This document shows positions 1 through 64,000 of a DNA stretch of 64,000 bases, piece after piece. Made by a program: the position numbers and the translations under genes. Within the stretch, counting starts at the first letter, position 1, and the number at the start of each line of letters is the position of its first letter. A model generated the notes under the pieces. It was not told the origin of the DNA. It saw only the letters and a list, made by a program, of their open reading frames with translations, and did no database searches. The DNA is from Squalus acanthias (lineage: Eukaryota). The stretch lies in NCBI GenBank assembly GCA_030390025.1, contig CM059432.1, positions 34,350,001 through 34,414,000 of the forward strand. The letters are read 5' to 3'.

Positions 1-161
1 CTGAAAGAGTGGTGGAGGCAGACTCAATCACGGCTTTCAAAAGGGAGTTGGATAAGTACCGGAAGGAAAAAAATTTGCAGGGCTACAAGGAAAGGGAGGG
101 AGAGTGGGACTAGCTGAAGTGCTCTCCTTCTGTGCTGTAACCATTCTATGATTCTATGATT
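1..161 (+). mobile_element. CR1 LINE 3' end
   Basis: End of ORF2-like sequence (gtggtggaggcagactcaatc...ttcaaaagggagttggat) followed by an (ATTCTATG)n tail; similar to 44760-44965. Confidence 0.8.
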
Positions 162-572
162 CAGCTCAGAGCTGGTCAGATTCAGAGAAGCGTCTGAACA
201 GGAAATATAAATGTTCAGCCCGCTATCGGGGACATTGTGGTGTCTTTTGTTATTCTCTATACTACAAGGAGGCTTAGTGTGGGGAGATTTACTTTAATAA
301 AAGCAGAAAATGCTGGGAATAATCTGTGGTTCAAAGACTTGCATTTATATAGTGCCTTATCCCATCTCTCAGAAATCTCTCTAAGTGCTTCACATATAGG
401 TTAATTTGAAGGGCACTGACTGTGCCCAGAACCAGTGACAGTCAATTTGTCCACAACACTGAGATAAAAGACCAATGAATCTGTTTCAGGTGGTGTTGGT
501 TGAGGTCGGAATGTTGGCCAGGAGACTGAGAAAACACCCTGGTCTTCTTCAAATGCTGACATGAGATCATTA

Positions 573-2490
573 AGGCTGAATTTTCCTCTGTTTTGGGACA
601 GATTTGGGATGTTAAACAGAGTAACGTGGATTGTTAAAGACTACTGCCTCAAATCTAACATTAAAAAAGCTGCTCCTGAATTATCCTCAAAAAGATCACC
701 AGTGGCCTTTAAGGCTTAAGTGGTGATTATAGCTGCAGGAAGGCATCCCTGAGGCAGATACCACATTGAGGTGGCCATTTTGTGTCCTGTGACTGAAGGT
801 TGGTGTTACTTTGCCTATATATCGCTCTCCTTAGTGCTTTAGATGTTCAGTCAGGATTTTTGCTGCTAGGTTGACTCAGCTCTACTCAAAGTCCTGCTTT
901 TAATTGGGGACATCTATTCTTATGTTGTGAACAGAGGATGATGAGGGCATGGAAGAGGCTAGATTGGATGCTCTTAGAGTGTGGCATCACTGGAGGTGTC
1001 TCTTCGCTATGTACTTATACCCACTCACTAGGGTCTACAGACCAAGAAGGCCTTGCTTAGACTTTTCTGCCCATTGGTGCCTCAGAAGGCCACTGGAGGC
1101 GATTGGGGAAACATGTCACCTGCTGGATGGAGACGTGCAGCCCATTTCCACCAGGAGAACAGCACTGTACCAATCAACAACAACAACAACAACAACTTGT
1201 ATTTATATAGCGCCTTTAACGTAGTAAAACATCCCAAGGCGCTTCACAGGAGTATTATAAGACAAAAATTTGGGACCGAGCCATATAAGAAGAAATTAGG
1301 GCAGATGTCCAAAAGCTTGGTCAAAGAAGTAGGTTTTAAGGAGCGTCTTAAAGGAGGAAAGAGAGGTAGAGAGGTGGAGAGGTTTAGGGAAGGAGTTCCA
1401 GAGCTTAGGGCCTAAGCAGCTGAGGCACGGCCACCGATGGTTGAACGATTATAGTCAGGAATGCTCAAGTGGGCAGAATTTAAGGAGCGCAGATATCTCG
1501 GGGGTTGTGGGGCTGAAGGAGATTACAGAGATAGGGAAGGGCGAGGCCATGGAGGGATTTTAAAACAAGGATGAGAATTTTGAAATCGAGGCATTGCTTA
1601 ACTGGGAGCCAATGGAGTTGGATAGGTACCTGAAGGAAAAAAATTCACAGGGGTGATGGGTGAACGGGACTTGGTGCAAGTTAGGACATGGGCAGCCGAG
1701 TTTTGGATGACCTGAAGTTTATGTAGGGTAGAATGTGGGAGGCCGGCCAGGAGTGCATTGGAATAGTCAAGTCTAGAGGTAACAAAGGCTTGGATGAGGG
1801 TTTCAGCAGCAGATAAGCTGAGGCAGGGGCAGAGACGGGCAATGTTACAGAGGTGGAAATAGGCGGTCTTAGTTATGCCGCGGATATGTGATCGGAAGCT
1901 CATTTCAGGGTCAAATATGACACCAAGGTTGTGATCAGTTTGGTTCAGCCTCAGACAGATGCTAGGGAGAGGGATGGAGTCGGTGGCTAGGGAATGGAGT
2001 TTGAGGTGGGGACCAAAGACAATGGCTTCAGTCTTCCCAATATTTAGTTGGAGAATATTTCTGCTCATCCAATACTGGATGTCGGACAAGCAGTCTGACA
2101 ATTTAGAGATTGTGGAGGGGTCGAGAGAAGAGGTAGTGAGGTAGAGCTGGGAATCGTCAGCGTACATGTAGGAACTGACGCTGTGTTTTCGGATGATGAA
2201 GCCAAGGGGCAACATGTAGATGAGAAATAGGAGGGGGCCAAGGGTAGATCCTTGGGGGACACCAGAGGTAACGATTCGGGAGCGGGAAGAGAAGCCATTG
2301 CAGGTGATTTTCTGGCTACAATTAGATAGGTAAGAATAGAACCGGGCATGTGCAGTCGAAGTCACCACTTCCCTGGAATAGCTTGTAACTGGATCCTTCC
2401 AGGCAGCACCTGGTGACTTCTGCCTCATTAATCAGGCTGCTCACCACTGCATCGAGATGATCACTGATGAGCTATTCAGGAGAGTTGGGC
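573..2490 (+). mobile_element. Old PIF/Harbinger remnant (left end plus transposase N-terminal fragments), split by an L2 insertion
   Basis: GGCTGAATTTT end-like motif near 573. Peptide RVYRPRRPCLDFSAHWCLRR...TCHLLDGDVQP (~1030-1170) continues after the L2 as AVEVTT..VTGSFQ (2352-), matching the RVYR..CLRR / AVKVT..GSFQ motifs of the 19246 transposase. Confidence 0.65.
1176..2350 (-). mobile_element. L2 LINE, 5'-truncated (RT C-terminal half and 3' UTR)
   Basis: ORF 1598-2428 with GVPQGSTLGPLLF, YADD and SRLDYSNALL; L2-type 3' end ggcgctatataaatacaag(ttg)n at 1176-1215. Confidence 0.9.
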
Positions 2491-3086
2491 AATTCATATA
2501 CTTCTCAATAGAAACAGGCAAACAAAGAGAGTGAGGCCCACAAAGGCCTGTAGAGGAGCACCTTGTGGGGATAAAACCCAAATCAAATTGGTAAATTTAT
2601 AGAGGACCAACTTTATGCACTTGAGAAGTCTTGTCAGAGTGGGACTGGAAGGTTTGAATATGGCTAGGAGAGTGGTGGAACTGTGGAGTTTCTTCAAGGA
2701 ATTCTGAATACAATGAATCAATGTGCACCCATGCAAAGCAAAGGTACCAAGCTTAAACACAATCCTGCCTGGTTAACTGGGATTACCAAGCAACTCATAA
2801 AGAAGAAAAAAAAGCATTTACGAACATGAAGGAAAATGCCACAGAATTGAGACGGATTCAATAACAAAAGGCATGCCTAGAGTGTAAAAAAGGCATCAAA
2901 ATGGCAAAGAAAATTTTCAAATTCGATATGGCCAAAGAAGTGAGGATAATAAAAAGTTTTAAGAACATAAGAACATAAGAAATAGGAGCAGGAGTCGGCC
3001 ATTCGGCCCCTCGAGCCTGCTCCGCCATTCAATAAGATCATGGCTGATCTGATCTTGGCCTCAACTCCACTTTCCCGCTCGCTCCC

Positions 3087-3304
3087 TGACGTAAGAAAAC
3101 TACTAGGCACTTGGTCTAAGCGTTAAACAAAGCTTTAATCAACTGTTTTTCAACATGGAGATCTAGTTGTGTCCTTTACTAGTTCCTGTTGAGGAATGTC
3201 CAAAGCAAGCTGGGCCCATGCCCGAGTATTTATACTCTCCCTGGACAGTGCCACCAGCAGGCCGCCCAGTATTACTTCATACATGAATGACAAGATTCAT
3301 GTCA
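3087..3304 (-). mobile_element. Solo LTR (218 bp)
   Basis: TGAC...GTCA termini, 5-bp TSD CTCCC (3082-3086 / 3305-3309), minus-strand TATAAATA and downstream ATTAAA. Confidence 0.85.
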
Positions 3305-4603
3305 CTCCCCATAACCCTTGACTCCCCTGTAGCTCAAAAATCTGTCTATCTCCGCCTTGAATATATTCAATGACTCCGCCTCCACAGCTCTCTGGGGTAG
3401 AGAATTCCAAAGATTCACGACCCTCTGAGAAGAAATTCCTCCTCATCTCTGTTTTAAATGAGCGCTCCCTTATTCTGAAACTGTGCCCCCTCGTTCTAGA
3501 TTCCCCCACGAGGGGAAACATCCTCTCAGCATCTACCTTGTCGAGCCCCCTCAGAATCTTATATGTTTCAATAAGTTCACCTCTCATTCTTCTAAACTCC
3601 AATGAGTATAGGCCCAACCTGCTCAACCTTTCTTCATAAGACAACCCCTTCAACTCAGGAATCAACCTCGTGAACCTTCTCTGAACTGCATCCATTGCAA
3701 GTATATCCTTCTTTAAATAAGGAGACCAAAACTGTACACAGTACTCCAAGTGTGATCTCACCAACACCCTGTACAGTTATAGCAAGACTTCCCTACTTTT
3801 ATACTCCACCCCCCCCCCCTTGCAATAAAGGCTAACATTCCATTAGCCTTCCTAATTGCTTGCTGTACCTGCATGCTAACTTTTTATGTTTCATGTACGA
3901 GGACACCCAGATCCCTCTGTACCACAGCATTCTGTAGTCTCTCTCCATTTAAATAATATTTTGCTTTTTTATTCTTCCTACCAAAGTGGATAACCTCACA
4001 TTTTCTCACATTATGCTCCATCTGCCAAATTTTTGCCCACTCACTTAACCTATCTACATCCCTTTGCAGACTCTTTGGGCTGGATTTTGCCGGCGCTCAG
4101 AGGGCAGGTTTGGAGGCGGGTCAGGAGGTAAAATCGGAAGTATTGACGACGGGTTCCGATCCCGCCGTCAACCTGCCTCCGTGCAACTTTACCAAAGGCG
4201 GCCTCCCAGACTCCCGATCAGTCCCACCACCAAGCGGTGGGCTAGGCCCTTAAGGCAGTTAACAGCTTGTTAACTGCCTGGATAATGCTATTTTGACAGC
4301 GGTTTTACATTTTGCCACTTTTTCTGCGTGTTCCACGCCGTTCCCAAAACACGCCAGCTGATTGAGCCGGGTTCACAAGTGGCTGCCTTCTTGACAGCTG
4401 CAGCTCCAGCATAAAAACTGAGCTCTCAACAAGGCTCAGTTGCAGGTGGCAGAACTTTGTTTTTTCAGGTCTTGGAAAACTTTTTGCAGGTCTACTGATC
4501 TTGGAAGTGGTGAAGCTGAGATCCATCTCCACTGTGACCTCCTGGGAAAACCCTCTCCCCACATTGACCAAGCACTTCCTCAACTGAGATATCTACCAGC
4601 AGG

Positions 4604-5837
4604 ATGGGAAACATTTATTTCCTTTCATCCTGGTCCTCAGATTCGGAGGAAGAGTAGCCACGGCAGCAGCAGAACCAGGCACAACAGCAGCACCAACAAC
4701 AGGAGCGCCAACCTCCTGCTCACCCACCTGATGCTGCACAGGGCAGAGGGCGTCAGCGCAGGGCTGCACATCACCGCAGGAGATACCCCCAACACAGGGT
4801 TTACAGGCCGAGGATGACCTTCCTCAACATGACTGAGCAGCAGTGCCAAAGGAGGCTGAGACTTTCACGAGAGGTAGTCGGTGACATCTGCGCAATGCTG
4901 TACCAACACCTGGAGCCCAGAGGAACGGGTGGACACCCCTTACCAGTGGCTGTCAAAGTCACCACCGCACTCAATTTTTTTGCTTCAGGGTCCTTCCAGG
5001 GCTCATCAGCAGACATCAGCGGCGTCTCCCAGTCGGCTGCACACACTTGCATCACGCAGGTAACCGATGCCCTCTTTGCAAAGGCGCACAATTACATCCA
5101 CTTCTCCACGGATGAAGCAAGTGTAACTGCGCATGTGGTTGGCTTTGCAAATATGGCAGGCTTGCCAAGTGTGCAGGGCGTCATAGACTGCACACATGTG
5201 GCCCTTAGGGCACCCCATCACAACCCAGCTGTTTTTGTCAACCGCAAGGGCTTCCATTCCCTTAACGTGCAGCTGGTGTGTAACCACAGGAAGGACATTT
5301 TGCATGTTTGCGCGAAGTACCCTGGCAGTTGTCATGACTCGTTCATCCTGCGCCAGTCTAGTGTGCCTCCACTCTTCAATCCGCCAACACAACTTTCCGG
5401 ATGGCTACTTGGAGACAAGGGCTATCCCCCTGAAGACGTGGCTGATGAGGCCGTTGAGGAGGTCATCGAATGAAGCTGAGGAGCGCTACAATACCAGCCA
5501 CATTTCGACCAGATCCATCATCGAGCAAACCATCGGCTTGCTGAAGATGCAATTCAGATGCCTTGACAGATCAGGTGGAGCCCTACAGTACTTAGCAGCC
5601 AGGGTCTCCAGAATCGTCGTGGTCTGCTGTGCACTGCACAACATCACACAGCATCGTGGCTTGCAGCTGCCTGAGGAACAAGTGGCTCAGCACATAGCCT
5701 CCTCAGATGATGATGAGGAGGAGGAGGAGGAGGAGGAAGAAGACCTTGTGGAGGCGGATGAGCCAGCTGCAGCAGCACGCGAGCACCTTGCTGTTCGGGA
5801 TGCAAGGGATGCACTAATCTTTGCCAGATTCGCTTAG
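4604..5837 (+). pseudogene. Harbinger (HARBI1-like) DDE transposase, frameshifted
   Basis: GVIDCTH, HDSFIL, LLGDKGY, then a frameshift in a C-run near 5426-5430, then IEQTIGLLKMQFRCL and CCALHN; acidic tail; start position approximate. Confidence 0.88.
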
Positions 5838-6425
5838 GTAGACAAATCAAACACATGTGACAGGCATCTTCTTATCACACCATAGACAATGGACAAGAAC
5901 CTGTGGTTTCCTATCACTCTCACCACCATCATTACAAATGCAAGTCGCCCTGAGCCCTCAATGTGCAACTTCCATTTCCCAGATCACATAGGCCAGAACT
6001 TCAACTGTTTGCCATCACTTCTGTTTAATCAATGCACAAAAGCATGACAATGGCAAAAATTAAATACAACAGAACACCCAAGTGACTACCCTTGTGACTA
6101 ATTGTGCTTTATCTTCCTCTTACACGTGCTTCTATGTGGTGCTTCCCCTGTGGCTTCAGCAGATGTGGAGGCACCTTGCTCACTTTCATGCTGCTCTTGC
6201 TTCAACACCTTTGGCGGGCATCCTCTGGGTTTGCGAGCCTGTGAGGGCTCGGCAACAGTCTGCTCCTCCTGCGTCTGTGAAGGGCTGAAACGCCCATCTC
6301 AGTTGGGTGAGGACTCTGGTAGGGCTCTGACCGAGGGCTACTCAGTGGCATGGGAGTGTGAGCGCTTGGAGAGGTACCCCTACTTCCTTGTTGCCTGCCA
6401 CCAACATCCCTCTCATGGGTCAGCC

Positions 6426-8058
6426 CTACTTCAGTGCTGACCCATCAGGGGGGCCATGAGGACCCGTATCTGCACTGGCAGTCCTACTCAAAAGGACTTC
6501 CATGAAGCTTTGGTTTCTCTGCTCAATAGCTGCCCATTGCTCCTCCAGAGATGTCAGTCTATTCTGAACATTCACCATGTTTTCCAGACCCTGGTGACTT
6601 ATTTTCTCCATGGCCATAGCCAACCTCTCCTCTACTGTAGCCACCCTTTCCAGAGAGGTAGCCATCCTTACCACGGAGGTAGCCATTCTTTCCACGGAGG
6701 TTGCCAACCTTTCCGTGGTGGTGCGTTCATGCGCCATTGCCTCCACAAAGGCACTGTTCATGTTAGAGTTGGACTCCTCCATCCTCTCCACACTCGCAGT
6801 AACCCTGGAGACAAAACCTGCCAGAAACTCCTGCACTTGTTCCTGTAGTTCCAGCACCACTCTCTTTCTGGATGGACCCGGAGACACAGGGTCGACATGC
6901 AGCTGAGCAGAGCTGGGAGCGCCCTGCACCCTCTGACGAGGACTCTCCACTGTTGTCTCTGTCTCCAACATCTGCTGATTCTCACTTGTGAGCTCTGATA
7001 CACCAGGTGACAACACTACTCTATGTCGCGAAGGTCCCCCCGAGGTGTGCGTATCTGCGCTGGTGCTGGGTGCGCTTAATTCTGCTGACGCTGCGCCCTC
7101 AGAGGTTGCAGGTTCCTCTGAGGTGTCTTCCAGCTCAGGCTCTTCCTCCTGGACAGTGGGGAGGGGGCTGTCGATGGTCCTGTGGGGGAGTAAAAGCATG
7201 AGTTAGACATGTGATATTTACGTAGCATGCACATGGAATTGTGCAGATGATCATAAGTCAATCTGTGAGCATCAGATGCCATATCAGTCACTCATGCAAT
7301 GTAAATGAGAGAGATGCAAATCTATTCTGTCACCAGCTTGCTCTGCTGCGCCCGTCTGACCGTCCCCCACTTCCACATCCTCATCACCTCCAATGATCTC
7401 CAGGGCCGCCTCCTCAGCCTTGGTGAGATGGGCTATGGAAGATGGCCCTCCTCCTGTCTTAACCCTCTCCCTCTTATTGTGGGCTCTCTTTTCCTGCAAT
7501 GAGGGACACAAGTGGAGTTTGAGTGAGAATGATGGAGTGAGTGTAGAGAATCCATAGCATAAATGCTTAGGAGACAAAGATGGAGTGAGGTGCCAAATCC
7601 AAGGGCCCTCCCTGTGCACTGTTAGTTGTTGTCATAGCATCACAGTGATAGCGAGTGTGAGGGCAGCATAGTCGAATAGTGAAGTGATTGTGTACATAGA
7701 GAGAGAGAGGGATGGTTAAGGGTGCAATAGATGTAAGGGTAAAGTGGGATGTGCAGGAGTAGGTTGACAATGCAGAGTGCTGGTGATGAGAGGAGATGAG
7801 GAGCAGACTGAGGTCAGGTGTGATGTTATACTCACTTTTCCTAAGTGGACCAGGTCATTGAACCTTTTTCTGCACTGCACCCAGGTTCGAGCTCACTTCC
7901 TGATCAATTTGCAGCCAGACTGCTTTTGTTTTCTGCGGTGGCTTCTTCCACCCAGAGGATGGGAAGAGTACCTCCCTGCGCCCTCTGACTCCCTCCACAA
8001 GAGCATGGAGGGAGTCATCATCAAATCTGGGAGAGGCCTTGGCCCTTGAGGTAGTCAT
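6426..8058 (-). pseudogene. Harbinger Myb/SANT-like DNA-binding protein, 3 exons (~8058-7836, 7493-7334, 7179-6426), frameshifted
   Basis: PRFDDDSLHALVEGV..WLQI..WVQCRKRFNDL; exon 2 KTGGGP; GT-AG sites; coiled-coil-like C-terminus with short ATSVER repeats. Confidence 0.8.
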
Positions 8059-9012
8059 GGCAGCAGTTGTCACAGGCAAATCCAGCAGCAAATAATGAGA
8101 AAATGAACCAAGGCTGCATGGGCCCCTTAAAAGCAGCTGGCTCACAGACGTCAGCAGAGGCGAGTTACAGACCCCAAACACTAATTGGCCAGGGGAGCGC
8201 ACACGCAGGGACTCAATTGCCCAATTAGGGCAAAATCGCCAATTTTTACCGGCTGAAAGCGGCAGCGGGATCGGCACCCCCCGACCACCTGACCCGCACC
8301 CAACCCGCCACCAATGGGAAAATCGCGGCCTTTGTGTCCTCCTCACAACTTGCTTTCCCACCTATCTTTGTATCGTCAGCAAATTTGGCAACAGTATACT
8401 TGGTCCCTTCATCCAAGTCATTAACATAGATTGTAAATAGTTGAGGCCCCAGCACTGATCCCTGTGGCACCCCACTAGTTACAGTTTGCCAACCTGAAAA
8501 TGTCCCATTTATCCCGACTCTCTGGTTTCTGTTAGTTAGCCAATCCTCTATCCATGCTAATATATTATCCCCAACACTGTGAGTTCTTATCTTGTGCAGT
8601 AACCTTTTATGTGGCACCTTAGCAAATGCCTCTGGAAATCCAAATACACTACATCCACTGGTTCTCCTTTATCCACCCTACTCGTTACATCCTCAAAGAA
8701 CTCTAGTAAATTTGTCAAACACAATTTCCCTTTCATAAAACCATGCTGACTCTGCTTGATTGTATTATGATTTTCTAAATGTCCTGCTACTACTTCCTTA
8801 ATAATGGATTCCAGCATTTTCCCAATGACAGATGTTAGGCTAACTGGGCTATAGTTTCCTGCTTTCTGCCTCCTTCCTTTCTTGAATAGGGACATTACAT
8901 TTGAGGTTTTCCAATCCGCTGGGACCTCTCTAGAATCCAGGGAATTTTGGTAGATTACAACCAACGCATCCACCATCTCTGCAGCTACTTTTTTTAAGAC
9001 CCTAGGATGCAG

Positions 9013-9137
9013 ACATAGAAACATAGAAACATAGAAACTAGGAGCAGGAGTAGGCCATTCGGCCCGTCGAGCCTGCTCCACCATTCAATACGATCATGGC
9101 TGATCATCCAAATCCAGTACCCTGTCCCTGCTTTCTC
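9013..9137 (-). mobile_element. Short CR1 3' end
   Basis: (TTTCTATG)n tail and 3' UTR, closely matching 28765-28880 and 42260-42383. Confidence 0.85.
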
Positions 9138-9431
9138 ACACATAATCCCCATCGAGCCTGCACCGACACATATCCCACCCTATCCCCGTAACCCCACGTA
9201 TTTAATTCCCCCTAACATATCCCTTCCTATCCTATCCCCGTAACCCCACATATTTAATCCCCCCCTAACACTAAGGGTCAATTTATCATAGCCAAATCAA
9301 CCTAACCCGCACATTTTTGGACTGTGGGAGGAAACCGGAGCACCCGGAGGAAACCCACACAGACACGGGGAGAATGTGCAAACTCCACACAGACAGTCAC
9401 CAGTGCTAACCACTATGCCACCGTGTTGCCC
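9138..9431 (-). mobile_element. tRNA-derived V-SINE (HE1-like), internally deleted
   Basis: Head ggcaacacggtggcatagtggttagcac (A-box) and the V-domain-like block ggactgtgggaggaaaccggagcacccggaggaaacccac; family name assigned from memory. Confidence 0.75.
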
Positions 9432-9505
9432 CCATCAAATCTGGGAGATTAGGCCTAGGCCGTTCAGTGGTTATGTCAGAAAGCAGTTCATCACACAAAG
9501 GGTAG

Positions 9506-10032
9506 TGGGGGGAGTAAAAAGAAATGTTGTAGTGGTAGGGGATAGTATCATTAGGGGGATAGATAGGGTTCTTTGCAGCCAAGAGCGAGAGTCCCGAAGG
9601 CTGTGTTGCCTGCCCGGTGCCAGGGTTAAGGACATCTCCTCTGGGCTGGAGAGAAACTTGGAGTGGGAGGGGGAGGATCCAGTTGTCGTGGTCCATGTTG
9701 GTACCAATGACATAGATAGGACAAGGAAAGAGGTTCTGCTGAGGGAGTTTGAGCAGCTAGGGGCCAAATTAAAAAGCAGAACCTCGAGGGTAATAATCTC
9801 TGGATTACTACCTGAGCCACGAGCAAATTTGGCTAGGGTAAATAAAATCAGGGAGTTGAATGCGTGGCTCAAAGACTGGTGTGGGAAAAATGGGTTTTGC
9901 TTCTTGGGACACTGGCACCAGTACTGGGGCAGGAGAGAGCTGTTCCGTTGGGACGGACTTCACTTGGCCAGTGCTGGGACTAGTGTCCTGGCGAATCGAA
10001 TAACTAGGGCTGTGGAGAGGGCTTTAAACTAA
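9506..10032 (+). CDS. CR1 ORF1 SGNH/GDSL esterase domain (N-terminally truncated)
   Basis: VVVGDSIIRG, LPGARVKD, VHVGTND and DGLHL blocks. Confidence 0.85.
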
Positions 10033-10070
10033 TTAGTGGGGGGGAGGTTTCAAGAGAGCAAAAAATAAAA

Positions 10071-13022
10071 ATGACAACAGAGAGGGTCATAGACATAGGT
10101 AGCAGTAGGGGAATCACAAATCAGAGCGTGGCAGGAAGGGACAGAGTGTGTGGAGTAAAAGGTAAACTGGTAAAAAGTGAAAAAGCAGGAACTAAGTGCC
10201 ACAAAGCATATTTGAAAGTTCTCTATCTGAATGCACGTAGCATTCGTAACAAAATAGACGAGTTAATGGCACAAATAACTACATATGGTTATGATATTGT
10301 GGCCATTACAGAAACATGGCTGCAGGGTGACAATGCCTGGGAATTAAACATACCAGGTTATTTAACGATCAGGAAGGACAGGCAGGAAGGAAGGGGAGGT
10401 GGGGTGGCTATGTTAATAAAGGAAGGAATCACTGTAATACAGAGTAATGATATTGGGTCAAAAAATCATGATAATGAAACAGTTTGGGTGGAGATAAGGA
10501 ATAATAAGGGGAAAAAAACATTAGTGGGCGTAGTCTATAGGCCTCCAAACAGTTGCAACTCTATTGGACGGAGTATCAATCAGGAAATAGTTGAGGCATG
10601 TAATAAGGGAACATCTATAATTATGGGGGATTTTAACTATCATATTAATTGGACAAATCAAATGGGGCAGGGCTGCCTTGAGGATGAGTTCATTGAGTGT
10701 ATTAGGGATGGGTTTCTTGAGCAGTATGTAACTGAACCGACCAGGGGGCAAGCAACCTTAGATCTGGTCCTGTGTAACGAGACAGGATTAATTAAAAATG
10801 TCCTAGTAAAGGATCCCCTTGGAATGAGTGACCATAACATGGTTGAATTCCATATTCAATTAGAGGGTGAGAAGGTTGGATCTCAAACAAGCGTGCTAAG
10901 CTTGAATAAAGGAGACTATGAAGGTATGCGAGCGGAATTGAGTAGAGTGGATTGGGAAAATAGATTAAAGGGTAAGACGACACATGATCAGTGGTGTACA
11001 TTCAAGGAGTTATTTTACAACTTCCAAAAAAAATATATTCCACTGAAAAGAAAAGGGTGTAAAAGAAAGGACAGTCATCCGTGGCTAAGTAAAGAAATTA
11101 AGGATAGTATTCGACTAAAAACAAGGGCATATAAGGTAGCGAAATCTAGTGGGAGGACAGAGGATTGGGAAAACTTTAAAAGGCAGCAAAAAATAACAAA
11201 AAGATTGATTAAGAAAGGGAAGATAGATTATGAAAGTAAATTAGCAAAAAATATAAAAACAGATAGTAAGAGTTTTTATAGTTATATAAAAAGAAAAAGG
11301 GTGGCTAAAGTAAATGTTGGTCCCTTAGAGGATGAGACCGGGAAATTAATGGTGGGAAATATGGAGATGGCAAAAACACTGAATGAATATTTTGTATCAG
11401 TCTTTACAGTAGAGGACACTAAGAATATCCCAACACTGGACAAACAGGGGGCTATAGGGGGAGAGGAGCTAAACACGATCAAAATCACTAAGGAAGTGGT
11501 ACTCGGTAAAATAATGGGACTCAAGGCGGATAAATCACCTGGACCTGATGGCTTACATCCTAGAGTCTTGAAGGAAGTGGCGGTAGGGATTGTAGATGCA
11601 TTGGTAATAATTTTTCAAAACTCCCTGGATTCCGCTAAGGTCCCGGCAGACTGGAAAACTGCTAATGTAACACCCTTATTTAAAAAGGGCAGTAGACAGA
11701 AGGCTGGTAACTATAGACCGGTTAGCCTAACATCTGTGGTAGGTAAAATTTTGGAGTCCATTATTAAGGAAACAGTAACAGGACATTTGGATAATCATAA
11801 TTTAATAGGACAAAGTCAGCATGGTTTTACGAAGGGGAAGTCATGTTTGACAAATTTGCTGGAGTTCTTTGAGGAAGTAACATATAGAGTGGATAAAGGG
11901 GAACCAGTGGACGTAGTGTATTTAGACTTCCAAAAGGCATTTGACAAGGTGCCACACAAAAGATTATTGCTTAAGGTAAAAAATCACGGGATTGGGGGTA
12001 ATATTCTGGCATGGATAGAGGATTGGCTATCTAACAGAAAGCAAAGAGTTGGGATAAATGGTTCATTCTCAGACTGGCAATCAGTAACTAGTGGTGTTCC
12101 ACAGGGGTCAGTGCTGGGTCCCCAACTCTTCACAATCTATATTAACGATTTGGAGGAAGGGACCAAGTGTAACATATCAAAATTTGCAGATGATAAAAAG
12201 ATGGGAGGGAAAGTAGTGAGTGAGGAGGACATAAAAAACCTGCAAGGGGACATAGACAGGCTAAGTAAGTGGGCAGAGATTTGGCAGATGGAATACAACA
12301 CTGGAAAGTGTGAGGTGATGCACTTTGGCAGGAAAAATCCTAGAGCAATTTATTATCTTAATGGCAAGAAACTGGAGAGTACTGAAGTGCAAAGGGATCT
12401 GGGGGTCCTGGTGCACGAAACTCAAAAGGTTAGTATGCAGGTGCAGCAAGTGATTAACAAGGCAAATGGAATGTTGGCTTTCATTGCTAGGGGGATAGAA
12501 TATAAAAATAGGGAGGTATTGCTTCAGTTGTACAAGGTATTGGTGAGACCGCACCTGGAATACTGCATACAGTTTTGGTGTCCTTACTTAAGGAAAGACA
12601 TCCTTGCTCTCGAGGCAGTGCAAAAAAGGTTCACTCGGTTAATCCCGGGGATGAGGGGGTGGTCATATGAGGAGAGGTTGGGTAGATTGGGACTCTACTC
12701 ATTGGAGTTCAGAAGAATGAGAGGCGATCTTATTGAAACATATAAGATTGTGAAGGGGTTGGATCGGGTGGATGCGGGGAGGATGTTCCCGATGACGGGT
12801 GAGACGAGAACTAGGGGACATAGTCTTAGAATAAGGGGCTGCTCTTTCAAAACTGAGATGAGGAGGAACTACTTCACTCAGAGGGTGGTAGGTCCATGGA
12901 ATATGCTGCCACAAAAAGCTGTAGAAGCTACAACATTAATTAAATTTAAAACAGAAATAGACAGTTTCCTAGAAGTAAAGGGCATTAAGGGTTACGGGGA
13001 GCGGGCAGGAATTTGGACATGA
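10071..13022 (+). CDS. CR1 ORF2: apurinic endonuclease plus reverse transcriptase
   Basis: Uninterrupted 983 aa; YLNARS, ITETW, GDFN, SDHN (APE); GVPQGSVLGP and FADD (RT). Confidence 0.95.
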   Translation: MTTERVIDIGSSRGITNQSVAGRDRVCGVKGKLVKSEKAGTKCHKAYLKVLYLNARSIRNKIDELMAQITTYGYDIVAITETWLQGDNAWELNIPGYLTIRKDRQEGRGGGVAMLIKEGITVIQSNDIGSKNHDNETVWVEIRNNKGKKTLVGVVYRPPNSCNSIGRSINQEIVEACNKGTSIIMGDFNYHINWTNQMGQGCLEDEFIECIRDGFLEQYVTEPTRGQATLDLVLCNETGLIKNVLVKDPLGMSDHNMVEFHIQLEGEKVGSQTSVLSLNKGDYEGMRAELSRVDWENRLKGKTTHDQWCTFKELFYNFQKKYIPLKRKGCKRKDSHPWLSKEIKDSIRLKTRAYKVAKSSGRTEDWENFKRQQKITKRLIKKGKIDYESKLAKNIKTDSKSFYSYIKRKRVAKVNVGPLEDETGKLMVGNMEMAKTLNEYFVSVFTVEDTKNIPTLDKQGAIGGEELNTIKITKEVVLGKIMGLKADKSPGPDGLHPRVLKEVAVGIVDALVIIFQNSLDSAKVPADWKTANVTPLFKKGSRQKAGNYRPVSLTSVVGKILESIIKETVTGHLDNHNLIGQSQHGFTKGKSCLTNLLEFFEEVTYRVDKGEPVDVVYLDFQKAFDKVPHKRLLLKVKNHGIGGNILAWIEDWLSNRKQRVGINGSFSDWQSVTSGVPQGSVLGPQLFTIYINDLEEGTKCNISKFADDKKMGGKVVSEEDIKNLQGDIDRLSKWAEIWQMEYNTGKCEVMHFGRKNPRAIYYLNGKKLESTEVQRDLGVLVHETQKVSMQVQQVINKANGMLAFIARGIEYKNREVLLQLYKVLVRPHLEYCIQFWCPYLRKDILALEAVQKRFTRLIPGMRGWSYEERLGRLGLYSLEFRRMRGDLIETYKIVKGLDRVDAGRMFPMTGETRTRGHSLRIRGCSFKTEMRRNYFTQRVVGPWNMLPQKAVEATTLIKFKTEIDSFLEVKGIKGYGERAGIWT

Positions 13023-13417
13023 GTCTAGGTTCGGATCGGTCATGGCCCTGTGGGTAGTGGAGCGGGCCCAGGGACTGTGTAGCCTGATTCTGCTCCTATT
13101 TCGTGTGTGCAATTCTGTTAGATGCAGGAGATGGTTCTGTGATAGATAGTAGATTGGCGGTTAGGATCAGATCAGCCATGATCTTATTGAATGGCGGAGC
13201 AGGCTCGAGGGGCCGATTGGCCTACTCCTGCTCCTATTTCTTATGTTCTTATGTTCTTATCAGGTCCAGGGGACTTGTCAGCCTTTAGTCCCATTAGTTT
13301 GCCAAGTACTTTTTCTCTAGTGATAGTGATTGTTTTAAGTTCCTCTCTCCCTTGATTATCTACTATTATTGGGATGCTTTTAGTATCTTCTACCATGAAG
13401 ACAGATACAAAATATTT

Positions 13418-13513
13418 CTGACGAAAGGTCATCGACCTGAAACGTTAACTCTGTTTCTCTCTTCACAGATGCTGCCTGACCTGCTGAGTATCTCCAGCAT
13501 TTTCTGTTTTTAT
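13418..13513 (+). mobile_element. 96-bp Penelope-like (PLE) 3' fragment beginning at a minimal hammerhead motif
   Basis: 12-bp TSD TACAAAATATTT (13406-13417 / 13514-13525); CTGACGA-A-aggtc-atc-gacct-GAAA-CG-TT; homologous to 59552-59647. Confidence 0.8.
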
Positions 13514-15200
13514 TACAAAATATTTGTTCAAAGTCTCTGCCATTTCCCTGTTTCCCATTATTAATTCCCCAGTCTCATCCTCTAAGGGACCAATGTTTAC
13601 CTTAGCTACTCTCTTCCTTTTTATATAACTGTAGAAGCTCTTACTGTCTTTTTTATATTTTTTGCTCATTTACTCTCATAATTTATCTTCACCCTCTATT
13701 ATTTTTTTAGTCATCCTTTGTTGGTTTTTTAATATTTCCCAATCCTCTGGCCTACCACTAATCTTCACAACATTGTATGCCTTTTCTTTCAATTTGATAC
13801 CATCCTTAACTTCCTTAATTAGCCATGGATGGTTCATCCTTCTCGCAGAGTCTTTCTTTCTCACTGGAATATACCTTTGCTGAGAGTTATGAAATATCTC
13901 CTTAAATGTCTGCTACTGCTTGTCTACCATCTTACCCTTTAACCTATTTTCCCAGTCCACTTTAGCCAACTCTGTCTTCATACCTTTGTAATTGCCTTTA
14001 TTTAAGTTTAAGACACTAGTTTCAGACCCAAGTTTCTCACCCTCAAATTGAATATGAAATTCTATCATGCTATGATCACTCTTCCCTAGAGGATCCTTTA
14101 CTGTGAAATCATTAATTAATCCTGCCTCATTACAAATTACCAGATCTAAAATAGCCTGCTCCCTGGTTTAACGTATTGTTAAAAGAAACCATCCCGAATC
14201 CACTCTATCAACTCGTCCTCAAAGCTACCTTTGCCAATTTGATTTGTCCAATCTATATGAAGATTAAAATCGCCCATGATTATTGCAGGACCTTTCTTAC
14301 AAGCCCCCATTATTTCTTGATTTATACTCTGTCCTACTGTGTAGCTACTGTTAGGGGGCCTATAGAGTACTCCCATCAGTGCCTTCTTTCCCCTACTATT
14401 TCTTATCTCCACCCAAACTGTTTCTATATCTTGATCTTCCGAGCCAAGATCATTTCTTACTACTGTACTGATCTCATCCTTTATTAACAGAGCTAACCCA
14501 CCTTCTTTTCCTTTCTGCCTATCCTTCCGAAATGTCAAATATCCCTGAATATTCAGTTCCCAGCTTTGGTCACCTTGCAACCACGTCTCTGTAATGGCTA
14601 TCAGATCATATCCATTTATATCTATTTGTGCCATCAATTCATCTATCTTGTTACGAATGCTGCGTGCATTCAGATAAAGAGCCTTTAATGTTATCTTTTT
14701 ACCATTTTTCCCTACTCTTACCCTATTTGCCGGTGCAGTTTTATGTTTGTGCGTTCAGTCCCTTCTTGTCAGACTCTGGTTATCATTACCCCTATCGCAA
14801 CCCTGCACTATTGCCTTGTCTTTTCTCTTTAACTTTCTAAATTTCCCCTCACCTAAACCCTTCCCCCCACTATTTAGTTTAACGCATTATCTACAGCCCT
14901 AGTTATTCAATTTGCCAGGACACTGGTCCCAGCATGGTTCAAGTGAAGCCCGTCATAACGGAACAACTCCCTCTTTCCCCAGTATTGGTGCCAGTGCCAC
15001 ATGAATCGAAACCCATTTCTCCCACACCAATCTTTGAGCCATGCATTCATCTCTCTGATCTTACTGACCCTATGCTAATTTGCTCATGGCTCAGGTAGTA
15101 ATCCAGAGATTATTACCTTTGTGGTTCTGCTTTTTAATTTAGCCCCCAGCTGCTCATACTCCCTCAGCAGAACTTCTTTCTTAGTCCTACCTATGTCGTT

Positions 15201-18200
15201 GGACAAGTGCAAGGGCCAAGTTCACGGCACTGTGGGTGGTTCAGCTGCACAAGGGGGGAGGAGTAAGAGTGGAAGGGCAATAGTGGTAGGAGACTCAATA
15301 GTGAGGGGTGCAGACAGGTGTTTCTGCGGCCGCAGACGTGACTCCAGGATGGTATGGTGCCAGGGTCAAGGATGTCACTGAATGGCTGCAGGGCATTCTG
15401 AAGGGGGAGGGCGAACAGTCAGAGGTTGTGGTTCACATTGGTACCAACGACATAGGTAGAAAGAGGGATGAGGTCCTGCAACAAGAATTTAGGGAGCTAG
15501 GTAGCAGATTAAAAAGCAGGACCTCAAAGGTTGTAATCTCTGGATTACTCCCGGTGCCACGTGCTAGTGAATATAGGAATAGGAGAATAGAGCAGATGAA
15601 TGCGTGGCTAAAGAGTTGGTGCAGGAGGGAGGGCTTTAGTTTCCTGGATCACTGGGTCTGTTTCTGGGGAAGGTGGGACCTGTACAAGTCGGACGGGTTG
15701 CACCTGAACCGGAGTGGGACCAACATCCTTGTGGAGAAGTTTGCTAGTGCTGTTGGGGGGGATTTAAACTAACTTGGCAGGGGGATGGGATACGGAGTGG
15801 AGCTATAGTAGGGGGTGATGGACAACCAAATATAGAGGAAAAAACAAGTCAGTCTGGAAGGCAGAGCAAATATGTAACGGCACAAGGGAGTATGGCAAGG
15901 CTGGATGGCATTTATTTTAATGCAAGGAGTCTTGCGAGTAAGGCAGATGAATTGAAGGTGTTGCTATCACAGAGACATGGTTGAGGGAAGGGCAGGACTG
16001 GCAGCTCAATATTCCGGGGTATAGATTCTTCAGGCGAGACAGAGGAGGGTGTAAAAGAGGAGGGGGTGTCGCAATATTAATCAAGAAGTCAATTACTGCT
16101 GTAAGGAGGGATGATATCTTAGCAGGTTCCTCTAATGAGGCCATATGGGTAGAACTTAAAAACAAAAAGGGGGCAAGCACTTTGCTGGGAGTGTACTATA
16201 GGCTCCCAAACAGTCAGGGGGAGATAGAAGAACAGATATGTAGGCAAATCTCAGAGAAGTGTAGAAATAATAGGGTAATAATAGTAGGGGATTTCAACTT
16301 CCCCAATATTAACTGGGATAGTCAGAGTGTGAAAGGCTTAGAGGGTGCGGAATTCTTAAAGTGCATCCAGGAGAGCTTTTTGAGCCAGCATGTAGAAAGT
16401 CCTACAAGAGAGGGGGCGGTACTGGATCTAATTCTAGGGAATGTAGCCGGGCAAGTGATAGATGTTTCAGTGGGAGAGCATTTTGGTGACAGTGACCATA
16501 AATCGGTGAGATTTAAGGTAGTCATGGAAAAGGACAAAGATGGACCGGAAATAAAGGTTCTAAATTGGGGGAAGGCCGATTTTAATATGATAAGGCAGGA
16601 TCTGGCCAAAGTGGACTGGGATCAGCTACTTGTAGGAAAATTCACATCAGAGCAGTGGGAGTCATTCAGAAAGGAAATAGAGAGAGTACAGTGCCAACAT
16701 GTTCCCGTAAAGGTCAAGGGTGGGACCAACAAGTCCAGGGCACCCTGGATGTCAAGGGATATACGAGAAAGGATTAGGAAAAAAAGGGAGGCTTTTGGCA
16801 GATACAAAGGACAAAACAGTGGAAGCCCTAGAGGAGTATAGAAAGTGCAGGGGGGTACTTAAAAAAGAAATTAGGAGAGCGAAGAGGGGGCATGAAAAAA
16901 CACTGGAGGGCAAAATAAAGGAAAATCCCAAGGTGTTTTATAAGTATGTTAAGGGCAAGAGAATAACCCGGGAAAGAGTAGGGCCCATTAGGGGCCAAAG
17001 TGGCAATCTGTGTGCAGAGCCGGAAGATGTAGGTGAGGTTTTAAATGAATATTTTGCATCTGTGTTCACTATGGAGAAGGACGATGTAGGCATAGAAATC
17101 AGGCAGGAGGATTGTGATATACTTGAACAATTTACAATGAGAGGGAGGAGGTACTAACGGTTTTAGCAGGCTTAAAAGTGGATAAATCCCCAGGCCCAGA
17201 CAAGATGTATCCCAGGCTGCTGTGTGAGGCAAGGGAGGAGATTGCAGGGGCTCTGACACAAATTTTCAGAGCCTCTCTGGCCACAGGGGAGGTGCCAGAG
17301 GACGGGAGGACAGCTAACGTAGTACCATTATTCAAGAAGGGATGTAGGGATAAACCAAGGAATTACAGGCCAGTGAGCCTAACATCAGTGGTAGGGAAAT
17401 TATTGGAAACAATTCTGAGGGACAGAATTAGTCTCCACTTGGAGAGGCAAGGATTAATCAAGGATAGTCAGGGGGAGATCATGTCTAACCAATTTGATTG
17501 AATTTTTCGAGGGGGTGACTAGGTGTGTGGATGAGGGTAGTGCAGTTGATATAGTCTACATGGACTTCAGTAAGGCTTTTGACAAAGTCCCGCATGGGAG
17601 ACTGGTCAAGAAGGTAAGAGCCCATGGGATCCAGGGAAATTTGGCACATTGGATCCAAAATTGGCTTAGTGACAGGAGGCAGAAGGTGATGGTCGAAGGT
17701 TGTTTTTGTGACTGGAAGCCTGTGTCTAGTGGTGTACTGCAGGGATCGGTGCTGGGTCCCTTGCTGTTTGTAGTGTACATTAATGATTTAGATATGAATG
17801 TAGGAGGTATGATCAGTAAGTTCGCAGATGACACGAAAATTGTTGGAGTGGTAAATAGCGAGGAGGGAAGCCTCAGGCTACAGGACGATATAGACGGGTG
17901 GGTCAGATGGGCAGAACAGTGGCAAATGGAATTTAACCCTGAAAGGTGTGAGGTGATGCATTTTGGGAGGACTAACAAGGCAAGGGAATACACAATGAAT
18001 GGTAGGACCCTAGGAAGGACAGAGGATAAGAGGGACCTTGGTGTGCATGTACATAGATCTCTGAAGGCAGCAGGACAGGTAGATAAGTTGGGTAAGAAGG
18101 CTTATGGGATACTTGCCTTCATTAGCCGAGGCTTAGAATATAAGAGCAGGGAGGTTATGATGGAGCTGTACAAAATGCTAGTTAGGCCACAGCTGGAATA

Positions 18201-18732
18201 CTGTGTGCAGTTCTGGTCGCCACACTATAGGAAGGATGTGATTGCATTGGAGAGGGTGCAGAGGAGATTCACCAGGATGTTACCTGGGCTGCAGCGCTTC
18301 AGCTATGAAGAGAGACTGGACAGGCTGGGGTTGTTTTCCTTAGAGCAGAGAAGGCTGAGGGGGGACCTGATTGAGGTGTACAAAATTATGAGGGGCATAG
18401 ATAGGGTAGATAGAAAGGAACTTTTCCCCTTAGTAGAGGGGTCAATAACCAGGGAGCATAGTTTCAAGGTAAGGGGCAGGAGGTTTAGAGGGGATTTGAG
18501 GAAAAACTTTTTCACCCAGAGGGTGGTTGGAATCTGGAACTCACTGCCTGAAAGGATGGTAGAGGCAGGAACCCTCACAACATTCAAGAAGCATTTAGAT
18601 GAGCACTTGAACCGCCATAGCATACAAGGCTACGGACCAAGTGCTGGAAAATGGGATTAGAATAGATAGGGTTTGATGGCCGGATTGGACACGATGGGCC
18701 GTAGGGCCTCTTTCTGTGCTGTATGACTCTAT
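15201..18732 (+). mobile_element. CR1 LINE 'CR1-B' (esterase ORF1 part and frameshifted ORF2); tail resumes at 23044-23054
   Basis: VVGDSIVRG, HIGTND, DGLHL; APE and RT ORFs (15981, 17494); (ATGACTCT)n tail split by Harbinger H2. Confidence 0.92.
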
Positions 18733-19245
18733 GGGCTAAAAATTCAGTTGGTTGCGCCTTCCCTTCGCGCCTTAAGAGGGCGCTAATGGGGCGCAATGCA
18801 GCTAGCGCCCGGGCGCAGCGATGTTTGCGCCGCTCGGGAACTTCAGTAGACATTTTGCGGCGGCGCTAAACTTTATCGCCGCGGTCCCCTGCGCCCGCGG
18901 ATTGTGACATCATACGAGAGTGCAACGCCCGTGTGGCGCCCCGGAGCAGAAATTCAGTGGCGCCCCCATCCTTACCGCCTGGCGCACCCAACGACCGGTA
19001 GAGTGGAACGCTAACAATCGCTGTGGGGCTCGGGGGGGCGCTATTTAAAGGGGGCCTCTTCCTGTCTTTCTCTGTGGTTGACATTTTTGCACCACTCGTT
19101 CTGAGAGAGAGAGAGAGAGATTCGGAGAGAGAGAGAGAGAGACTTGTGCATTGAGTCAACGCTGTGTGAGGTAGTTTTGGCTACTGAGCATAACTTCGCT
19201 GGTACTTTGGTTTCTGGCCTTCATAACTTTGCTTGCAAAGAGACT

Positions 19246-20276
19246 ATGGGGGCTGCACTGATGTGGGGCGTCGTCCTGCGCCAGCTGAATCGGAGGAGAC
19301 GGAGACGCAGAGAGAGAGTGGCAATGATGGCCAGATGGAGGAGGGCCAACAGGCGTCTGTACAGGAGAGCTTACCCTCCCAGGGTATATCGTGAACAGCT
19401 CTCCTACATTCATATGTCTGATGAGCAGTGTCTGCGAAGGCTGCGCTTCAGCAAGGAGGTGGTCACTGAGCTCTGCCACCTGCTGCAGCCAGATCTGCAG
19501 CCTCAACTGAGGTCCTGGACGTCTCTGTCGGTGGCAGTGAAGGTCACAGTGGCTCTGAACTTTTATGCTACTGGCTCATTTCAATCTGCTGTTGGGCACA
19601 TCGCCAATCTCTCCCAGTTCGCGGTGCATTGCTGCATCAGGAAGGTCACAAATGCCCTGTTTAAAAGGAGACGACAGTTCATCTCTTTCCCCATGACCCC
19701 AGACAAGCAGCAAGAACGCGCTCTGGGCTTTGCGAGGATAGCGGGCTTCCCCATGGTGCAGGGCGCCATTGACTGCACGCATGTGGCTTTGCGTGCTCCG
19801 CATGAGAATGCCGAGGATTTCCGGAACAGAAAGGGGTTCCATTCCTTGAATGTTCAGTTGGTCTGTGACCACAGACAGCTGATACTCGCTGTCAATGCCC
19901 ACTATCCTGGCAGCTGCCACGATGCTTTCATCCTGCGCCAGACTACTGTGGCAGAACTTTTCGAGGCACCGCATCAGCCAGTTGGTTGGCTTCTCGGGGA
20001 CAAGGGGTATCCACTGAGCACCTGGCTGATGACACCGCTCCGTACGCCCAACACCCCTGCTGAGCTGCGGTACAACGAGAGCCATCAAGCTACCAGGAAC
20101 ATCGTGGAGCACACAATCGGCGTGCTCAAGCAACGGTTCCGCTGTCTCGACCATTCTGGAGGAGCCCTGCAGTACTCGCCTGAGCGAGTATCCCACATCG
20201 TAGTTGTGTGCTGCATGCTGCATAACATGGCAATCCTCAGGACCCAGCCAATGCCACCAGGCCTTGGAGCACCACC

Positions 20277-20364
<88 letters not shown>

Positions 20365-20472
20365 GAAGAGGAGGAGGAGGATGATCAGCAGCAGCACCAA
20401 GGCGTGAGGGCGGCCCACAATGGTGAAACTGCAAGGGCCGTCCGTCAACGGCTGATAGCAAGCCGCTTCTAG
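19246..20472 (+). CDS. Harbinger (HARBI1-like) DDE transposase, 408 aa
   Basis: Open from ATG 19246; GAIDCTH, HDAFIL, LLGDKGY, VEHTIGVLKQRFRCL, CCMLHN; 34-Glu tract near the C-terminus. Confidence 0.93.
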
Positions 20473-20783
20473 GCCCCTGCTGTGGAAATGGCTTCTGCCA
20501 TTGAGAACAGCATGAACGAACCCAACACGCAACCCCTAAGCCGGCCAAGGCACCAATGATTCCAAACACCAAACATGTATAATTTGAGTACCAAAACTTA
20601 TTTATTTTACAAACTCTGTGTGTGTCATTTACTCATGACACACTCATACAAATAAACACAAAAAAACAGTCATTACCATAACTGGTTCTCACAACCTGGA
20701 GATCATGTGCAAAACACTCAACAAAAGTTTGACCTCGAACCTCGGCCTTTAATAAAAAAATAACCAGCATTTTGTCACACCTC

Positions 20784-22684
20784 CTACATCGAGGGTGAAC
20801 TCCTTCCCATGCGCCCTTCCCCCCTTCTTACCCTACTGCTCCTCCGCAATGGGACCTCAGTGGCTGCAGCAAGGCTGGTGGAAGGCTGCTGACTGTCAGG
20901 CCCTGACAATGCAGATGCCCTTGAGGGACGGCCTCGACCAGTTCTGGGCCTGGAGGGCCCGGCTGCAGACTGCACCAACTCTGCATGGGCGGCAGCAGTC
21001 TGTCCTACAGGCGGTGGCAACTGCAGTGGAGAAGCGACAGTGGTGGCAGCAGGAATGCTGTCATCTTGCGCGAGGACAACAACTCCCTGCTCGACCGGCA
21101 CACTGGCACTCCCACGGGGCAGCACTTCAGCATCCGGAGCAATCTGCTGGAGAACAGATTGCTGGCCTGCTGCGGCGCGGTGACAGCCCCGGGGAAATGT
21201 GTCCGAACCAGCGAGGATGGCAGCAGACAGTGCTCGCGTGGCCTCAATCTGAGTCTGCATGAGAGCAGTCTGAGATTGAATTGCAGCACTGAGCTTCAGG
21301 GTCGCATCCGCCTGCGCTGCAGCGAAGTGCTCCACACTCCTTGCCAGCGCTTCAATGCATTCGGGCACCCTACCCACTGCAGCCATGAGCTCAGTGTGCA
21401 TGGCCACCGCCTGGGTGTTCATTTGCGCGATCAGCCGCTCCTCCTCTGTGTCCAGTGCAGCAGGACTCGCTGGCCTACTCTCCCTCCGGGGAGAAGGCCC
21501 CCGAGCTTCCCTACCCCCATCGCATTGCTGCAGCCCGCTGGGTCCTGGAGCTTCACCCTCATCAGACCCTTCCCCCCTGCTCCCCTCCAGGGAAGGCGTG
21601 TCCTCAGTGTCGGCATGGGCTTCCTCGGGAGAGGGTGGCTCTGATGGTCCGGCTTCCTCTTCCTCCTTAGCTGCAGCCTCACTCCCACTGGCAGCTTCAG
21701 GGCCCGTCTCCTCAGCTGGTGAATCACCATCTGAAAGCAGGGAGGTACAAGAGTGGCTTTAGCGTGAGGACAGGGTGGCAGTAAGGGAGGAATAAGTGCA
21801 GCGAGTTAGTAAGTTGGATTGAAAGTGTCAAAGGCTGGTGTTGTGAGGGACAAGTGGAAGGACAGAGGACAAAAAGGTGATGACCTTACCATTGCTGTCC
21901 AGAACGGGGTCGGCGTCTGCAGTGGCGACGGGACCGATCACCCGGCTTGCCACAATCCTGTGGACGCGCTCCTCCAGATCGCTGAGGGGTTGCAGCTGAG
22001 GCGGCCCTCCACCCGTCCGTTGCTGCTGTCTCCTATTATGCGCCAGCTTGGCCTGCAAGAAAAAGGACGGCGTCTGAGTAAATATACAGCCATGGTCTTG
22101 CCTGATGTGCCTCCCATAGGTGAATAGCCCTTACTGTACTACAGCCATGGTCTTGCCTGATGTGCCTCCCATAGGTGAATAGCCCTTACTGTACTACAGC
22201 CATGGTCTTGCCTGATGTGCCTCCCATAGGTGAATAGCCCTTACTGTACTACAGCCATGGTCTTGCCTGATGTGCCTCCCATAGGTGAATAGCCCTTACT
22301 GTATGCAAAGTGTGGAATGTGTGTGTGTGCTTCATGAAAGGGCCATAGGTGTTGGATGAGTGCTGTTAATTGTGGTTTTAAGACCCTCTGGCCATAGAGT
22401 GAGGCTGAGATGGAGGAATGGAGAGGTATTGCAAAAAAGCCACTCACCCTGACGACCCGAGTGAGGTCGTTGAACTTTTTCCGGCATTGTATATGGGTCC
22501 TGGGCACCATGCTCCTGGAGGAGACGTGCTGAGCCACCTCCCTCCACACCCTTCTGTAGTCGCGCGGCAAAGGCCTCCTGCCACTCTCAGGGTACAGTGT
22601 TGATCCTTGGCGCTCCACCGCGCCAACCAGAGCATCCAAGGCCCGCTCGCTGAAGCGCTGAGCTCGCTCTCTCGCCCTCTCCAT
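20784..22684 (-). CDS. Harbinger Myb/SANT-like protein, 448 aa, exons 22684-22448, 22052-21890, 21730-20784
   Basis: RFSERALDALV..WREVA..QCRKKFNDL; canonical GT-AG junctions (phase 0 and phase 1) give one continuous 1347-nt frame. Confidence 0.88.
22085..22303. repeat. 55-bp tandem repeat x4 inside the Myb gene intron 1
   Basis: tacagccatggtcttgcctgatgtgcctcccataggtgaatagcccttactgtac at 22085, 22140, 22195, 22250. Confidence 0.95.
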
Positions 22685-23054
22685 CCTTGGCTGGAAAATT
22701 GAAGGTCAGGTCTGTCCAGGCCGAGATTCAAGGCTGCAATGAGCAGGGTGTGGCTGGGGAGCAAGATCGCCCCCCCCCCTTTAAGAACTGGCCGGCGCCA
22801 GTGTGTCTGTGTTCCCTCGCTAACTGGCAGCACCTGCGCTGCGCTCGCGCTCTGAGTTAGCGCCTCACTCCTCGGCCTTTGCGCCTTAAGACAGGTGTGC
22901 AGCGCCTGATTTAGCGCTCCAGTCACCTCCCGGGGCGTTAAAAGTGAAGTTTCCAGTCAGTGGCGATAATTAGCGCCAGGTGCTAATTTTTGCGCCCGGC
23001 CGATAATTGCGCCCCAAATGGGGCGATACTGAATTTTTAGCCCTATGACTCTAT

Positions 23055-23206
23055 CGCAGTGTCCGAAGCTCGGACTCCAGCCCATCAACTCTGAGCCGAA
23101 GTTCCTCGAGCTGCAGACACTTACTGCAGATGTGGTTGCTGTGGATCACACTGGTGTCCACTAGCACCCACATGCTACAGCTGCAACACATCACCTGCCC
23201 TGCCAT
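23055..23206 (-). pseudogene. CR1-A ORF1 N-terminus (zinc finger plus leucine zipper)
   Basis: Hand translation MAGQVMCCSCSMWVLVDTSVIHSNHICSKCLQLEELRLRVDGLESELRTLR (CxxC...CxxC followed by heptad leucines). Confidence 0.85.
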
Positions 23207-23779
23207 CTCTATTGTATTTTATTTAACTAATAATTCAAGTTTTGAATTACCACTCAATTGTCTATTTATAGTTTTTAATCTAGGTAATAATCTTGTTTAA
23301 GTTATTAAAATCTTGTTTAAGTTATTAAATTTAGTTATATGCTTTAGGTCTTTACGGTAACTTAGCCCACAAGTCCTAGTTTAACTTTAACTAATACTCT
23401 TATTATTAATTCACTTACTGTTTTACTTACCCGGATCGAAATTTTTAATTTCCCGGCTCTTAGTTAAACCAATGCCCTCGTGTAGAGAGAGAAAAAAAGA
23501 GAAATACTCATCAACCAATCACTTATCTGCTTCCCTGTGACGTCACACTGATTTTTTTCCCCCCTGTTTTTCGAACTGATTCGAAAGTGGTCCGCTCCCG
23601 CTGCTGCTCGCAAGAGCTCGGTCTGGGCCTCGAGCCTTGGGCTTTATTTACTCGCTCCGCTGCCGCCGGTTCCCTCACAGGTCGATCCGCTCCCGCTGCT
23701 GCTCCCAGGGTTTTATGGTTATATTAAGAAAAAAAACAAGGGATGGAAGTGGGATCGGGTGAGGGCGTGACCACTGATA

Positions 23780-25370
23780 CTACACAGGCTGCAAAAGTTT
23801 TTGCCTCAAATTTTACAAAGGAAGAGACATATAATTTATTTGATCTGGAAAGGGAACTAGGGGGTATTACAGAGATAAGTTGTGACACTGATCACATTAC
23901 TACCAGCTGTGCAAACCTAAGGTAAATAAATCTCAGGGCTGGATAAGATGCATCCGAGGATTCTTAAGGAAATAAGTAGGGAAATTACAGGAACTCTGGT
24001 ACAAATCTTCCAGAAATCACTGAATACTGGAGAGGTGCCTGGGGAAAGGCAGATGTTACTCCTATTTTTAAAAAAGGTAGCAAATGTGACCCAGGAAATT
24101 ACAGACCAGTAAATTTGACGTCCATTGTGGGTAAAGCTATGGAAACCCTTATTAAAGATGACATCCTGGAGCATCTGGATAGAAATAAAATCACAGAAGA
24201 TAGCCAATATGGGTCCATGAAGGGGAGTTCTTGCCAATTTAACTTACTCATTTTCTTTAAGGATGTCATAAGAAACTGGATAGGGGTAAGGCAGTGGATG
24301 TGGTGTTACTTGGATTTCAGTAACGCCTTTGATAGAGTTCTTCTAGAAAGGCTGGTACTGAAAATAAATAAAGCGGGAATCAGTGGGAATATTTTACAAT
24401 GGATAAATAATTGGTTGACCAATAGAACCCAGAGGATGGTGGTACAGGGATTGTCACCAGCCTGGGAGAATGCTACCAGTGGGGTCCCACAAGGGTCTGT
24501 TTTGGGACCTCTTTTGTTTAACATCTTTATAATTGATCTGGAGCTAGGAGTCACAAGCACTGTGGTTAAATCTGAAGATGATACAAAGCTAATGAAGGTA
24601 GTAGATTCCAAAGCTGAACAGGAAAACTACAGGAGGATTTGAATATACTTTGGGAATTGCGCAGACAGGTGGCAGATGAAATTCAATGTAAAGAAATGCA
24701 AATAGTTTCATACGAGGATAAAAAACATCCAGGAAGGAACTGCGGCTTAGAAATGTGTTCGCCGGCAGCTCGCGCGTAAAATGTTAATGAGGCCCGAGGC
24801 CCAATTCCTTGGGCCTCCCGGTTGGGGCGCCAAATCTGGGCCCAAACCGCCAGTGACTCAGATGGTTTTGCCCCTGCTGTATATTAGCTGATCTCACCAA
24901 GGCAGCAGTTGGGGAGCTACAATTGGCCTCAGTGCCACTGGATGAGGTTGTCTCCTCCTGATCGCTATTCAGTGATCCCCTCCCTGCTGGAAAGCGCCTG
25001 TGTGTGGATGTCGGGAGAGAACAGGAACGGACAAGAACAAAGTTCACAGACGTCAAGTAAGGCTAGAGATGATGAAAAAAATGTTTTCCCCCACAGGTTG
25101 CTGGAGGTGTGGAATAGACACCTAGGGAAGGGAATTGAGGTCAATTGGCACCTTTAATAGGAGCTGGATTGCTAACTGTTGCAACATAGGATTGGGGATT
25201 AGAGAGATATTAACAACTGCTAGATATTTTTTAAGGAGAGGCCAGGGAAAGGAAATCTTGGTTCCTTAAAGTAGATCAACAGGTAGAATTGGTTGGAGGG
25301 AATTCAATGAGCGAATAGTCATACATGGATTCCGGATTGAATAGGCTTGAGGACAGAATGGCCTTTCCTT
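23780..25370 (+). mobile_element. Old degenerate CR1 ORF2 fragments
   Basis: YLDFSNAFDRV and SGVPQGSVLGPLLF; many disruptions. Confidence 0.8.
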
Positions 25371-27740
25371 GCTCGAGATCATCTTATGGGATGCCTTCCA
25401 CTGCCAAACAGCCCGGCGACATCACTACCTCGGCTCACACAGGAGTAGTGGCCACCAGAGGGCAGTGGGTGTCCCTGGCCTCGTGCCCCAGGAAGAGCCG
25501 AGCCCTCGAGAGGAGATCGTAGGGGAAAAGGAATTACTAAAAGTGCCTGACTTTTCAAAATCTGCCAGGGACTTTGACTGGAAATTTGCCAATTGCTTCC
25601 CGGTCGAGCAGCCAACTAATACTGCATGTGGGTCTTTGATGGGAGATGCCGAGGGCCACGGGGGAATGTGTCCAGCATCTGTTTGGCACAGAGGAAAGTG
25701 TTTACTTTGCCACTCCTGCTGGCAGCACATCTCTAAAACAAACAGAATTTTGCATATTTTAGGTAAGCTGTCATGAGCCATGAATCACTCCAGAGAGTGT
25801 TAGTTATGTACACAGTCGACTGGGTCAATTTTCTGTAGATAGATTCCTGGAAAGGTCTGTAAGTCAGCAGGTCAGTTACTGACATAACATTAAACGCTGC
25901 AGCGACAAAATTAAAACAGATTGGCCTGAGCCCACAAAGACTAATCTTAGTGAATAATACGTTTGCAATGCATCCACTTGAAAGTTTACGGCGAGGATTC
26001 CCTGTGTCTTTACATAAGAACATAAGAAATAGGAGCAGGAATAGGCCATTTGGCCCTTCGAGCCTGCTCCACCATTCAATAAGATCATGGCTGATCTTCT
26101 ACCTCATCTCCACTTTTCTGCTCTATCCCCATATCCCTTGATTCCCTTAATATTCAAAATCTATCGATCTCTGTCTTGAATATACTCAACGACTGAGCCT
26201 CCACTGCCCTCTGGGGTAAGGAATTCCAAAGATCCACCACCCTCTGAGTGAAGAAATTTCTCCTCATCTCAGTCCTAAATGGCCGACCCCTTGTTCTGAA
26301 ACTGTGACCCCTGGTTCTGGACTCCCCAGCCAGGGGAAACAGCCTCCCTGCATCTACCCTGTCAAGTCCTGTAAGAATTTTGTATGTTTCAATGAGATCA
26401 CCTCTCATTCTTCTCAACACTAGAGAATATAGGCCTAGTCTACACAATCTCTCCTCATAGGACAATCCCCCCAACCCAGGAACCAGTCTGGTGAACCTTT
26501 GTTGCACTCCCTCTATGGCAAGTATATCCCTCCTTAGGTAAGGAGACCAAAACTGTACACAATACTCCACGTGTGGTCTCACCAAGGCCCTATATAATTG
26601 CAGTAAGACATCTTTACTCTTATACTCGAATCCTCTTGTAATAAAGGCCAACATACCATTTGCTTTCCTAATTGCTTGCTGTACCTGCATGTTAACTTTC
26701 AGTAATTCGTGTACAAGGACACCCAGGTCCCTCTGAACACCAACATTTCCCAATCTCTCACCATTTAAAAAATACTCTGCTTTTCTATTTTTTCTACCAA
26801 AGTGGATAACTTCACATTTCTCCACATTATATTCCATTTGCCATTTTCATGCCCACTCACTTAGCCTGTCTATATCCCCTTGAAGCCTTCTTGCATCCTC
26901 CTCACAACTTACATTCCCACCCAGCTTTGTATCATCAGCAAACTTGGATATATTACATTTGGTCCCCTCATCCAAATCATTGATGTAGATTGTGAATAGC
27001 TGAGGCTCAAGCACTGATCCTTGCGGCACCCCACTAGTTGCAGCCTGCCAACCCGAAAATGACCCGTTTATTCCTACTCTCTGTTTTCTGTCCATTAACC
27101 AATCCTCAATCCATGCTAGTATATTGCCCCCAATCCCATGAGCCCTAATTTAGTTTAATAACCCTTTTGTGGCACCGCCTTATTGAATGCCTTCTGAAAA
27201 TCCAAATACACCACATCCACTGGTTCCCCCTTATCTACTCTGCTAGTTACAACCTCAAAAAACTCTTAACATATTCGTCAAGCATGATTTCTCTTTCAAA
27301 AATCCGTGTTGGCTTTGCCCAGTCCTATTATTATCTTCTAAGTGCCTTGTTACCACGTCCTTAATAATAGATTCTAGCATTTTCCTTACTACTGATGTCA
27401 GGCTAACTGGTCTGTAGTTCCCCGTTTTCTCTCTCACTCCTTTCTTAAAAAGTGGGGTTACATTTGCCACCTTCCAATCCGCAGGAACCGTTCTAGAACC
27501 TATGGAATTTTGGAAAATGACAACCAATGCATCCACTATCTCCATAGCCAACTCTTTCAAAATCCTAGGATGTAGGCCATCAGGTCCAGGGGATTTATCA
27601 GTTTTCAGTCCCATTAATTTCCCCAGTACTATTTTTTTCCTAATACTAATTTCTTTCAGTTGCTCATTCTCGCGAGACCCTCGGTTCTCCACTATTTCCG
27701 GGAAGTTTTTTGTCTCTTCTTCCGGGAAGACAGACACTAA

Positions 27741-28563
27741 GGGCTGGATTTTGCAAGCCGAGACGAGTTGGGGGCGGGACTGCTGCCTTCCGGGTTCTAG
27801 TCCCGCCCCCAGCGACGTCTGATGAACAGACACTATTTTCCCTTGATTGGTGTTGTTAAGCCCGCCCTGCAGGCTTGCCGGCCAATTAAGGGAAAGCCGG
27901 TGTCAGATGACGTCAGTGCATGACGCTTCATCTGCCGGTTTTCTTAAAGGGACAGGCCCCATAAATTTTTGACAGATGAATTGTCAGTGTTTGACAGCAT
28001 TGAGGTGCTGTCAAACACTGACAATCACTGTCCAAAGGTGAGCCCTTGTACCCAGGCTCATCAATGGCTCTCTCCTTAGGAAAAAACAGATGGCAGCTGC
28101 ATGTGAGATTGCAGAAGCCATCTGTCAATTCTCCCGATCAGATGAGGCTTCACAGAAACATCAAATCTTGTCACCTGCAAATATATATAAACAGAATAAA
28201 AATATTTCTCACTACATTCTCTCACCTTACTTACCTGTGCACAATTGCACCCATCACACTACCTCTGCAGCTGTCATTTGCACACTTACACTGCAGCAGA
28301 CCCACAGCTCGCCTTGCTGACCCTGGCAGGGTTTCCCGCCGTTGGGAAGCCCGCATCAGCAGGCTGAAAATGGGGAAAAGCCTCTTAACTGCCTGTTAAC
28401 AGGCAGTTAATTGTCTCTAATCCCCTTCCCGTCGCGAGGAGATGGGTCCCTGCGTGAGTCGGGGACCCGCCTCCCGAGAAGATGGTTCGGAAGCAGGTTG
28501 GGACCCGCTCCCAATTTTTCCCATTTTCCCAGCAGTCCCGCCTCCAAACCCACCTCCCAGCCC
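27741..28563 (-). mobile_element. Non-autonomous Harbinger element related to H1
   Basis: GGGCTGGATTTT ... CCAGCCC ends; TSD TAA/AAA; right part is the reverse complement of the H1 left subterminal sequence (gtttggaggcggg...caacctgc). Confidence 0.8.
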
Positions 28564-28764
28564 AAAGTATTTGTTTAATTTCTCTGCAATTTCCTTATTC
28601 CCCATTATAATTTCTCCTGTCTCAGCCTGTGAGGGACCCACATTTACTTTTGCTAATCTTTTCCTTTTTACATACCTATAGAAGCTTTTACAGTCTGTTT
28701 TTACGTCTCTCACTAGTTTACTCTCATATTCTATTTTCCCTTTCTTTATCAATTTCTTGGTCCT

Positions 28765-31611
28765 CATAGAAACATAGAAGATAGGAGCAGGAGTAGGCCA
28801 TTCGGCCCCTCGAGCCTGCTCCGCCATTCAATGCGATCATGGCTGATCATCTAAATTCAGTACCCTGTCCCTGCTTTCTCCCCATATCCCTTAGTCCCTT
28901 TAGCCTTAAGAAATATATCTAACTCCTTCTTGAATATATTTAATGAATTGGCCTCAACTGCCTTCTGTGGTAGAGAATTCCACAGGTTCACCACTCTCTG
29001 GGTGAAGAAATTCCTCCTCATCTCAGTCCTAAATAGCTTACCCCTTATCCTTAGACTGTGACCTCTGGTTCTGGACTCCCCTGCCATCGGGAACATCCTT
29101 CCTGCATCTAGTCTGTCTAGTCCTGTTAGAATTTTATAAGTGTCAATGAGATCCCCTCTCATTCTTCTAAACTCTAGCGAATATAAGCCTAATCGACCCA
29201 ATCTCTCTTCATACGTCATTCTGCCATCCCAGGTATCAGTCTGATGAATCTTCGCTGCACTCCCTCCATGGCAAGAACATCCTTTCCCAGATAAGGCGAT
29301 CAAAACTGCACACAATACTCAGGGTGTGGTCTCACCAAGGCCTTGTACAACTGCAGCAAGACATCCTTGCTCCTGTACTCGAATCCTCTCGCTATGAAGG
29401 CCAACATACCATTTGCCTTCTTAACCGCCTGCTGCACCTGCATACTTACCTTCAGCGACTGGTGCACAAGGACACCCAGGTCTCGTTGCACTTCCCCTTT
29501 TCCCAATCTATTGCCATTCAGATAATAATCTGTCTTCCTGCTTTTGCCACCAAAGTGGATAACCTCGCATTTATCCACATTATACTGCATCTGCCATGCA
29601 TCTGCCCAATCACCCAACCTGTCCAAATCATATTGGAGTTTCTCTGCATCCTCCTCACAGCCCACCCAGCTTTGTGTCGTCTGCAAACTTGGAGATATTA
29701 CATCTAGTTCCCTCGTCTAGATCATTAATATATCTTGTGAATAGCTGGGGTCCTAGCACCGATCCCTGCGATACCCCACTAGTCACTGCCTACCACTCGG
29801 AAAAAGACCCGTTTATTCCAACTCTTTGCTTCCTGTCTGCCAACCAGTTCTCTATCCAAGTCAGTACCTTACCCCCAATCCAATGTGCTTTAACTTTGCA
29901 TGCCAATCTCTTATGCAGGACCTTATCAAAAGCCTTCTGAAAGTCCAAATACACCACATCCACTGGTTCTCCCTTATCTATTCTACCAGTTACATCCTCA
30001 AAAAATTCCAGTAGATTAGTCAGGCATGATTTACCTTTTGTAAATCCATGTTGACTTTGTCCGATCCTGTCACTGTTTTCCAAGTGCTCTGCTATTACAT
30101 CTTTTATAATGGGCTCTAGCATTTTCCCCACTACCGATGTCAGGCTTACCGGCCTATAATTCCCCGTTTTCTCTCTCCCATCTTTTTTAAATAGTGGGAT
30201 AACATTAGCTACCCTCCAATCCATGGGAACTGTTCCAGAGTCTATAGAATTTTGGAAGATGACCAGCAATGCATCTACTATTTCTAGGGCCACTTCCTTA
30301 AGTACACTAGGATGTAGATTATCAGGCCCTGGGGATTTATCGGCCTTCAATCCCGTCAATTTCTCTAACACCATTTCCCTACAAATACTGATTTCATTCA
30401 ATTCCTCCCTCTCATTAGACCCTATGTTCCCCGACATCTCTGGGAGGTTATTTGTGTCCTCCTTTGTGAAGACAGAACCAAAGTATGTATTTAATTGGTC
30501 TGCCATTTCTTTGTTCCCCATTATAAATTCCCCTGATTCTGACTGCAAGGGACCTATGCTTGACTTCACCAATCTTTTTCTCTTCACATATCTATAGAAG
30601 CTTTTACAGTCAGTTTTTATGCTCCCTGCAAGCATACTCTCATATTCTATTTTCCCCCTCTTAATTAATCCCTTTGTCCTCCTTTGCTGAATCCTAAACT
30701 GCTCCCAATCCTCAGGTTTGCTGCTTTTTCTGGCCAATTTATATGCCCTCTCCTTGGATCTTATGCTATCCCTAATTTCCCTTGTTAGCCACGGTTGAGT
30801 CACCTTTTTTGTTTTATTTTATGCCAAACAGGGATGAACAAATTCTGTAGTTCATCCATGCGATCTTTAAATGTTTGCTATTGCCTATCCATCGTCAACC
30901 CTTTAAGTAACGCTCCCCAATCCATCCTAGCCAACTCATGCCTCATACCATCGTAGTTTCCTTTATTTAAATTCAGGACCCTAGTCTCTGAGTCAACTAT
31001 TTCACTCTCCATCTTAATGAAGAATTCTATCATATTATGATCACTCCTCCCCAAGGGGCCTCGCACAACAAGATTGCTAATTAATCCTTTCTCATTGCAT
31101 AATACCCAGTCTAAGATGGCCTGATCTCTAGTTGGTTCCTCGACATATTGGTCCAGGAAACCATCTAGGAATTCCTCCTCCACAGTATTGTTACTAACTT
31201 GGTTAGCCCAATCTATATGTAGATTGAAGTCACCCATGATGACTGCTGTGCCCTTATTGCACGCATCTCTAATTTCCCATTTAATGCCATCCCCAACCTC
31301 AGCATTACTGTTTGGGGGTCTGTATACAACTCCCACTAACGTTTTCTGCCCCTTGGTATTTCTTAGCTCTACCCATACAGATTCCACATCATCAGAGCTA
31401 ATATCCTTCCTTACTATTGTGTTAATCTCCTCTTTAACCAGAAATGCTACCCCACCTCCTTTTCCTTTTTGCCTGTCCTTCCTAAATATTGAATACCCCT
31501 GGATGTTGAATTCCCAGCCTTGGTCACCCTGGAGCCATGTCTCCATAATCCCAATTATATCATATCCGTTTACATCCATTTGTGCAGCTAATTCATCCAC
31601 CTTATTATGAA
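28765..31611 (-). mobile_element. CR1 'CR1-E', nearly complete ORF2, frameshifted
   Basis: APE (30878-31600) and RT ORFs, 3' tail at 28765. Confidence 0.92.
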
Positions 31612-31963
31612 TTTGCTAAATTCTAAAATCCTCCCAATCCTCAGGCTTACTACTCTTTTTGGCAGCACTATAAGCCTCTTCCTTTGATCTAATACTATCT
31701 TTAACTTCTCTTGATAGCCACAGTTGGACCACTTTTCCTGTGGGGTTTTTGTGCCTTAAAGTAATGTATATTTGTTATAAATTATGTATTAATTCTTTAA
31801 ATGCTTTCAAGTTATGTTTTGTTTATTTTTTGATGGGGACATTGGATAAGTTGGTTTGTTGCAAGGTTGGTTTGTCTTGCTTCTCTCTCGCCCTGCCTCC
31901 AGTTAACTTTCATCCTGGGGTAGGTTTCCAGGCCATCAGTAGCCATCTGGTACCTCACCATAA

Positions 31964-32325
31964 GTAGAGGGAGCTTTACTCTGTATTTAACTTGTACTGT
32001 ACCTGACCTGAAGGGTTTAATGGGACAGTGTAGAGGGAGCTATACTCTGTATCTAACCTGTGCTGTACCTGACCTGGAGGGTTTGATGGGACAGTGTAGA
32101 GGGAGCTATACTCTGTATCTAACCTGTGCTGTACCTGCCCTGGGAGTGTTTGATGGGACAGTGTAGAGGGAGCTATACTCTGTATCTAACCTGTGCTGTA
32201 CCTGACCTGGAGGGTTTGATGGGACAGTACAGAGGGAGCTTTACTCTGTATCTAACCCATGCTGTATCTGACATGGAAGTGTTAGATAAGGTTATATAGA
32301 GTGAGTTTTACTCTGTATTTAATCC
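31964..32325. repeat. 66-67-bp tandem repeat (~5.5 copies)
   Basis: gtagagggagctatactctgtatctaacctgtgctgtacctgacctggagggtttgatgggacagt. Confidence 0.9.
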
Positions 32326-32918
32326 ATAATTAGGGTGATAAAGTGCCTAACAGATAAAATTCGAACTGGGTTGCTCTTCAATATATTGCCACAATGCTCT
32401 TTTCTCAGTTGATTTATTTTCCATCGATGTCGCCTCATCTGAAGGCGCTGCCTCTTGCTGGGGTACAGTTTCCATGGGCACTGCCAGCCCCCAGAACCTC
32501 ATCTAAGCGGCCATTCTTCAGATGTGAGCATGGACAATGAGTGTCAGCAGGCTATTTAACCGCAGGGAAGATCACATCCTGCCCTCACCTGATGTTCACA
32601 CGCACAAACTTTCCAGCAGGGGTCGCTGATTATAATCAGGAGTGGGAACCCTGGCAGGTTTTTGCAATCAGTAGCCCCAGGTGCTGAGAGGAATTATAGT
32701 GACTTTACCGTCACGTGGCTGAGATCAACTAACTCGGCAAAGACCGGCGATCAGACCCAGGTCTTCCTTTGCCTTCATGGCTCAGTTACTAACCAGACAA
32801 TGTACTCACTAACAGAGCCACCAGCAAGCTCCGTACTTCATTAATAAGAACAAGTTATGTTACCCTGCCCTTTCAGTGCACACCCTGTCACTCAGTAGTC
32901 AATATAGTCTGTGATGTA

Positions 32919-33032
32919 GGTCTCAGCTGTGGCTAAGTAGTAGCACTCTCACGTCTGAGTCAGAAGTTTGTGGGTTCAAGTCCCACTCCAGAGACTTGAG
33001 CACATAATCCAGGCTGACATTTCACTGCAGTC
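32919..33032 (+). mobile_element. tRNA-derived SINE head fragment
   Basis: A/B-box-like gtggctaagtagtagc...ggttcaagtccc. Confidence 0.7.
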
Positions 33033-33770
33033 CAGAGGGGATTGAATTTAGAGGAGTGATTATGTAAATTGAGCATGTTCTCACTGGAAAAGATAAGGTT
33101 GCGGGGTGATATGATTGCTGTTTTTAGGATTCTAAAGGAACTAGATAATGTAGACCACGATAAGCTAATTCACCTTGTCCAGAACATAGAGCCAGAGGAC
33201 ATGGCCTGCGCTTGAAGGAGAAAAATTCATAACTAATCTGCGGAAACAATGGCCTCCCACGGCCCCTCTAGGAAGCCTCTGATCTTCCCCTCCAATCGCT
33301 GCTGCCTGCTAGAAAGTGAGCAGGTGTGTAGATACTGCAGAAGAACTAGATCAGGTTTGTGCTGCCTTCCTCGCTTGAATAGGTTACTGCCTTGGGATCA
33401 TGGATGAAGAATGGCCACTTGATTGTGATACAGGATCCAAACACCAGCAAGAGTCATCATCTTCAGCAAAGGAAGAGTCAATGGGGAACGTTTATCAGAA
33501 ATGAATGAAGGCAGCTCACTATCATGGCAACACTCACCCACCCCTCTCCCGCTTACAGAGCAGCTCTTGCTATCTTGGGGAAGAATTCCTATGTGCGCTG
33601 GCTGTAGTGAAATTACTAATAAAGAACGCTCTTGTTATCTTGTGACATCTAGTATATAGAAAAAAGTTATCCTCCCCACCATTTGCTGGAAGCAAAATCA
33701 TAACACAATTAACAGGACAGGATCACTGAAACAGACCATTTAAATGACTGAATCATTGCTGGTTTTAATT

Positions 33771-34265
33771 AGGCTCAGCAGTAAGGCTCTCAACTCTAGT
33801 TCAGAGCATTGTGGGTTCAAGTCCAACTCCAGACACTTGAGCCCATAATCCAGGGTCAATACAGTACTGAGGGAGTGCTGCACTGTTGGAGGTGCTGTCT
33901 TTTGGACAAGATGTTAAACTGAGGCCCTGTCTGCTCTCCATGGCACTCTTTCAATTAAGAGCAGGTGAGTTCTCCATATTATGCATAACAACCACTAGAA
34001 CCCCATCAAAGGCATTAGTGTGAAAAACAAAGACGCTCCCAAATATTTGTGCAGTTAAATTAAGAGTCCTAACCAATATTTATCCCTCAACCAACATCAT
34101 TAAAAAAACAGATTATCTGGCCATTATCTCATTGCCATTTCTGGGAGCATGCTGTGCGCAAATCTGCAGTGATTCCTACATTGCACCAGTGACTACACGT
34201 CATTGGCTATGAAGCATTTTGGGATGTCCTGAGGTTGTGAAAGGCTCTACATAAACATAAGAAAA
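33771..34265 (+). mobile_element. tRNA-derived SINE with Deu-like core and L2-like tail
   Basis: ggttcaagtcc B-box, cagtactgagggagtgctgcactgt core, tail gaggttgtgaaaggctctacataaa; related copies near 330-570, 42485-42850, 51720-51995 and 53690-53800. Confidence 0.65.
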
Positions 34266-34290
34266 AGTTGTGTTCGCCAGCAAAGTTGCC

Positions 34291-37200
34291 GGTGTCTCCG
34301 GGCCCAGTGTCCCCGGGCTCAGTGTCCTCAACTCAGTGTCCCCGGGCTCAGTGTCCCCGGGCCCGGTGTCCCCGGGCTCGGTGTCCCCGGGCTCGGTGTC
34401 TCCGGGCCCAGTGTCCCCGGGCTCAGTGTCCTCAACTCAGTGTCCCCGGGCTCAGTGTCCCCGGGCCCGGTGTCCCCGGGCTCGGTGTCCCCGGGCTCGG
34501 TGTCTCCGGGCCCAGTGTCCCCGGGCTCAGTGTCCTCAACTCAGTGTCCCCGGGCTCAGTGTCCCCGGGCCCGGTGTCCCCGGGCTCGGTGTCCCCGGGC
34601 TCGGTGTCCCCTTGCACAGTGTCCCCGGGCTCAGTGTCCTCAACTCAGTGTCCCCGGGCTCGGTGTCCCCGGGCTCGGTGTCCCCGGGCCCGGTGTCCCC
34701 GGGCTAGGTGTCCCCGGGCTCAGTGTCCTCAACTCTGTCCCCAGGCTCGGTGTCCCCGGGCTCGGTGTCCCCGGGCCCGGTGTCCCCGGGCTCAGTGTCC
34801 CCGGGCTCGGTGTCCCCGGGCCCAGTGTCCCCGGGCTCAGTGTCCTCAACTCAGTGTCACCGGGCCCGGTGTCCCCGGGCTCGGTGTCCCCGGGCTCGGT
34901 GTCTCCGGGCCCAGTGTCCCCGGGCTCAGTGTCCTCAACTCAGTGTCCCCGGGCTCAGTGTCCCCGGGCCCGGTGTCCCCGGGCCCGGTGTCCCCGGGCT
35001 CGGTGTCCCCGGGCTCGGTGTCCCCGGGCTCAGTGTCCCCTTGCACAGTGTCCCCGGGCTCAGTGTCCTCAACTCAGTGTCCCTGGGCTCGGTGTCCCCG
35101 GGCTCGGTGTCTCCGGGCCCAGTGTCCCCGGGCTCAGTGTCCTCAACTCAGTGTCCCCGGGCTCAGTGTCCCCGGGCCCGGTGTCCCCGGGCCCGGTGTC
35201 CCCGGGCTCGGTGTCCCCGGGCTCGGTGTCCCCGGGCTCGGTGTCCCCTTGCACAGTGTCCCCGGGCTCAGTGTCCTCAACTCAGTGTCCCCGGGCTCGG
35301 TATCCCCGGGCTCGGTGTCCCCGGGCCCGGTGTCCCCGGGCTAGGTGTCCCCGGGCTCAGTGTCCTCAACTCTGTCCCCAGGCTCGGTGTCCCCGGGCTC
35401 GGTGTCCCCGGGCCCGGTGTCCCCGGGCTCAGTGTCCCCGGGCTCGGTGTCCCCGGGCCCAGTGTCCCCGGGCTCAGTGTCCTCAACTCAGTGTCCCCGG
35501 GCCCGGTGTCCCCGGGCTCGGTGTCCCCGGGCTCAGTGTCCTCAACTCAGTGTCCCCGGGCTCGGTGTCCCCGGGCCCGGTGTCCCCGGGCCCGGTGTCC
35601 CCGGGCTCGGTGTCCCCGGGCTCGGTGTCCCCGGGCTCAGTGTCCCCTTGCACAGTGTCCCCGGGCTCAGTGTCCTCAACTCAGTGTCCCTGGGCTCGGT
35701 GTCCCCGGGCTCGGTGTCCCCGGGCTCGGTGTCCCCGGGCTCGGTGTCCCCTTGCACAGTGTCCCCGGGCTCAGTGTCCTCAACTCAGTGTCCCCGGGCT
35801 CGGTGTCCCCGGGCTCGGTGTCCCCGGGCCCGGTGTCCCCGGGCTAGGTGTCCCCGGTCTCAGTGTCCTCAACTCTGTCCCCAGGCTCGGTGTCCCCGGG
35901 CTCGGTGTCCCCGGGCCCGGTGTCCCCGGGCTCAGTGTCCCCGGGCTCGGTGTCCCCGGGCCCAGTGTCCCCGGGCTCAGTGTCCTCAACTCAGTGTCCC
36001 CGGGCCCGGTGTCCCCGGGCTCGGTGTCCCCGGGCTCGGTGTCTCCGGGCCCAGTGTCCCCGGGCTCAGTGTCCTCAACTCAGTGTCCCCGGGCTCAGTG
36101 TCCCCGGGCCCGGTGTCCCCGGGCCCGGTGTCCCCGGGCTCGGTGTCCCCGGGCTCGGTGTCCCCGGGCTCAGTGTCCCCTTGCACAGTGTCCCCGGGCT
36201 CAGTGTCCTCAACTCAGTGTCCCTGGGCTCGGTGTCCCCGGGCTCGGTGTCCCCGGGCCCGGTGTCCCCGGGCTAGGTGTCCCCGAGCTCAGTGTCCTCA
36301 ACTCTGTCCCCAGGCTCGGTGTCCCCGGGCTCGGTGTCCCCGGGCCCGGTGTCCCCGGGCTCAGTGTCCCCGGGCTCGGTGTCCCCGGGCCCAGTGTCCC
36401 CGGGCTCAGTGTCCTCAACTCAGTGTCCCCGGGCCCGGTGTCCCCGGGCTCGGTGTCCCTGGGCTCGGTGTCTCCGGGCCCAGTGTCCCCGGGCTCAGTG
36501 TCCTCAACTCAGTGTCCCCGGGCTCAGTGTCCCCGGGCCCGGTGTCCCCGGGCCCGGTGTCCCCGGGCTCGGTGTCCCCGGGCTCGGTGTCCCCGGGCTC
36601 AGTGTCCCCTTGCACAGTGTCCCCGGGCTCAGTGTCCTCAACTCAGTGTCCCTGGGCTCGGTGTCCCCGGGCTCGGTGTCCCCGGGCCCGGTGTCCCCGG
36701 GCTAGGTGTCCCCGGGCTCAGTGTCCCCGGGCTCGGTGTCCCCGGGCCCAGTGTCCCCGGGCTCAGTGTCCTCAACTCAGTGTCCCCGGGCTCGGTGTCC
36801 CCGGGCTCGGTGTCCCCGGGCTCGGTGTCTCCGGGCCCAGTGTCCCCGGGCTCAGTGTCCTCAACTCAGTGTCCCCAGGCTCGGTGTCCCCGGGCTCGGT
36901 GTCCCCGGGCCCGGTGTCCCCGGGCTCAGTGTCCCCGGGCTCGGTGTCCCCGGGCCCAGTGTCCCCGGGCTCAGTGTCCTCAACTCAGTGTCCCCGGGCC
37001 CGGTGTCCCCGGGCTCGGTGTCCCCGGGCTCGGTGTCTCCGGGCCCAGTGTCCCCGGGCTCAGTGTCCTCAACTCAGTGTCCCCGGGCTCAGTGTCCCCG
37101 GGCCCGGTGTCCCCGGGCCCGGTGTCCCCGGGCTCGGTGACCCCGGGCTCGGTGTCCCCGGGCTCAGTGTCCCCTTGCACAGTGTCCCCGGGCTCAGTGT

Positions 37201-39761
37201 CCTCAACTCAGTGTCCCTGGGCTCGGTGTCCCCGGGCTCGGTGTCCCCGGGCTCGGTGTCCCCGGGCTCGGTGTCCCCTTGCACAGTGTCCCCGGGCTCA
37301 GTGTCCTCAACTCAGTGTCCCCGGGCTCGGTGTCCCCGGGCTCGGTGTCCCCGGGCCCGGTGTCCCCGGGCTAGGTGTCCCCGGGCTCAGTGTCCTCAAC
37401 TCTGTCCCCAGGCTCGGTGTCCCCGGGCTCGGTGTCCCCGGGCCCGGTGTCCCCGGGCTCAGTGTCCCCGGGCTCGGTGTCCCCGGGCCCAGTGTCCCCG
37501 GGCTCAGTGTACTCAACTCAGTGTCCCCGGGCCCGGTGTCCCCGGGCTCGGTGTCCCCGGGCTCGGTGTCTCCGGGCCCAGTGTCCCCGGGCTCAGTGTC
37601 CTCAACTCAGTGTTCCCGGGCTCGGTGTCCCCGGGCCCGGTGTCCCCGGGCCCGGTGTCCCCGGGCTCGGTGTCCCCGGGCTCGGTGTCCCCGGGCTCAG
37701 TGTCCCCTTGCACAGTGTCCCCGGGCTCAGTGTCCTCAACTCAGTGTCCCCGGGCTCGGTGTCCCCGGGCTCGGTGTCCCCGGGCCCGGTGTCCCCGGGC
37801 TAGGTGTCCCCGGGCTCAGTGTCCTCAACTCTGTCCCCAGGCTCGGTGTCCCCGGGCTCGGTGTCCCCGGGCCCGGTGTCCCCGGGCTCAGTGTCCCCGG
37901 GCTCGGTGTCCCCGGGCCCAGTGTCCCCGGGCTCAGTGTCCTCAACTCAGTGTCCCCGGGCCCGGTGTCCCCGGGCTCGGTGTCCCTGGGCTCGGTGTCT
38001 CCGGGCCCAGTGTCCCCGGGCTCAGTGTCCTCAACTCAGTGTCCCCGGGCTCAGTGTCCCCGGGCCCGGTGTCCCCGGGCCCGGTGTCCCCGGGCTCGGT
38101 GTCCCCGGGCTCGGTGTCCCCGGGCTCAGTGTCCCCTTGCACAGTGTCCCCGGGCTCAGTGTCCTCAACTCAGTGTCCCTGGGCTCGGTGTCCCCGGGCT
38201 CGGTGTCCCCGGGCCCGGTGTCCCCGGGCTAGGTGTCCCCGGGCTCAGTGTCCCCGGGCTCGGTGTCCCCGGGCCCAGTGTCCCCGGGCTCAGTGTCCTC
38301 AACTCAGTGTCCCCGGGCCCGGTGTCCCCGGGCTCGGTGTCCCCGGGCTCGGTGTCTCCGGGCCCAGTGTCCCCGGGCTCAGTGTCCTCAACTCAGTGTC
38401 CCCGGGCTCAGTGTCCCCGGGCCCGGTGTCCCCGGGCCCGGTGTCCCCGGGCTCGGTGTCCCCGGGCTCGGTGTCCCCGGGCTCAGTGTCCCCTTGCACA
38501 GTGTCCCCGGGCTCAGTGTCCTCAACTCAGTGTCCCTGGGCTCGGTGTCCCCGGGCTCGGTGTCCCCGGGCCCGGTGTCCCCGGGCTAGGTGTCCCCGGG
38601 CTCAGTGTCCTCAACTCTGTCCCCAGGCTCGGTGTCCCCGGGCTCGGTGTCCCCGGGCCCGGTGTCCCCGGGCTCAGTGTCCCCGGGCTCGGTGTCCCCG
38701 GGCCCAGTGTCCCCGGGCTCAGTGTCCTCAACTCAGTGTCCCCGGGCCCGGTGTCCCCGGGCTCGGTGTCCCTGGGCTCGGTGTCTCCGGGCCCAGTGTC
38801 CCCGGGCTCAGTGTCCTCAACTCAGTGTCCCCGGGCTCAGTGTCCCCGGGCCCGGTGTCCCCGGGCCCGGTGTCCCCGGGCTCGGTGTCCCCGGGCTCGG
38901 TGTCCCCGGGCTCAGTGTCCCCTTGCACAGTGTCCCCCGGCTCAGTGTCCTCAACTCAGTGTCCCTGGGCTCGGTGTCCCCGGGCTCGGTGTCCCCGGGC
39001 CCTGTGTCCCCGGGCTAGGTGTCCCCGGGCTCGGTGTCCCCGGGCTCGGTGTCCCCGGGCCCAGTGTCCCCGGGCTCAGTGTCCTCAACTCAGTGTCCCC
39101 GGGCCCGGTGTCCCCGGGCTCGGTGTCCCCGGGCTCGGTGTCTCCGGGCCCAGTGTCCCCGGGCTCAGTGTCCTCAACTCAGTGTCCCCGGGCTCAGTGT
39201 CCCCGGGCCCGGTGTCCCCGGGCCCGGTGTCCCCGGGCTCGGTGTCCCCGGGCTCGGTGTCCCCGGGCTCAGTGTCCCCTTGCACAGTGTCCCCGGGCTC
39301 AGTGTCCTCAACTCAGTGTCCCTGGGCTCGGTGTCCCCGGGCTCGGTGTCCCCGGTCCCGGTGTCCCCGGGCTAGGTGTCCCCGGGCTCAGTGTCCTCAA
39401 CTCTGTCCCCAGGCTCGGTGTCCCCGGGCTCGGTGTCCCCGGGCCCGGTGTCCCCGGGCCCGGTGTCCCCGGGCTCGGTGTCCCCGGGCTCGGTGTCCCC
39501 GGGCCCAGTGTCCCCGGGCTCAGTGTCCTCAACTCAGTGTCCCCGGGCTCAGTGTCCCCGGGCCCAGTGTCCCCGGGCTCAGTGTCCTCAACTCAGTGTC
39601 CCCGGGCTCGGTGTCCCCGGGCCCAGTGTTCCCGGGCCCGGTGTCCCCGGGCTCGGTGTCCCCGGGCCCAGTGTCCCCGGGCTCAGTGTCCTCAACTCAG
39701 TGTCCCCGGGCTCAGTGTCCTCAACTCAGTGTCCCCGGGCCCGGTGTCCCCAGGCTCAGTT
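34291..39761. repeat. GC-rich 15-bp minisatellite (GTGTCCCCGGGCYCR) with higher-order repeats
   Basis: Read directly; variant units gtgtcctcaactca, gtgtccccttgcaca, gtgtctccgggccca and ...ggctag recur with 429-bp periodicity. Confidence 0.98.
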
Positions 39762-39872
39762 TCCCCAACCTAGTGGCCCTTATGTTCCAGAAGGAGTAAA
39801 ATAAGCACGCAGATTTCCTATCCCTGAATACTGTGCAGAGAATGATACTGGAAATTGGGCATGCGTGGGACT

Positions 39873-40040
39873 AACAACAACAGCTTGCATTTATATAGCT
39901 CCTTTAACATAGAAAAATGTCCAAGTTCCTGCACAGAAATGTAATTTAAAGAAATCGATGCTGAGCAAAAGAAGGAGTTGTCAGGAGAGATGATCAAAAG
40001 CTTGGTCAAAGAAGTATGTTTTAAGGTGCATCTTAAAGGT
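39873..40040 (-). mobile_element. L2 3' end fragment
   Basis: aacaacaacagcttgcatttatatag...agcttggtcaaagaag, matching 1176-1350. Confidence 0.75.
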
Positions 40041-40683
40041 ACAGCTTAGGCTCCGACATGAAGAATGAGCATGTGGACAAGGTACCGGAGGGCCCATCAT
40101 TGTACTGAGAACTGTATCCCAACATGAGTCAGCGCCTTCAGGAGACAAGCGGGCAAAGGAAATTACTCACAGTTAAAGCTTTCATCAGAGAGACAGGTTA
40201 TATTGTCGTGATTGAAATGATTCCAGCTGACTGCCAGTCAGTGCCTGAGGTATTATACAATTTACACCCATCCCATGACTTAAATAAGTTTGATACGGTG
40301 CAGCCAAGTCTCTGTGGCCTTAAAGGCACACTACCCTAGAATTTTTTCGAATGAATTGCCGTTCCTTCTGATTAATTTGATCAATTATCTGGCATAAAAC
40401 AGGACACCCTTTGCAGTACATGAGGACTCTCAAGAAATGAGCAGCGCATTGGACAGATCTCATTAGAAACTAGAGCAGAATTGGCAATAAGCTGGGAGCA
40501 GGGACTGCACCATCCCACTTAGAGCGGTGCTTGGAATGGGGATAGCTAAAGAAGAGGAGAAAGAAGGAAGGGAGAAAATAACAACAAAAAGGTATCTTGC
40601 TTTCATAAAAGACACAGAACTACAACTGTTTGCATTTATACAGTACGCTCATGTAGAAAAATATCTCAATGCTTTACAATGGA

Positions 40684-42383
40684 GAGACACAAATAACCTC
40701 CCAGAGATGTTGGGGAACATAGGGTCTGATGAAAGGGAGGAACTGAAAGAAATCAGTATTTGTAGGGAAATGGTGTTCGGGAAATTGAAGGGATTGAAGG
40801 CCGATAAATCCCCAGGGCCTGATCATTTACACCCTAGGGTACTTAAGGAAGTGGCCCTAGAAATAGTAGATGCATTGCTGATCATCTTCCAACATTCGAT
40901 GGAATCTGGAACAGTACCCATGGATTGGAGGGTAGCTAATGTTACCCCACTATTCAAAAAGGGTGGTAGAGAGAAAACGGGGAATTACAGACCGGTAAGC
41001 CTGACATCGGTAGTGGGGGAAAATGCTAGAGTCCATTATAAAAGATGTAATAGCTGAGCACTTGAAAAACAGTGACAGGATCGGACAAAGTCAACATGGA
41101 TTTACAAAAGGTAAATCATGCTTGACTAATCTATTGGAATTTTTTGAGGATGTAACTGGTAAAATAGATAAGGGAGAACCAGTGGATGTGGTGTATTTGG
41201 ACTTCCAAAAGGCTTTTGATAAGGTCCCGCATAAGAGATTAGCGTGTAAAGTTAAGGCACATGGGATTGGGGGCAAGGTATTGACTTGGATAGAGAACTG
41301 GTTGGAAAACAGAAAGCAAAGAGTTGCAATAAATGGGTCTTTTTCCGAGTGGCAGGCAGTGACTAGTGGGGTACCGCAGGGATCGGTCCTTGGACCCCAG
41401 CTATTCACAATATATATTAATGATCTAGACAAGGGAACTAGATGTAATATCTCCAAGTTTGCAGACGACACAAAACTGGGTGGGCATGTGTGCTGCGAGG
41501 AGGATGCCGAGAAACTCCAGTATGATTTGGACAGGTTGGGTGATTGGGCAGAAGCGTGGCAGATGCAATATAACGTGGATAAATGCGAGGTTATTCACTT
41601 TGGTGGCAAAAACAGAAAGGCAGATTATTATCTGAATGGCAATAGATTGGGAGAAGGGGAAGTGCAACGAGACCTGGGTGTCCTTGTGCACCAGTCGCTG
41701 AAGGTAAGCATGCAGGTGCAGCAGGCGGTTAAGAAGGCAAATGGTATGTTGGCCTTCATAGCGAGAGGGTTTGAGTACAGGAACAAGGATGTCTTGCTGC
41801 AGTTGTACAGGGCCTTGGTGAGACCACACCTTGAGTACTGTGTGCAGTTTGAGGAAGGATGTTCTTGCCATGGAAGGAGTTCAGCCAAGATTCACAAGGC
41901 TGATACCTGGGATGGCAGGAATGGCGTATGAAGAAAGATTTGGTCGATTGGGCTTATACTCGCTGGAGTTTAGAAGAATGAGAGGGGATCTCATTGACAC
42001 TTATAAAATTCTGACAGGACAGGACAAACTAGATGCAGGAAGGATGTTCCCGATGGTCGGGGAGTCCAGAACCAGGGGTCACAGTCTAAGGATAAGGGGT
42101 AAGCCATTTAGGACAGAAATGAGGAGGAATTTCTTCACTCAGAGAGTGGTGAACCTGTGGAATTCTCTGCCACAGAAGGCAGTAGAGGCCAATTAATTAA
42201 ATAGATTCAAGAAGGAGTTGGATATATTTCTTAAGGCTAAAGGGATCAAGGGATATGGGGAGAAAGCAGGGACAGGGTACTGAATTTGGATGATCAGCCA
42301 TGATCGCATTGAATGGCGGAGCAGGCTAGAGGGGCCGAATGGCCTACTCCTGCTCCTATCTTCTATGATTCTATGATTCTATG
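40684..42383 (+). mobile_element. CR1 'CR1-F', 5'-truncated, same subfamily as CR1-E
   Basis: RT ORFs 41023-41931 and 41831-42196; (ATTCTATG)n tail. Confidence 0.92.
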
Positions 42384-42484
42384 GAGAAGATCAGTGAGGG
42401 AAGAGACCAACAGAGAGATTTTTAAGAGGAAAAGAAAGTGAGGAGAAGTGGCTTTGGAAGAGAGCTTAAAAGGACAGGGATGTA

Positions 42485-42848
42485 AGCAAGAATAATTTGC
42501 ATTTATACTGCACCTTATCACAACCTCAGTGTATCGTAAACAGCTTCACATCCAATGAATTACTTTCTGAAGTGTAGTCACTGTTGTAATATAGGGAAAC
42601 ATGGCAGTCAATTTGCGCATTGCAAGGTCCCACGGACAGCAATGAGATAATAACCAGATAATCTGCTTTAGTGATGTTGGTTGTGGGAGAAATATTGGCC
42701 AGGACACCAGGGAGAACTCCTCTGCTGTTCTTCGAAAAGTGCTTTGGGATCTTTTACGTCCATCTGAATGGGCAGATGGAGTCCTCAGTTTAACATCTCA
42801 TCCGACGTGGCAGCACTACCCCAGTACTGAATTGAAATGTCAACCTGG
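42485..42848 (-). mobile_element. Deu-like SINE copy
   Basis: Reverse-complement similarity to 33860-34260. Confidence 0.6.
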
Positions 42849-43185
42849 TAGAGGGAAATTTACTTTGTGTTTAATTCATACCTCGCCTAACTTGGACGTA
42901 TTTGATACAATGGTATAGAGGGAGCTTTACTTTGTATCTAACCCATGTTGTACTTCCCCTAACAGTGTTTGATGTGACAGTGTAAAGAGGGCTTTACTCT
43001 ATATCTAACCCATGATGTACCTGACCTAGGAGTGTTTGTTTGGACAGTGTAATGGGAGTTTTACTCTATATCTAACCTGTGCTATAGCTGATCTGGGAGT
43101 GTTTGATGGGACAGTGTAGAGATACCTTTACTCTGTATCTAACCTGCACTGTGTCTTCCCTAGGAGTGTTTGATGGGGCAATGTA
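42848..43185. repeat. Degenerate 66-67-bp tandem repeat, same family as 31964-32325
   Basis: Repeated tttactctgtatctaacc...gtgtttgatgggacagtgt. Confidence 0.85.
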
Positions 43186-43189
43186 ACCA

Positions 43190-43525
43190 GATTCGGGCAC
43201 TGGATTCCAAAATTGGAATAATGTTCCATAATCCAGCCAACAATGCTGAGAATGCGGTGCTGCAACATCACTGAACCTCCCCTTTAAGTAGTGAAAAAAG
43301 CCTGTGGCAATCATGAGTTGCGATTAGACTGCACCCGATATTGGTCCAACCTTTACTTGTAACGCCAATGAGCTTGGGTTTTTAGACTTGATTTAAGACT
43401 CAAATCATTTTATTGAGCAGTGAGGATGAATTTTGCGTGCAGTCTGGAGCATTTTCGCCTGTCGCTAATTCACCATCATTTGTCCCAATCCCACCCGTTC
43501 CTTGGCTATAATGAATTTCTAGCCC
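43190..43525 (+). mobile_element. Harbinger right-end fragment
   Basis: Ends GAATTTCTAGCCC; closely similar to 54980-55266. Confidence 0.8.
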
Positions 43526-43527
43526 GC

Positions 43528-44965
43528 TGAGTACAAAATCCAGGAAGTTATACTAATCCTATATAAAACACTAGTTCAGCCCCAGCTGGAGTATTGTGTC
43601 CAATTATGGGCACCGCACTTTAGGAAGGATATGAAGGCTTTGGAGAGGGTACAGAAGAGATTTACAAGAATGGTTCTAGGGATGAGGAATTACAGTTACA
43701 TGGATAGATTGGAGAAGCTGAGGTTGTTCTCCTCAGAGCAGAGAAGGTTAAGAGGAGATTTGATAGAGGTGTTTAAAATCATGAAGGGTTTAAATAGAGT
43801 AAATAAAGAGAAAGGGGGAAGAATTCGGTTGCTTTGCGCCTCCCGTTAGCGCCCTAAGAGGGCTCGCGAAATTGACCAGACATTTTGCAGCGGCGCTAAA
43901 CACTACCGCCACGATCTCCTGCGCCTGCAGATTGTGACGTCAGTCGAGCGTGCAACGCCTCGGTAGCGCCCCGGACTGGATATTGAGTGGCGTCCCCTGC
44001 CTTACCGCCTGCCGCTAGCAATGACAGGTTGAGGGGACCGTTTTGCAGTCGGCAAGGGACTGGGGGAGTGCTATTTAAAGGCGACCGCTTCCTGCCTTTT
44101 TTTGTTGGCGACATTTTTGCACCACGCATTCTGAGAGAGAGAGACCTTTGGAGAGATTCAACGCTGTGTGAAGGAGTTTTGGGTACTGAGCAGCACTTTG
44201 CAGGTTCATTTTGATTTGACCTTCCTTGCATCGATTTAGAAGAGACTATGGGGGCTGCACTCTGAGCTCTTTCCCTGGGCCTTTCCATTGTTCTTTCCAG
44301 CAGAATTGATGTACAGATCTCTCCAGGCCAAGATTCAAGGCTGCAATGAGCAGGGTGTGGATGGAGAGCAAGATCGACCCTCCCCTTTAAGAACTGGCCG
44401 GTGCCAGTGTGTCTGTGTTCCATTGCTGACTGACATCACATGAGCTTCGCCAGCGCTCTGAGGTAGCGCCTCGCTCCTCGGCGTTAGCGCCTTAAGAGAG
44501 GTGTGTAGCGCCTGATTTAGCACTCCAATCACCTCCAGGGGCGATAGAAGCCAAGTTTGCAGTCGAGGTGAGAATTAGCTAAACTTTGCGCCCGGCCGAT
44601 AATTGCGCCCCAAACGGGGCGATACCAAATTTCTCCCCCAAACTCTTTCCACTGGCTGAAGGGTCGTTAACCGGAGAGCACAGATTTAAGGTGATTGGCA
44701 AAAGAACCAGAGGCGACATGAGGAAAAAAATTTTATGCAACGAGTGGATAGGATTTGGAATGCACTGCCTGATAGGGTGGTGGAAACAGATTCAATAGTA
44801 GCTTTCAAAAGGGAATTGGATGAATACTTGGAAGGAGAAAAAATTGCAGGGACAATGGGAAAGTGTCGGCCAGTGGGACTAACTGGATTGCTCTTCAAAA
44901 GAGCCAGTGCAGACTCGATGAGCTGAATGGCCTCCTTCTGTGCCGTACTATTCTATGATTCTATA
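43528..44965 (+). mobile_element. CR1 3' fragment split by a Harbinger derivative
   Basis: ALERVQKRFTRM...; rejoins as gagAAActctttcc; (TTCTATGA)n tail. Confidence 0.85.
43814..44639 (+). mobile_element. Non-autonomous internal-deletion derivative of the H2 family (826 bp)
   Basis: TIRs GGGGGAAGAATTCGGT / ACCAAATTTCTCCCCC; TSD AAA; collinear with both ends of H2. Confidence 0.92.
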
Positions 44966-46562
44966 AGAGCAGCAAAACATTGCAGCCCTAAAAAGTCGCA
45001 GAGTTACAACTCAGCGTAACTGCCATGATGCGTCCACCTTGGACCGCCACTGCTGACCCTACAAAAGAACCAGTGGGTTGGGTTGGCTCCATACACCCCA
45101 CTTCCCCAAAGTAGATTTTTCTGTCTTTTCAATGCCTTTGATAAGGGGGGCCACAAAAAAACATATTTTACCAAAAAGAAATTGAATTTTCTTCAGGGGC
45201 CCAGATCTGACCTCTCGGGTGCGACCCACATCCACTTGGATTGGCTGGTATGCCTAGTTTCACCAACCATACTCCACATCCCACTGAAGGCCCAAGGCAT
45301 GGAAACTCCCAACATAGGGAGTCCACACGCCCTTTACGATGGAGGTGTTTTAAATGGGCAGTTGGAGAGTCCACCCCACAAGACCATTCCAGATTCCTCG
45401 GCGCTGGGTTGGATTTGGCGTATCGAGGCCGTGGCCTGGTTTCCAACCATTGTAGCTGAAGCTAAGGCAGGGAGCATCCCAGAACGGCCACAGGGTTTTC
45501 AGCCCTGCAATTTTAAGTCTGAGGTTCCATTCTGAGGTCTCAACATCATTTGTCTAACCCCCTCCCCCACCCTATTGTACTTTAGGACCAGTCAGCAAAA
45601 TATTTAATTAATTGAAAAGTATTCTTTAAAGGATAGTCGCAGAGACAGTGTGGGTATTGTGTGGAGACAGTGACTGACACTGTGCTGTAATCCCAGGCAA
45701 TGACATTTTCATATCAGTGTGCTCCAAATGAATGTAGGCCTCAGCCCTCCGCCCACAAGCTAACAACCCCTCTCTTCAAACTAAATTGGATTAATTGAAC
45801 AAAACCGTCTGGGAGAATAACTCAACTACCTTCAATTAACTGACATGTCAACCAAATTTCTCAGTATCTGGAGCTCTGAATTAATAAGTCATGCTGGAAC
45901 CTTTCCTGTGGGCTGCGTATATTTATTTAATCATGTATGGGTTTTTTCTCCCATGTTTTTTCCTGTTTGAAAAACTAACAAAGGAGAACATCGAGATATT
46001 GAAATCCTTCCAACATTTGGTGATAGAGCTTATTCACCACTGTCGTTCTACCTGGTTGTGGCTTGTGCACACTTTGATTTTATTTTTTCTCAGGATGTGT
46101 GTGTCGCTGGCAAGGCCCACATTTATCGCCCATCACTAGTTTCCCGGAGAAGGTGGTGGTGGGCCTTCTTTTCAGGTAATTGTTTTACAACTGAGTGGCT
46201 TTCTAGGCCATTTCAGAAGCCAGTAAGAGGATATGGTAGCCTAGTGGTTACGGTTCCAGATTAACACCCCAGCCGTTAGGAGTTTAAATCCTACCATGGC
46301 AAGTTGGGCAATTGATTTCAAAAGATCTAGTAATTTGTGGGCTGGCACCAGAAAATGACTCCATCTGGAGTACTGCATTCAGTTTTCGGCACCGCACCTC
46401 AGGAAAGATATATTGACCTTGGAGGGGGTTCAGTGCAGATTCACCAGAATTATACCGGGATTAAAGGGTTAAATTACGTGGACAGATTGCATAAACTTAA
46501 CTTGTATTCTCTTGAGTTTAGAATGAAAAAAGGTTTAGATGGGGTAGATACAAAAAAACTAT

Positions 46563-46721
46563 GGGCTAGAAATTCGATTCGGGCAGTGGCGCAATTCGGG
46601 TGGTATCGGGTCGGCCGCCCATTATATGCAGTGCCTGATGGAACTGAACATCACGCACTGCGTATAACGGGTGGCCGGTACCCCCCGTTTTGCACCACCA
46701 CCCAAGATGAATTTCTAGCCC
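46563..46721. mobile_element. 159-bp palindromic Harbinger (Tourist-like) MITE
   Basis: GGGCTAGAAATTC / GAATTTCTAGCCC; TSD TAT; arms complementary almost to the centre. Confidence 0.9.
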
Positions 46722-47150
46722 TATATCCTCTGGTGGGGAATCCAGAACGTGAGGGTATAATCTTAAAAATTAGAGCTAGGCAATTTATGAGAGAAATCAG
46801 GAAGCACTTTTTCACACTCGGCTCCAGATCTCATTACAGCCTTGGTACAAACATGGACAAAAGAGACGAATTCCTGAGATGATTTTGAGAGTGACTGCTC
46901 TTGACATCAAGGCAGCATTTAACTGAGTGTGGCATCAAGGAGCCCTACTAAAATTGAAGTCAATTTAAATCAAGGGGAAAACTCTCCACTGGCTGGAGTC
47001 ATACCAAGCACAAAGGAAGATGGTTCTGGTTGTTGGAGGCCAATCATCTCAGCCTCAGGACATCGCTGCAGGAGTTCCTCAGGGCAGTGTCCTAGGCCCA
47101 ACCATCTTCAGTTGCTTCATCAATGACCTTTCCTCCATCATAAAGTCAGA

Positions 47151-47315
47151 AGTACTGAAATGGCCAAGCAAGCCACTTAGTTGCACCAAACCGCTCACGG
47201 ACTGCAGCGGTTCAAGAAGGCGGCTCACCACCACCTTCTCAAGGACAATTAGGGATGGGCAATAAATGCTGGCCTTGCCAGTGACGCCCACATCCCATGA
47301 ACGAATTTTTAAAAA
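47151..47315 (+). mobile_element. SINE fragment sharing the 3' tail of the surrounding LINE
   Basis: ctgcagcggttcaagaaggcggctcaccaccacctt...catgaacgaa matches 50831-50935 but has a different upstream sequence; a reverse-strand relative lies at 46085-46220. Confidence 0.7.
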
Positions 47316-47822
47316 GTGTTTCGCAACTCCTCAGATAATGAAGTAGTCCATGCCCGCATTATGCCATCAAGACCTGGTCGACATTCAGGCTTGGGCTGAT
47401 AAGTGGCAGGTAACATTCGCGACACACAAGTGCCAGGCAATGACCATTTCCAACAAGAGAGAGTTTAACCAGCGCCCCGTTACATTCAAAGGCATTACCA
47501 TTACCAAATCCCCCACCTTCAAAATCCTGGGGGTCACCATTGACCAGAAACTTAACCGGACCAGCCACATAAATACTGTGGCTACAAGAGCAGGTCAGAG
47601 GCTGGGTATTCTACTGCGAGTGTCTCACCTCCTGTCTCTCCAAAGCCTTTCTACCATCTACAAGGCACAAGTCAGGAATGTGATGGAATACTCTCCAATT
47701 GCCTGAATGAGTACAGCTCCAACAACACTCAAGAAGCTCGACACCATCCAGAACAAAGCAGCCCGCTTGATTGGCACCCCATCCACCACCTCAAACATTC
47801 ACTCTCTCCACCACCGATGCAC

Positions 47823-50568
47823 CGGGAGGGGCAGGACTGGCAGCTCAATATTCCGGGGTATAGAATCTTCAGGCGAGACAGAGGGGGGCGTAAAAGAGGA
47901 GGGGGTGTCACAATATTAATGAAGGAGTCAATTACTGCTGTAAGGAGGGATGATATCTTAGCAGGTTCCACTAATGAGGCCATATGGGTAGAACTTAAAA
48001 ACAAAAAGGGGGCAAGAACTTTGCTGGGAGTGTACTATAGGCCCCCAAACAGTCAGGGGGAGATAGAGGAACAGATATGTAAGCAAATCTCATAGAAGTG
48101 TAGAAATAATAGGGTAATAAAAGTAGGGGATTTCAACTTCCCCAATATTAACTGGGATAGTCAGAGTGTGAAAGGCTTAGAGGGTGCAGAATTCTTAAAG
48201 TGCATCCAGGAGAGCTTTTTGAGCCAGCATGTAGAAAGTCCTACAAGAGAGGGGGTGGTACTGGACCTAATTCTAGGGAATGTAGCCGGGCTAGTGGTAG
48301 AAGTGTCAGTGGGAGAGCATTTTGGTGACTGACCATAATTCGGTCATGGAAAAGGACAAAGATGGACCGGAAATATAGGTTCTAAATTGGAGGAAGGCCG
48401 ATTTTAATATGATAAGGATCTGGCCAAAGTGGACTGGGATCAGCTACTTGTGGGAAAATCCACATCAGAGTAGTGGGAGTCTTACAGAAAGGAAATAGAG
48501 AGAGTACAGCGCCAACATGTTCCCGTAAAGGTCAAGGGTGGGACCAACAAGCCCAGGGAACCCTGGATGTCAAGGGATATACAAGAATAGATTAGGAAAA
48601 AAATGGAGGCTTTTGGCAGATACAAAGGACTAAAAACAGTGGAAGCCCTAAAGGAGTATAGAAAGTGCAGGGGGTACTTAAAAAAGAAATTAGGAGAGCG
48701 AAGAGGGGGCATGAAAAAACACTGGCGGGCAAAATAAAGGTGTTTTATAAGTATATTAAGGGCAAGAGGATAACCCAGCAAGGAGTAGGGCCCATTAGGG
48801 ACCAAAGTGGCAATCTGTGTGCAGAGCCGGAAGATGTAGGTGAGGTTTTAAATGAATATTTTGCATCTGTGTTCACTATGGAGAAGGACGATGTAGGCAT
48901 AGAAATCAGGCAGGGGGATTGTGATATACTTGAACAAATTAGTATTGAGAGGGAGGAGGTACTAGAGGTTTTAGCAGGCTTAAAAGTGGATAAATCCCAG
49001 GCCCTGATGGGATGTATCCCAGGCTGCTGTGTGAGGCAAGGGAGGAGATTGCAGGGGCTCTGACACAAATTTTCACAACTCTCCTGGCCACAGGGGAGGT
49101 GCCAGAGGACTGGAGAACAGCTAACGTAGTACCATTGTTCAAGAAGGGTAGTAGGAATAAACCAGGGAATTACAGGCCAGTGAGCCTAACATCAGTGGTA
49201 GGGAAATTATTGGAAAAATTCTGAGGGACAGAATTAGTCTCCACTTGGAGAGGCAGGATTAATCAAGATAGTCAGCCTGGCTTTGTCAGGGGGAGATCAT
49301 GTCTAACCAATTTGATTGAATTTTTCGAGGGGGTGATTAGGTGTGTGGATGAGGGTAGTGCAGTTGATGTAGTCTACATGGACTTCAGTATGGCTTTTGA
49401 CAAAATCCCACATGGGAGACTGGTCAAGAAGGTAAGAGCCCATGGGATCCAGGGCAATTTGGCACATTGGATCCAAAATTGGCTTAGTGGCAGGAGGCAG
49501 AGGGTGATGGTCGAAGGTTGTTTTTGTGACTGGAAGCCTGTGTCCAGTGGTGTACCGCAGGGATCGGTGCTGGCTCCTTTGCTGTTTTTAGTGTACATTA
49601 ATGATTTAGATATGAATGTAGGAGGTATGATCAGTAAGTTCACAGATGACACGAAAATTGGTGGAGTGGTAAATAGCGAGGAGGGAAGCCTCAGGCTACA
49701 GGATGATATAGACGGGTTGGTCAGATGGGCAGAACAGTGACAAATGGAATTTAACCCTGAAAAGTGTGAGGTGATGCATTTTGGGAGGAATAACAAGGCA
49801 AGGGAATACACAATGAATGGTAGGACCCTAGGAAGGACAGAGGATCAGAGGGACCTTGGTGTGCATGTACATAGATCCCTGAAGGCAGCAGGACAGGTAG
49901 ATAAGGTGGTTAAAAAGGCATATGGGATACTTGCCTTCATTAGCCGAGGCATAGAATATAAGAGCAGGGAGGTTATGATGGAGCTGTACAAAACGCTAGT
50001 TAGGCCACAGCTGGAATACTGTGTGCAGTTCTGGTCGCCACACTATAGGAAGGATGTGATTGCATTGGAGAGGGTGCAGAGGAGATTCACCAGGATGTTA
50101 CCTGGGCTGGAGTGCTTCAGCTATGAAGAGAGACTGGACAGGCTGGGGTTGTTTTCCTTAGAGCAGAGAAGGCTGAGGGAGGACCTGATTGAGGTGTACA
50201 AAATTATGAGGGGCATAGATAGGGTAGATAGAAAGGAACTTTTCCCCTTAGTAGAGGGGTCAATAACCAGGGGGCATAGTTTCAAGGTAAGGGGCAGGAG
50301 GTTTAGAGGGGATTTGAGGAAAAACTTTTTCACCCAGCGGGTAGTTGGAATCTGGAACTCACTGCCTGAAAGGGTGGTAGAGGCAGGAACCCTCACAGCA
50401 TTCAAGAAGCATTTAGATGAGCGCTTGAAACGCCATAGCATACAAAGCTACGGACCGAGTGCTGGAAAATGGGATTAGAATAGACAGGGCTTGATGGCTG
50501 GCGCAGACACGATGGGCCGAAGGGCCTCTTTCTGTGCTGTATAACTCTATGACTATGACTCTATGACC
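47823..50568 (+). mobile_element. CR1 of the CR1-B subfamily, decayed ORF2
   Basis: Collinear and highly similar to 15985-18732; (ATGACTCT)n tail. Confidence 0.93.
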
Positions 50569-51289
50569 ATGGCTAAGGGATGTGCCATCTACAAGATGCA
50601 CCTGTAACAACTCGCCAAGGCTTCTCTGACAGCACCTCCCAAACCCGCAACCCCTACCGCCTAGAAGGACATTGGGCAGCAGGCACATGGGAACACCATC
50701 ACCTCCAAGTTCCTCTCCAAGTCACACACCATCCTGACTTGGAAATATATCATCGTCCCTCATTGTCGCTGGGTCAAAATCCTGGAACTCCCTTCCTAAC
50801 AGCACTATGGGAGTACCTTCACCTCAGGAACTGCAGCGGTTCAAGAAGGCGGCTCACCACCACCTTTTCAAGGGCAATTAGGGATGGGCAATAAATGCTG
50901 GCATTGCCAGCGACGACCACTTCCCATGAACGAATTAAAAAAAACACAAAGGGTATTAGAAATCTAGAATTCCCCGCCCCCCAAAAGGCTGTGGATGCTG
51001 GGTCAATTGGAGCTTTCATAGATCGATAGATTTTTGTATGGTAAGGGTTTCAAGGGATATGGAACAAAGGTGGGAAAATGTAGGTAAAGATCAACCACGG
51101 TCTACTTGAATGGCATGCAGGCTCGAGGGGCTGAATGGCCTACTCCTGTTCCTATGTAATGAAATACACTGTTCAGATTGAGAAAGCAGTTGCTTAATCA
51201 TTATTGCCTAGTTTACTCCACCCTTGTAACTTACCACCTCACCTCAGCTCCTAGCAGTGCGCAGGTGTACACAGCTTGCTAGGAAGATG

Positions 51290-51522
51290 ATCCCCTACTC
51301 CCTTTGCCCCACCATTGATGGCAATGCCTTCAGCCACCTTGGCTCCTTGCTCTGTCATTTCCTCCCTAAACCTTCTCCACCTTTCCACCTCCTTTCAGAC
51401 CTACCTTTTTGACTGAGGTTTTGGTCACCCTTTCTAATATCTCTTTCTTTGGCTCAGTGTCTGTGAAGTGCCTTGGGACATTTTTCTACGTTAAAGGCGC
51501 TATATAAAGATGTTGTTGTTGT
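51290..51522 (+). mobile_element. L2 3' end fragment
   Basis: ctgtgaagtgccttgggaca..ctacgttaaaggcgctatataaa..(ttg)n. Confidence 0.75.
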
Positions 51523-52240
51523 AACAGCAGTAGTGTTCGTAGTAGTAAAGCAAAACCCTTAGCCAGTGTTTCCCCATACCTAAATGGAGTGCCATCACCA
51601 AGCTCTTGCTCTCTCTTCTCATCTCTGGCCAACCTGCTACTCCTCCCACGTATGGTTTGAAGTAGAACCCCCTCGTCTGTTGCTCATGTGTAGCACAGAG
51701 GAAGTCCTACTTATCAGAGGGGCCATCAAAACTGAGGTTCCATCTTCCTTTCAGGTGGACATGAAAGGTCCCATGACATAACTCAAAGTTCTCTTTGACC
51801 TACATTCCCTCCTCAACAAACACCACTAAACACAGATTAATTGGTCATTCATCTTGTTGTTAATGAAACATGGACTAACCCAGAATGGCAGCCAGCTTTG
51901 CTTATTAAACACCAACTATTGCACTTCAAAGAACATTTCAGTGTCTGAAGCACTTTGAAGCACTCTAATGTAAAGGATGTGATATAAATGCAAGTACTAA
52001 TATTGGTAACTGATCTAATCTAGGTGTATCCTTTCCGTCTTTTACATTGATCAGAACCAGGCGGAGCTGGGTATTGCACTCTTTGTATCTGAATACTTTT
52101 TTAGTTCAGTTATAATAAACAAGGGGTTTGAAAGAGAAGTCATTTTGTCCATTGGAATCAAACTTAATGCAAATAAATGTGAATTCTGGGCAATGGGAAT
52201 TCTGACTAATAGGAGTGACTGAAAAGAGATTTGTTCCCAA

Positions 52241-52662
52241 GGAACTCTATACAATGAGAGTGAATGGGAAAGACCTTGATCCACTGGAACTCTATACAAT
52301 GAGAGTGAATGGGAAAGACCTTGATCCACTGGAACTCTATATACAATGAGAGTGAATGGGAAAGACCTTGATCCACTGGAACTCTATATACAATGAGAGT
52401 GAATGGGAAAGACCTTGATCCACTGGAACTCTATACAATGAGAGTGAATGGGAAAGACCTTGATCCACTGGAACTCTATACAATGAGAGTGAATGGGAAA
52501 GACCTTGATCCACTGGAACTCTATACAATGAGAGTGAATGGGAAAGACCTTGATCCACTGGAACTCTATATACAATGAGAGTGAATGGGAAAGACCTTGA
52601 TCCACTGGAACTCTATATACAATGAGAGTGAATGGGAAAGAACTTAGTCCACTGGAATTCTA
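52241..52662. repeat. 45/47-bp tandem repeat, ~9 copies
   Basis: ggaactctat(at)acaatgagagtgaatgggaaagaccttgatccact. Confidence 0.95.
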
Positions 52663-53810
52663 TTTAACAAGAATGAATAGGAATTATATGTGTGAATAGT
52701 TTGGTATTGGGCCTCATTCAAATTAAACAAGCGAGAAGCGGATGCTAATCGGGTGAGGCTCACTGGTCACAGCTCACCGGTCGGAGGCCAGCCAAAATCC
52801 AGCTGGCTCTGATGCCGAGTTTACCCACAAGTCGGACCTGGGTTGAAATGGGAGAGGCAAAGTGGAGGGGGCAAACCCAGGCCCACTGCGGCCCACGGCG
52901 TTTTGAGGATCTTTCCTGCTCCTCCTGATTCCACAGAAATAAAAATCTGAAAAAGATTTGCTCCCATTTCTTGGCCTCCAGCTGCCCCTTTTAAGGACCA
53001 CTGATTAGGCAAGGTGTTCCGTCCATCTGTACGCAAATCTCAATCAGGGTCTTACAACTGATGTTAGGACCCCAATTTGCATATGTAAGGTGCCCTGGAG
53101 ATCTAAAAGTCTCCGGCTATTGTTTTGGCAGCCGGCACACTTCTGGGGGAGTTCGGGCACAGGAGATCATGACCCAAATTTCATCACCTTCATTGTTGCG
53201 CCAAAAAAAACACGGGCGAAACAATGTTGAATTTTTCCCTCTATGCATCTTACATACAATCCATAAACACGTCAGCTCCTTGTCCGATGTCATCTGACTT
53301 GAGGTCTGCAATTGTGTTACACACCTTGTCAGGTAGGTGCTGTGCAGTTGTGCATGTCGCAACTTGCCTTATATGCAAAACCTCAAGCTACTGGCACTGT
53401 CACTGAATCACAATTAGAAATGCTGAGCCCTGACTTGGCAGTACAACTGGTCTTCTAACAGAAAGCTGGAGTGCCAAAATGCAAAACTCATCTAAGGTGG
53501 AGCTGCCTTGCTTTGTCTTCTTATCACTGACTCAATCCAGCTTTTCAACTGTTTCCAGAGCTGCTGACATCACTTCATCCTTTCAGCTGAGCTGTGGCAG
53601 TTTGCAGTAAATGAGCACCAAATTCCTCAACATGCTCTGACTTATATCATGCTACAGATGGAAAACTCGCCTGGGGATTGCCAAGCATGGGTGTCAGCTT
53701 GTCTCAGTTAGTAGCACTCTCAAATCTGTGTGACTTGAGCACCTAATCTAGGCTGACACTTCAGAGCAGCACTGAGAGAGCACTTCATTGTCGGAGGCAT
53801 GAAAGATCTA

Positions 53811-55266
53811 GGGGGAAAAATTCGGTAGCTTAGCGCCTCCTGTTAGTGCCTGCAGATGGCAGTAAAGGGGCGCTGATGCAGTAGCGCTGGGGCGAGGCGA
53901 ATCCAGCACCGCGCGGCAAATCCGGTCACCCCCCATTGCGCCGCTGGGCGCCCGATCTGAAAAATTAATTATCGCCACTTACCTTAGCGCCTTGACCAGA
54001 CAGCGACAGGGAGAGCTGGTGTGCAGCTGCAGGAAGCCGGCTCCAGTGACGTTATTTAAAGGCATCAGCATTAATCACTCACAGCTGTCAGGGCAGGTTA
54101 GTTTCAGTGGGTTCTTGTCAGTTTCACCAAGTGGAACAGTTTGTATGAGTAATTTAAAGCTTCTTTTGTATCAGCAGTCTTCTGGCAAGTGCAAAGTAGC
54201 GACATTTATTGTTCAAAGATTCAAACTGCTACACTTGGCAACATTAATGGGGGCTGTACTGACGCCACCTCGCCCTCCAGGATCTACAGCAGAAGGAGCG
54301 TAGGCAGCCAGAAATATGGGAATATGTGCGCAGAGGGATGAGGAGGGACATCAGGGCTCTCACCAGGAGGCCTTACCCTCCGAGGGTATTCCGACAGCAC
54401 TGCTCCTACCTTCAATTAAGCGAGGAGCAGTGTATTAGATGGCTCTGCATCACCAAGGTGGTGGTCACAGAACACTGCTACCTCCTCCAAACAGACCTCC
54501 AGCCTCACACCAGGATGGCTTAAACCCCAGATCCATTTTGCTCACCTCATGACCATCATACCATCGCTGTGTCATGCCATATCACAGTGTCCTCCTGAGT
54601 GCAAAGATGAAATGAGAGAGCACAAAATATTTCAAACTCCATTAATAAATTTATGCATAAACATATCACTCATATCACATTCATTCTAATAACTAATGAA
54701 CCTTGTGCCTGCCATAGCTGAGTAGCTGTAATTGTGTGCAAGGCGTGAGATGTGGGTGTGAGTGTTGGTAGGTAGAGATTGTTGGTGGGTGAGTGCTAGG
54801 GGTGTGGTGCTTTGGGCAGTGTGTGAAGCTTGTGGTACAGATGGTGGTATGTAGCATTTGTTGAAGCATTCATTCACCCTGACCACCCGACTGAGGTGGA
54901 TCTGCCATGAGCACACCTGCTTCAGTCCTCCGGCTCCTTCTCCTTGTTGTGCTTTCCTTGCTGAGGCAGCTGCACAGCCAGCAATGCTGAGAATGAGGTG
55001 CTACAGTATCAATGAACCTCCCCTTTAAGCACTGGGAAAAGCCTGTGGCACTGATGAGTTGCGATAAGACTGCACCCGATATTGGTCCACCCTTTCAGTG
55101 TAACGCCACTGAGCTAGGCCTTTAAGACTTGATTTAGCGCTTCAATCATTTCTTTGAGCAGTGAGAATGAATTTTGCGTGCAGTCTAAAGCATTAGCGCC
55201 TGGCGCTAATTCTCAAACTTTTCTAAAGATAACACCCATTCCTGGGCTATAATGAATTTCTAGCCC
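53811..55266 (+). mobile_element. Internally deleted Harbinger element
   Basis: GGGGGAAAAATTC / GAATTTCTAGCCC; transposase N-terminal remnant (RRPYPPRVFRQ..LSEEQCIR) and Myb exon 1/intron remnant; no clean TSD. Confidence 0.82.
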
Positions 55267-55700
55267 TGGACCCCTGTTTCTCAATCTCTCCAAGTTTTTA
55301 ATCATAACCTGGATCCTCTGTTCCTCGATCCCTCAGCTCCACAATCAGTCACCATGGAACCGCCTCCTGAAGCCACATCACCTGCTACTTCTCTAAGATG
55401 AACATGGAATTGCTGGATGACACAAGACCACGGTCCATTTAGTTCACCCTTGACCATCCTGGTAGTCACATGATACAATGATAATGGAGTTGTTGACTAA
55501 TCATAGAAATCAATCTCTATTATTTAGTCTACAACAGACCCAGAAATGACAATGGGAAATTCAGGGGGGTGAGAGGATTGAACATTAGGCAGGGGAGGGA
55601 TCGAACATTGCAGTGGGGGGGGGGGGGGGGGGAGCAGGAAGTGCTGGGACTCAGTCTTATGCTGTTAGTATCTGTGGGGCTTGTTTAGGGTAGAACCTCT

Positions 55701-56057
55701 GGGCGAAAATTCTGATCGGTAGCACCGTTGTTTGGGTGCTACGGATGCCGTTTGGGTGCCGAAAGGCGTCCGATGCGCGCGTGCACACTTGTGGGGCGAA
55801 TCACGCTGGACGCCATATTGGTGAGGGTGTTAGCGTGCACACAGTGAATGTCCGCCGGAAGTAAGCAGAGTAGACAGATCATGATGTCAATCAGCATGCA
55901 ACACTGATTTGACGCCAGCGGTGCCATTTTGGAGTGCAACGCTCCAGCTAACACCCTCTCTTAACCTCGCACAGCCGAACACACGTTCAGCATCAGGAAG
56001 GACCCCTCCAGCAGGCCTATTTAAAGGGATCATCAACTACTTACAGGTTAGTTGCTG
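55701..56057 (+). mobile_element. Probable Harbinger left-end fragment
   Basis: GGGCGAAAATT start; CpG-rich; tatttaaagg...caggttagtt motif shared with 54053-54103. Confidence 0.55.
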
Positions 56058-56665
56058 ATTTGGACTTGAATGTAGGGGGTATGATTAAGAAGTTTGCAGA
56101 TGATACAAAAACTGGCCATGTGGTGGATAATGAGGAAGATAGCTCTAGACTGCAGGAAGATATCAATGGACTGGTTTGGTGGGCAGAACAGTGGCAAATG
56201 GAATTCAATCCGGACAAGTGCGAGGTAATGCATTTGGGGAGGGCTAACAAGGCAAGGGAATCCACAATAAATGGTAGGACACTGATAAGTGCAGAGGAAC
56301 AAAGGGACCTTGGAGTGCATGTCCACAGATCCCTGAAGGTAGCAGAACAGGTAGATAAGGTGGTTAAGAAGGCATACGGGATACTTGCCTTTATTAGCCG
56401 TGGCATAGAATATAAGAGCAGGGAGGTTATGCTTGAACTGTATAAAACACTAGTTAGGCCTAAGCTAGAATATTGCGTGCAGTTCTGGTCACCACATTAC
56501 AGGAAGGATGTGATTGCACTAGAGAGGGTGCAGAGGAGATTTACGAGGATGTTGCCTGGACTGGGGAATTTTAGCTATGAGGAAAGAATGGATCGGCTGG
56601 GGTTGTTTTCTTTGGAACAGAGGAGGCTGAGGGGAGACATAATTGAGGAATATAAAATTATGAGG
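56058..56665 (+). mobile_element. CR1 RT fragment
   Basis: ORF with KFADDTK...EYCVQFWSP. Confidence 0.9.
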
Positions 56666-58955
56666 CCTATCACAGCGCAAAGCTGAAATGAGAGGCACCA
56701 CAAAATCATCCAAAGCCAATTAATAAATTTATCAATAATCAGTGAACACATATTTACAACAACAATATTAGCTATTCACCCTTGTGCAATCCCTTAGTGC
56801 CCCTCGTTACTGTGCCTTTGCCTACTCTAGTGCTCCTACAAAGTGTTGGCCCAGTGGCTGCAGCACGGCTGGTGGAAGGTTGCTGAGTGTCCATGCAGGA
56901 GACTTCAGATGGCCTTGCAGGACGCCCTCGACCAGCTCTGGGCCTGGAAGGCCCGGCTGTAGACTGCACCATCTCAGCATGGGCGGCAGCAGTCTGGGCT
57001 GGCTGGATGACCGGCAGAGACAAGGGCAATGGCGGAGCAGCAGCGGTGGGAGCAGGAATGCTGTCATCCTGAGAGAGGACAGCAGCTTCCTGCTCCACTG
57101 ACCCACGGCCACTCCCCTGGGGCAGCACCTCAGCATCACTATCAATCTACTGGAACACAGATTGCTGGCCTGCTGTGACATCCCCGGTGAACTGTGGTGA
57201 ACCCAACGATGATGGCAGCAGTCAGAGCTTGTGTGGCATCAAGCTGAGACTGCATGAGAGCAGTCTGAGATTGGATGCCACGAACCATAGACTGCATTAC
57301 AGCACTAAGACGTTGCGTGGCTTCCACCTGTGCTGCAATGGAAGCTGCGACATCGCCCCTGACACGCGTCATGAGGTCTGGATCCGCACGGTCTCTCTGG
57401 GAGTCCACCATCCTCTGTACAGTGGAAATGATGGGCTCCATGGTGTGCGCAAAGCTCTGTGCAATGTTGGAGGTGAACTCCTCCACGCTCCTTTCCATTG
57501 CCGAGAGGCTCTCAGGCACGCTTACCATTGCATCTATCATCTCGGAGTGTATGGCCATCACCCCTCTTGTGAACACCTCTGCATCGAGGTCCTCATCTGA
57601 GTCCTGTGCAGCAGAACTCACGCGCGAACTCGCCCTCCGGGGAGCTGACTCCCGAGCTACCCTTTCCCCCTGGCCTTGCTGCAGCCCACTCATCCCTGGT
57701 GCATCACCCAGTGCAGACCCCTCTAAAGATCGCATAGTGCCAGTATCTGAGGTGGTGCCTGCGGGTGAGAGATGCAGTGACGCAGTGCTTTGCTGCTCCT
57801 CCACACTCTCAGTGGGAGGCTGAGGGACAGGCTGGTCAGCTGGTTGCTGATTCTCTGAAATCATAAAGGCACAAGACTCGCGTTAAGGTGAGGGAAGGGA
57901 GGCAGGAAGGGAGCAAGGAATGCAGACAGTATCAGGAGCTGGAAATTGGGAAAAGCTTGTGCTGTAAGGGCGAAGTGGGATGAGAGAAGGAGAGGGGACT
58001 TACGTACCGTTGTTGCCCCCAAGAGGGTCAACGTCGCCGACGGCCACGCCGCTCACCACCTGCTGCCGAATGAGTCTCAGCACTCACTCCTCCAGGTCTG
58101 AGAGCTGCTGGAGCTGCGCATCACCCCCGCCTGTTCTCTACTACTCCCTCCTATCGTGGGCCATCTTGGCCTGCAAGAGAAACGAATGTATGTGAGTCAG
58201 AGTCCAGCTATGTGTTTGGGAGATATGCCTGCCATAGTTGAATAGCTGTGATTGTAGCCAAGGCGTGAGATGTGGATGTGAGTTTGAGTAGGTGCAGGTG
58301 TTTTGTGGGTGAGTGGTGAGGGTGTGGTGGTTTGTGCAGTGTGTACAGACTGAGGTTCAGGTGCTGGTATGTAGGACCTGTTGAAGCCGAGTGAGGTCGT
58401 TGAATTTCCTCCTGCACTGTGTCAGGCTGCGTACGACCACACTACTGGCCGAGACCTCCTGGGCCACTTCCCTCCACATTGCCCTGAATACCTGGGGTAA
58501 TGGCCTCCTTCCAGTGTCCGGGAAGAGCACGGCCCTCCTTCGCTCCACTCCCACGACCAATGCCTCCAATGCCCCGTCCATGAAACGACAAGCTCTCTCC
58601 CTGGGAGTGGGATCAGCCATCACGATCAGGGGATTGAGTTCCTTGCAGGTCGCCTTCAAAGCCAGCATTGCTGAAAATGAGGACCTGCACAATGATACAA
58701 CCTCCCCTTTAAGAGCTGGAAGGAGCCAGTGTGAAGGATCATTCCCGATTGCATAGCACCTGAAATTCATTATCGCTCTGCTGGTAGCACCCCTGTAGCC
58801 CCCTGTTTAGGTCATTACTGCTTGATTTAGTGCTCCAGCTCTTTCCAGGAGTGCTAAAACACAATTTAGGGAAACCTCAGACTCATTAGCGCCTGGCGCT
58901 AATTTTTCACGATTTCAAAATTTAGCGCCCCAATGGGGCGACACCGAATTTCTCC

Positions 58956-59647
58956 CGATAGCAAAATACTGCGGATGCTGGAAATCCGAAATAACAACAG
59001 AAAACGCTGGAAAAACTCAGCAGGCCAGGCAGCATCCGTGGAGAGAGAAAGAGAGTTGACGTTTCAGGTCGATGACCTTTCATCAGAACTGGGAAGAGCC
59101 GGAAATCAAATAGATTTAAGGCCAGGGTAAAGCTGGGAAAAGGGGGAGGGGATAAAGGAACAAAGGAGGAGATGAAGAGACATAGTGACATTAAGAGATA
59201 TGCAAGGCTAGAGGTGGTGTTAATGTGACAGATTAAGGCTGAATGAAGTGTGAAATCCACTGGCAGAATGAAGGACAGCTGCCAGCTTCTAGGAGGAAAA
59301 AAAAGGTGGGGGGGGACAAATAAAAGGGTGGATAAAATAAAATATAAATGTGATTGGAGCTGAGGTTATGATCTAGTGGATTTCACACTTCATTCAGCCT
59401 TAATCTGTCACATTAACACCACCTCTAGCCTTGCATATCTCTTAATGTCTCTTAATGTCTCTTCATCTCCTCCTTTGTTCCTTTATCCCCTCCCCCTTTT
59501 CCCAGCTTTACCCTGGCCTTAAATCTATTTGATTTCCGGCTCTTCCCAGTTCTGATGAAAGGTCATCGACCTGAAACGTCAACTCTCTTTCTCTCTCCAC
59601 GGATGCTGCCTGGCCTGCTGAGTTTTTCCAGCGTTTTCTGTTGTTAT
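58956..59647. mobile_element. Penelope-like fold-back insertion with two hammerhead motifs
   Basis: Inverted arms 58991-59261 / 59375-59647; 13-bp TSD ACCGAATTTCTCC (58943-58955 / 59648-59660); 35-nt extension at the left end. Confidence 0.85.
59548..59584 (+). ncRNA. Minimal type-I hammerhead ribozyme motif (mirror copy on minus strand ~59054-59090)
   Basis: agtt-CTGATGA-A-aggtc-atc-gacct-GAAA-cg-TC-aact: stem I agtt/aact, stem II aggtc/gacct, ACGT palindrome replacing stem III. Confidence 0.75.
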
Positions 59648-60931
59648 ACCGAATTTCTCCTACTTGTGTCTGTCTTCATGGAAGAAGACGCAAAAAACAT
59701 TCCGGAAATTGTGGAGAACCAAGGGACTAGTGAGAATGAGGACCTGAAAGAAATTAGCATGAGTAAGGAAATAGTACTGGAGAAATTAATGGGACTGAAA
59801 GCAGATAAACCCCCCGGACCTGATGGCCTACATCCTAGGGTTTTAAATGAGGTGACTGTAGAGATAGTGGATGCATTGGTTGTCATTTTCCAAAATTCCA
59901 TAGATTCTGGAACGGTTCCCACGGATTGAAAGGTAGCAAATGTAACCCCACTATTGAAGAAAGGAGGGAGAGAGAAAATGGAGAACTACAGACCAGTTAG
60001 CCTGACATCAGTAGTAGGGAAAATGCTAGAATCTATTATTAAGGACGTGGTAACAGGGCACTTGGAAAGTAATAATAGGATTGGGCAGAGTCAACACAGA
60101 TTTATGAAAGGGAAATTGTGTTTGACTAATCTGTTAGAGTAATTTGAGGTTGTAACTAGCAGAATAGATAAGGGGGAGCCAGTGGATGTGGTGTATTTCT
60201 ATTTTCAGATGGCATTCAATAAGGTGCCACACAAGAGGTTATTAAAAAAATTAGGGCTCATGGTATTGGGGGTTATATACTAGCATGGATTAAGGATTGG
60301 TTAACGGACAGAAAACAGAGAATAGGAATAAATGGGTCATTTTCGGGTTGGCAGGCTGTAACTAGTGGGGTACCGCAAGGATCAGTGCTTGGGCCTCAGC
60401 TATTCACAATCTACATCAATGATTTGGATGAGGGGACCAAATGTAATATATCCAAGTTTGCTGAAGATACAAAGCTAGGTGGGAATATAAGTTGTGAGGA
60501 GGATGCAAAGAGGCTGCAAGGGGATATAGACAGGTTAAGCGAGTGGGCAAGAACATGGCACATGGAATATAATGTGGAGAAATGTGAAATTATCCACTTT
60601 GGTAGGAAAAATAGAAAAGCAGAGTATTTTTTAAATAGTGAGAGATTGGGAAATGTTGGTGTTCAGAGGGACCTGGGTGTCCTTGTACATGAATCGCTGA
60701 AAGTTAATATGCAGGTACAGCAAGCAATTAGGAAAGCAAATGGTATGTTGGCCTTTATTACAAAAGGATTTGAGTATAAGAGTAAAGACATCTTACTGCA
60801 ATTATATAGGGCCCTGGTGAGACCACACCTGGAGTATTGTGTACAGTTTTGGTCTCCTCACCTAAGGAAGGATATACTTGCCATAGAGGGAGTGCAACGA
60901 AGGTTCACCAGACTGATTCCTGGGTAGGGGG

Positions 60932-62584
60932 TGGAAGGGGTTTGCGTGGCTCTGTGCTTAGCCTGGGTGCTAGTGCGGGGTTAGGCCTTGTTGCCTGTTC
61001 TGGTCTCCAGCCAGCCTGGTAACACTAGACACCTGTGAGTGGTTCGACCCACTCGCCCTTACGGTTCTGACACTGGACTTAGGTGCGAGAGCAATAATGC
61101 AGAGAAAAACTCAGGTAGACCCGGTTGAATAGTGCGAAATGGAAAATCTTTATTGCATATTATTCAAGATTACGAAATACATGTCATAAGCACAGATTAA
61201 TGACAGTACAAACTTACATACATTTATGCAACTAGGTTTAGGGAAACGAGGAGCACACGACACATCGTAAAAGGGGACACACATTATAATTATCCTTAAA
61301 ACATAAACCCTCCCCTATCAATACCTGTCCTAATCTAGATTTGTAGGACCGAGACTCATGCTCACCACTCGTGATAACTCGAGAATTCCGAAACTCTGCT
61401 CGGATGTTTTCACCGCAGCACCTGACTATCCACGTGTTGATCAGGGGTCTCTGTACCCCACTTGTTTACTCGCTTCTGCTCCGGCTAGCAGGCTGGACCG
61501 TCTGCTGTCATGAAGATCTGTGTTGACCTCGGACTCCCGATACAGTTCGAAGACGAGTCTTACTGTGCTCAACACCAGTTGTCGGTAGAACTCGAAGAAT
61601 AGTCTTCTCGGGCCAGTTCGTGCAGTATCCTGTAGAATTCAAAAATGGTCCTTATATTTTGAGGCGCGGTTGGGGTTTACTGACCGCGGCGGCACGTGTA
61701 GTCGTCTTCTTCTCTTCTCATCTCATCTCATATCATCTCATCTCATCTCGGGCCTTCAGATCCGACACCGTTTACCGACTTCTCGGGATGGTGCGCCCGC
61801 TTACTGACCTACACAGTCCAGTTCTCCACAGATCTTCGCGGCAAGCCACGAGGTTGACTCCCGGAAAATCAGCGGATCAGAGAATGAGAGTCCAGAGCTC
61901 CGGTCGGTGGTAAAGAATAAGAGCACGATGAACAGCCAGAGGATAAGAGAAAGATGGACGTTTGGACACTACAGTTTATAGTACTGTAATTCCTTATCTC
62001 CCGCCCAATCTTTAATGTTCATCTTTTGTCATGTTTTGGCGCTCAAACTTCTTGTATGGGGTGGTACTTGTCGTTAATGGGTTACGGTGACACTTGTAAC
62101 TGTCTGAGTACCCGTTAATATTTCTCCCATTGTGGAACCGGCTAGTAGTCTCCCTGGAGGGGTTTTGGGGGCTTCCAAATGCTTGCTGTGAGTACCCGCG
62201 AACGGCTCTCTCATCGTAGAGCCGTGGGGAATTTGCATATCAATGTCTTTGGATGGGTCCTTGATCGCCCAGTACAATAGCCCTCGTTTGTACCTGGAAA
62301 ACCGATTCCAGTATTTATGTTTAAAATGCAAACCCATCGCGTCTTGTCATTATCTCAAATGTGCTGAGTCCTGTCCGATCTTGCTGAAATGTTTATTGAA
62401 AACGCCATCTTGTCTGCCTACTGAAAGTCTAGAACCTTCTGCCACGAGGCGTGGCGGCCATTTTACAGGCTGTTTGTGTCCGTTTTGAAACCTGACAGCA
62501 TTCTGCTGAAATAAAGCTGTTTGTACGAAACTTTATGTCTCCTTCTCATTATTATAAAATCGCGATAATTTTGCGAATTCTACA
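60932..62584 (-). mobile_element. Large solo LTR-like insertion (1653 bp)
   Basis: TG...CA termini, 4-bp TSD GGGG, minus-strand AATAAA near 61149-61154, no recognisable ORF; left boundary ambiguous inside a G-run. Confidence 0.65.
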
Positions 62585-62877
62585 GGGGATTGTCCTGAGG
62601 AGAGATTGAGTAGACTGGGCCTGTATTCTCTAGAGTTTAGAGGAATGAGAGGTGATCTCATTGAAACATACACAATTCTTACAGGGCTTGACAGGGTAGA
62701 TGCAGGGAGGATGTTTCCCCTGGCTGGGGAGTCTAGAACCAGGGGTCACAGTCTCAGAATAAGATGTCAGCCATTTAGAACTGAGATGAGGAAACATTTC
62801 TTCACTCAGAGGGTGGTGAATCTTTGGAATTTTCTACCCCATAGGCTGTGGATGCTCAGTCGTTGAGTATATTCAAG

Positions 62878-63065
62878 ATGCGGAGATGCCGGTGTTGGAC
62901 TGGGGTGGACAAAAATGAGAAGTCGCACAACACCAGGTTATAGTCCAACAGTTTTATTTGAAATCACAAGCTTTCGGAGCTGTTGCTCCTTCGTCGGGTG
63001 AAGTCGACGAAGGAGCAACAGCTCCGAAAGCTTGTGATTTCAAATAAAACTGTTGGACTATAACC
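62878..63065. mobile_element. 188-bp Penelope-like hairpin insertion (second family)
   Basis: 13-bp TSD GAGTATATTCAAG; perfect 61-bp arms 62936-62996 / 63005-63065; minus-strand tcac-CCGACGA-A-ggagc-aaca-gctcc-GAAA-gc-TT-gtga. Confidence 0.82.
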
Positions 63066-63235
63066 GAGTATATTCAAGGCAGAGATCGATAGATTTTTGG
63101 ATATTAAGGGATATGGGGATAGTGCAGGAAAGTGAAGTTGAGGTAGAAGATCAGCCATGATCTTATTGAATGGCGGAGCAGGCTCGAAGGGCTAAATGGC
63201 CTAATCTTGCTCCTATTTTTTATGTTCTTATGTCT

Positions 63236-64000
63236 CCTCCAAGGCGATAAGGTGAGGCTAGGAATGGGAGATGTGCCTTGTAATTGATACAGATTGTTGG
63301 TAGGTGAGTGATGGCGGGTGCGGCGGGGGGCGGTGGGAGTCGTGCACTGAGCAGTGTGTGAGGCTAGTGATGCACTTGTTAGGAGACGGCTTTTGAAGAT
63401 GCATTCACTGATATTGACCAGTGGTCTCAGGTCATGAAGCTTCTTTGGGCACTGTGACCAGGTGGTGGGAGTGACACTGCTGGTAGTGAGGGCTTTAGTG
63501 ATGTGGTTCCACAATGTTCTTTCTGGAGGACGTTCTGGCCCCTGTGGGTAGAGCAACTCTCTTGCAGTGTTGATCCCCTGCACAAAACTGGAGTGCTGCG
63601 TGCGAGACCCTGGGTGCCCATTCCCTGGCTTGCTGGGCTATTTGTGTTCATGCTGAAGCACTTTTACCATTGTTTTAGATGTGAAAGACAATTCAGCTTT
63701 AAGAGCTGAAGACTGCCATTTGGGAATTATTTTTAATGTTTATGTTTACTGTGAAAGGCAGTAAGGGCTGAAAATGCATTTTTTCACTTGATTTTAATTT
63801 TTATTAATTTTGAATGCATTGCCCCTTTTGTTTGTAGCCCCTTTAATTGCTCACAATGGCTTGCGAACTCCACAGCCTCGCTCCCAAAGGCTGTAAGAAG
63901 CAGCAACGCCGACTGTGGACGGGAACTTCAGGTCGAAGGCCTGCATTAACGCCACCAGGAGGGCGTTGCACAGTAACTTAGTGCTGCGCTCCACATCGCC
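63236..64000 (-). mobile_element. Degenerate Harbinger Myb exon 1 region, running off the window
   Basis: RELLYPQG..RPP..LWNHI..TWSQCPKKLHDL resembles the Myb exon 1 of H1 and H2. Confidence 0.6.

Follow-up and report, generated by a model that had tools for sequence, protein, structure and literature searches.

An open-framed two-gene Harbinger-type transposon in a LINE tail of Squalus acanthias

The stretch of Squalus acanthias DNA analysed here, a 64-kb window, contains a Harbinger-type element of 4,311 bp at 18733-23043. The element shows 16-bp terminal inverted repeats (TIRs) at 18733-18748 (left, plus strand) and 23028-23043 (right, minus strand), complementary at 16 of 16 positions (100%), and a TAT target-site duplication placed directly at the left (18730-18732, in the octamer repeat that forms the 3' tail of a LINE) and right (23044-23046), both on the plus strand; the perfect TIRs and the TAT duplication of the preliminary description are therefore both present. 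When the window was scanned for GG-starting pairs with at least 12 of 14 matches and an exact 3-bp duplication, two real pairs were found, the element (14/14) and a 159-bp MITE (13/14), and none in the three block-shuffles of the window used as control. Between the TIRs and the genes are two subterminal regions, left (18749-19060, plus strand) and right (22700-23027, minus strand), containing GCGCY/RGCGC words with a density of 52 per kb at the two ends, against 5.2 inside the element and 1.8 in the rest of the window; these words, in which the left region is rich, are candidate sites presumably bound by the Myb protein. The left region also shows a TATA-like word, TATTTAAAGG, at 19042, identical in the sister elements, and the right region a conserved promoter-like word, CTTAAAGGGG, near 22776 on the minus strand. 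The ends are CpG-rich, as previously noted, with an observed/expected ratio of 1.16 at the left and 0.76 at the right, compared with 0.37 in the remaining window. CpG richness was discarded as a sign of youth, since an older element at about 43.8 kb has a ratio of 0.77. The convergent polyA-like signals reported before are found as candidate AATAAA words at 20651-20656 (plus strand, transposase mRNA) and 20601-20606 (minus strand, Myb mRNA). Since these signals are crossed (20585-20670), the two mRNAs would overlap antisense in their 3' UTRs by some tens of bases.

The transposase gene (19246-20472, plus strand) is a single exon, with an ATG at 19246 and a stop at 20472, encoding a protein of 408 aa with an acidic poly-E tail. 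This protein matches PF13359 (E 5e-42; 143.6 bits, with a cut-off of 24.8) and retains the acidic residues D176, D226, D252 and E288, three of which we take to be catalytic; this agrees with the open transposase with catalytic motifs that had been described. The homology search gave 408 matches among 1,245 candidates; 120 were listed, and the best 66 of these all carry the names of sharks or rays. Among these 120 homologues the best is a sawshark protein (73% identity) and the first from outside sharks and rays belongs to a sturgeon (51%). The transposase matches 88 of the 89 columns in which the 120 homologues have an 80% consensus, the exception being L122 in place of I, and the four acids are all kept in 38 of the 120. 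In a tree of 37 rows, made up of the query plus 36 homologues picked from the 120 for species spread, the transposase is sister to a sawshark protein (96/89) within a group of cartilaginous fish. Its AlphaFold2 model has a mean pLDDT of 90.9. A sequence search of the PDB for a solved relative gave no matches, and Foldseek with the model gave none at E 0.001 or better; the best of the weaker Foldseek rows are DDE transposases and integrases, namely TnsB, piggyBac and retroviral integrases.

The second gene, on the minus strand, shows three exons: exon 1 (22448-22684; 237 nt, 79 aa), which contains a Myb/SANT domain, PF13873 (33.7 bits, with a cut-off of 21.7), exon 2 (21890-22052; 163 nt) and exon 3 (20784-21730; 947 nt). 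Both introns have GT-AG ends, intron 1 (22053-22447) in phase 0 and intron 2 (21731-21889) in phase 1, and the exons join to 448 aa and a stop, in agreement with the three-exon Myb/SANT gene proposed before. Two homologue searches gave one match each, among 220 and 8000 candidates. The spliced protein aligns with P0008 without gaps across the first junction (46% over 109 positions) and is colinear over both junctions with P0122, an annotated sawshark protein (137 of 370 columns, 37%, E 8e-67). Together with exon 2 of two paralogues in the window, which has 163 and 160 nt and identical phases, these alignments make the predicted exon structure well supported by homology. Among the sequencing runs listed as containing parts of the element, none is recorded as RNA and five are taken for RNA by guess. 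The contigs of four sequencing runs (two of them RNA by guess) placed over 22250-23285 cover the intron and the ends alike and have no bearing on splicing; a loose end at the 22448 donor is absent among the 24 listed of 508, which is uninformative on splicing either way. Intron 1 contains four identical 55-bp units (22085-22303), and since their head-to-tail joints recur in all four runs, misassembly at this locus by itself does not account for the unit.

The Myb domain of the protein matches 28 of 33 conserved columns, with several aromatic and helix residues retained. At Q26, five of five relatives have R, and at G27, four of five. Q26 is also found in other copies, with about half of the depth of run X14 at 22608. 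The window letters at 22606 (G27) and 22599 (T29) are non-synonymous, non-conservative and within the Myb domain, and they have zero depth in the three runs that cover them, as far as 40 of the 66 variant rows are listed; since these runs may belong to other species, letters private to the copy and letters private to the species are indistinguishable here. Exon 3 shows in-frame gaps of 135, 21 and 9 nt relative to a paralogue at 58 kb. The 135 nt, which encode 45 aa of a helical region, are present in that paralogue and largely in P0122. Since five of the six indels relative to the 58-kb paralogue keep the frame, the short Myb form may be a lineage trait, which suggests that a shorter Myb protein could have evolved under selection. 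Compared with the paralogues, dN is lower than dS both in Myb exon 1 (0.28 and 1.70) and in the transposase (0.38 and 2.15), as expected of lineages that stayed mobile.

The window contains at least seven Harbinger-derived pieces. The preliminary description considered the one at 43814-44639 to be the element's own non-autonomous derivative, which is not confirmed: it shows other TIRs, an AAA duplication and an identity of 79-85% (left end 351/445, 79%; right end 316/374, 84.5%). With these TIRs and identities it is, judged from its sequence, a deletion derivative of a sister subfamily. It has 826 bp and retains both promoters and the first transposase codons. Loose ends at 22707 that reproduce its internal junction (24 contigs in run X1 and 52 in X14) mark it as a member of a high-copy family. 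A second two-gene Harbinger of another subfamily, at 4077-8330, shows a TTT duplication, degenerate TIRs and frameshifts in both genes, and its Myb gene has the same three-exon layout as that of the element. The remaining pieces are the 159-bp Harbinger-related MITE at 46563-46721, with a TAT duplication, an internally deleted copy at 53811-55266, a Myb-only copy interrupted by a LINE at about 56700-58957, and transposase fragments at 1030-1143 and 2346-2531. The window also contains a 5.5-kb GC-rich minisatellite (34290-39766; 15-bp unit, about 370 copies), a near-perfect long inverted repeat at 58981-59657 with arms of 203 and 78 nt at 99%, and, at 62936-63065, an inverted repeat whose 61-nt arms match at 100% and enclose an 8-nt spacer; the last two are possibly young foldback or MITE elements.

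The element is inserted in the tail of a LINE (15951-18732, plus strand) with endonuclease and RT pieces in shifted frames, which we take to be a CR1 from its motifs and tail. The last 400 codons of this LINE are still open. At the insertion its tail is an octamer repeat, (TATGACTC)n, which the transposon splits, leaving a remainder at 23044-23054; (TATGACTC)n also terminates a second LINE copy, at 50378-50571, which has 91.9% identity over 173 bases. Since the insertion hit this tail, an 11-bp direct repeat borders the element. At this single locus an 11-bp duplication is conceivable in place of the 3-bp one, but the duplication is 3 bp long in three neighbours, and the longer repeat is accounted for by the LINE tail. 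The duplications are TAT, TTT, AAA and TAT in the four elements in which they are present along with both ends. These four include 4077-8330, whose TIRs are weak (10/14, the chance level), accepted as bounded because both genes lie inside it and the repeat around it is otherwise continuous, and exclude a fifth, 53811-55266, because its two sides do not match and no duplication is seen. Compared with the consensus of zebrafish Harbinger3_DR in the available text of PMC3016246, the six-base flanks of the four elements match at 7, 7, 9 and 8 of 12 positions, with 7 or more matches at 1.5% of window positions as background, and all four elements show a target preference that reaches past the duplication. 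The flank consensus of the sister-type TIR, pooled in run X1, starts with TTA (agreement 0.54).

With a PF13359 DDE transposase that retains the acids, a Myb/SANT second gene, short TIRs with an initial G and a duplication of 3 bp, the element has the features of the broad PIF/Harbinger (PHIS) superfamily. It is a true DNA transposon of the two-gene Harbinger type, from a cartilaginous fish. The groups within the superfamily are defined by their target sites. The strict PIF/Harbinger group duplicates TWA and NuwaI duplicates CWG (Han et al. 2015), whereas the triplet is TAT in the element and TTT, AAA and TAT in its neighbours. NuwaII has the target C|TNA|G; C|TAT|G and C|TTT|G agree with it in the C and the G, but none of the four triplets is TNA. 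As NuwaII is described in the part of PMC4482050 available to us, the element shares with it the C and G adjoining the duplication, here C|TAT|G, TIRs of 13-46 bp starting with GG, two ORFs (DDE and Myb/SANT) and a length near 4.7 kb, but the duplication differs and cartilaginous fish are absent from the host list there. By description, and not by phylogeny, the element half fits NuwaII. Harbinger3_DR, an element reconstructed by Sinzelle et al. (2008), is known to us through the accessible parts of PMC2836001, PMC3016246 and PMC9392472; like it, the element combines a DDE transposase, a Myb-like protein, a 3-bp duplication and a palindromic extended target to which its flanks are similar, and unlike it, the element is a native copy, here compared by architecture and target flanks, and the triplets are not the CWG of Harbinger3_DR.

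The two proteins belong to the same families as the host proteins HARBI1 and NAIF1/MSANTD (PMC9392472, as far as its text was available), and the label 'putative nuclease HARBI1' is attached to database homologues of the transposase. The host genes are present as single copies, while the element has TIRs, a duplication and related copies. Domestication itself looks common in the clade: five groups of Harbinger-like proteins (P0016/P0019/P0060; P0006/P0010/P0013/P0014/P0017/P0021; P0004/P0005; P0009/P0015; P0044/P0049) are 76-92% identical across shark and ray species, have mostly lost the catalytic acids and resemble a set of several domesticated genes, specific to elasmobranchs and separate from HARBI1. 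That the present genes are likewise a domesticated pair, held open by host selection, is extremely improbable, since a domesticated gene loses its TIRs and has orthologues, and here the TIRs are perfect, the duplication and all the catalytic acids are kept, the locus is in a LINE tail amid repeats, and no listed homologue reaches the level of an orthologue, the nearest being 73% identical.

Parts of the element are present in 20 of the 24 sequencing runs listed, and words of the element in ten organisms (A-J), nine of them with a share of at least 0.30 and the best with 0.66. The word share was rejected as a measure of identity, since it is a union over thousands of related copies and unfit as the identity of one copy. 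In four of the 24 runs, contigs were placed on 22250-23285 at 90% likeness: at least 9,739 from X1 (of which about 55% was read) and 16,902 from X14, where the contig depth is no copy number. From these placements the wider family is very abundant in two organisms. Among the loose ends of X1, the right end that dominates is the TIR of the sister subfamily and not that of the element, and 76 X1 contigs that carry this sister-type TIR leave the right end into mixed flanks. The repeat that flanks the element is also present in all four runs examined. A piece bridging the right junction is absent among the 32 listed of 27,433, a gap that proves nothing.

A comparable system is the Harbinger-Snek of sea kraits, which, in the portion of PMC8437027 accessible to us, is likewise a vertebrate two-gene element that occurs as intact copies, as solo-ORF variants and as non-autonomous derivatives. 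Snek was transferred horizontally and is RNA-supported, whereas the shark and ray family looks long resident and is known from DNA. A recent transfer of the present element from a distant animal, for which the element words in ten organisms could speak, is disfavoured and very unlikely: the word share does not measure a single copy, the homologues and the tree place the transposase inside the shark-and-ray clade, diverged sister subfamilies are found within the same window, and the runs that contain the family also contain the flanking repeat. The age of the copy was approached with a simulation of neutral decay under assumed rates, in which it was scored whether both frames are open. With an indel rate of 0.05, both are open in 17% of the simulations at 1% divergence and in 3% at 2%; with an indel rate of 0.1, in 10% and 0.2%, respectively; and without indels, in 48% and 19%. 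The open frames thus suggest a decay of about 1-2% or less. The genes of the neighbouring elements carry stops or frameshifts, and the copy is young relative to them. The best explanation is a relatively young copy from a set of subfamilies that are long resident and very abundant.

The preliminary description called the element apparently intact and a potentially active two-component system. Both reading frames are open and the two-gene structure is complete, and the transposase is well conserved, with a single departure from its consensus columns; the Myb protein is not clearly intact, because of Q26, G27, T29 and the 45-aa gap, and activity is a possibility. We consider it fairly probable that the copy, although open-framed, combines a transposase that looks sound with a Myb helper that is doubtful, and that it is most likely not a working autonomous source today, because Q26 and G27 depart from the relatives, the T29 and G27 letters are without depth and the gap falls in a helical region. 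Provided with the Myb protein of a sister element, the transposase may still be competent. The main alternative, to which we give a minority but appreciable chance, is a natively active autonomous element that mobilises itself and related non-autonomous copies, its departures being traits of a young host-specific sub-lineage. Consistent with native activity are the perfect TIRs with their duplication, the frames open over 856 codons, the transposase at consensus with a confident model, the insertion later than a LINE with open final codons, and the four acids, kept here and in less than a third of the listed homologues; the apparently private letters may also be traits of a working sub-lineage, as the runs are possibly from other species. 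Against it are the non-conservative G27 and T29, found in no contig among the variant rows listed, the Myb gap and the prevalence of the sister-subfamily TIR among the right ends of X1.

A mechanism can be proposed from work on Harbinger3_DR and mPing. According to the parts of PMC2836001 and PMC9392472 available, Harbinger3_DR requires both proteins, its Myb-like protein binds to the ends and also to the transposase, which it carries into the nucleus, and excision in the superfamily is usually precise. In the shark element, promoters at each end would drive convergent mRNAs, the Myb/SANT protein would bind the GCGCC-rich subterminal DNA and the transposase and carry it into the nucleus, and the DDE transposase would cut at the TIRs. 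Insertion would occur at a palindromic site of about 15 bp, A-N-N-C/Y, an AT-only triplet and G/R-N-N-T, with the triplet duplicated, and the landing in the LINE tail would follow from an octamer repeat that spells such a site. After insertion the copy would have acquired a few private substitutions, two of them within the Myb domain.

Intact Harbingers are known from other animals: one sea krait has 269 such copies (PMC8437027), and 88 families have two intact ORFs (PMC4482050), according to the portions of these papers at hand. For cartilaginous fishes, Harbingers are listed for the whale shark (PMC8455134) and the grey reef shark (PMC12498223), as far as these texts were accessible, and none was found in the elephant shark, with a call for other cartilaginous fishes (PMC9179366). 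An intact elasmobranch Harbinger was not found described in the literature available to us; subscription papers, Repbase and the supplements of shark genomes may hold one. The element answers the gap on cartilaginous fishes pointed out in PMC9179366, although the two shark genome papers, in their accessible parts, already list the superfamily. It is doubtful, though conceivable, that it is a natively working two-component shark Harbinger with a palindromic target of about 15 bp and an AT-only triplet outside the published PHIS target classes, representing an extensive radiation in elasmobranchs, still mobile and a repeated source of host genes. Should the pair fail to transpose, the element would be a young copy like others in an abundant family. 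A native pair that transposes would provide an unreconstructed vertebrate Harbinger for the division of DNA binding and cutting between Myb protein and transposase, and for the reading of a long target.

Follow-up and report, generated by a model that had tools for sequence, protein, structure and literature searches.

Results

A fold-back insertion with unequal arms

The window, by which we mean the whole stretch of 64,000 nucleotides from Squalus acanthias analysed here, contains at 58956–59647 a hairpin-type fold-back insertion of 692 bases, surrounded by a nest of CR1-type LINEs and Harbinger-like transposons. The insertion and its borders consist of the following features, in window coordinates (TSD, target-site duplication; pLTR, pseudo-LTR).

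58943–58955, plus strand: left TSD copy, the end stretch of a Harbinger-like element (similar ends at 44605–44637 and 22969–23036; Myb/SANT ORF at 58360–58806)
58956–58959, no strand assigned: CGAT, 4 nt, either untemplated or partly the last base of the Harbinger-like end (family matches end at 58960/58958)
58960–58990, minus strand: tail, in the left arm only, between two family 3′ ends (arm alignment; loose ends at 58960, 58958 and 58988)
58991–59261, minus strand: long (left) arm, portion common to the right arm, with the pLTR sense on minus (arm alignment)
59054–59090, minus strand: minimal type I hammerhead motif, predicted cut after C59058 (descriptor scan)
59262–59374, minus strand: spacer, 113 nt, the upstream continuation of the long arm, with 59374–59366 reading Arg-Ser-stop (family depth, shared loose end, translation)
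59375, no strand assigned: head-to-head junction with 1 nt of microhomology (alignment and family data)
59375–59647, plus strand: short (right) arm, tail-less, with a decamer-duplication variant near 59445–59460 (arm alignment)
59548–59584, plus strand: minimal type I hammerhead motif, predicted cut after C59580 (descriptor scan, folding)
59648–59660, plus strand: right TSD copy, followed directly by a CR1-type LINE ORF2 fragment from 59661 (sequence comparison)

The initial annotation had described near-perfect inverted arms of about 271 bp, a 113-bp spacer and a 13-bp TSD, and all three were borne out. The shared part of the left arm (271 nt) matches the reverse complement of the right arm (273 nt) at 270 of 271 aligned bases, the differences being one mismatch and one 2-nt gap that form a single cluster at 59183–59186 in the arm alignment. 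The TSD, ACCGAATTTCTCC, is exact at 13 of 13 bases, with a chance probability of ~7e-6 when 21 × 21 offsets are allowed. Beyond this earlier account, the left side carries a one-sided tail, and the spacer is element DNA rather than a neutral loop: on the minus strand, the left side of the unit runs for 419 nt from the spacer through the shared arm into 31–35 nt (58956/58960–58990) by which it outreaches the right arm. The right arm is sense on the plus strand and the left arm on the minus strand, so that the two copies stand head to head with both 3′ ends at the TSDs. The centre, where they join, contains no self-priming palindrome.

Both arms end where other copies of the family end

We compared positions 58700–59400 with four of 21 sequencing runs, namely X1, X2 and X15, which derive from one organism in three studies, and X21, from another organism. 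Because X1, X2 and X15 contain only 0.56, 0.49 and 0.27 of the words of the stretch, their organism may be a relative. Matching contigs numbered 18,306 in X1, 31,491 in X2 and 2,330 in X15, while X21 gave 12 partial reads, too few to use. Summed depth in X1, which is not a copy number, was 2–6 million from the tail to the ribozyme, 0.3–1.9 million upstream and below 0.06 million on the flank.

Among the rows listed (18 of 1005), family 3′ ends fall at 58960 (192, 295 and 38 contigs in X1, X2 and X15), at 58958 (77 contigs in X1) and at 58988 (96, 121 and 11 contigs in X1, X2 and X15), and the flanks past these ends are long, mixed and A/T-rich (agreement 0.36–0.47). The family thus has two 3′ ends, 28–30 nt apart, which match the ends of the two arms: the left end of the insertion coincides with the outer one, and the right arm, whose last base corresponds to 58991, stops no more than 3 nt from the inner one. 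A short copy elsewhere in the window (13418–13513) stops at the equivalent of 58990. Since the reference diverges at 58959, the outer family end may sit a few bases further out. Upstream of these ends, UUUCCAGC occurs twice on the minus strand, 29 nt apart (59013–59006 and 58984–58977), each time 17–18 nt before one 3′ end, making it a candidate signal for placing the start sites.

At their other end, many family copies start at 59089 or 59085, the 5′ border of the hammerhead, and not at its cut site (59058), with depth about threefold lower past that border; reverse transcription seems to halt soon after it has passed the ribozyme. A second subfamily departs from this sequence at 59092. The 15 joint rows listed, of 17, include four strand switches, three of them inside the element near the ribozyme.

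The family data also bear on the difference between the arms. Other copies also have the right arm's variant at 59183: in X1, X2 and X15 it was present in 2, 11 and 2 contigs, respectively, and at 14, 15 and 2 loose ends. These copies do not come from this locus, since the runs have depth 0 at 59396–59400. Position 17 is C in both arms, and U in 93–96% of family depth. Within the four runs, which possibly come from a relative, no piece among those listed spans the locus and no empty site is listed. That the locus was not seen there is what one would expect if the hairpin were an assembly artefact made by a fold-back chimeric long read. We find this hardly credible, because a TSD, unequal biological end-points, an allelic difference between the arms and unrelated flanks would be unexpected for a read that turned back on itself.

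The spacer probably contains the end of the element's ORF

Behind 59375, 36 contigs of X2 and one of X15 share a continuation (median 13 letters, agreement 0.9) that translates as SGLNIEFNNF into the Arg-Ser-stop of the spacer. The consensus is 30 letters long and its twelve open codons prove nothing alone; read at the sequence level, the Arg-Ser-stop is probably the end of the element's ORF. The SGLNIEFNNF/RS-stop consensus may resemble the C-terminus of a PLE (Penelope-like element) nuclease. No printed GLN motif of such nucleases was found in the literature searched, and protein searches for the element's ORF returned no RT-bearing match, only five short or repetitive ones. No RT or GIY-YIG ORF was present among the 83 window ORFs scanned.

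We also considered a 41-codon frame that opens at an AUG in the ribozyme core (58961–59083, minus strand) as a possible ORF start. The five matches just mentioned are to this frame (E 6e-5 to 5e-4), four of them to proteins of 63–93 amino acids and one repetitive, and there is none among longer proteins; we read the matches as chance gene calls on other copies, which do not demonstrate an ORF start. The AUG itself is not fixed in the family, in which U7 is C in 48–60% of depth.

Each arm carries a minimal hammerhead motif

As the initial annotation had proposed, there is one minimal hammerhead in each arm, matched by our descriptor at 59552–59580 on the plus strand and 59086–59058 on the minus strand. 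The motif comprises a 4-bp stem I (AGUU/AACU), the core CUGAUGA, a 5-bp stem II with a 3-nt loop, and GAA-ACGU-C; an extra A lies between A9 and stem II. This copy has GUC at the cleavage triplet, the family mostly GUU. A strict version of the descriptor matched nothing in the window and was relaxed to permit the extra base, after which it matched three sites, the two arm motifs and a truncated one at 13418, whereas the same relaxed descriptor found no site with the required stems in 100 shuffled windows. Rfam gave no match of any kind at gathering score within the window and, at E ≤ 10 over 58900–59720, six weak matches, none a hammerhead. Neither the ribozyme pattern nor that of the putative ORF end was matched at any locus in the viral and metagenome contigs scanned.

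The motif combines the CUGANGA and GAAA-UH core with palindromic positions 15.2–16.2, a short helix I and an extra base at 9/10.1. It shares the palindrome, the 4–5-bp helix I, the unpaired base between 9 and 10.1 and the missing helix III with metazoan PLE minimal hammerheads, which also occur as pairs 100–700 bp apart on opposite strands (PMC4209133). It differs from them in the pair closing stem II, which is A–U here and a highly conserved G10.1–C11.1 there, although outside the descriptor used in that study, and in its 5-bp helix II with a 3-nt loop, compared with 7–8 bp in Schistosoma (PMC4209133).

Folding predictions speak against activity at this locus. The earlier account held that transcription from either strand would yield one sense ribozyme together with its antisense copy in a long double-stranded hairpin. 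That geometry holds, but in both read-through directions the antisense copy precedes the sense ribozyme, and the predicted fold (−563 kcal/mol) leaves no base of the ribozyme unpaired; −77.7 kcal/mol is predicted for the duplex of the 41-mer alone. Read-through RNA would yield at most a silencing-type hairpin. A cis-dimer of the two ribozymes was rejected as well, since their location on opposite strands prevents such a dimer from forming inside one RNA. In RNA of 59540–59600 alone, the core UGAUG is predicted to pair with CGUCA at a probability of 0.75–0.94, and stem I to form at only 0.1–0.5. Absence of self-cleavage had earlier been offered as part of a refutation, which is too strong: with the core predicted to pair with its own cleavage site, and with published PLE minimal hammerheads showing no cleavage as a monomer and weak cleavage as a dimer (PMC4209133), or requiring the element's protein, as in the anole (PMC11167929), a negative assay would be compatible with PLE origin.

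These results bear on a functional reading, in which divergent transcription from the centre yields two identical hammerhead RNAs that cleave as a trans dimer, or in which the unit is a selected source of small RNA. In its favour, both cores are intact; the whole ribozyme is nonetheless paired in read-through RNA, the monomer is predicted to misfold, and the locus is surrounded by the remains of other transposons. For a partial active-dimer fold the score was −12.3 kcal/mol, compared with −23.9 kcal/mol for the best dimer fold, a crude comparison in which the full active dimer could not be scored. Overall, we consider such a regulatory unit highly improbable. The folding models, and the fact that both arms run across the cut site, suggest instead that the ribozymes are probably passengers, inherited as parts of the parent pLTR and unlikely to have a role here. 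Three of four folds of the 3′ region did not clearly surpass those of shuffled sequences (z −0.7 to −1.4); the fourth (z −2.4) includes part of the other arm, and a modelled stem between the tail and sequence upstream of it is no more than a lead.

The insertion very probably belongs to a described pattern of Penelope-like elements

Several structural features of EN+ PLEs occur together here: a hammerhead-bearing pLTR, an inverted, 5′-truncated head-to-head copy, a tail of 30–40 nt at one end, and a short TSD of variable length. On this basis the insertion is very probably a PLE. Closely similar units are Pen2/Pen2a of Adineta vaga and Penelope of D. virilis, with head-to-head inverted 5′-truncated copies, a 30–40-bp tail at one end, a short TSD and pLTRs of ~200–400 bp (PMC3846280, PMC2377424, PMC8557442). 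In the rotifer PLE the inverted pLTRs are mostly head to head, with a 31-bp tail on one of them and TSDs of 8–10 bp (PMC3846280); Drosophila virilis Penelope has inverted terminal repeats (PMC2377424), and a general inverted-pLTR scheme is given in PMC8557442. Compared with those units, only the last ORF codons remain here, the TSD is 13 bp as opposed to 8–10 in the rotifer, and the inverted junction lacks a palindrome.

A second comparison is with Poseidon of Anolis carolinensis (PAc), which likewise has two 3′ ends bounding a tail downstream of the hammerhead, copies that cross the cut site, and A/T-rich flanks across the family (PMC11167929). The 3′ ends lie ~70 and 100 nt from the cut site here, whereas in PAc the start sites are at +111–118 and the cut at +26, and the start region, U-rich with the repeated UUUCCAGC here, is AC-rich in PAc (PMC11167929).

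Two other classes were rejected. A MITE or foldback DNA transposon does not fit, given ends that differ by 31–35 nt and a one-armed copy with its own TSD at 13418–13513. Non-LTR retrozymes resemble the insertion in being non-coding and PLE-derived, with a type I hammerhead and a similar unit size (bioRxiv 10.64898/2026.07.22.740005), but they consist of units repeated directly in tandem, each with its own ribozyme, and the two units here are inverted. Of the earlier proposal of a recent non-coding PLE product, the non-coding PLE with inverted pLTR ends and minimal hammerheads is upheld, its link to an RT/GIY-YIG ORF being indirect; that the insertion is recent is plausible from the identity of the arms (270/271) and the TSD (13/13), although the arms of a palindrome can be homogenised. 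The locus is ordinary transposon debris, a member of an already described PLE pattern. Neither this PLE family nor a two-template origin of PLE inversions was named in the titles and abstract openings of the openly available papers searched.

Two further insertions in the window allow a comparison within the same sequence. The short family copy is a 96-nt, one-armed, tail-less sequence, ~90% identical, that starts exactly at the ribozyme core and lies inside a CR1 ORF2 (13406–13525 with its 12-bp TSD). The other insertion is a fold-back of a second PLE-like family inside a CR1 3′ region (62878–63065; 62865–63078 with its 13-bp TSDs), in which the arms measure 61 nt and the spacer 8 nt; its left arm has a tail of 58 nt, and its junction lies at a hammerhead-like core in which the U4 position is changed. 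Two fold-backs in 64 kb suggest a routine product. The TSDs of the three insertions measure 13 bp at the main locus, 12 bp at 13406/13514 and 13 bp at 62865/63066, and are 54%, 92% and 69% A/T, respectively.

Three of the seven CR1 copies that span the KYFVSVF motif of ORF2 are broken within ~12 bp of it, one by the PLE fragment (13406–13525), one by an 823-bp Harbinger-like insert (27741–28563) and one at the 59661 junction, where the upstream CR1 half is missing; the site is possibly a shared insertion hotspot. A nearly uninterrupted CR1-type ORF2 of 1004 codons occupies 10008–13022 on the plus strand, with an esterase-like ORF1 just upstream (9292–10029). At 19105–22705 there is a Harbinger-like element with an open 455-codon DDE_Tnp_4 frame on the plus strand and a Myb/SANT frame on the minus strand, and at 34200–39800 a GC-rich (~70%) satellite of short units with long open frames. 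Downstream of the fold-back, ~1.66 kb of unrelated sequence (~60925–62585), by eye possibly a solo LTR, splits the CR1.

A proposed origin of the unit by priming at both ends of one cut

Taken together, the structure is probably a dead, 5′-truncated EN+ PLE insertion produced by reverse transcription from both ends of one cut. The TSD implies that the nicks were staggered, with one 3′ end exposed per strand, and the enzyme that nicked the two strands 13 nt apart would have been the GIY-YIG nuclease. The 3′ end of the top strand would then have primed a cDNA at the outer start site, tail included, which ran for ~415 nt as far as the probable ORF stop upstream, the extent seen in the sequence. 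The 3′ end of the bottom strand would have primed a second cDNA, of 273 nt, at the inner start site. Top-strand priming predicts an antisense copy on the left and bottom-strand priming a sense copy on the right, as observed. The two cDNAs meet head to head over 1 nt of microhomology, and repair would have joined them there and filled in the gaps. Both cross the hammerhead cut site, which indicates that both templates were uncut.

This mechanism has a counterpart in biochemical work on the anole PLE protein, which cleaves and extends each of the two strands, has a predicted dimeric form, and starts at two internal sites bounding the tail, on uncut RNA and in the absence of ribozyme cleavage (PMC11167929); the text of that paper does not tie two-strand extension to inverted repeats. 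Against it, the TSD is only 54% A/T and the ends do not lie at ATT, unlike in the anole assay. Weighing these points, we hold the two-primer mechanism with somewhat better than even confidence.

A single priming event is the most serious alternative, in which one cDNA or antisense RNA folds back or self-primes and a nuclease trims the second end at the tail boundary. Both elements of this scheme have been put forward for PLEs, self-priming on an antisense template in PMC3846280 and nuclease-mediated resolution that gives the tail in PMC8557442, and the minority allele C17 on both arms fits one template as well as two sister pLTRs. However, the pairing at the centre is only 1 nt and lacks a palindrome, the short arm stops no more than 3 nt from a family 3′ end that is also a boundary of the simple direct copy at 13418–13513, and the variant that distinguishes the arms is seen elsewhere in the family. 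We therefore regard a single priming event as unlikely. More improbable still is that two separate insertions, or later ectopic gene conversion, made or rewrote the hairpin. The family is very abundant, with tens of thousands of matching contigs in X1 and X2 (18,306 and 31,491), and PLEs tend to insert beside existing copies (PMC6765202), yet a single exact TSD bounds the whole unit, the centre has no second TSD, and a rare allele is common to both arms.

Within the preferred reading of two priming events, the unit may also record two templates. A dimeric PLE enzyme would prime two different uncut RNAs, or two different pLTRs of one tandem RNA, from two nicks, one per start site, and the tail could pair with the target overhang and so select the inner site. 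We propose this tentatively and think it somewhat doubtful as a whole. The right-arm variant in other copies hints at two templates, but it is a lead and not proof, because the change is of the slippage type and could have arisen more than once, or could reflect later gene conversion, and the ancestral form is not evident from the tables. As for pairing with the target, in register 7 of 10 bases agree between the bottom-strand overhang and the tail (P ~0.006), a single post hoc case in which the last two bases are mismatched, and the copy at 13418 has no overhang–tail match by eye.

Discussion

Hairpins of this kind are not to be read as functional ribozyme pairs, MITEs or microRNA precursors. 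The value of this locus lies in the mechanism it records: in a single copy, both start sites are found at the two ends of one TSD-bounded event, and both were used on uncut RNA. The origin of the inverted repeats and tails of PLEs has been called undefined (PMC8557442). Thousands of such insertions in genomes like this one would make that origin testable by computation alone.
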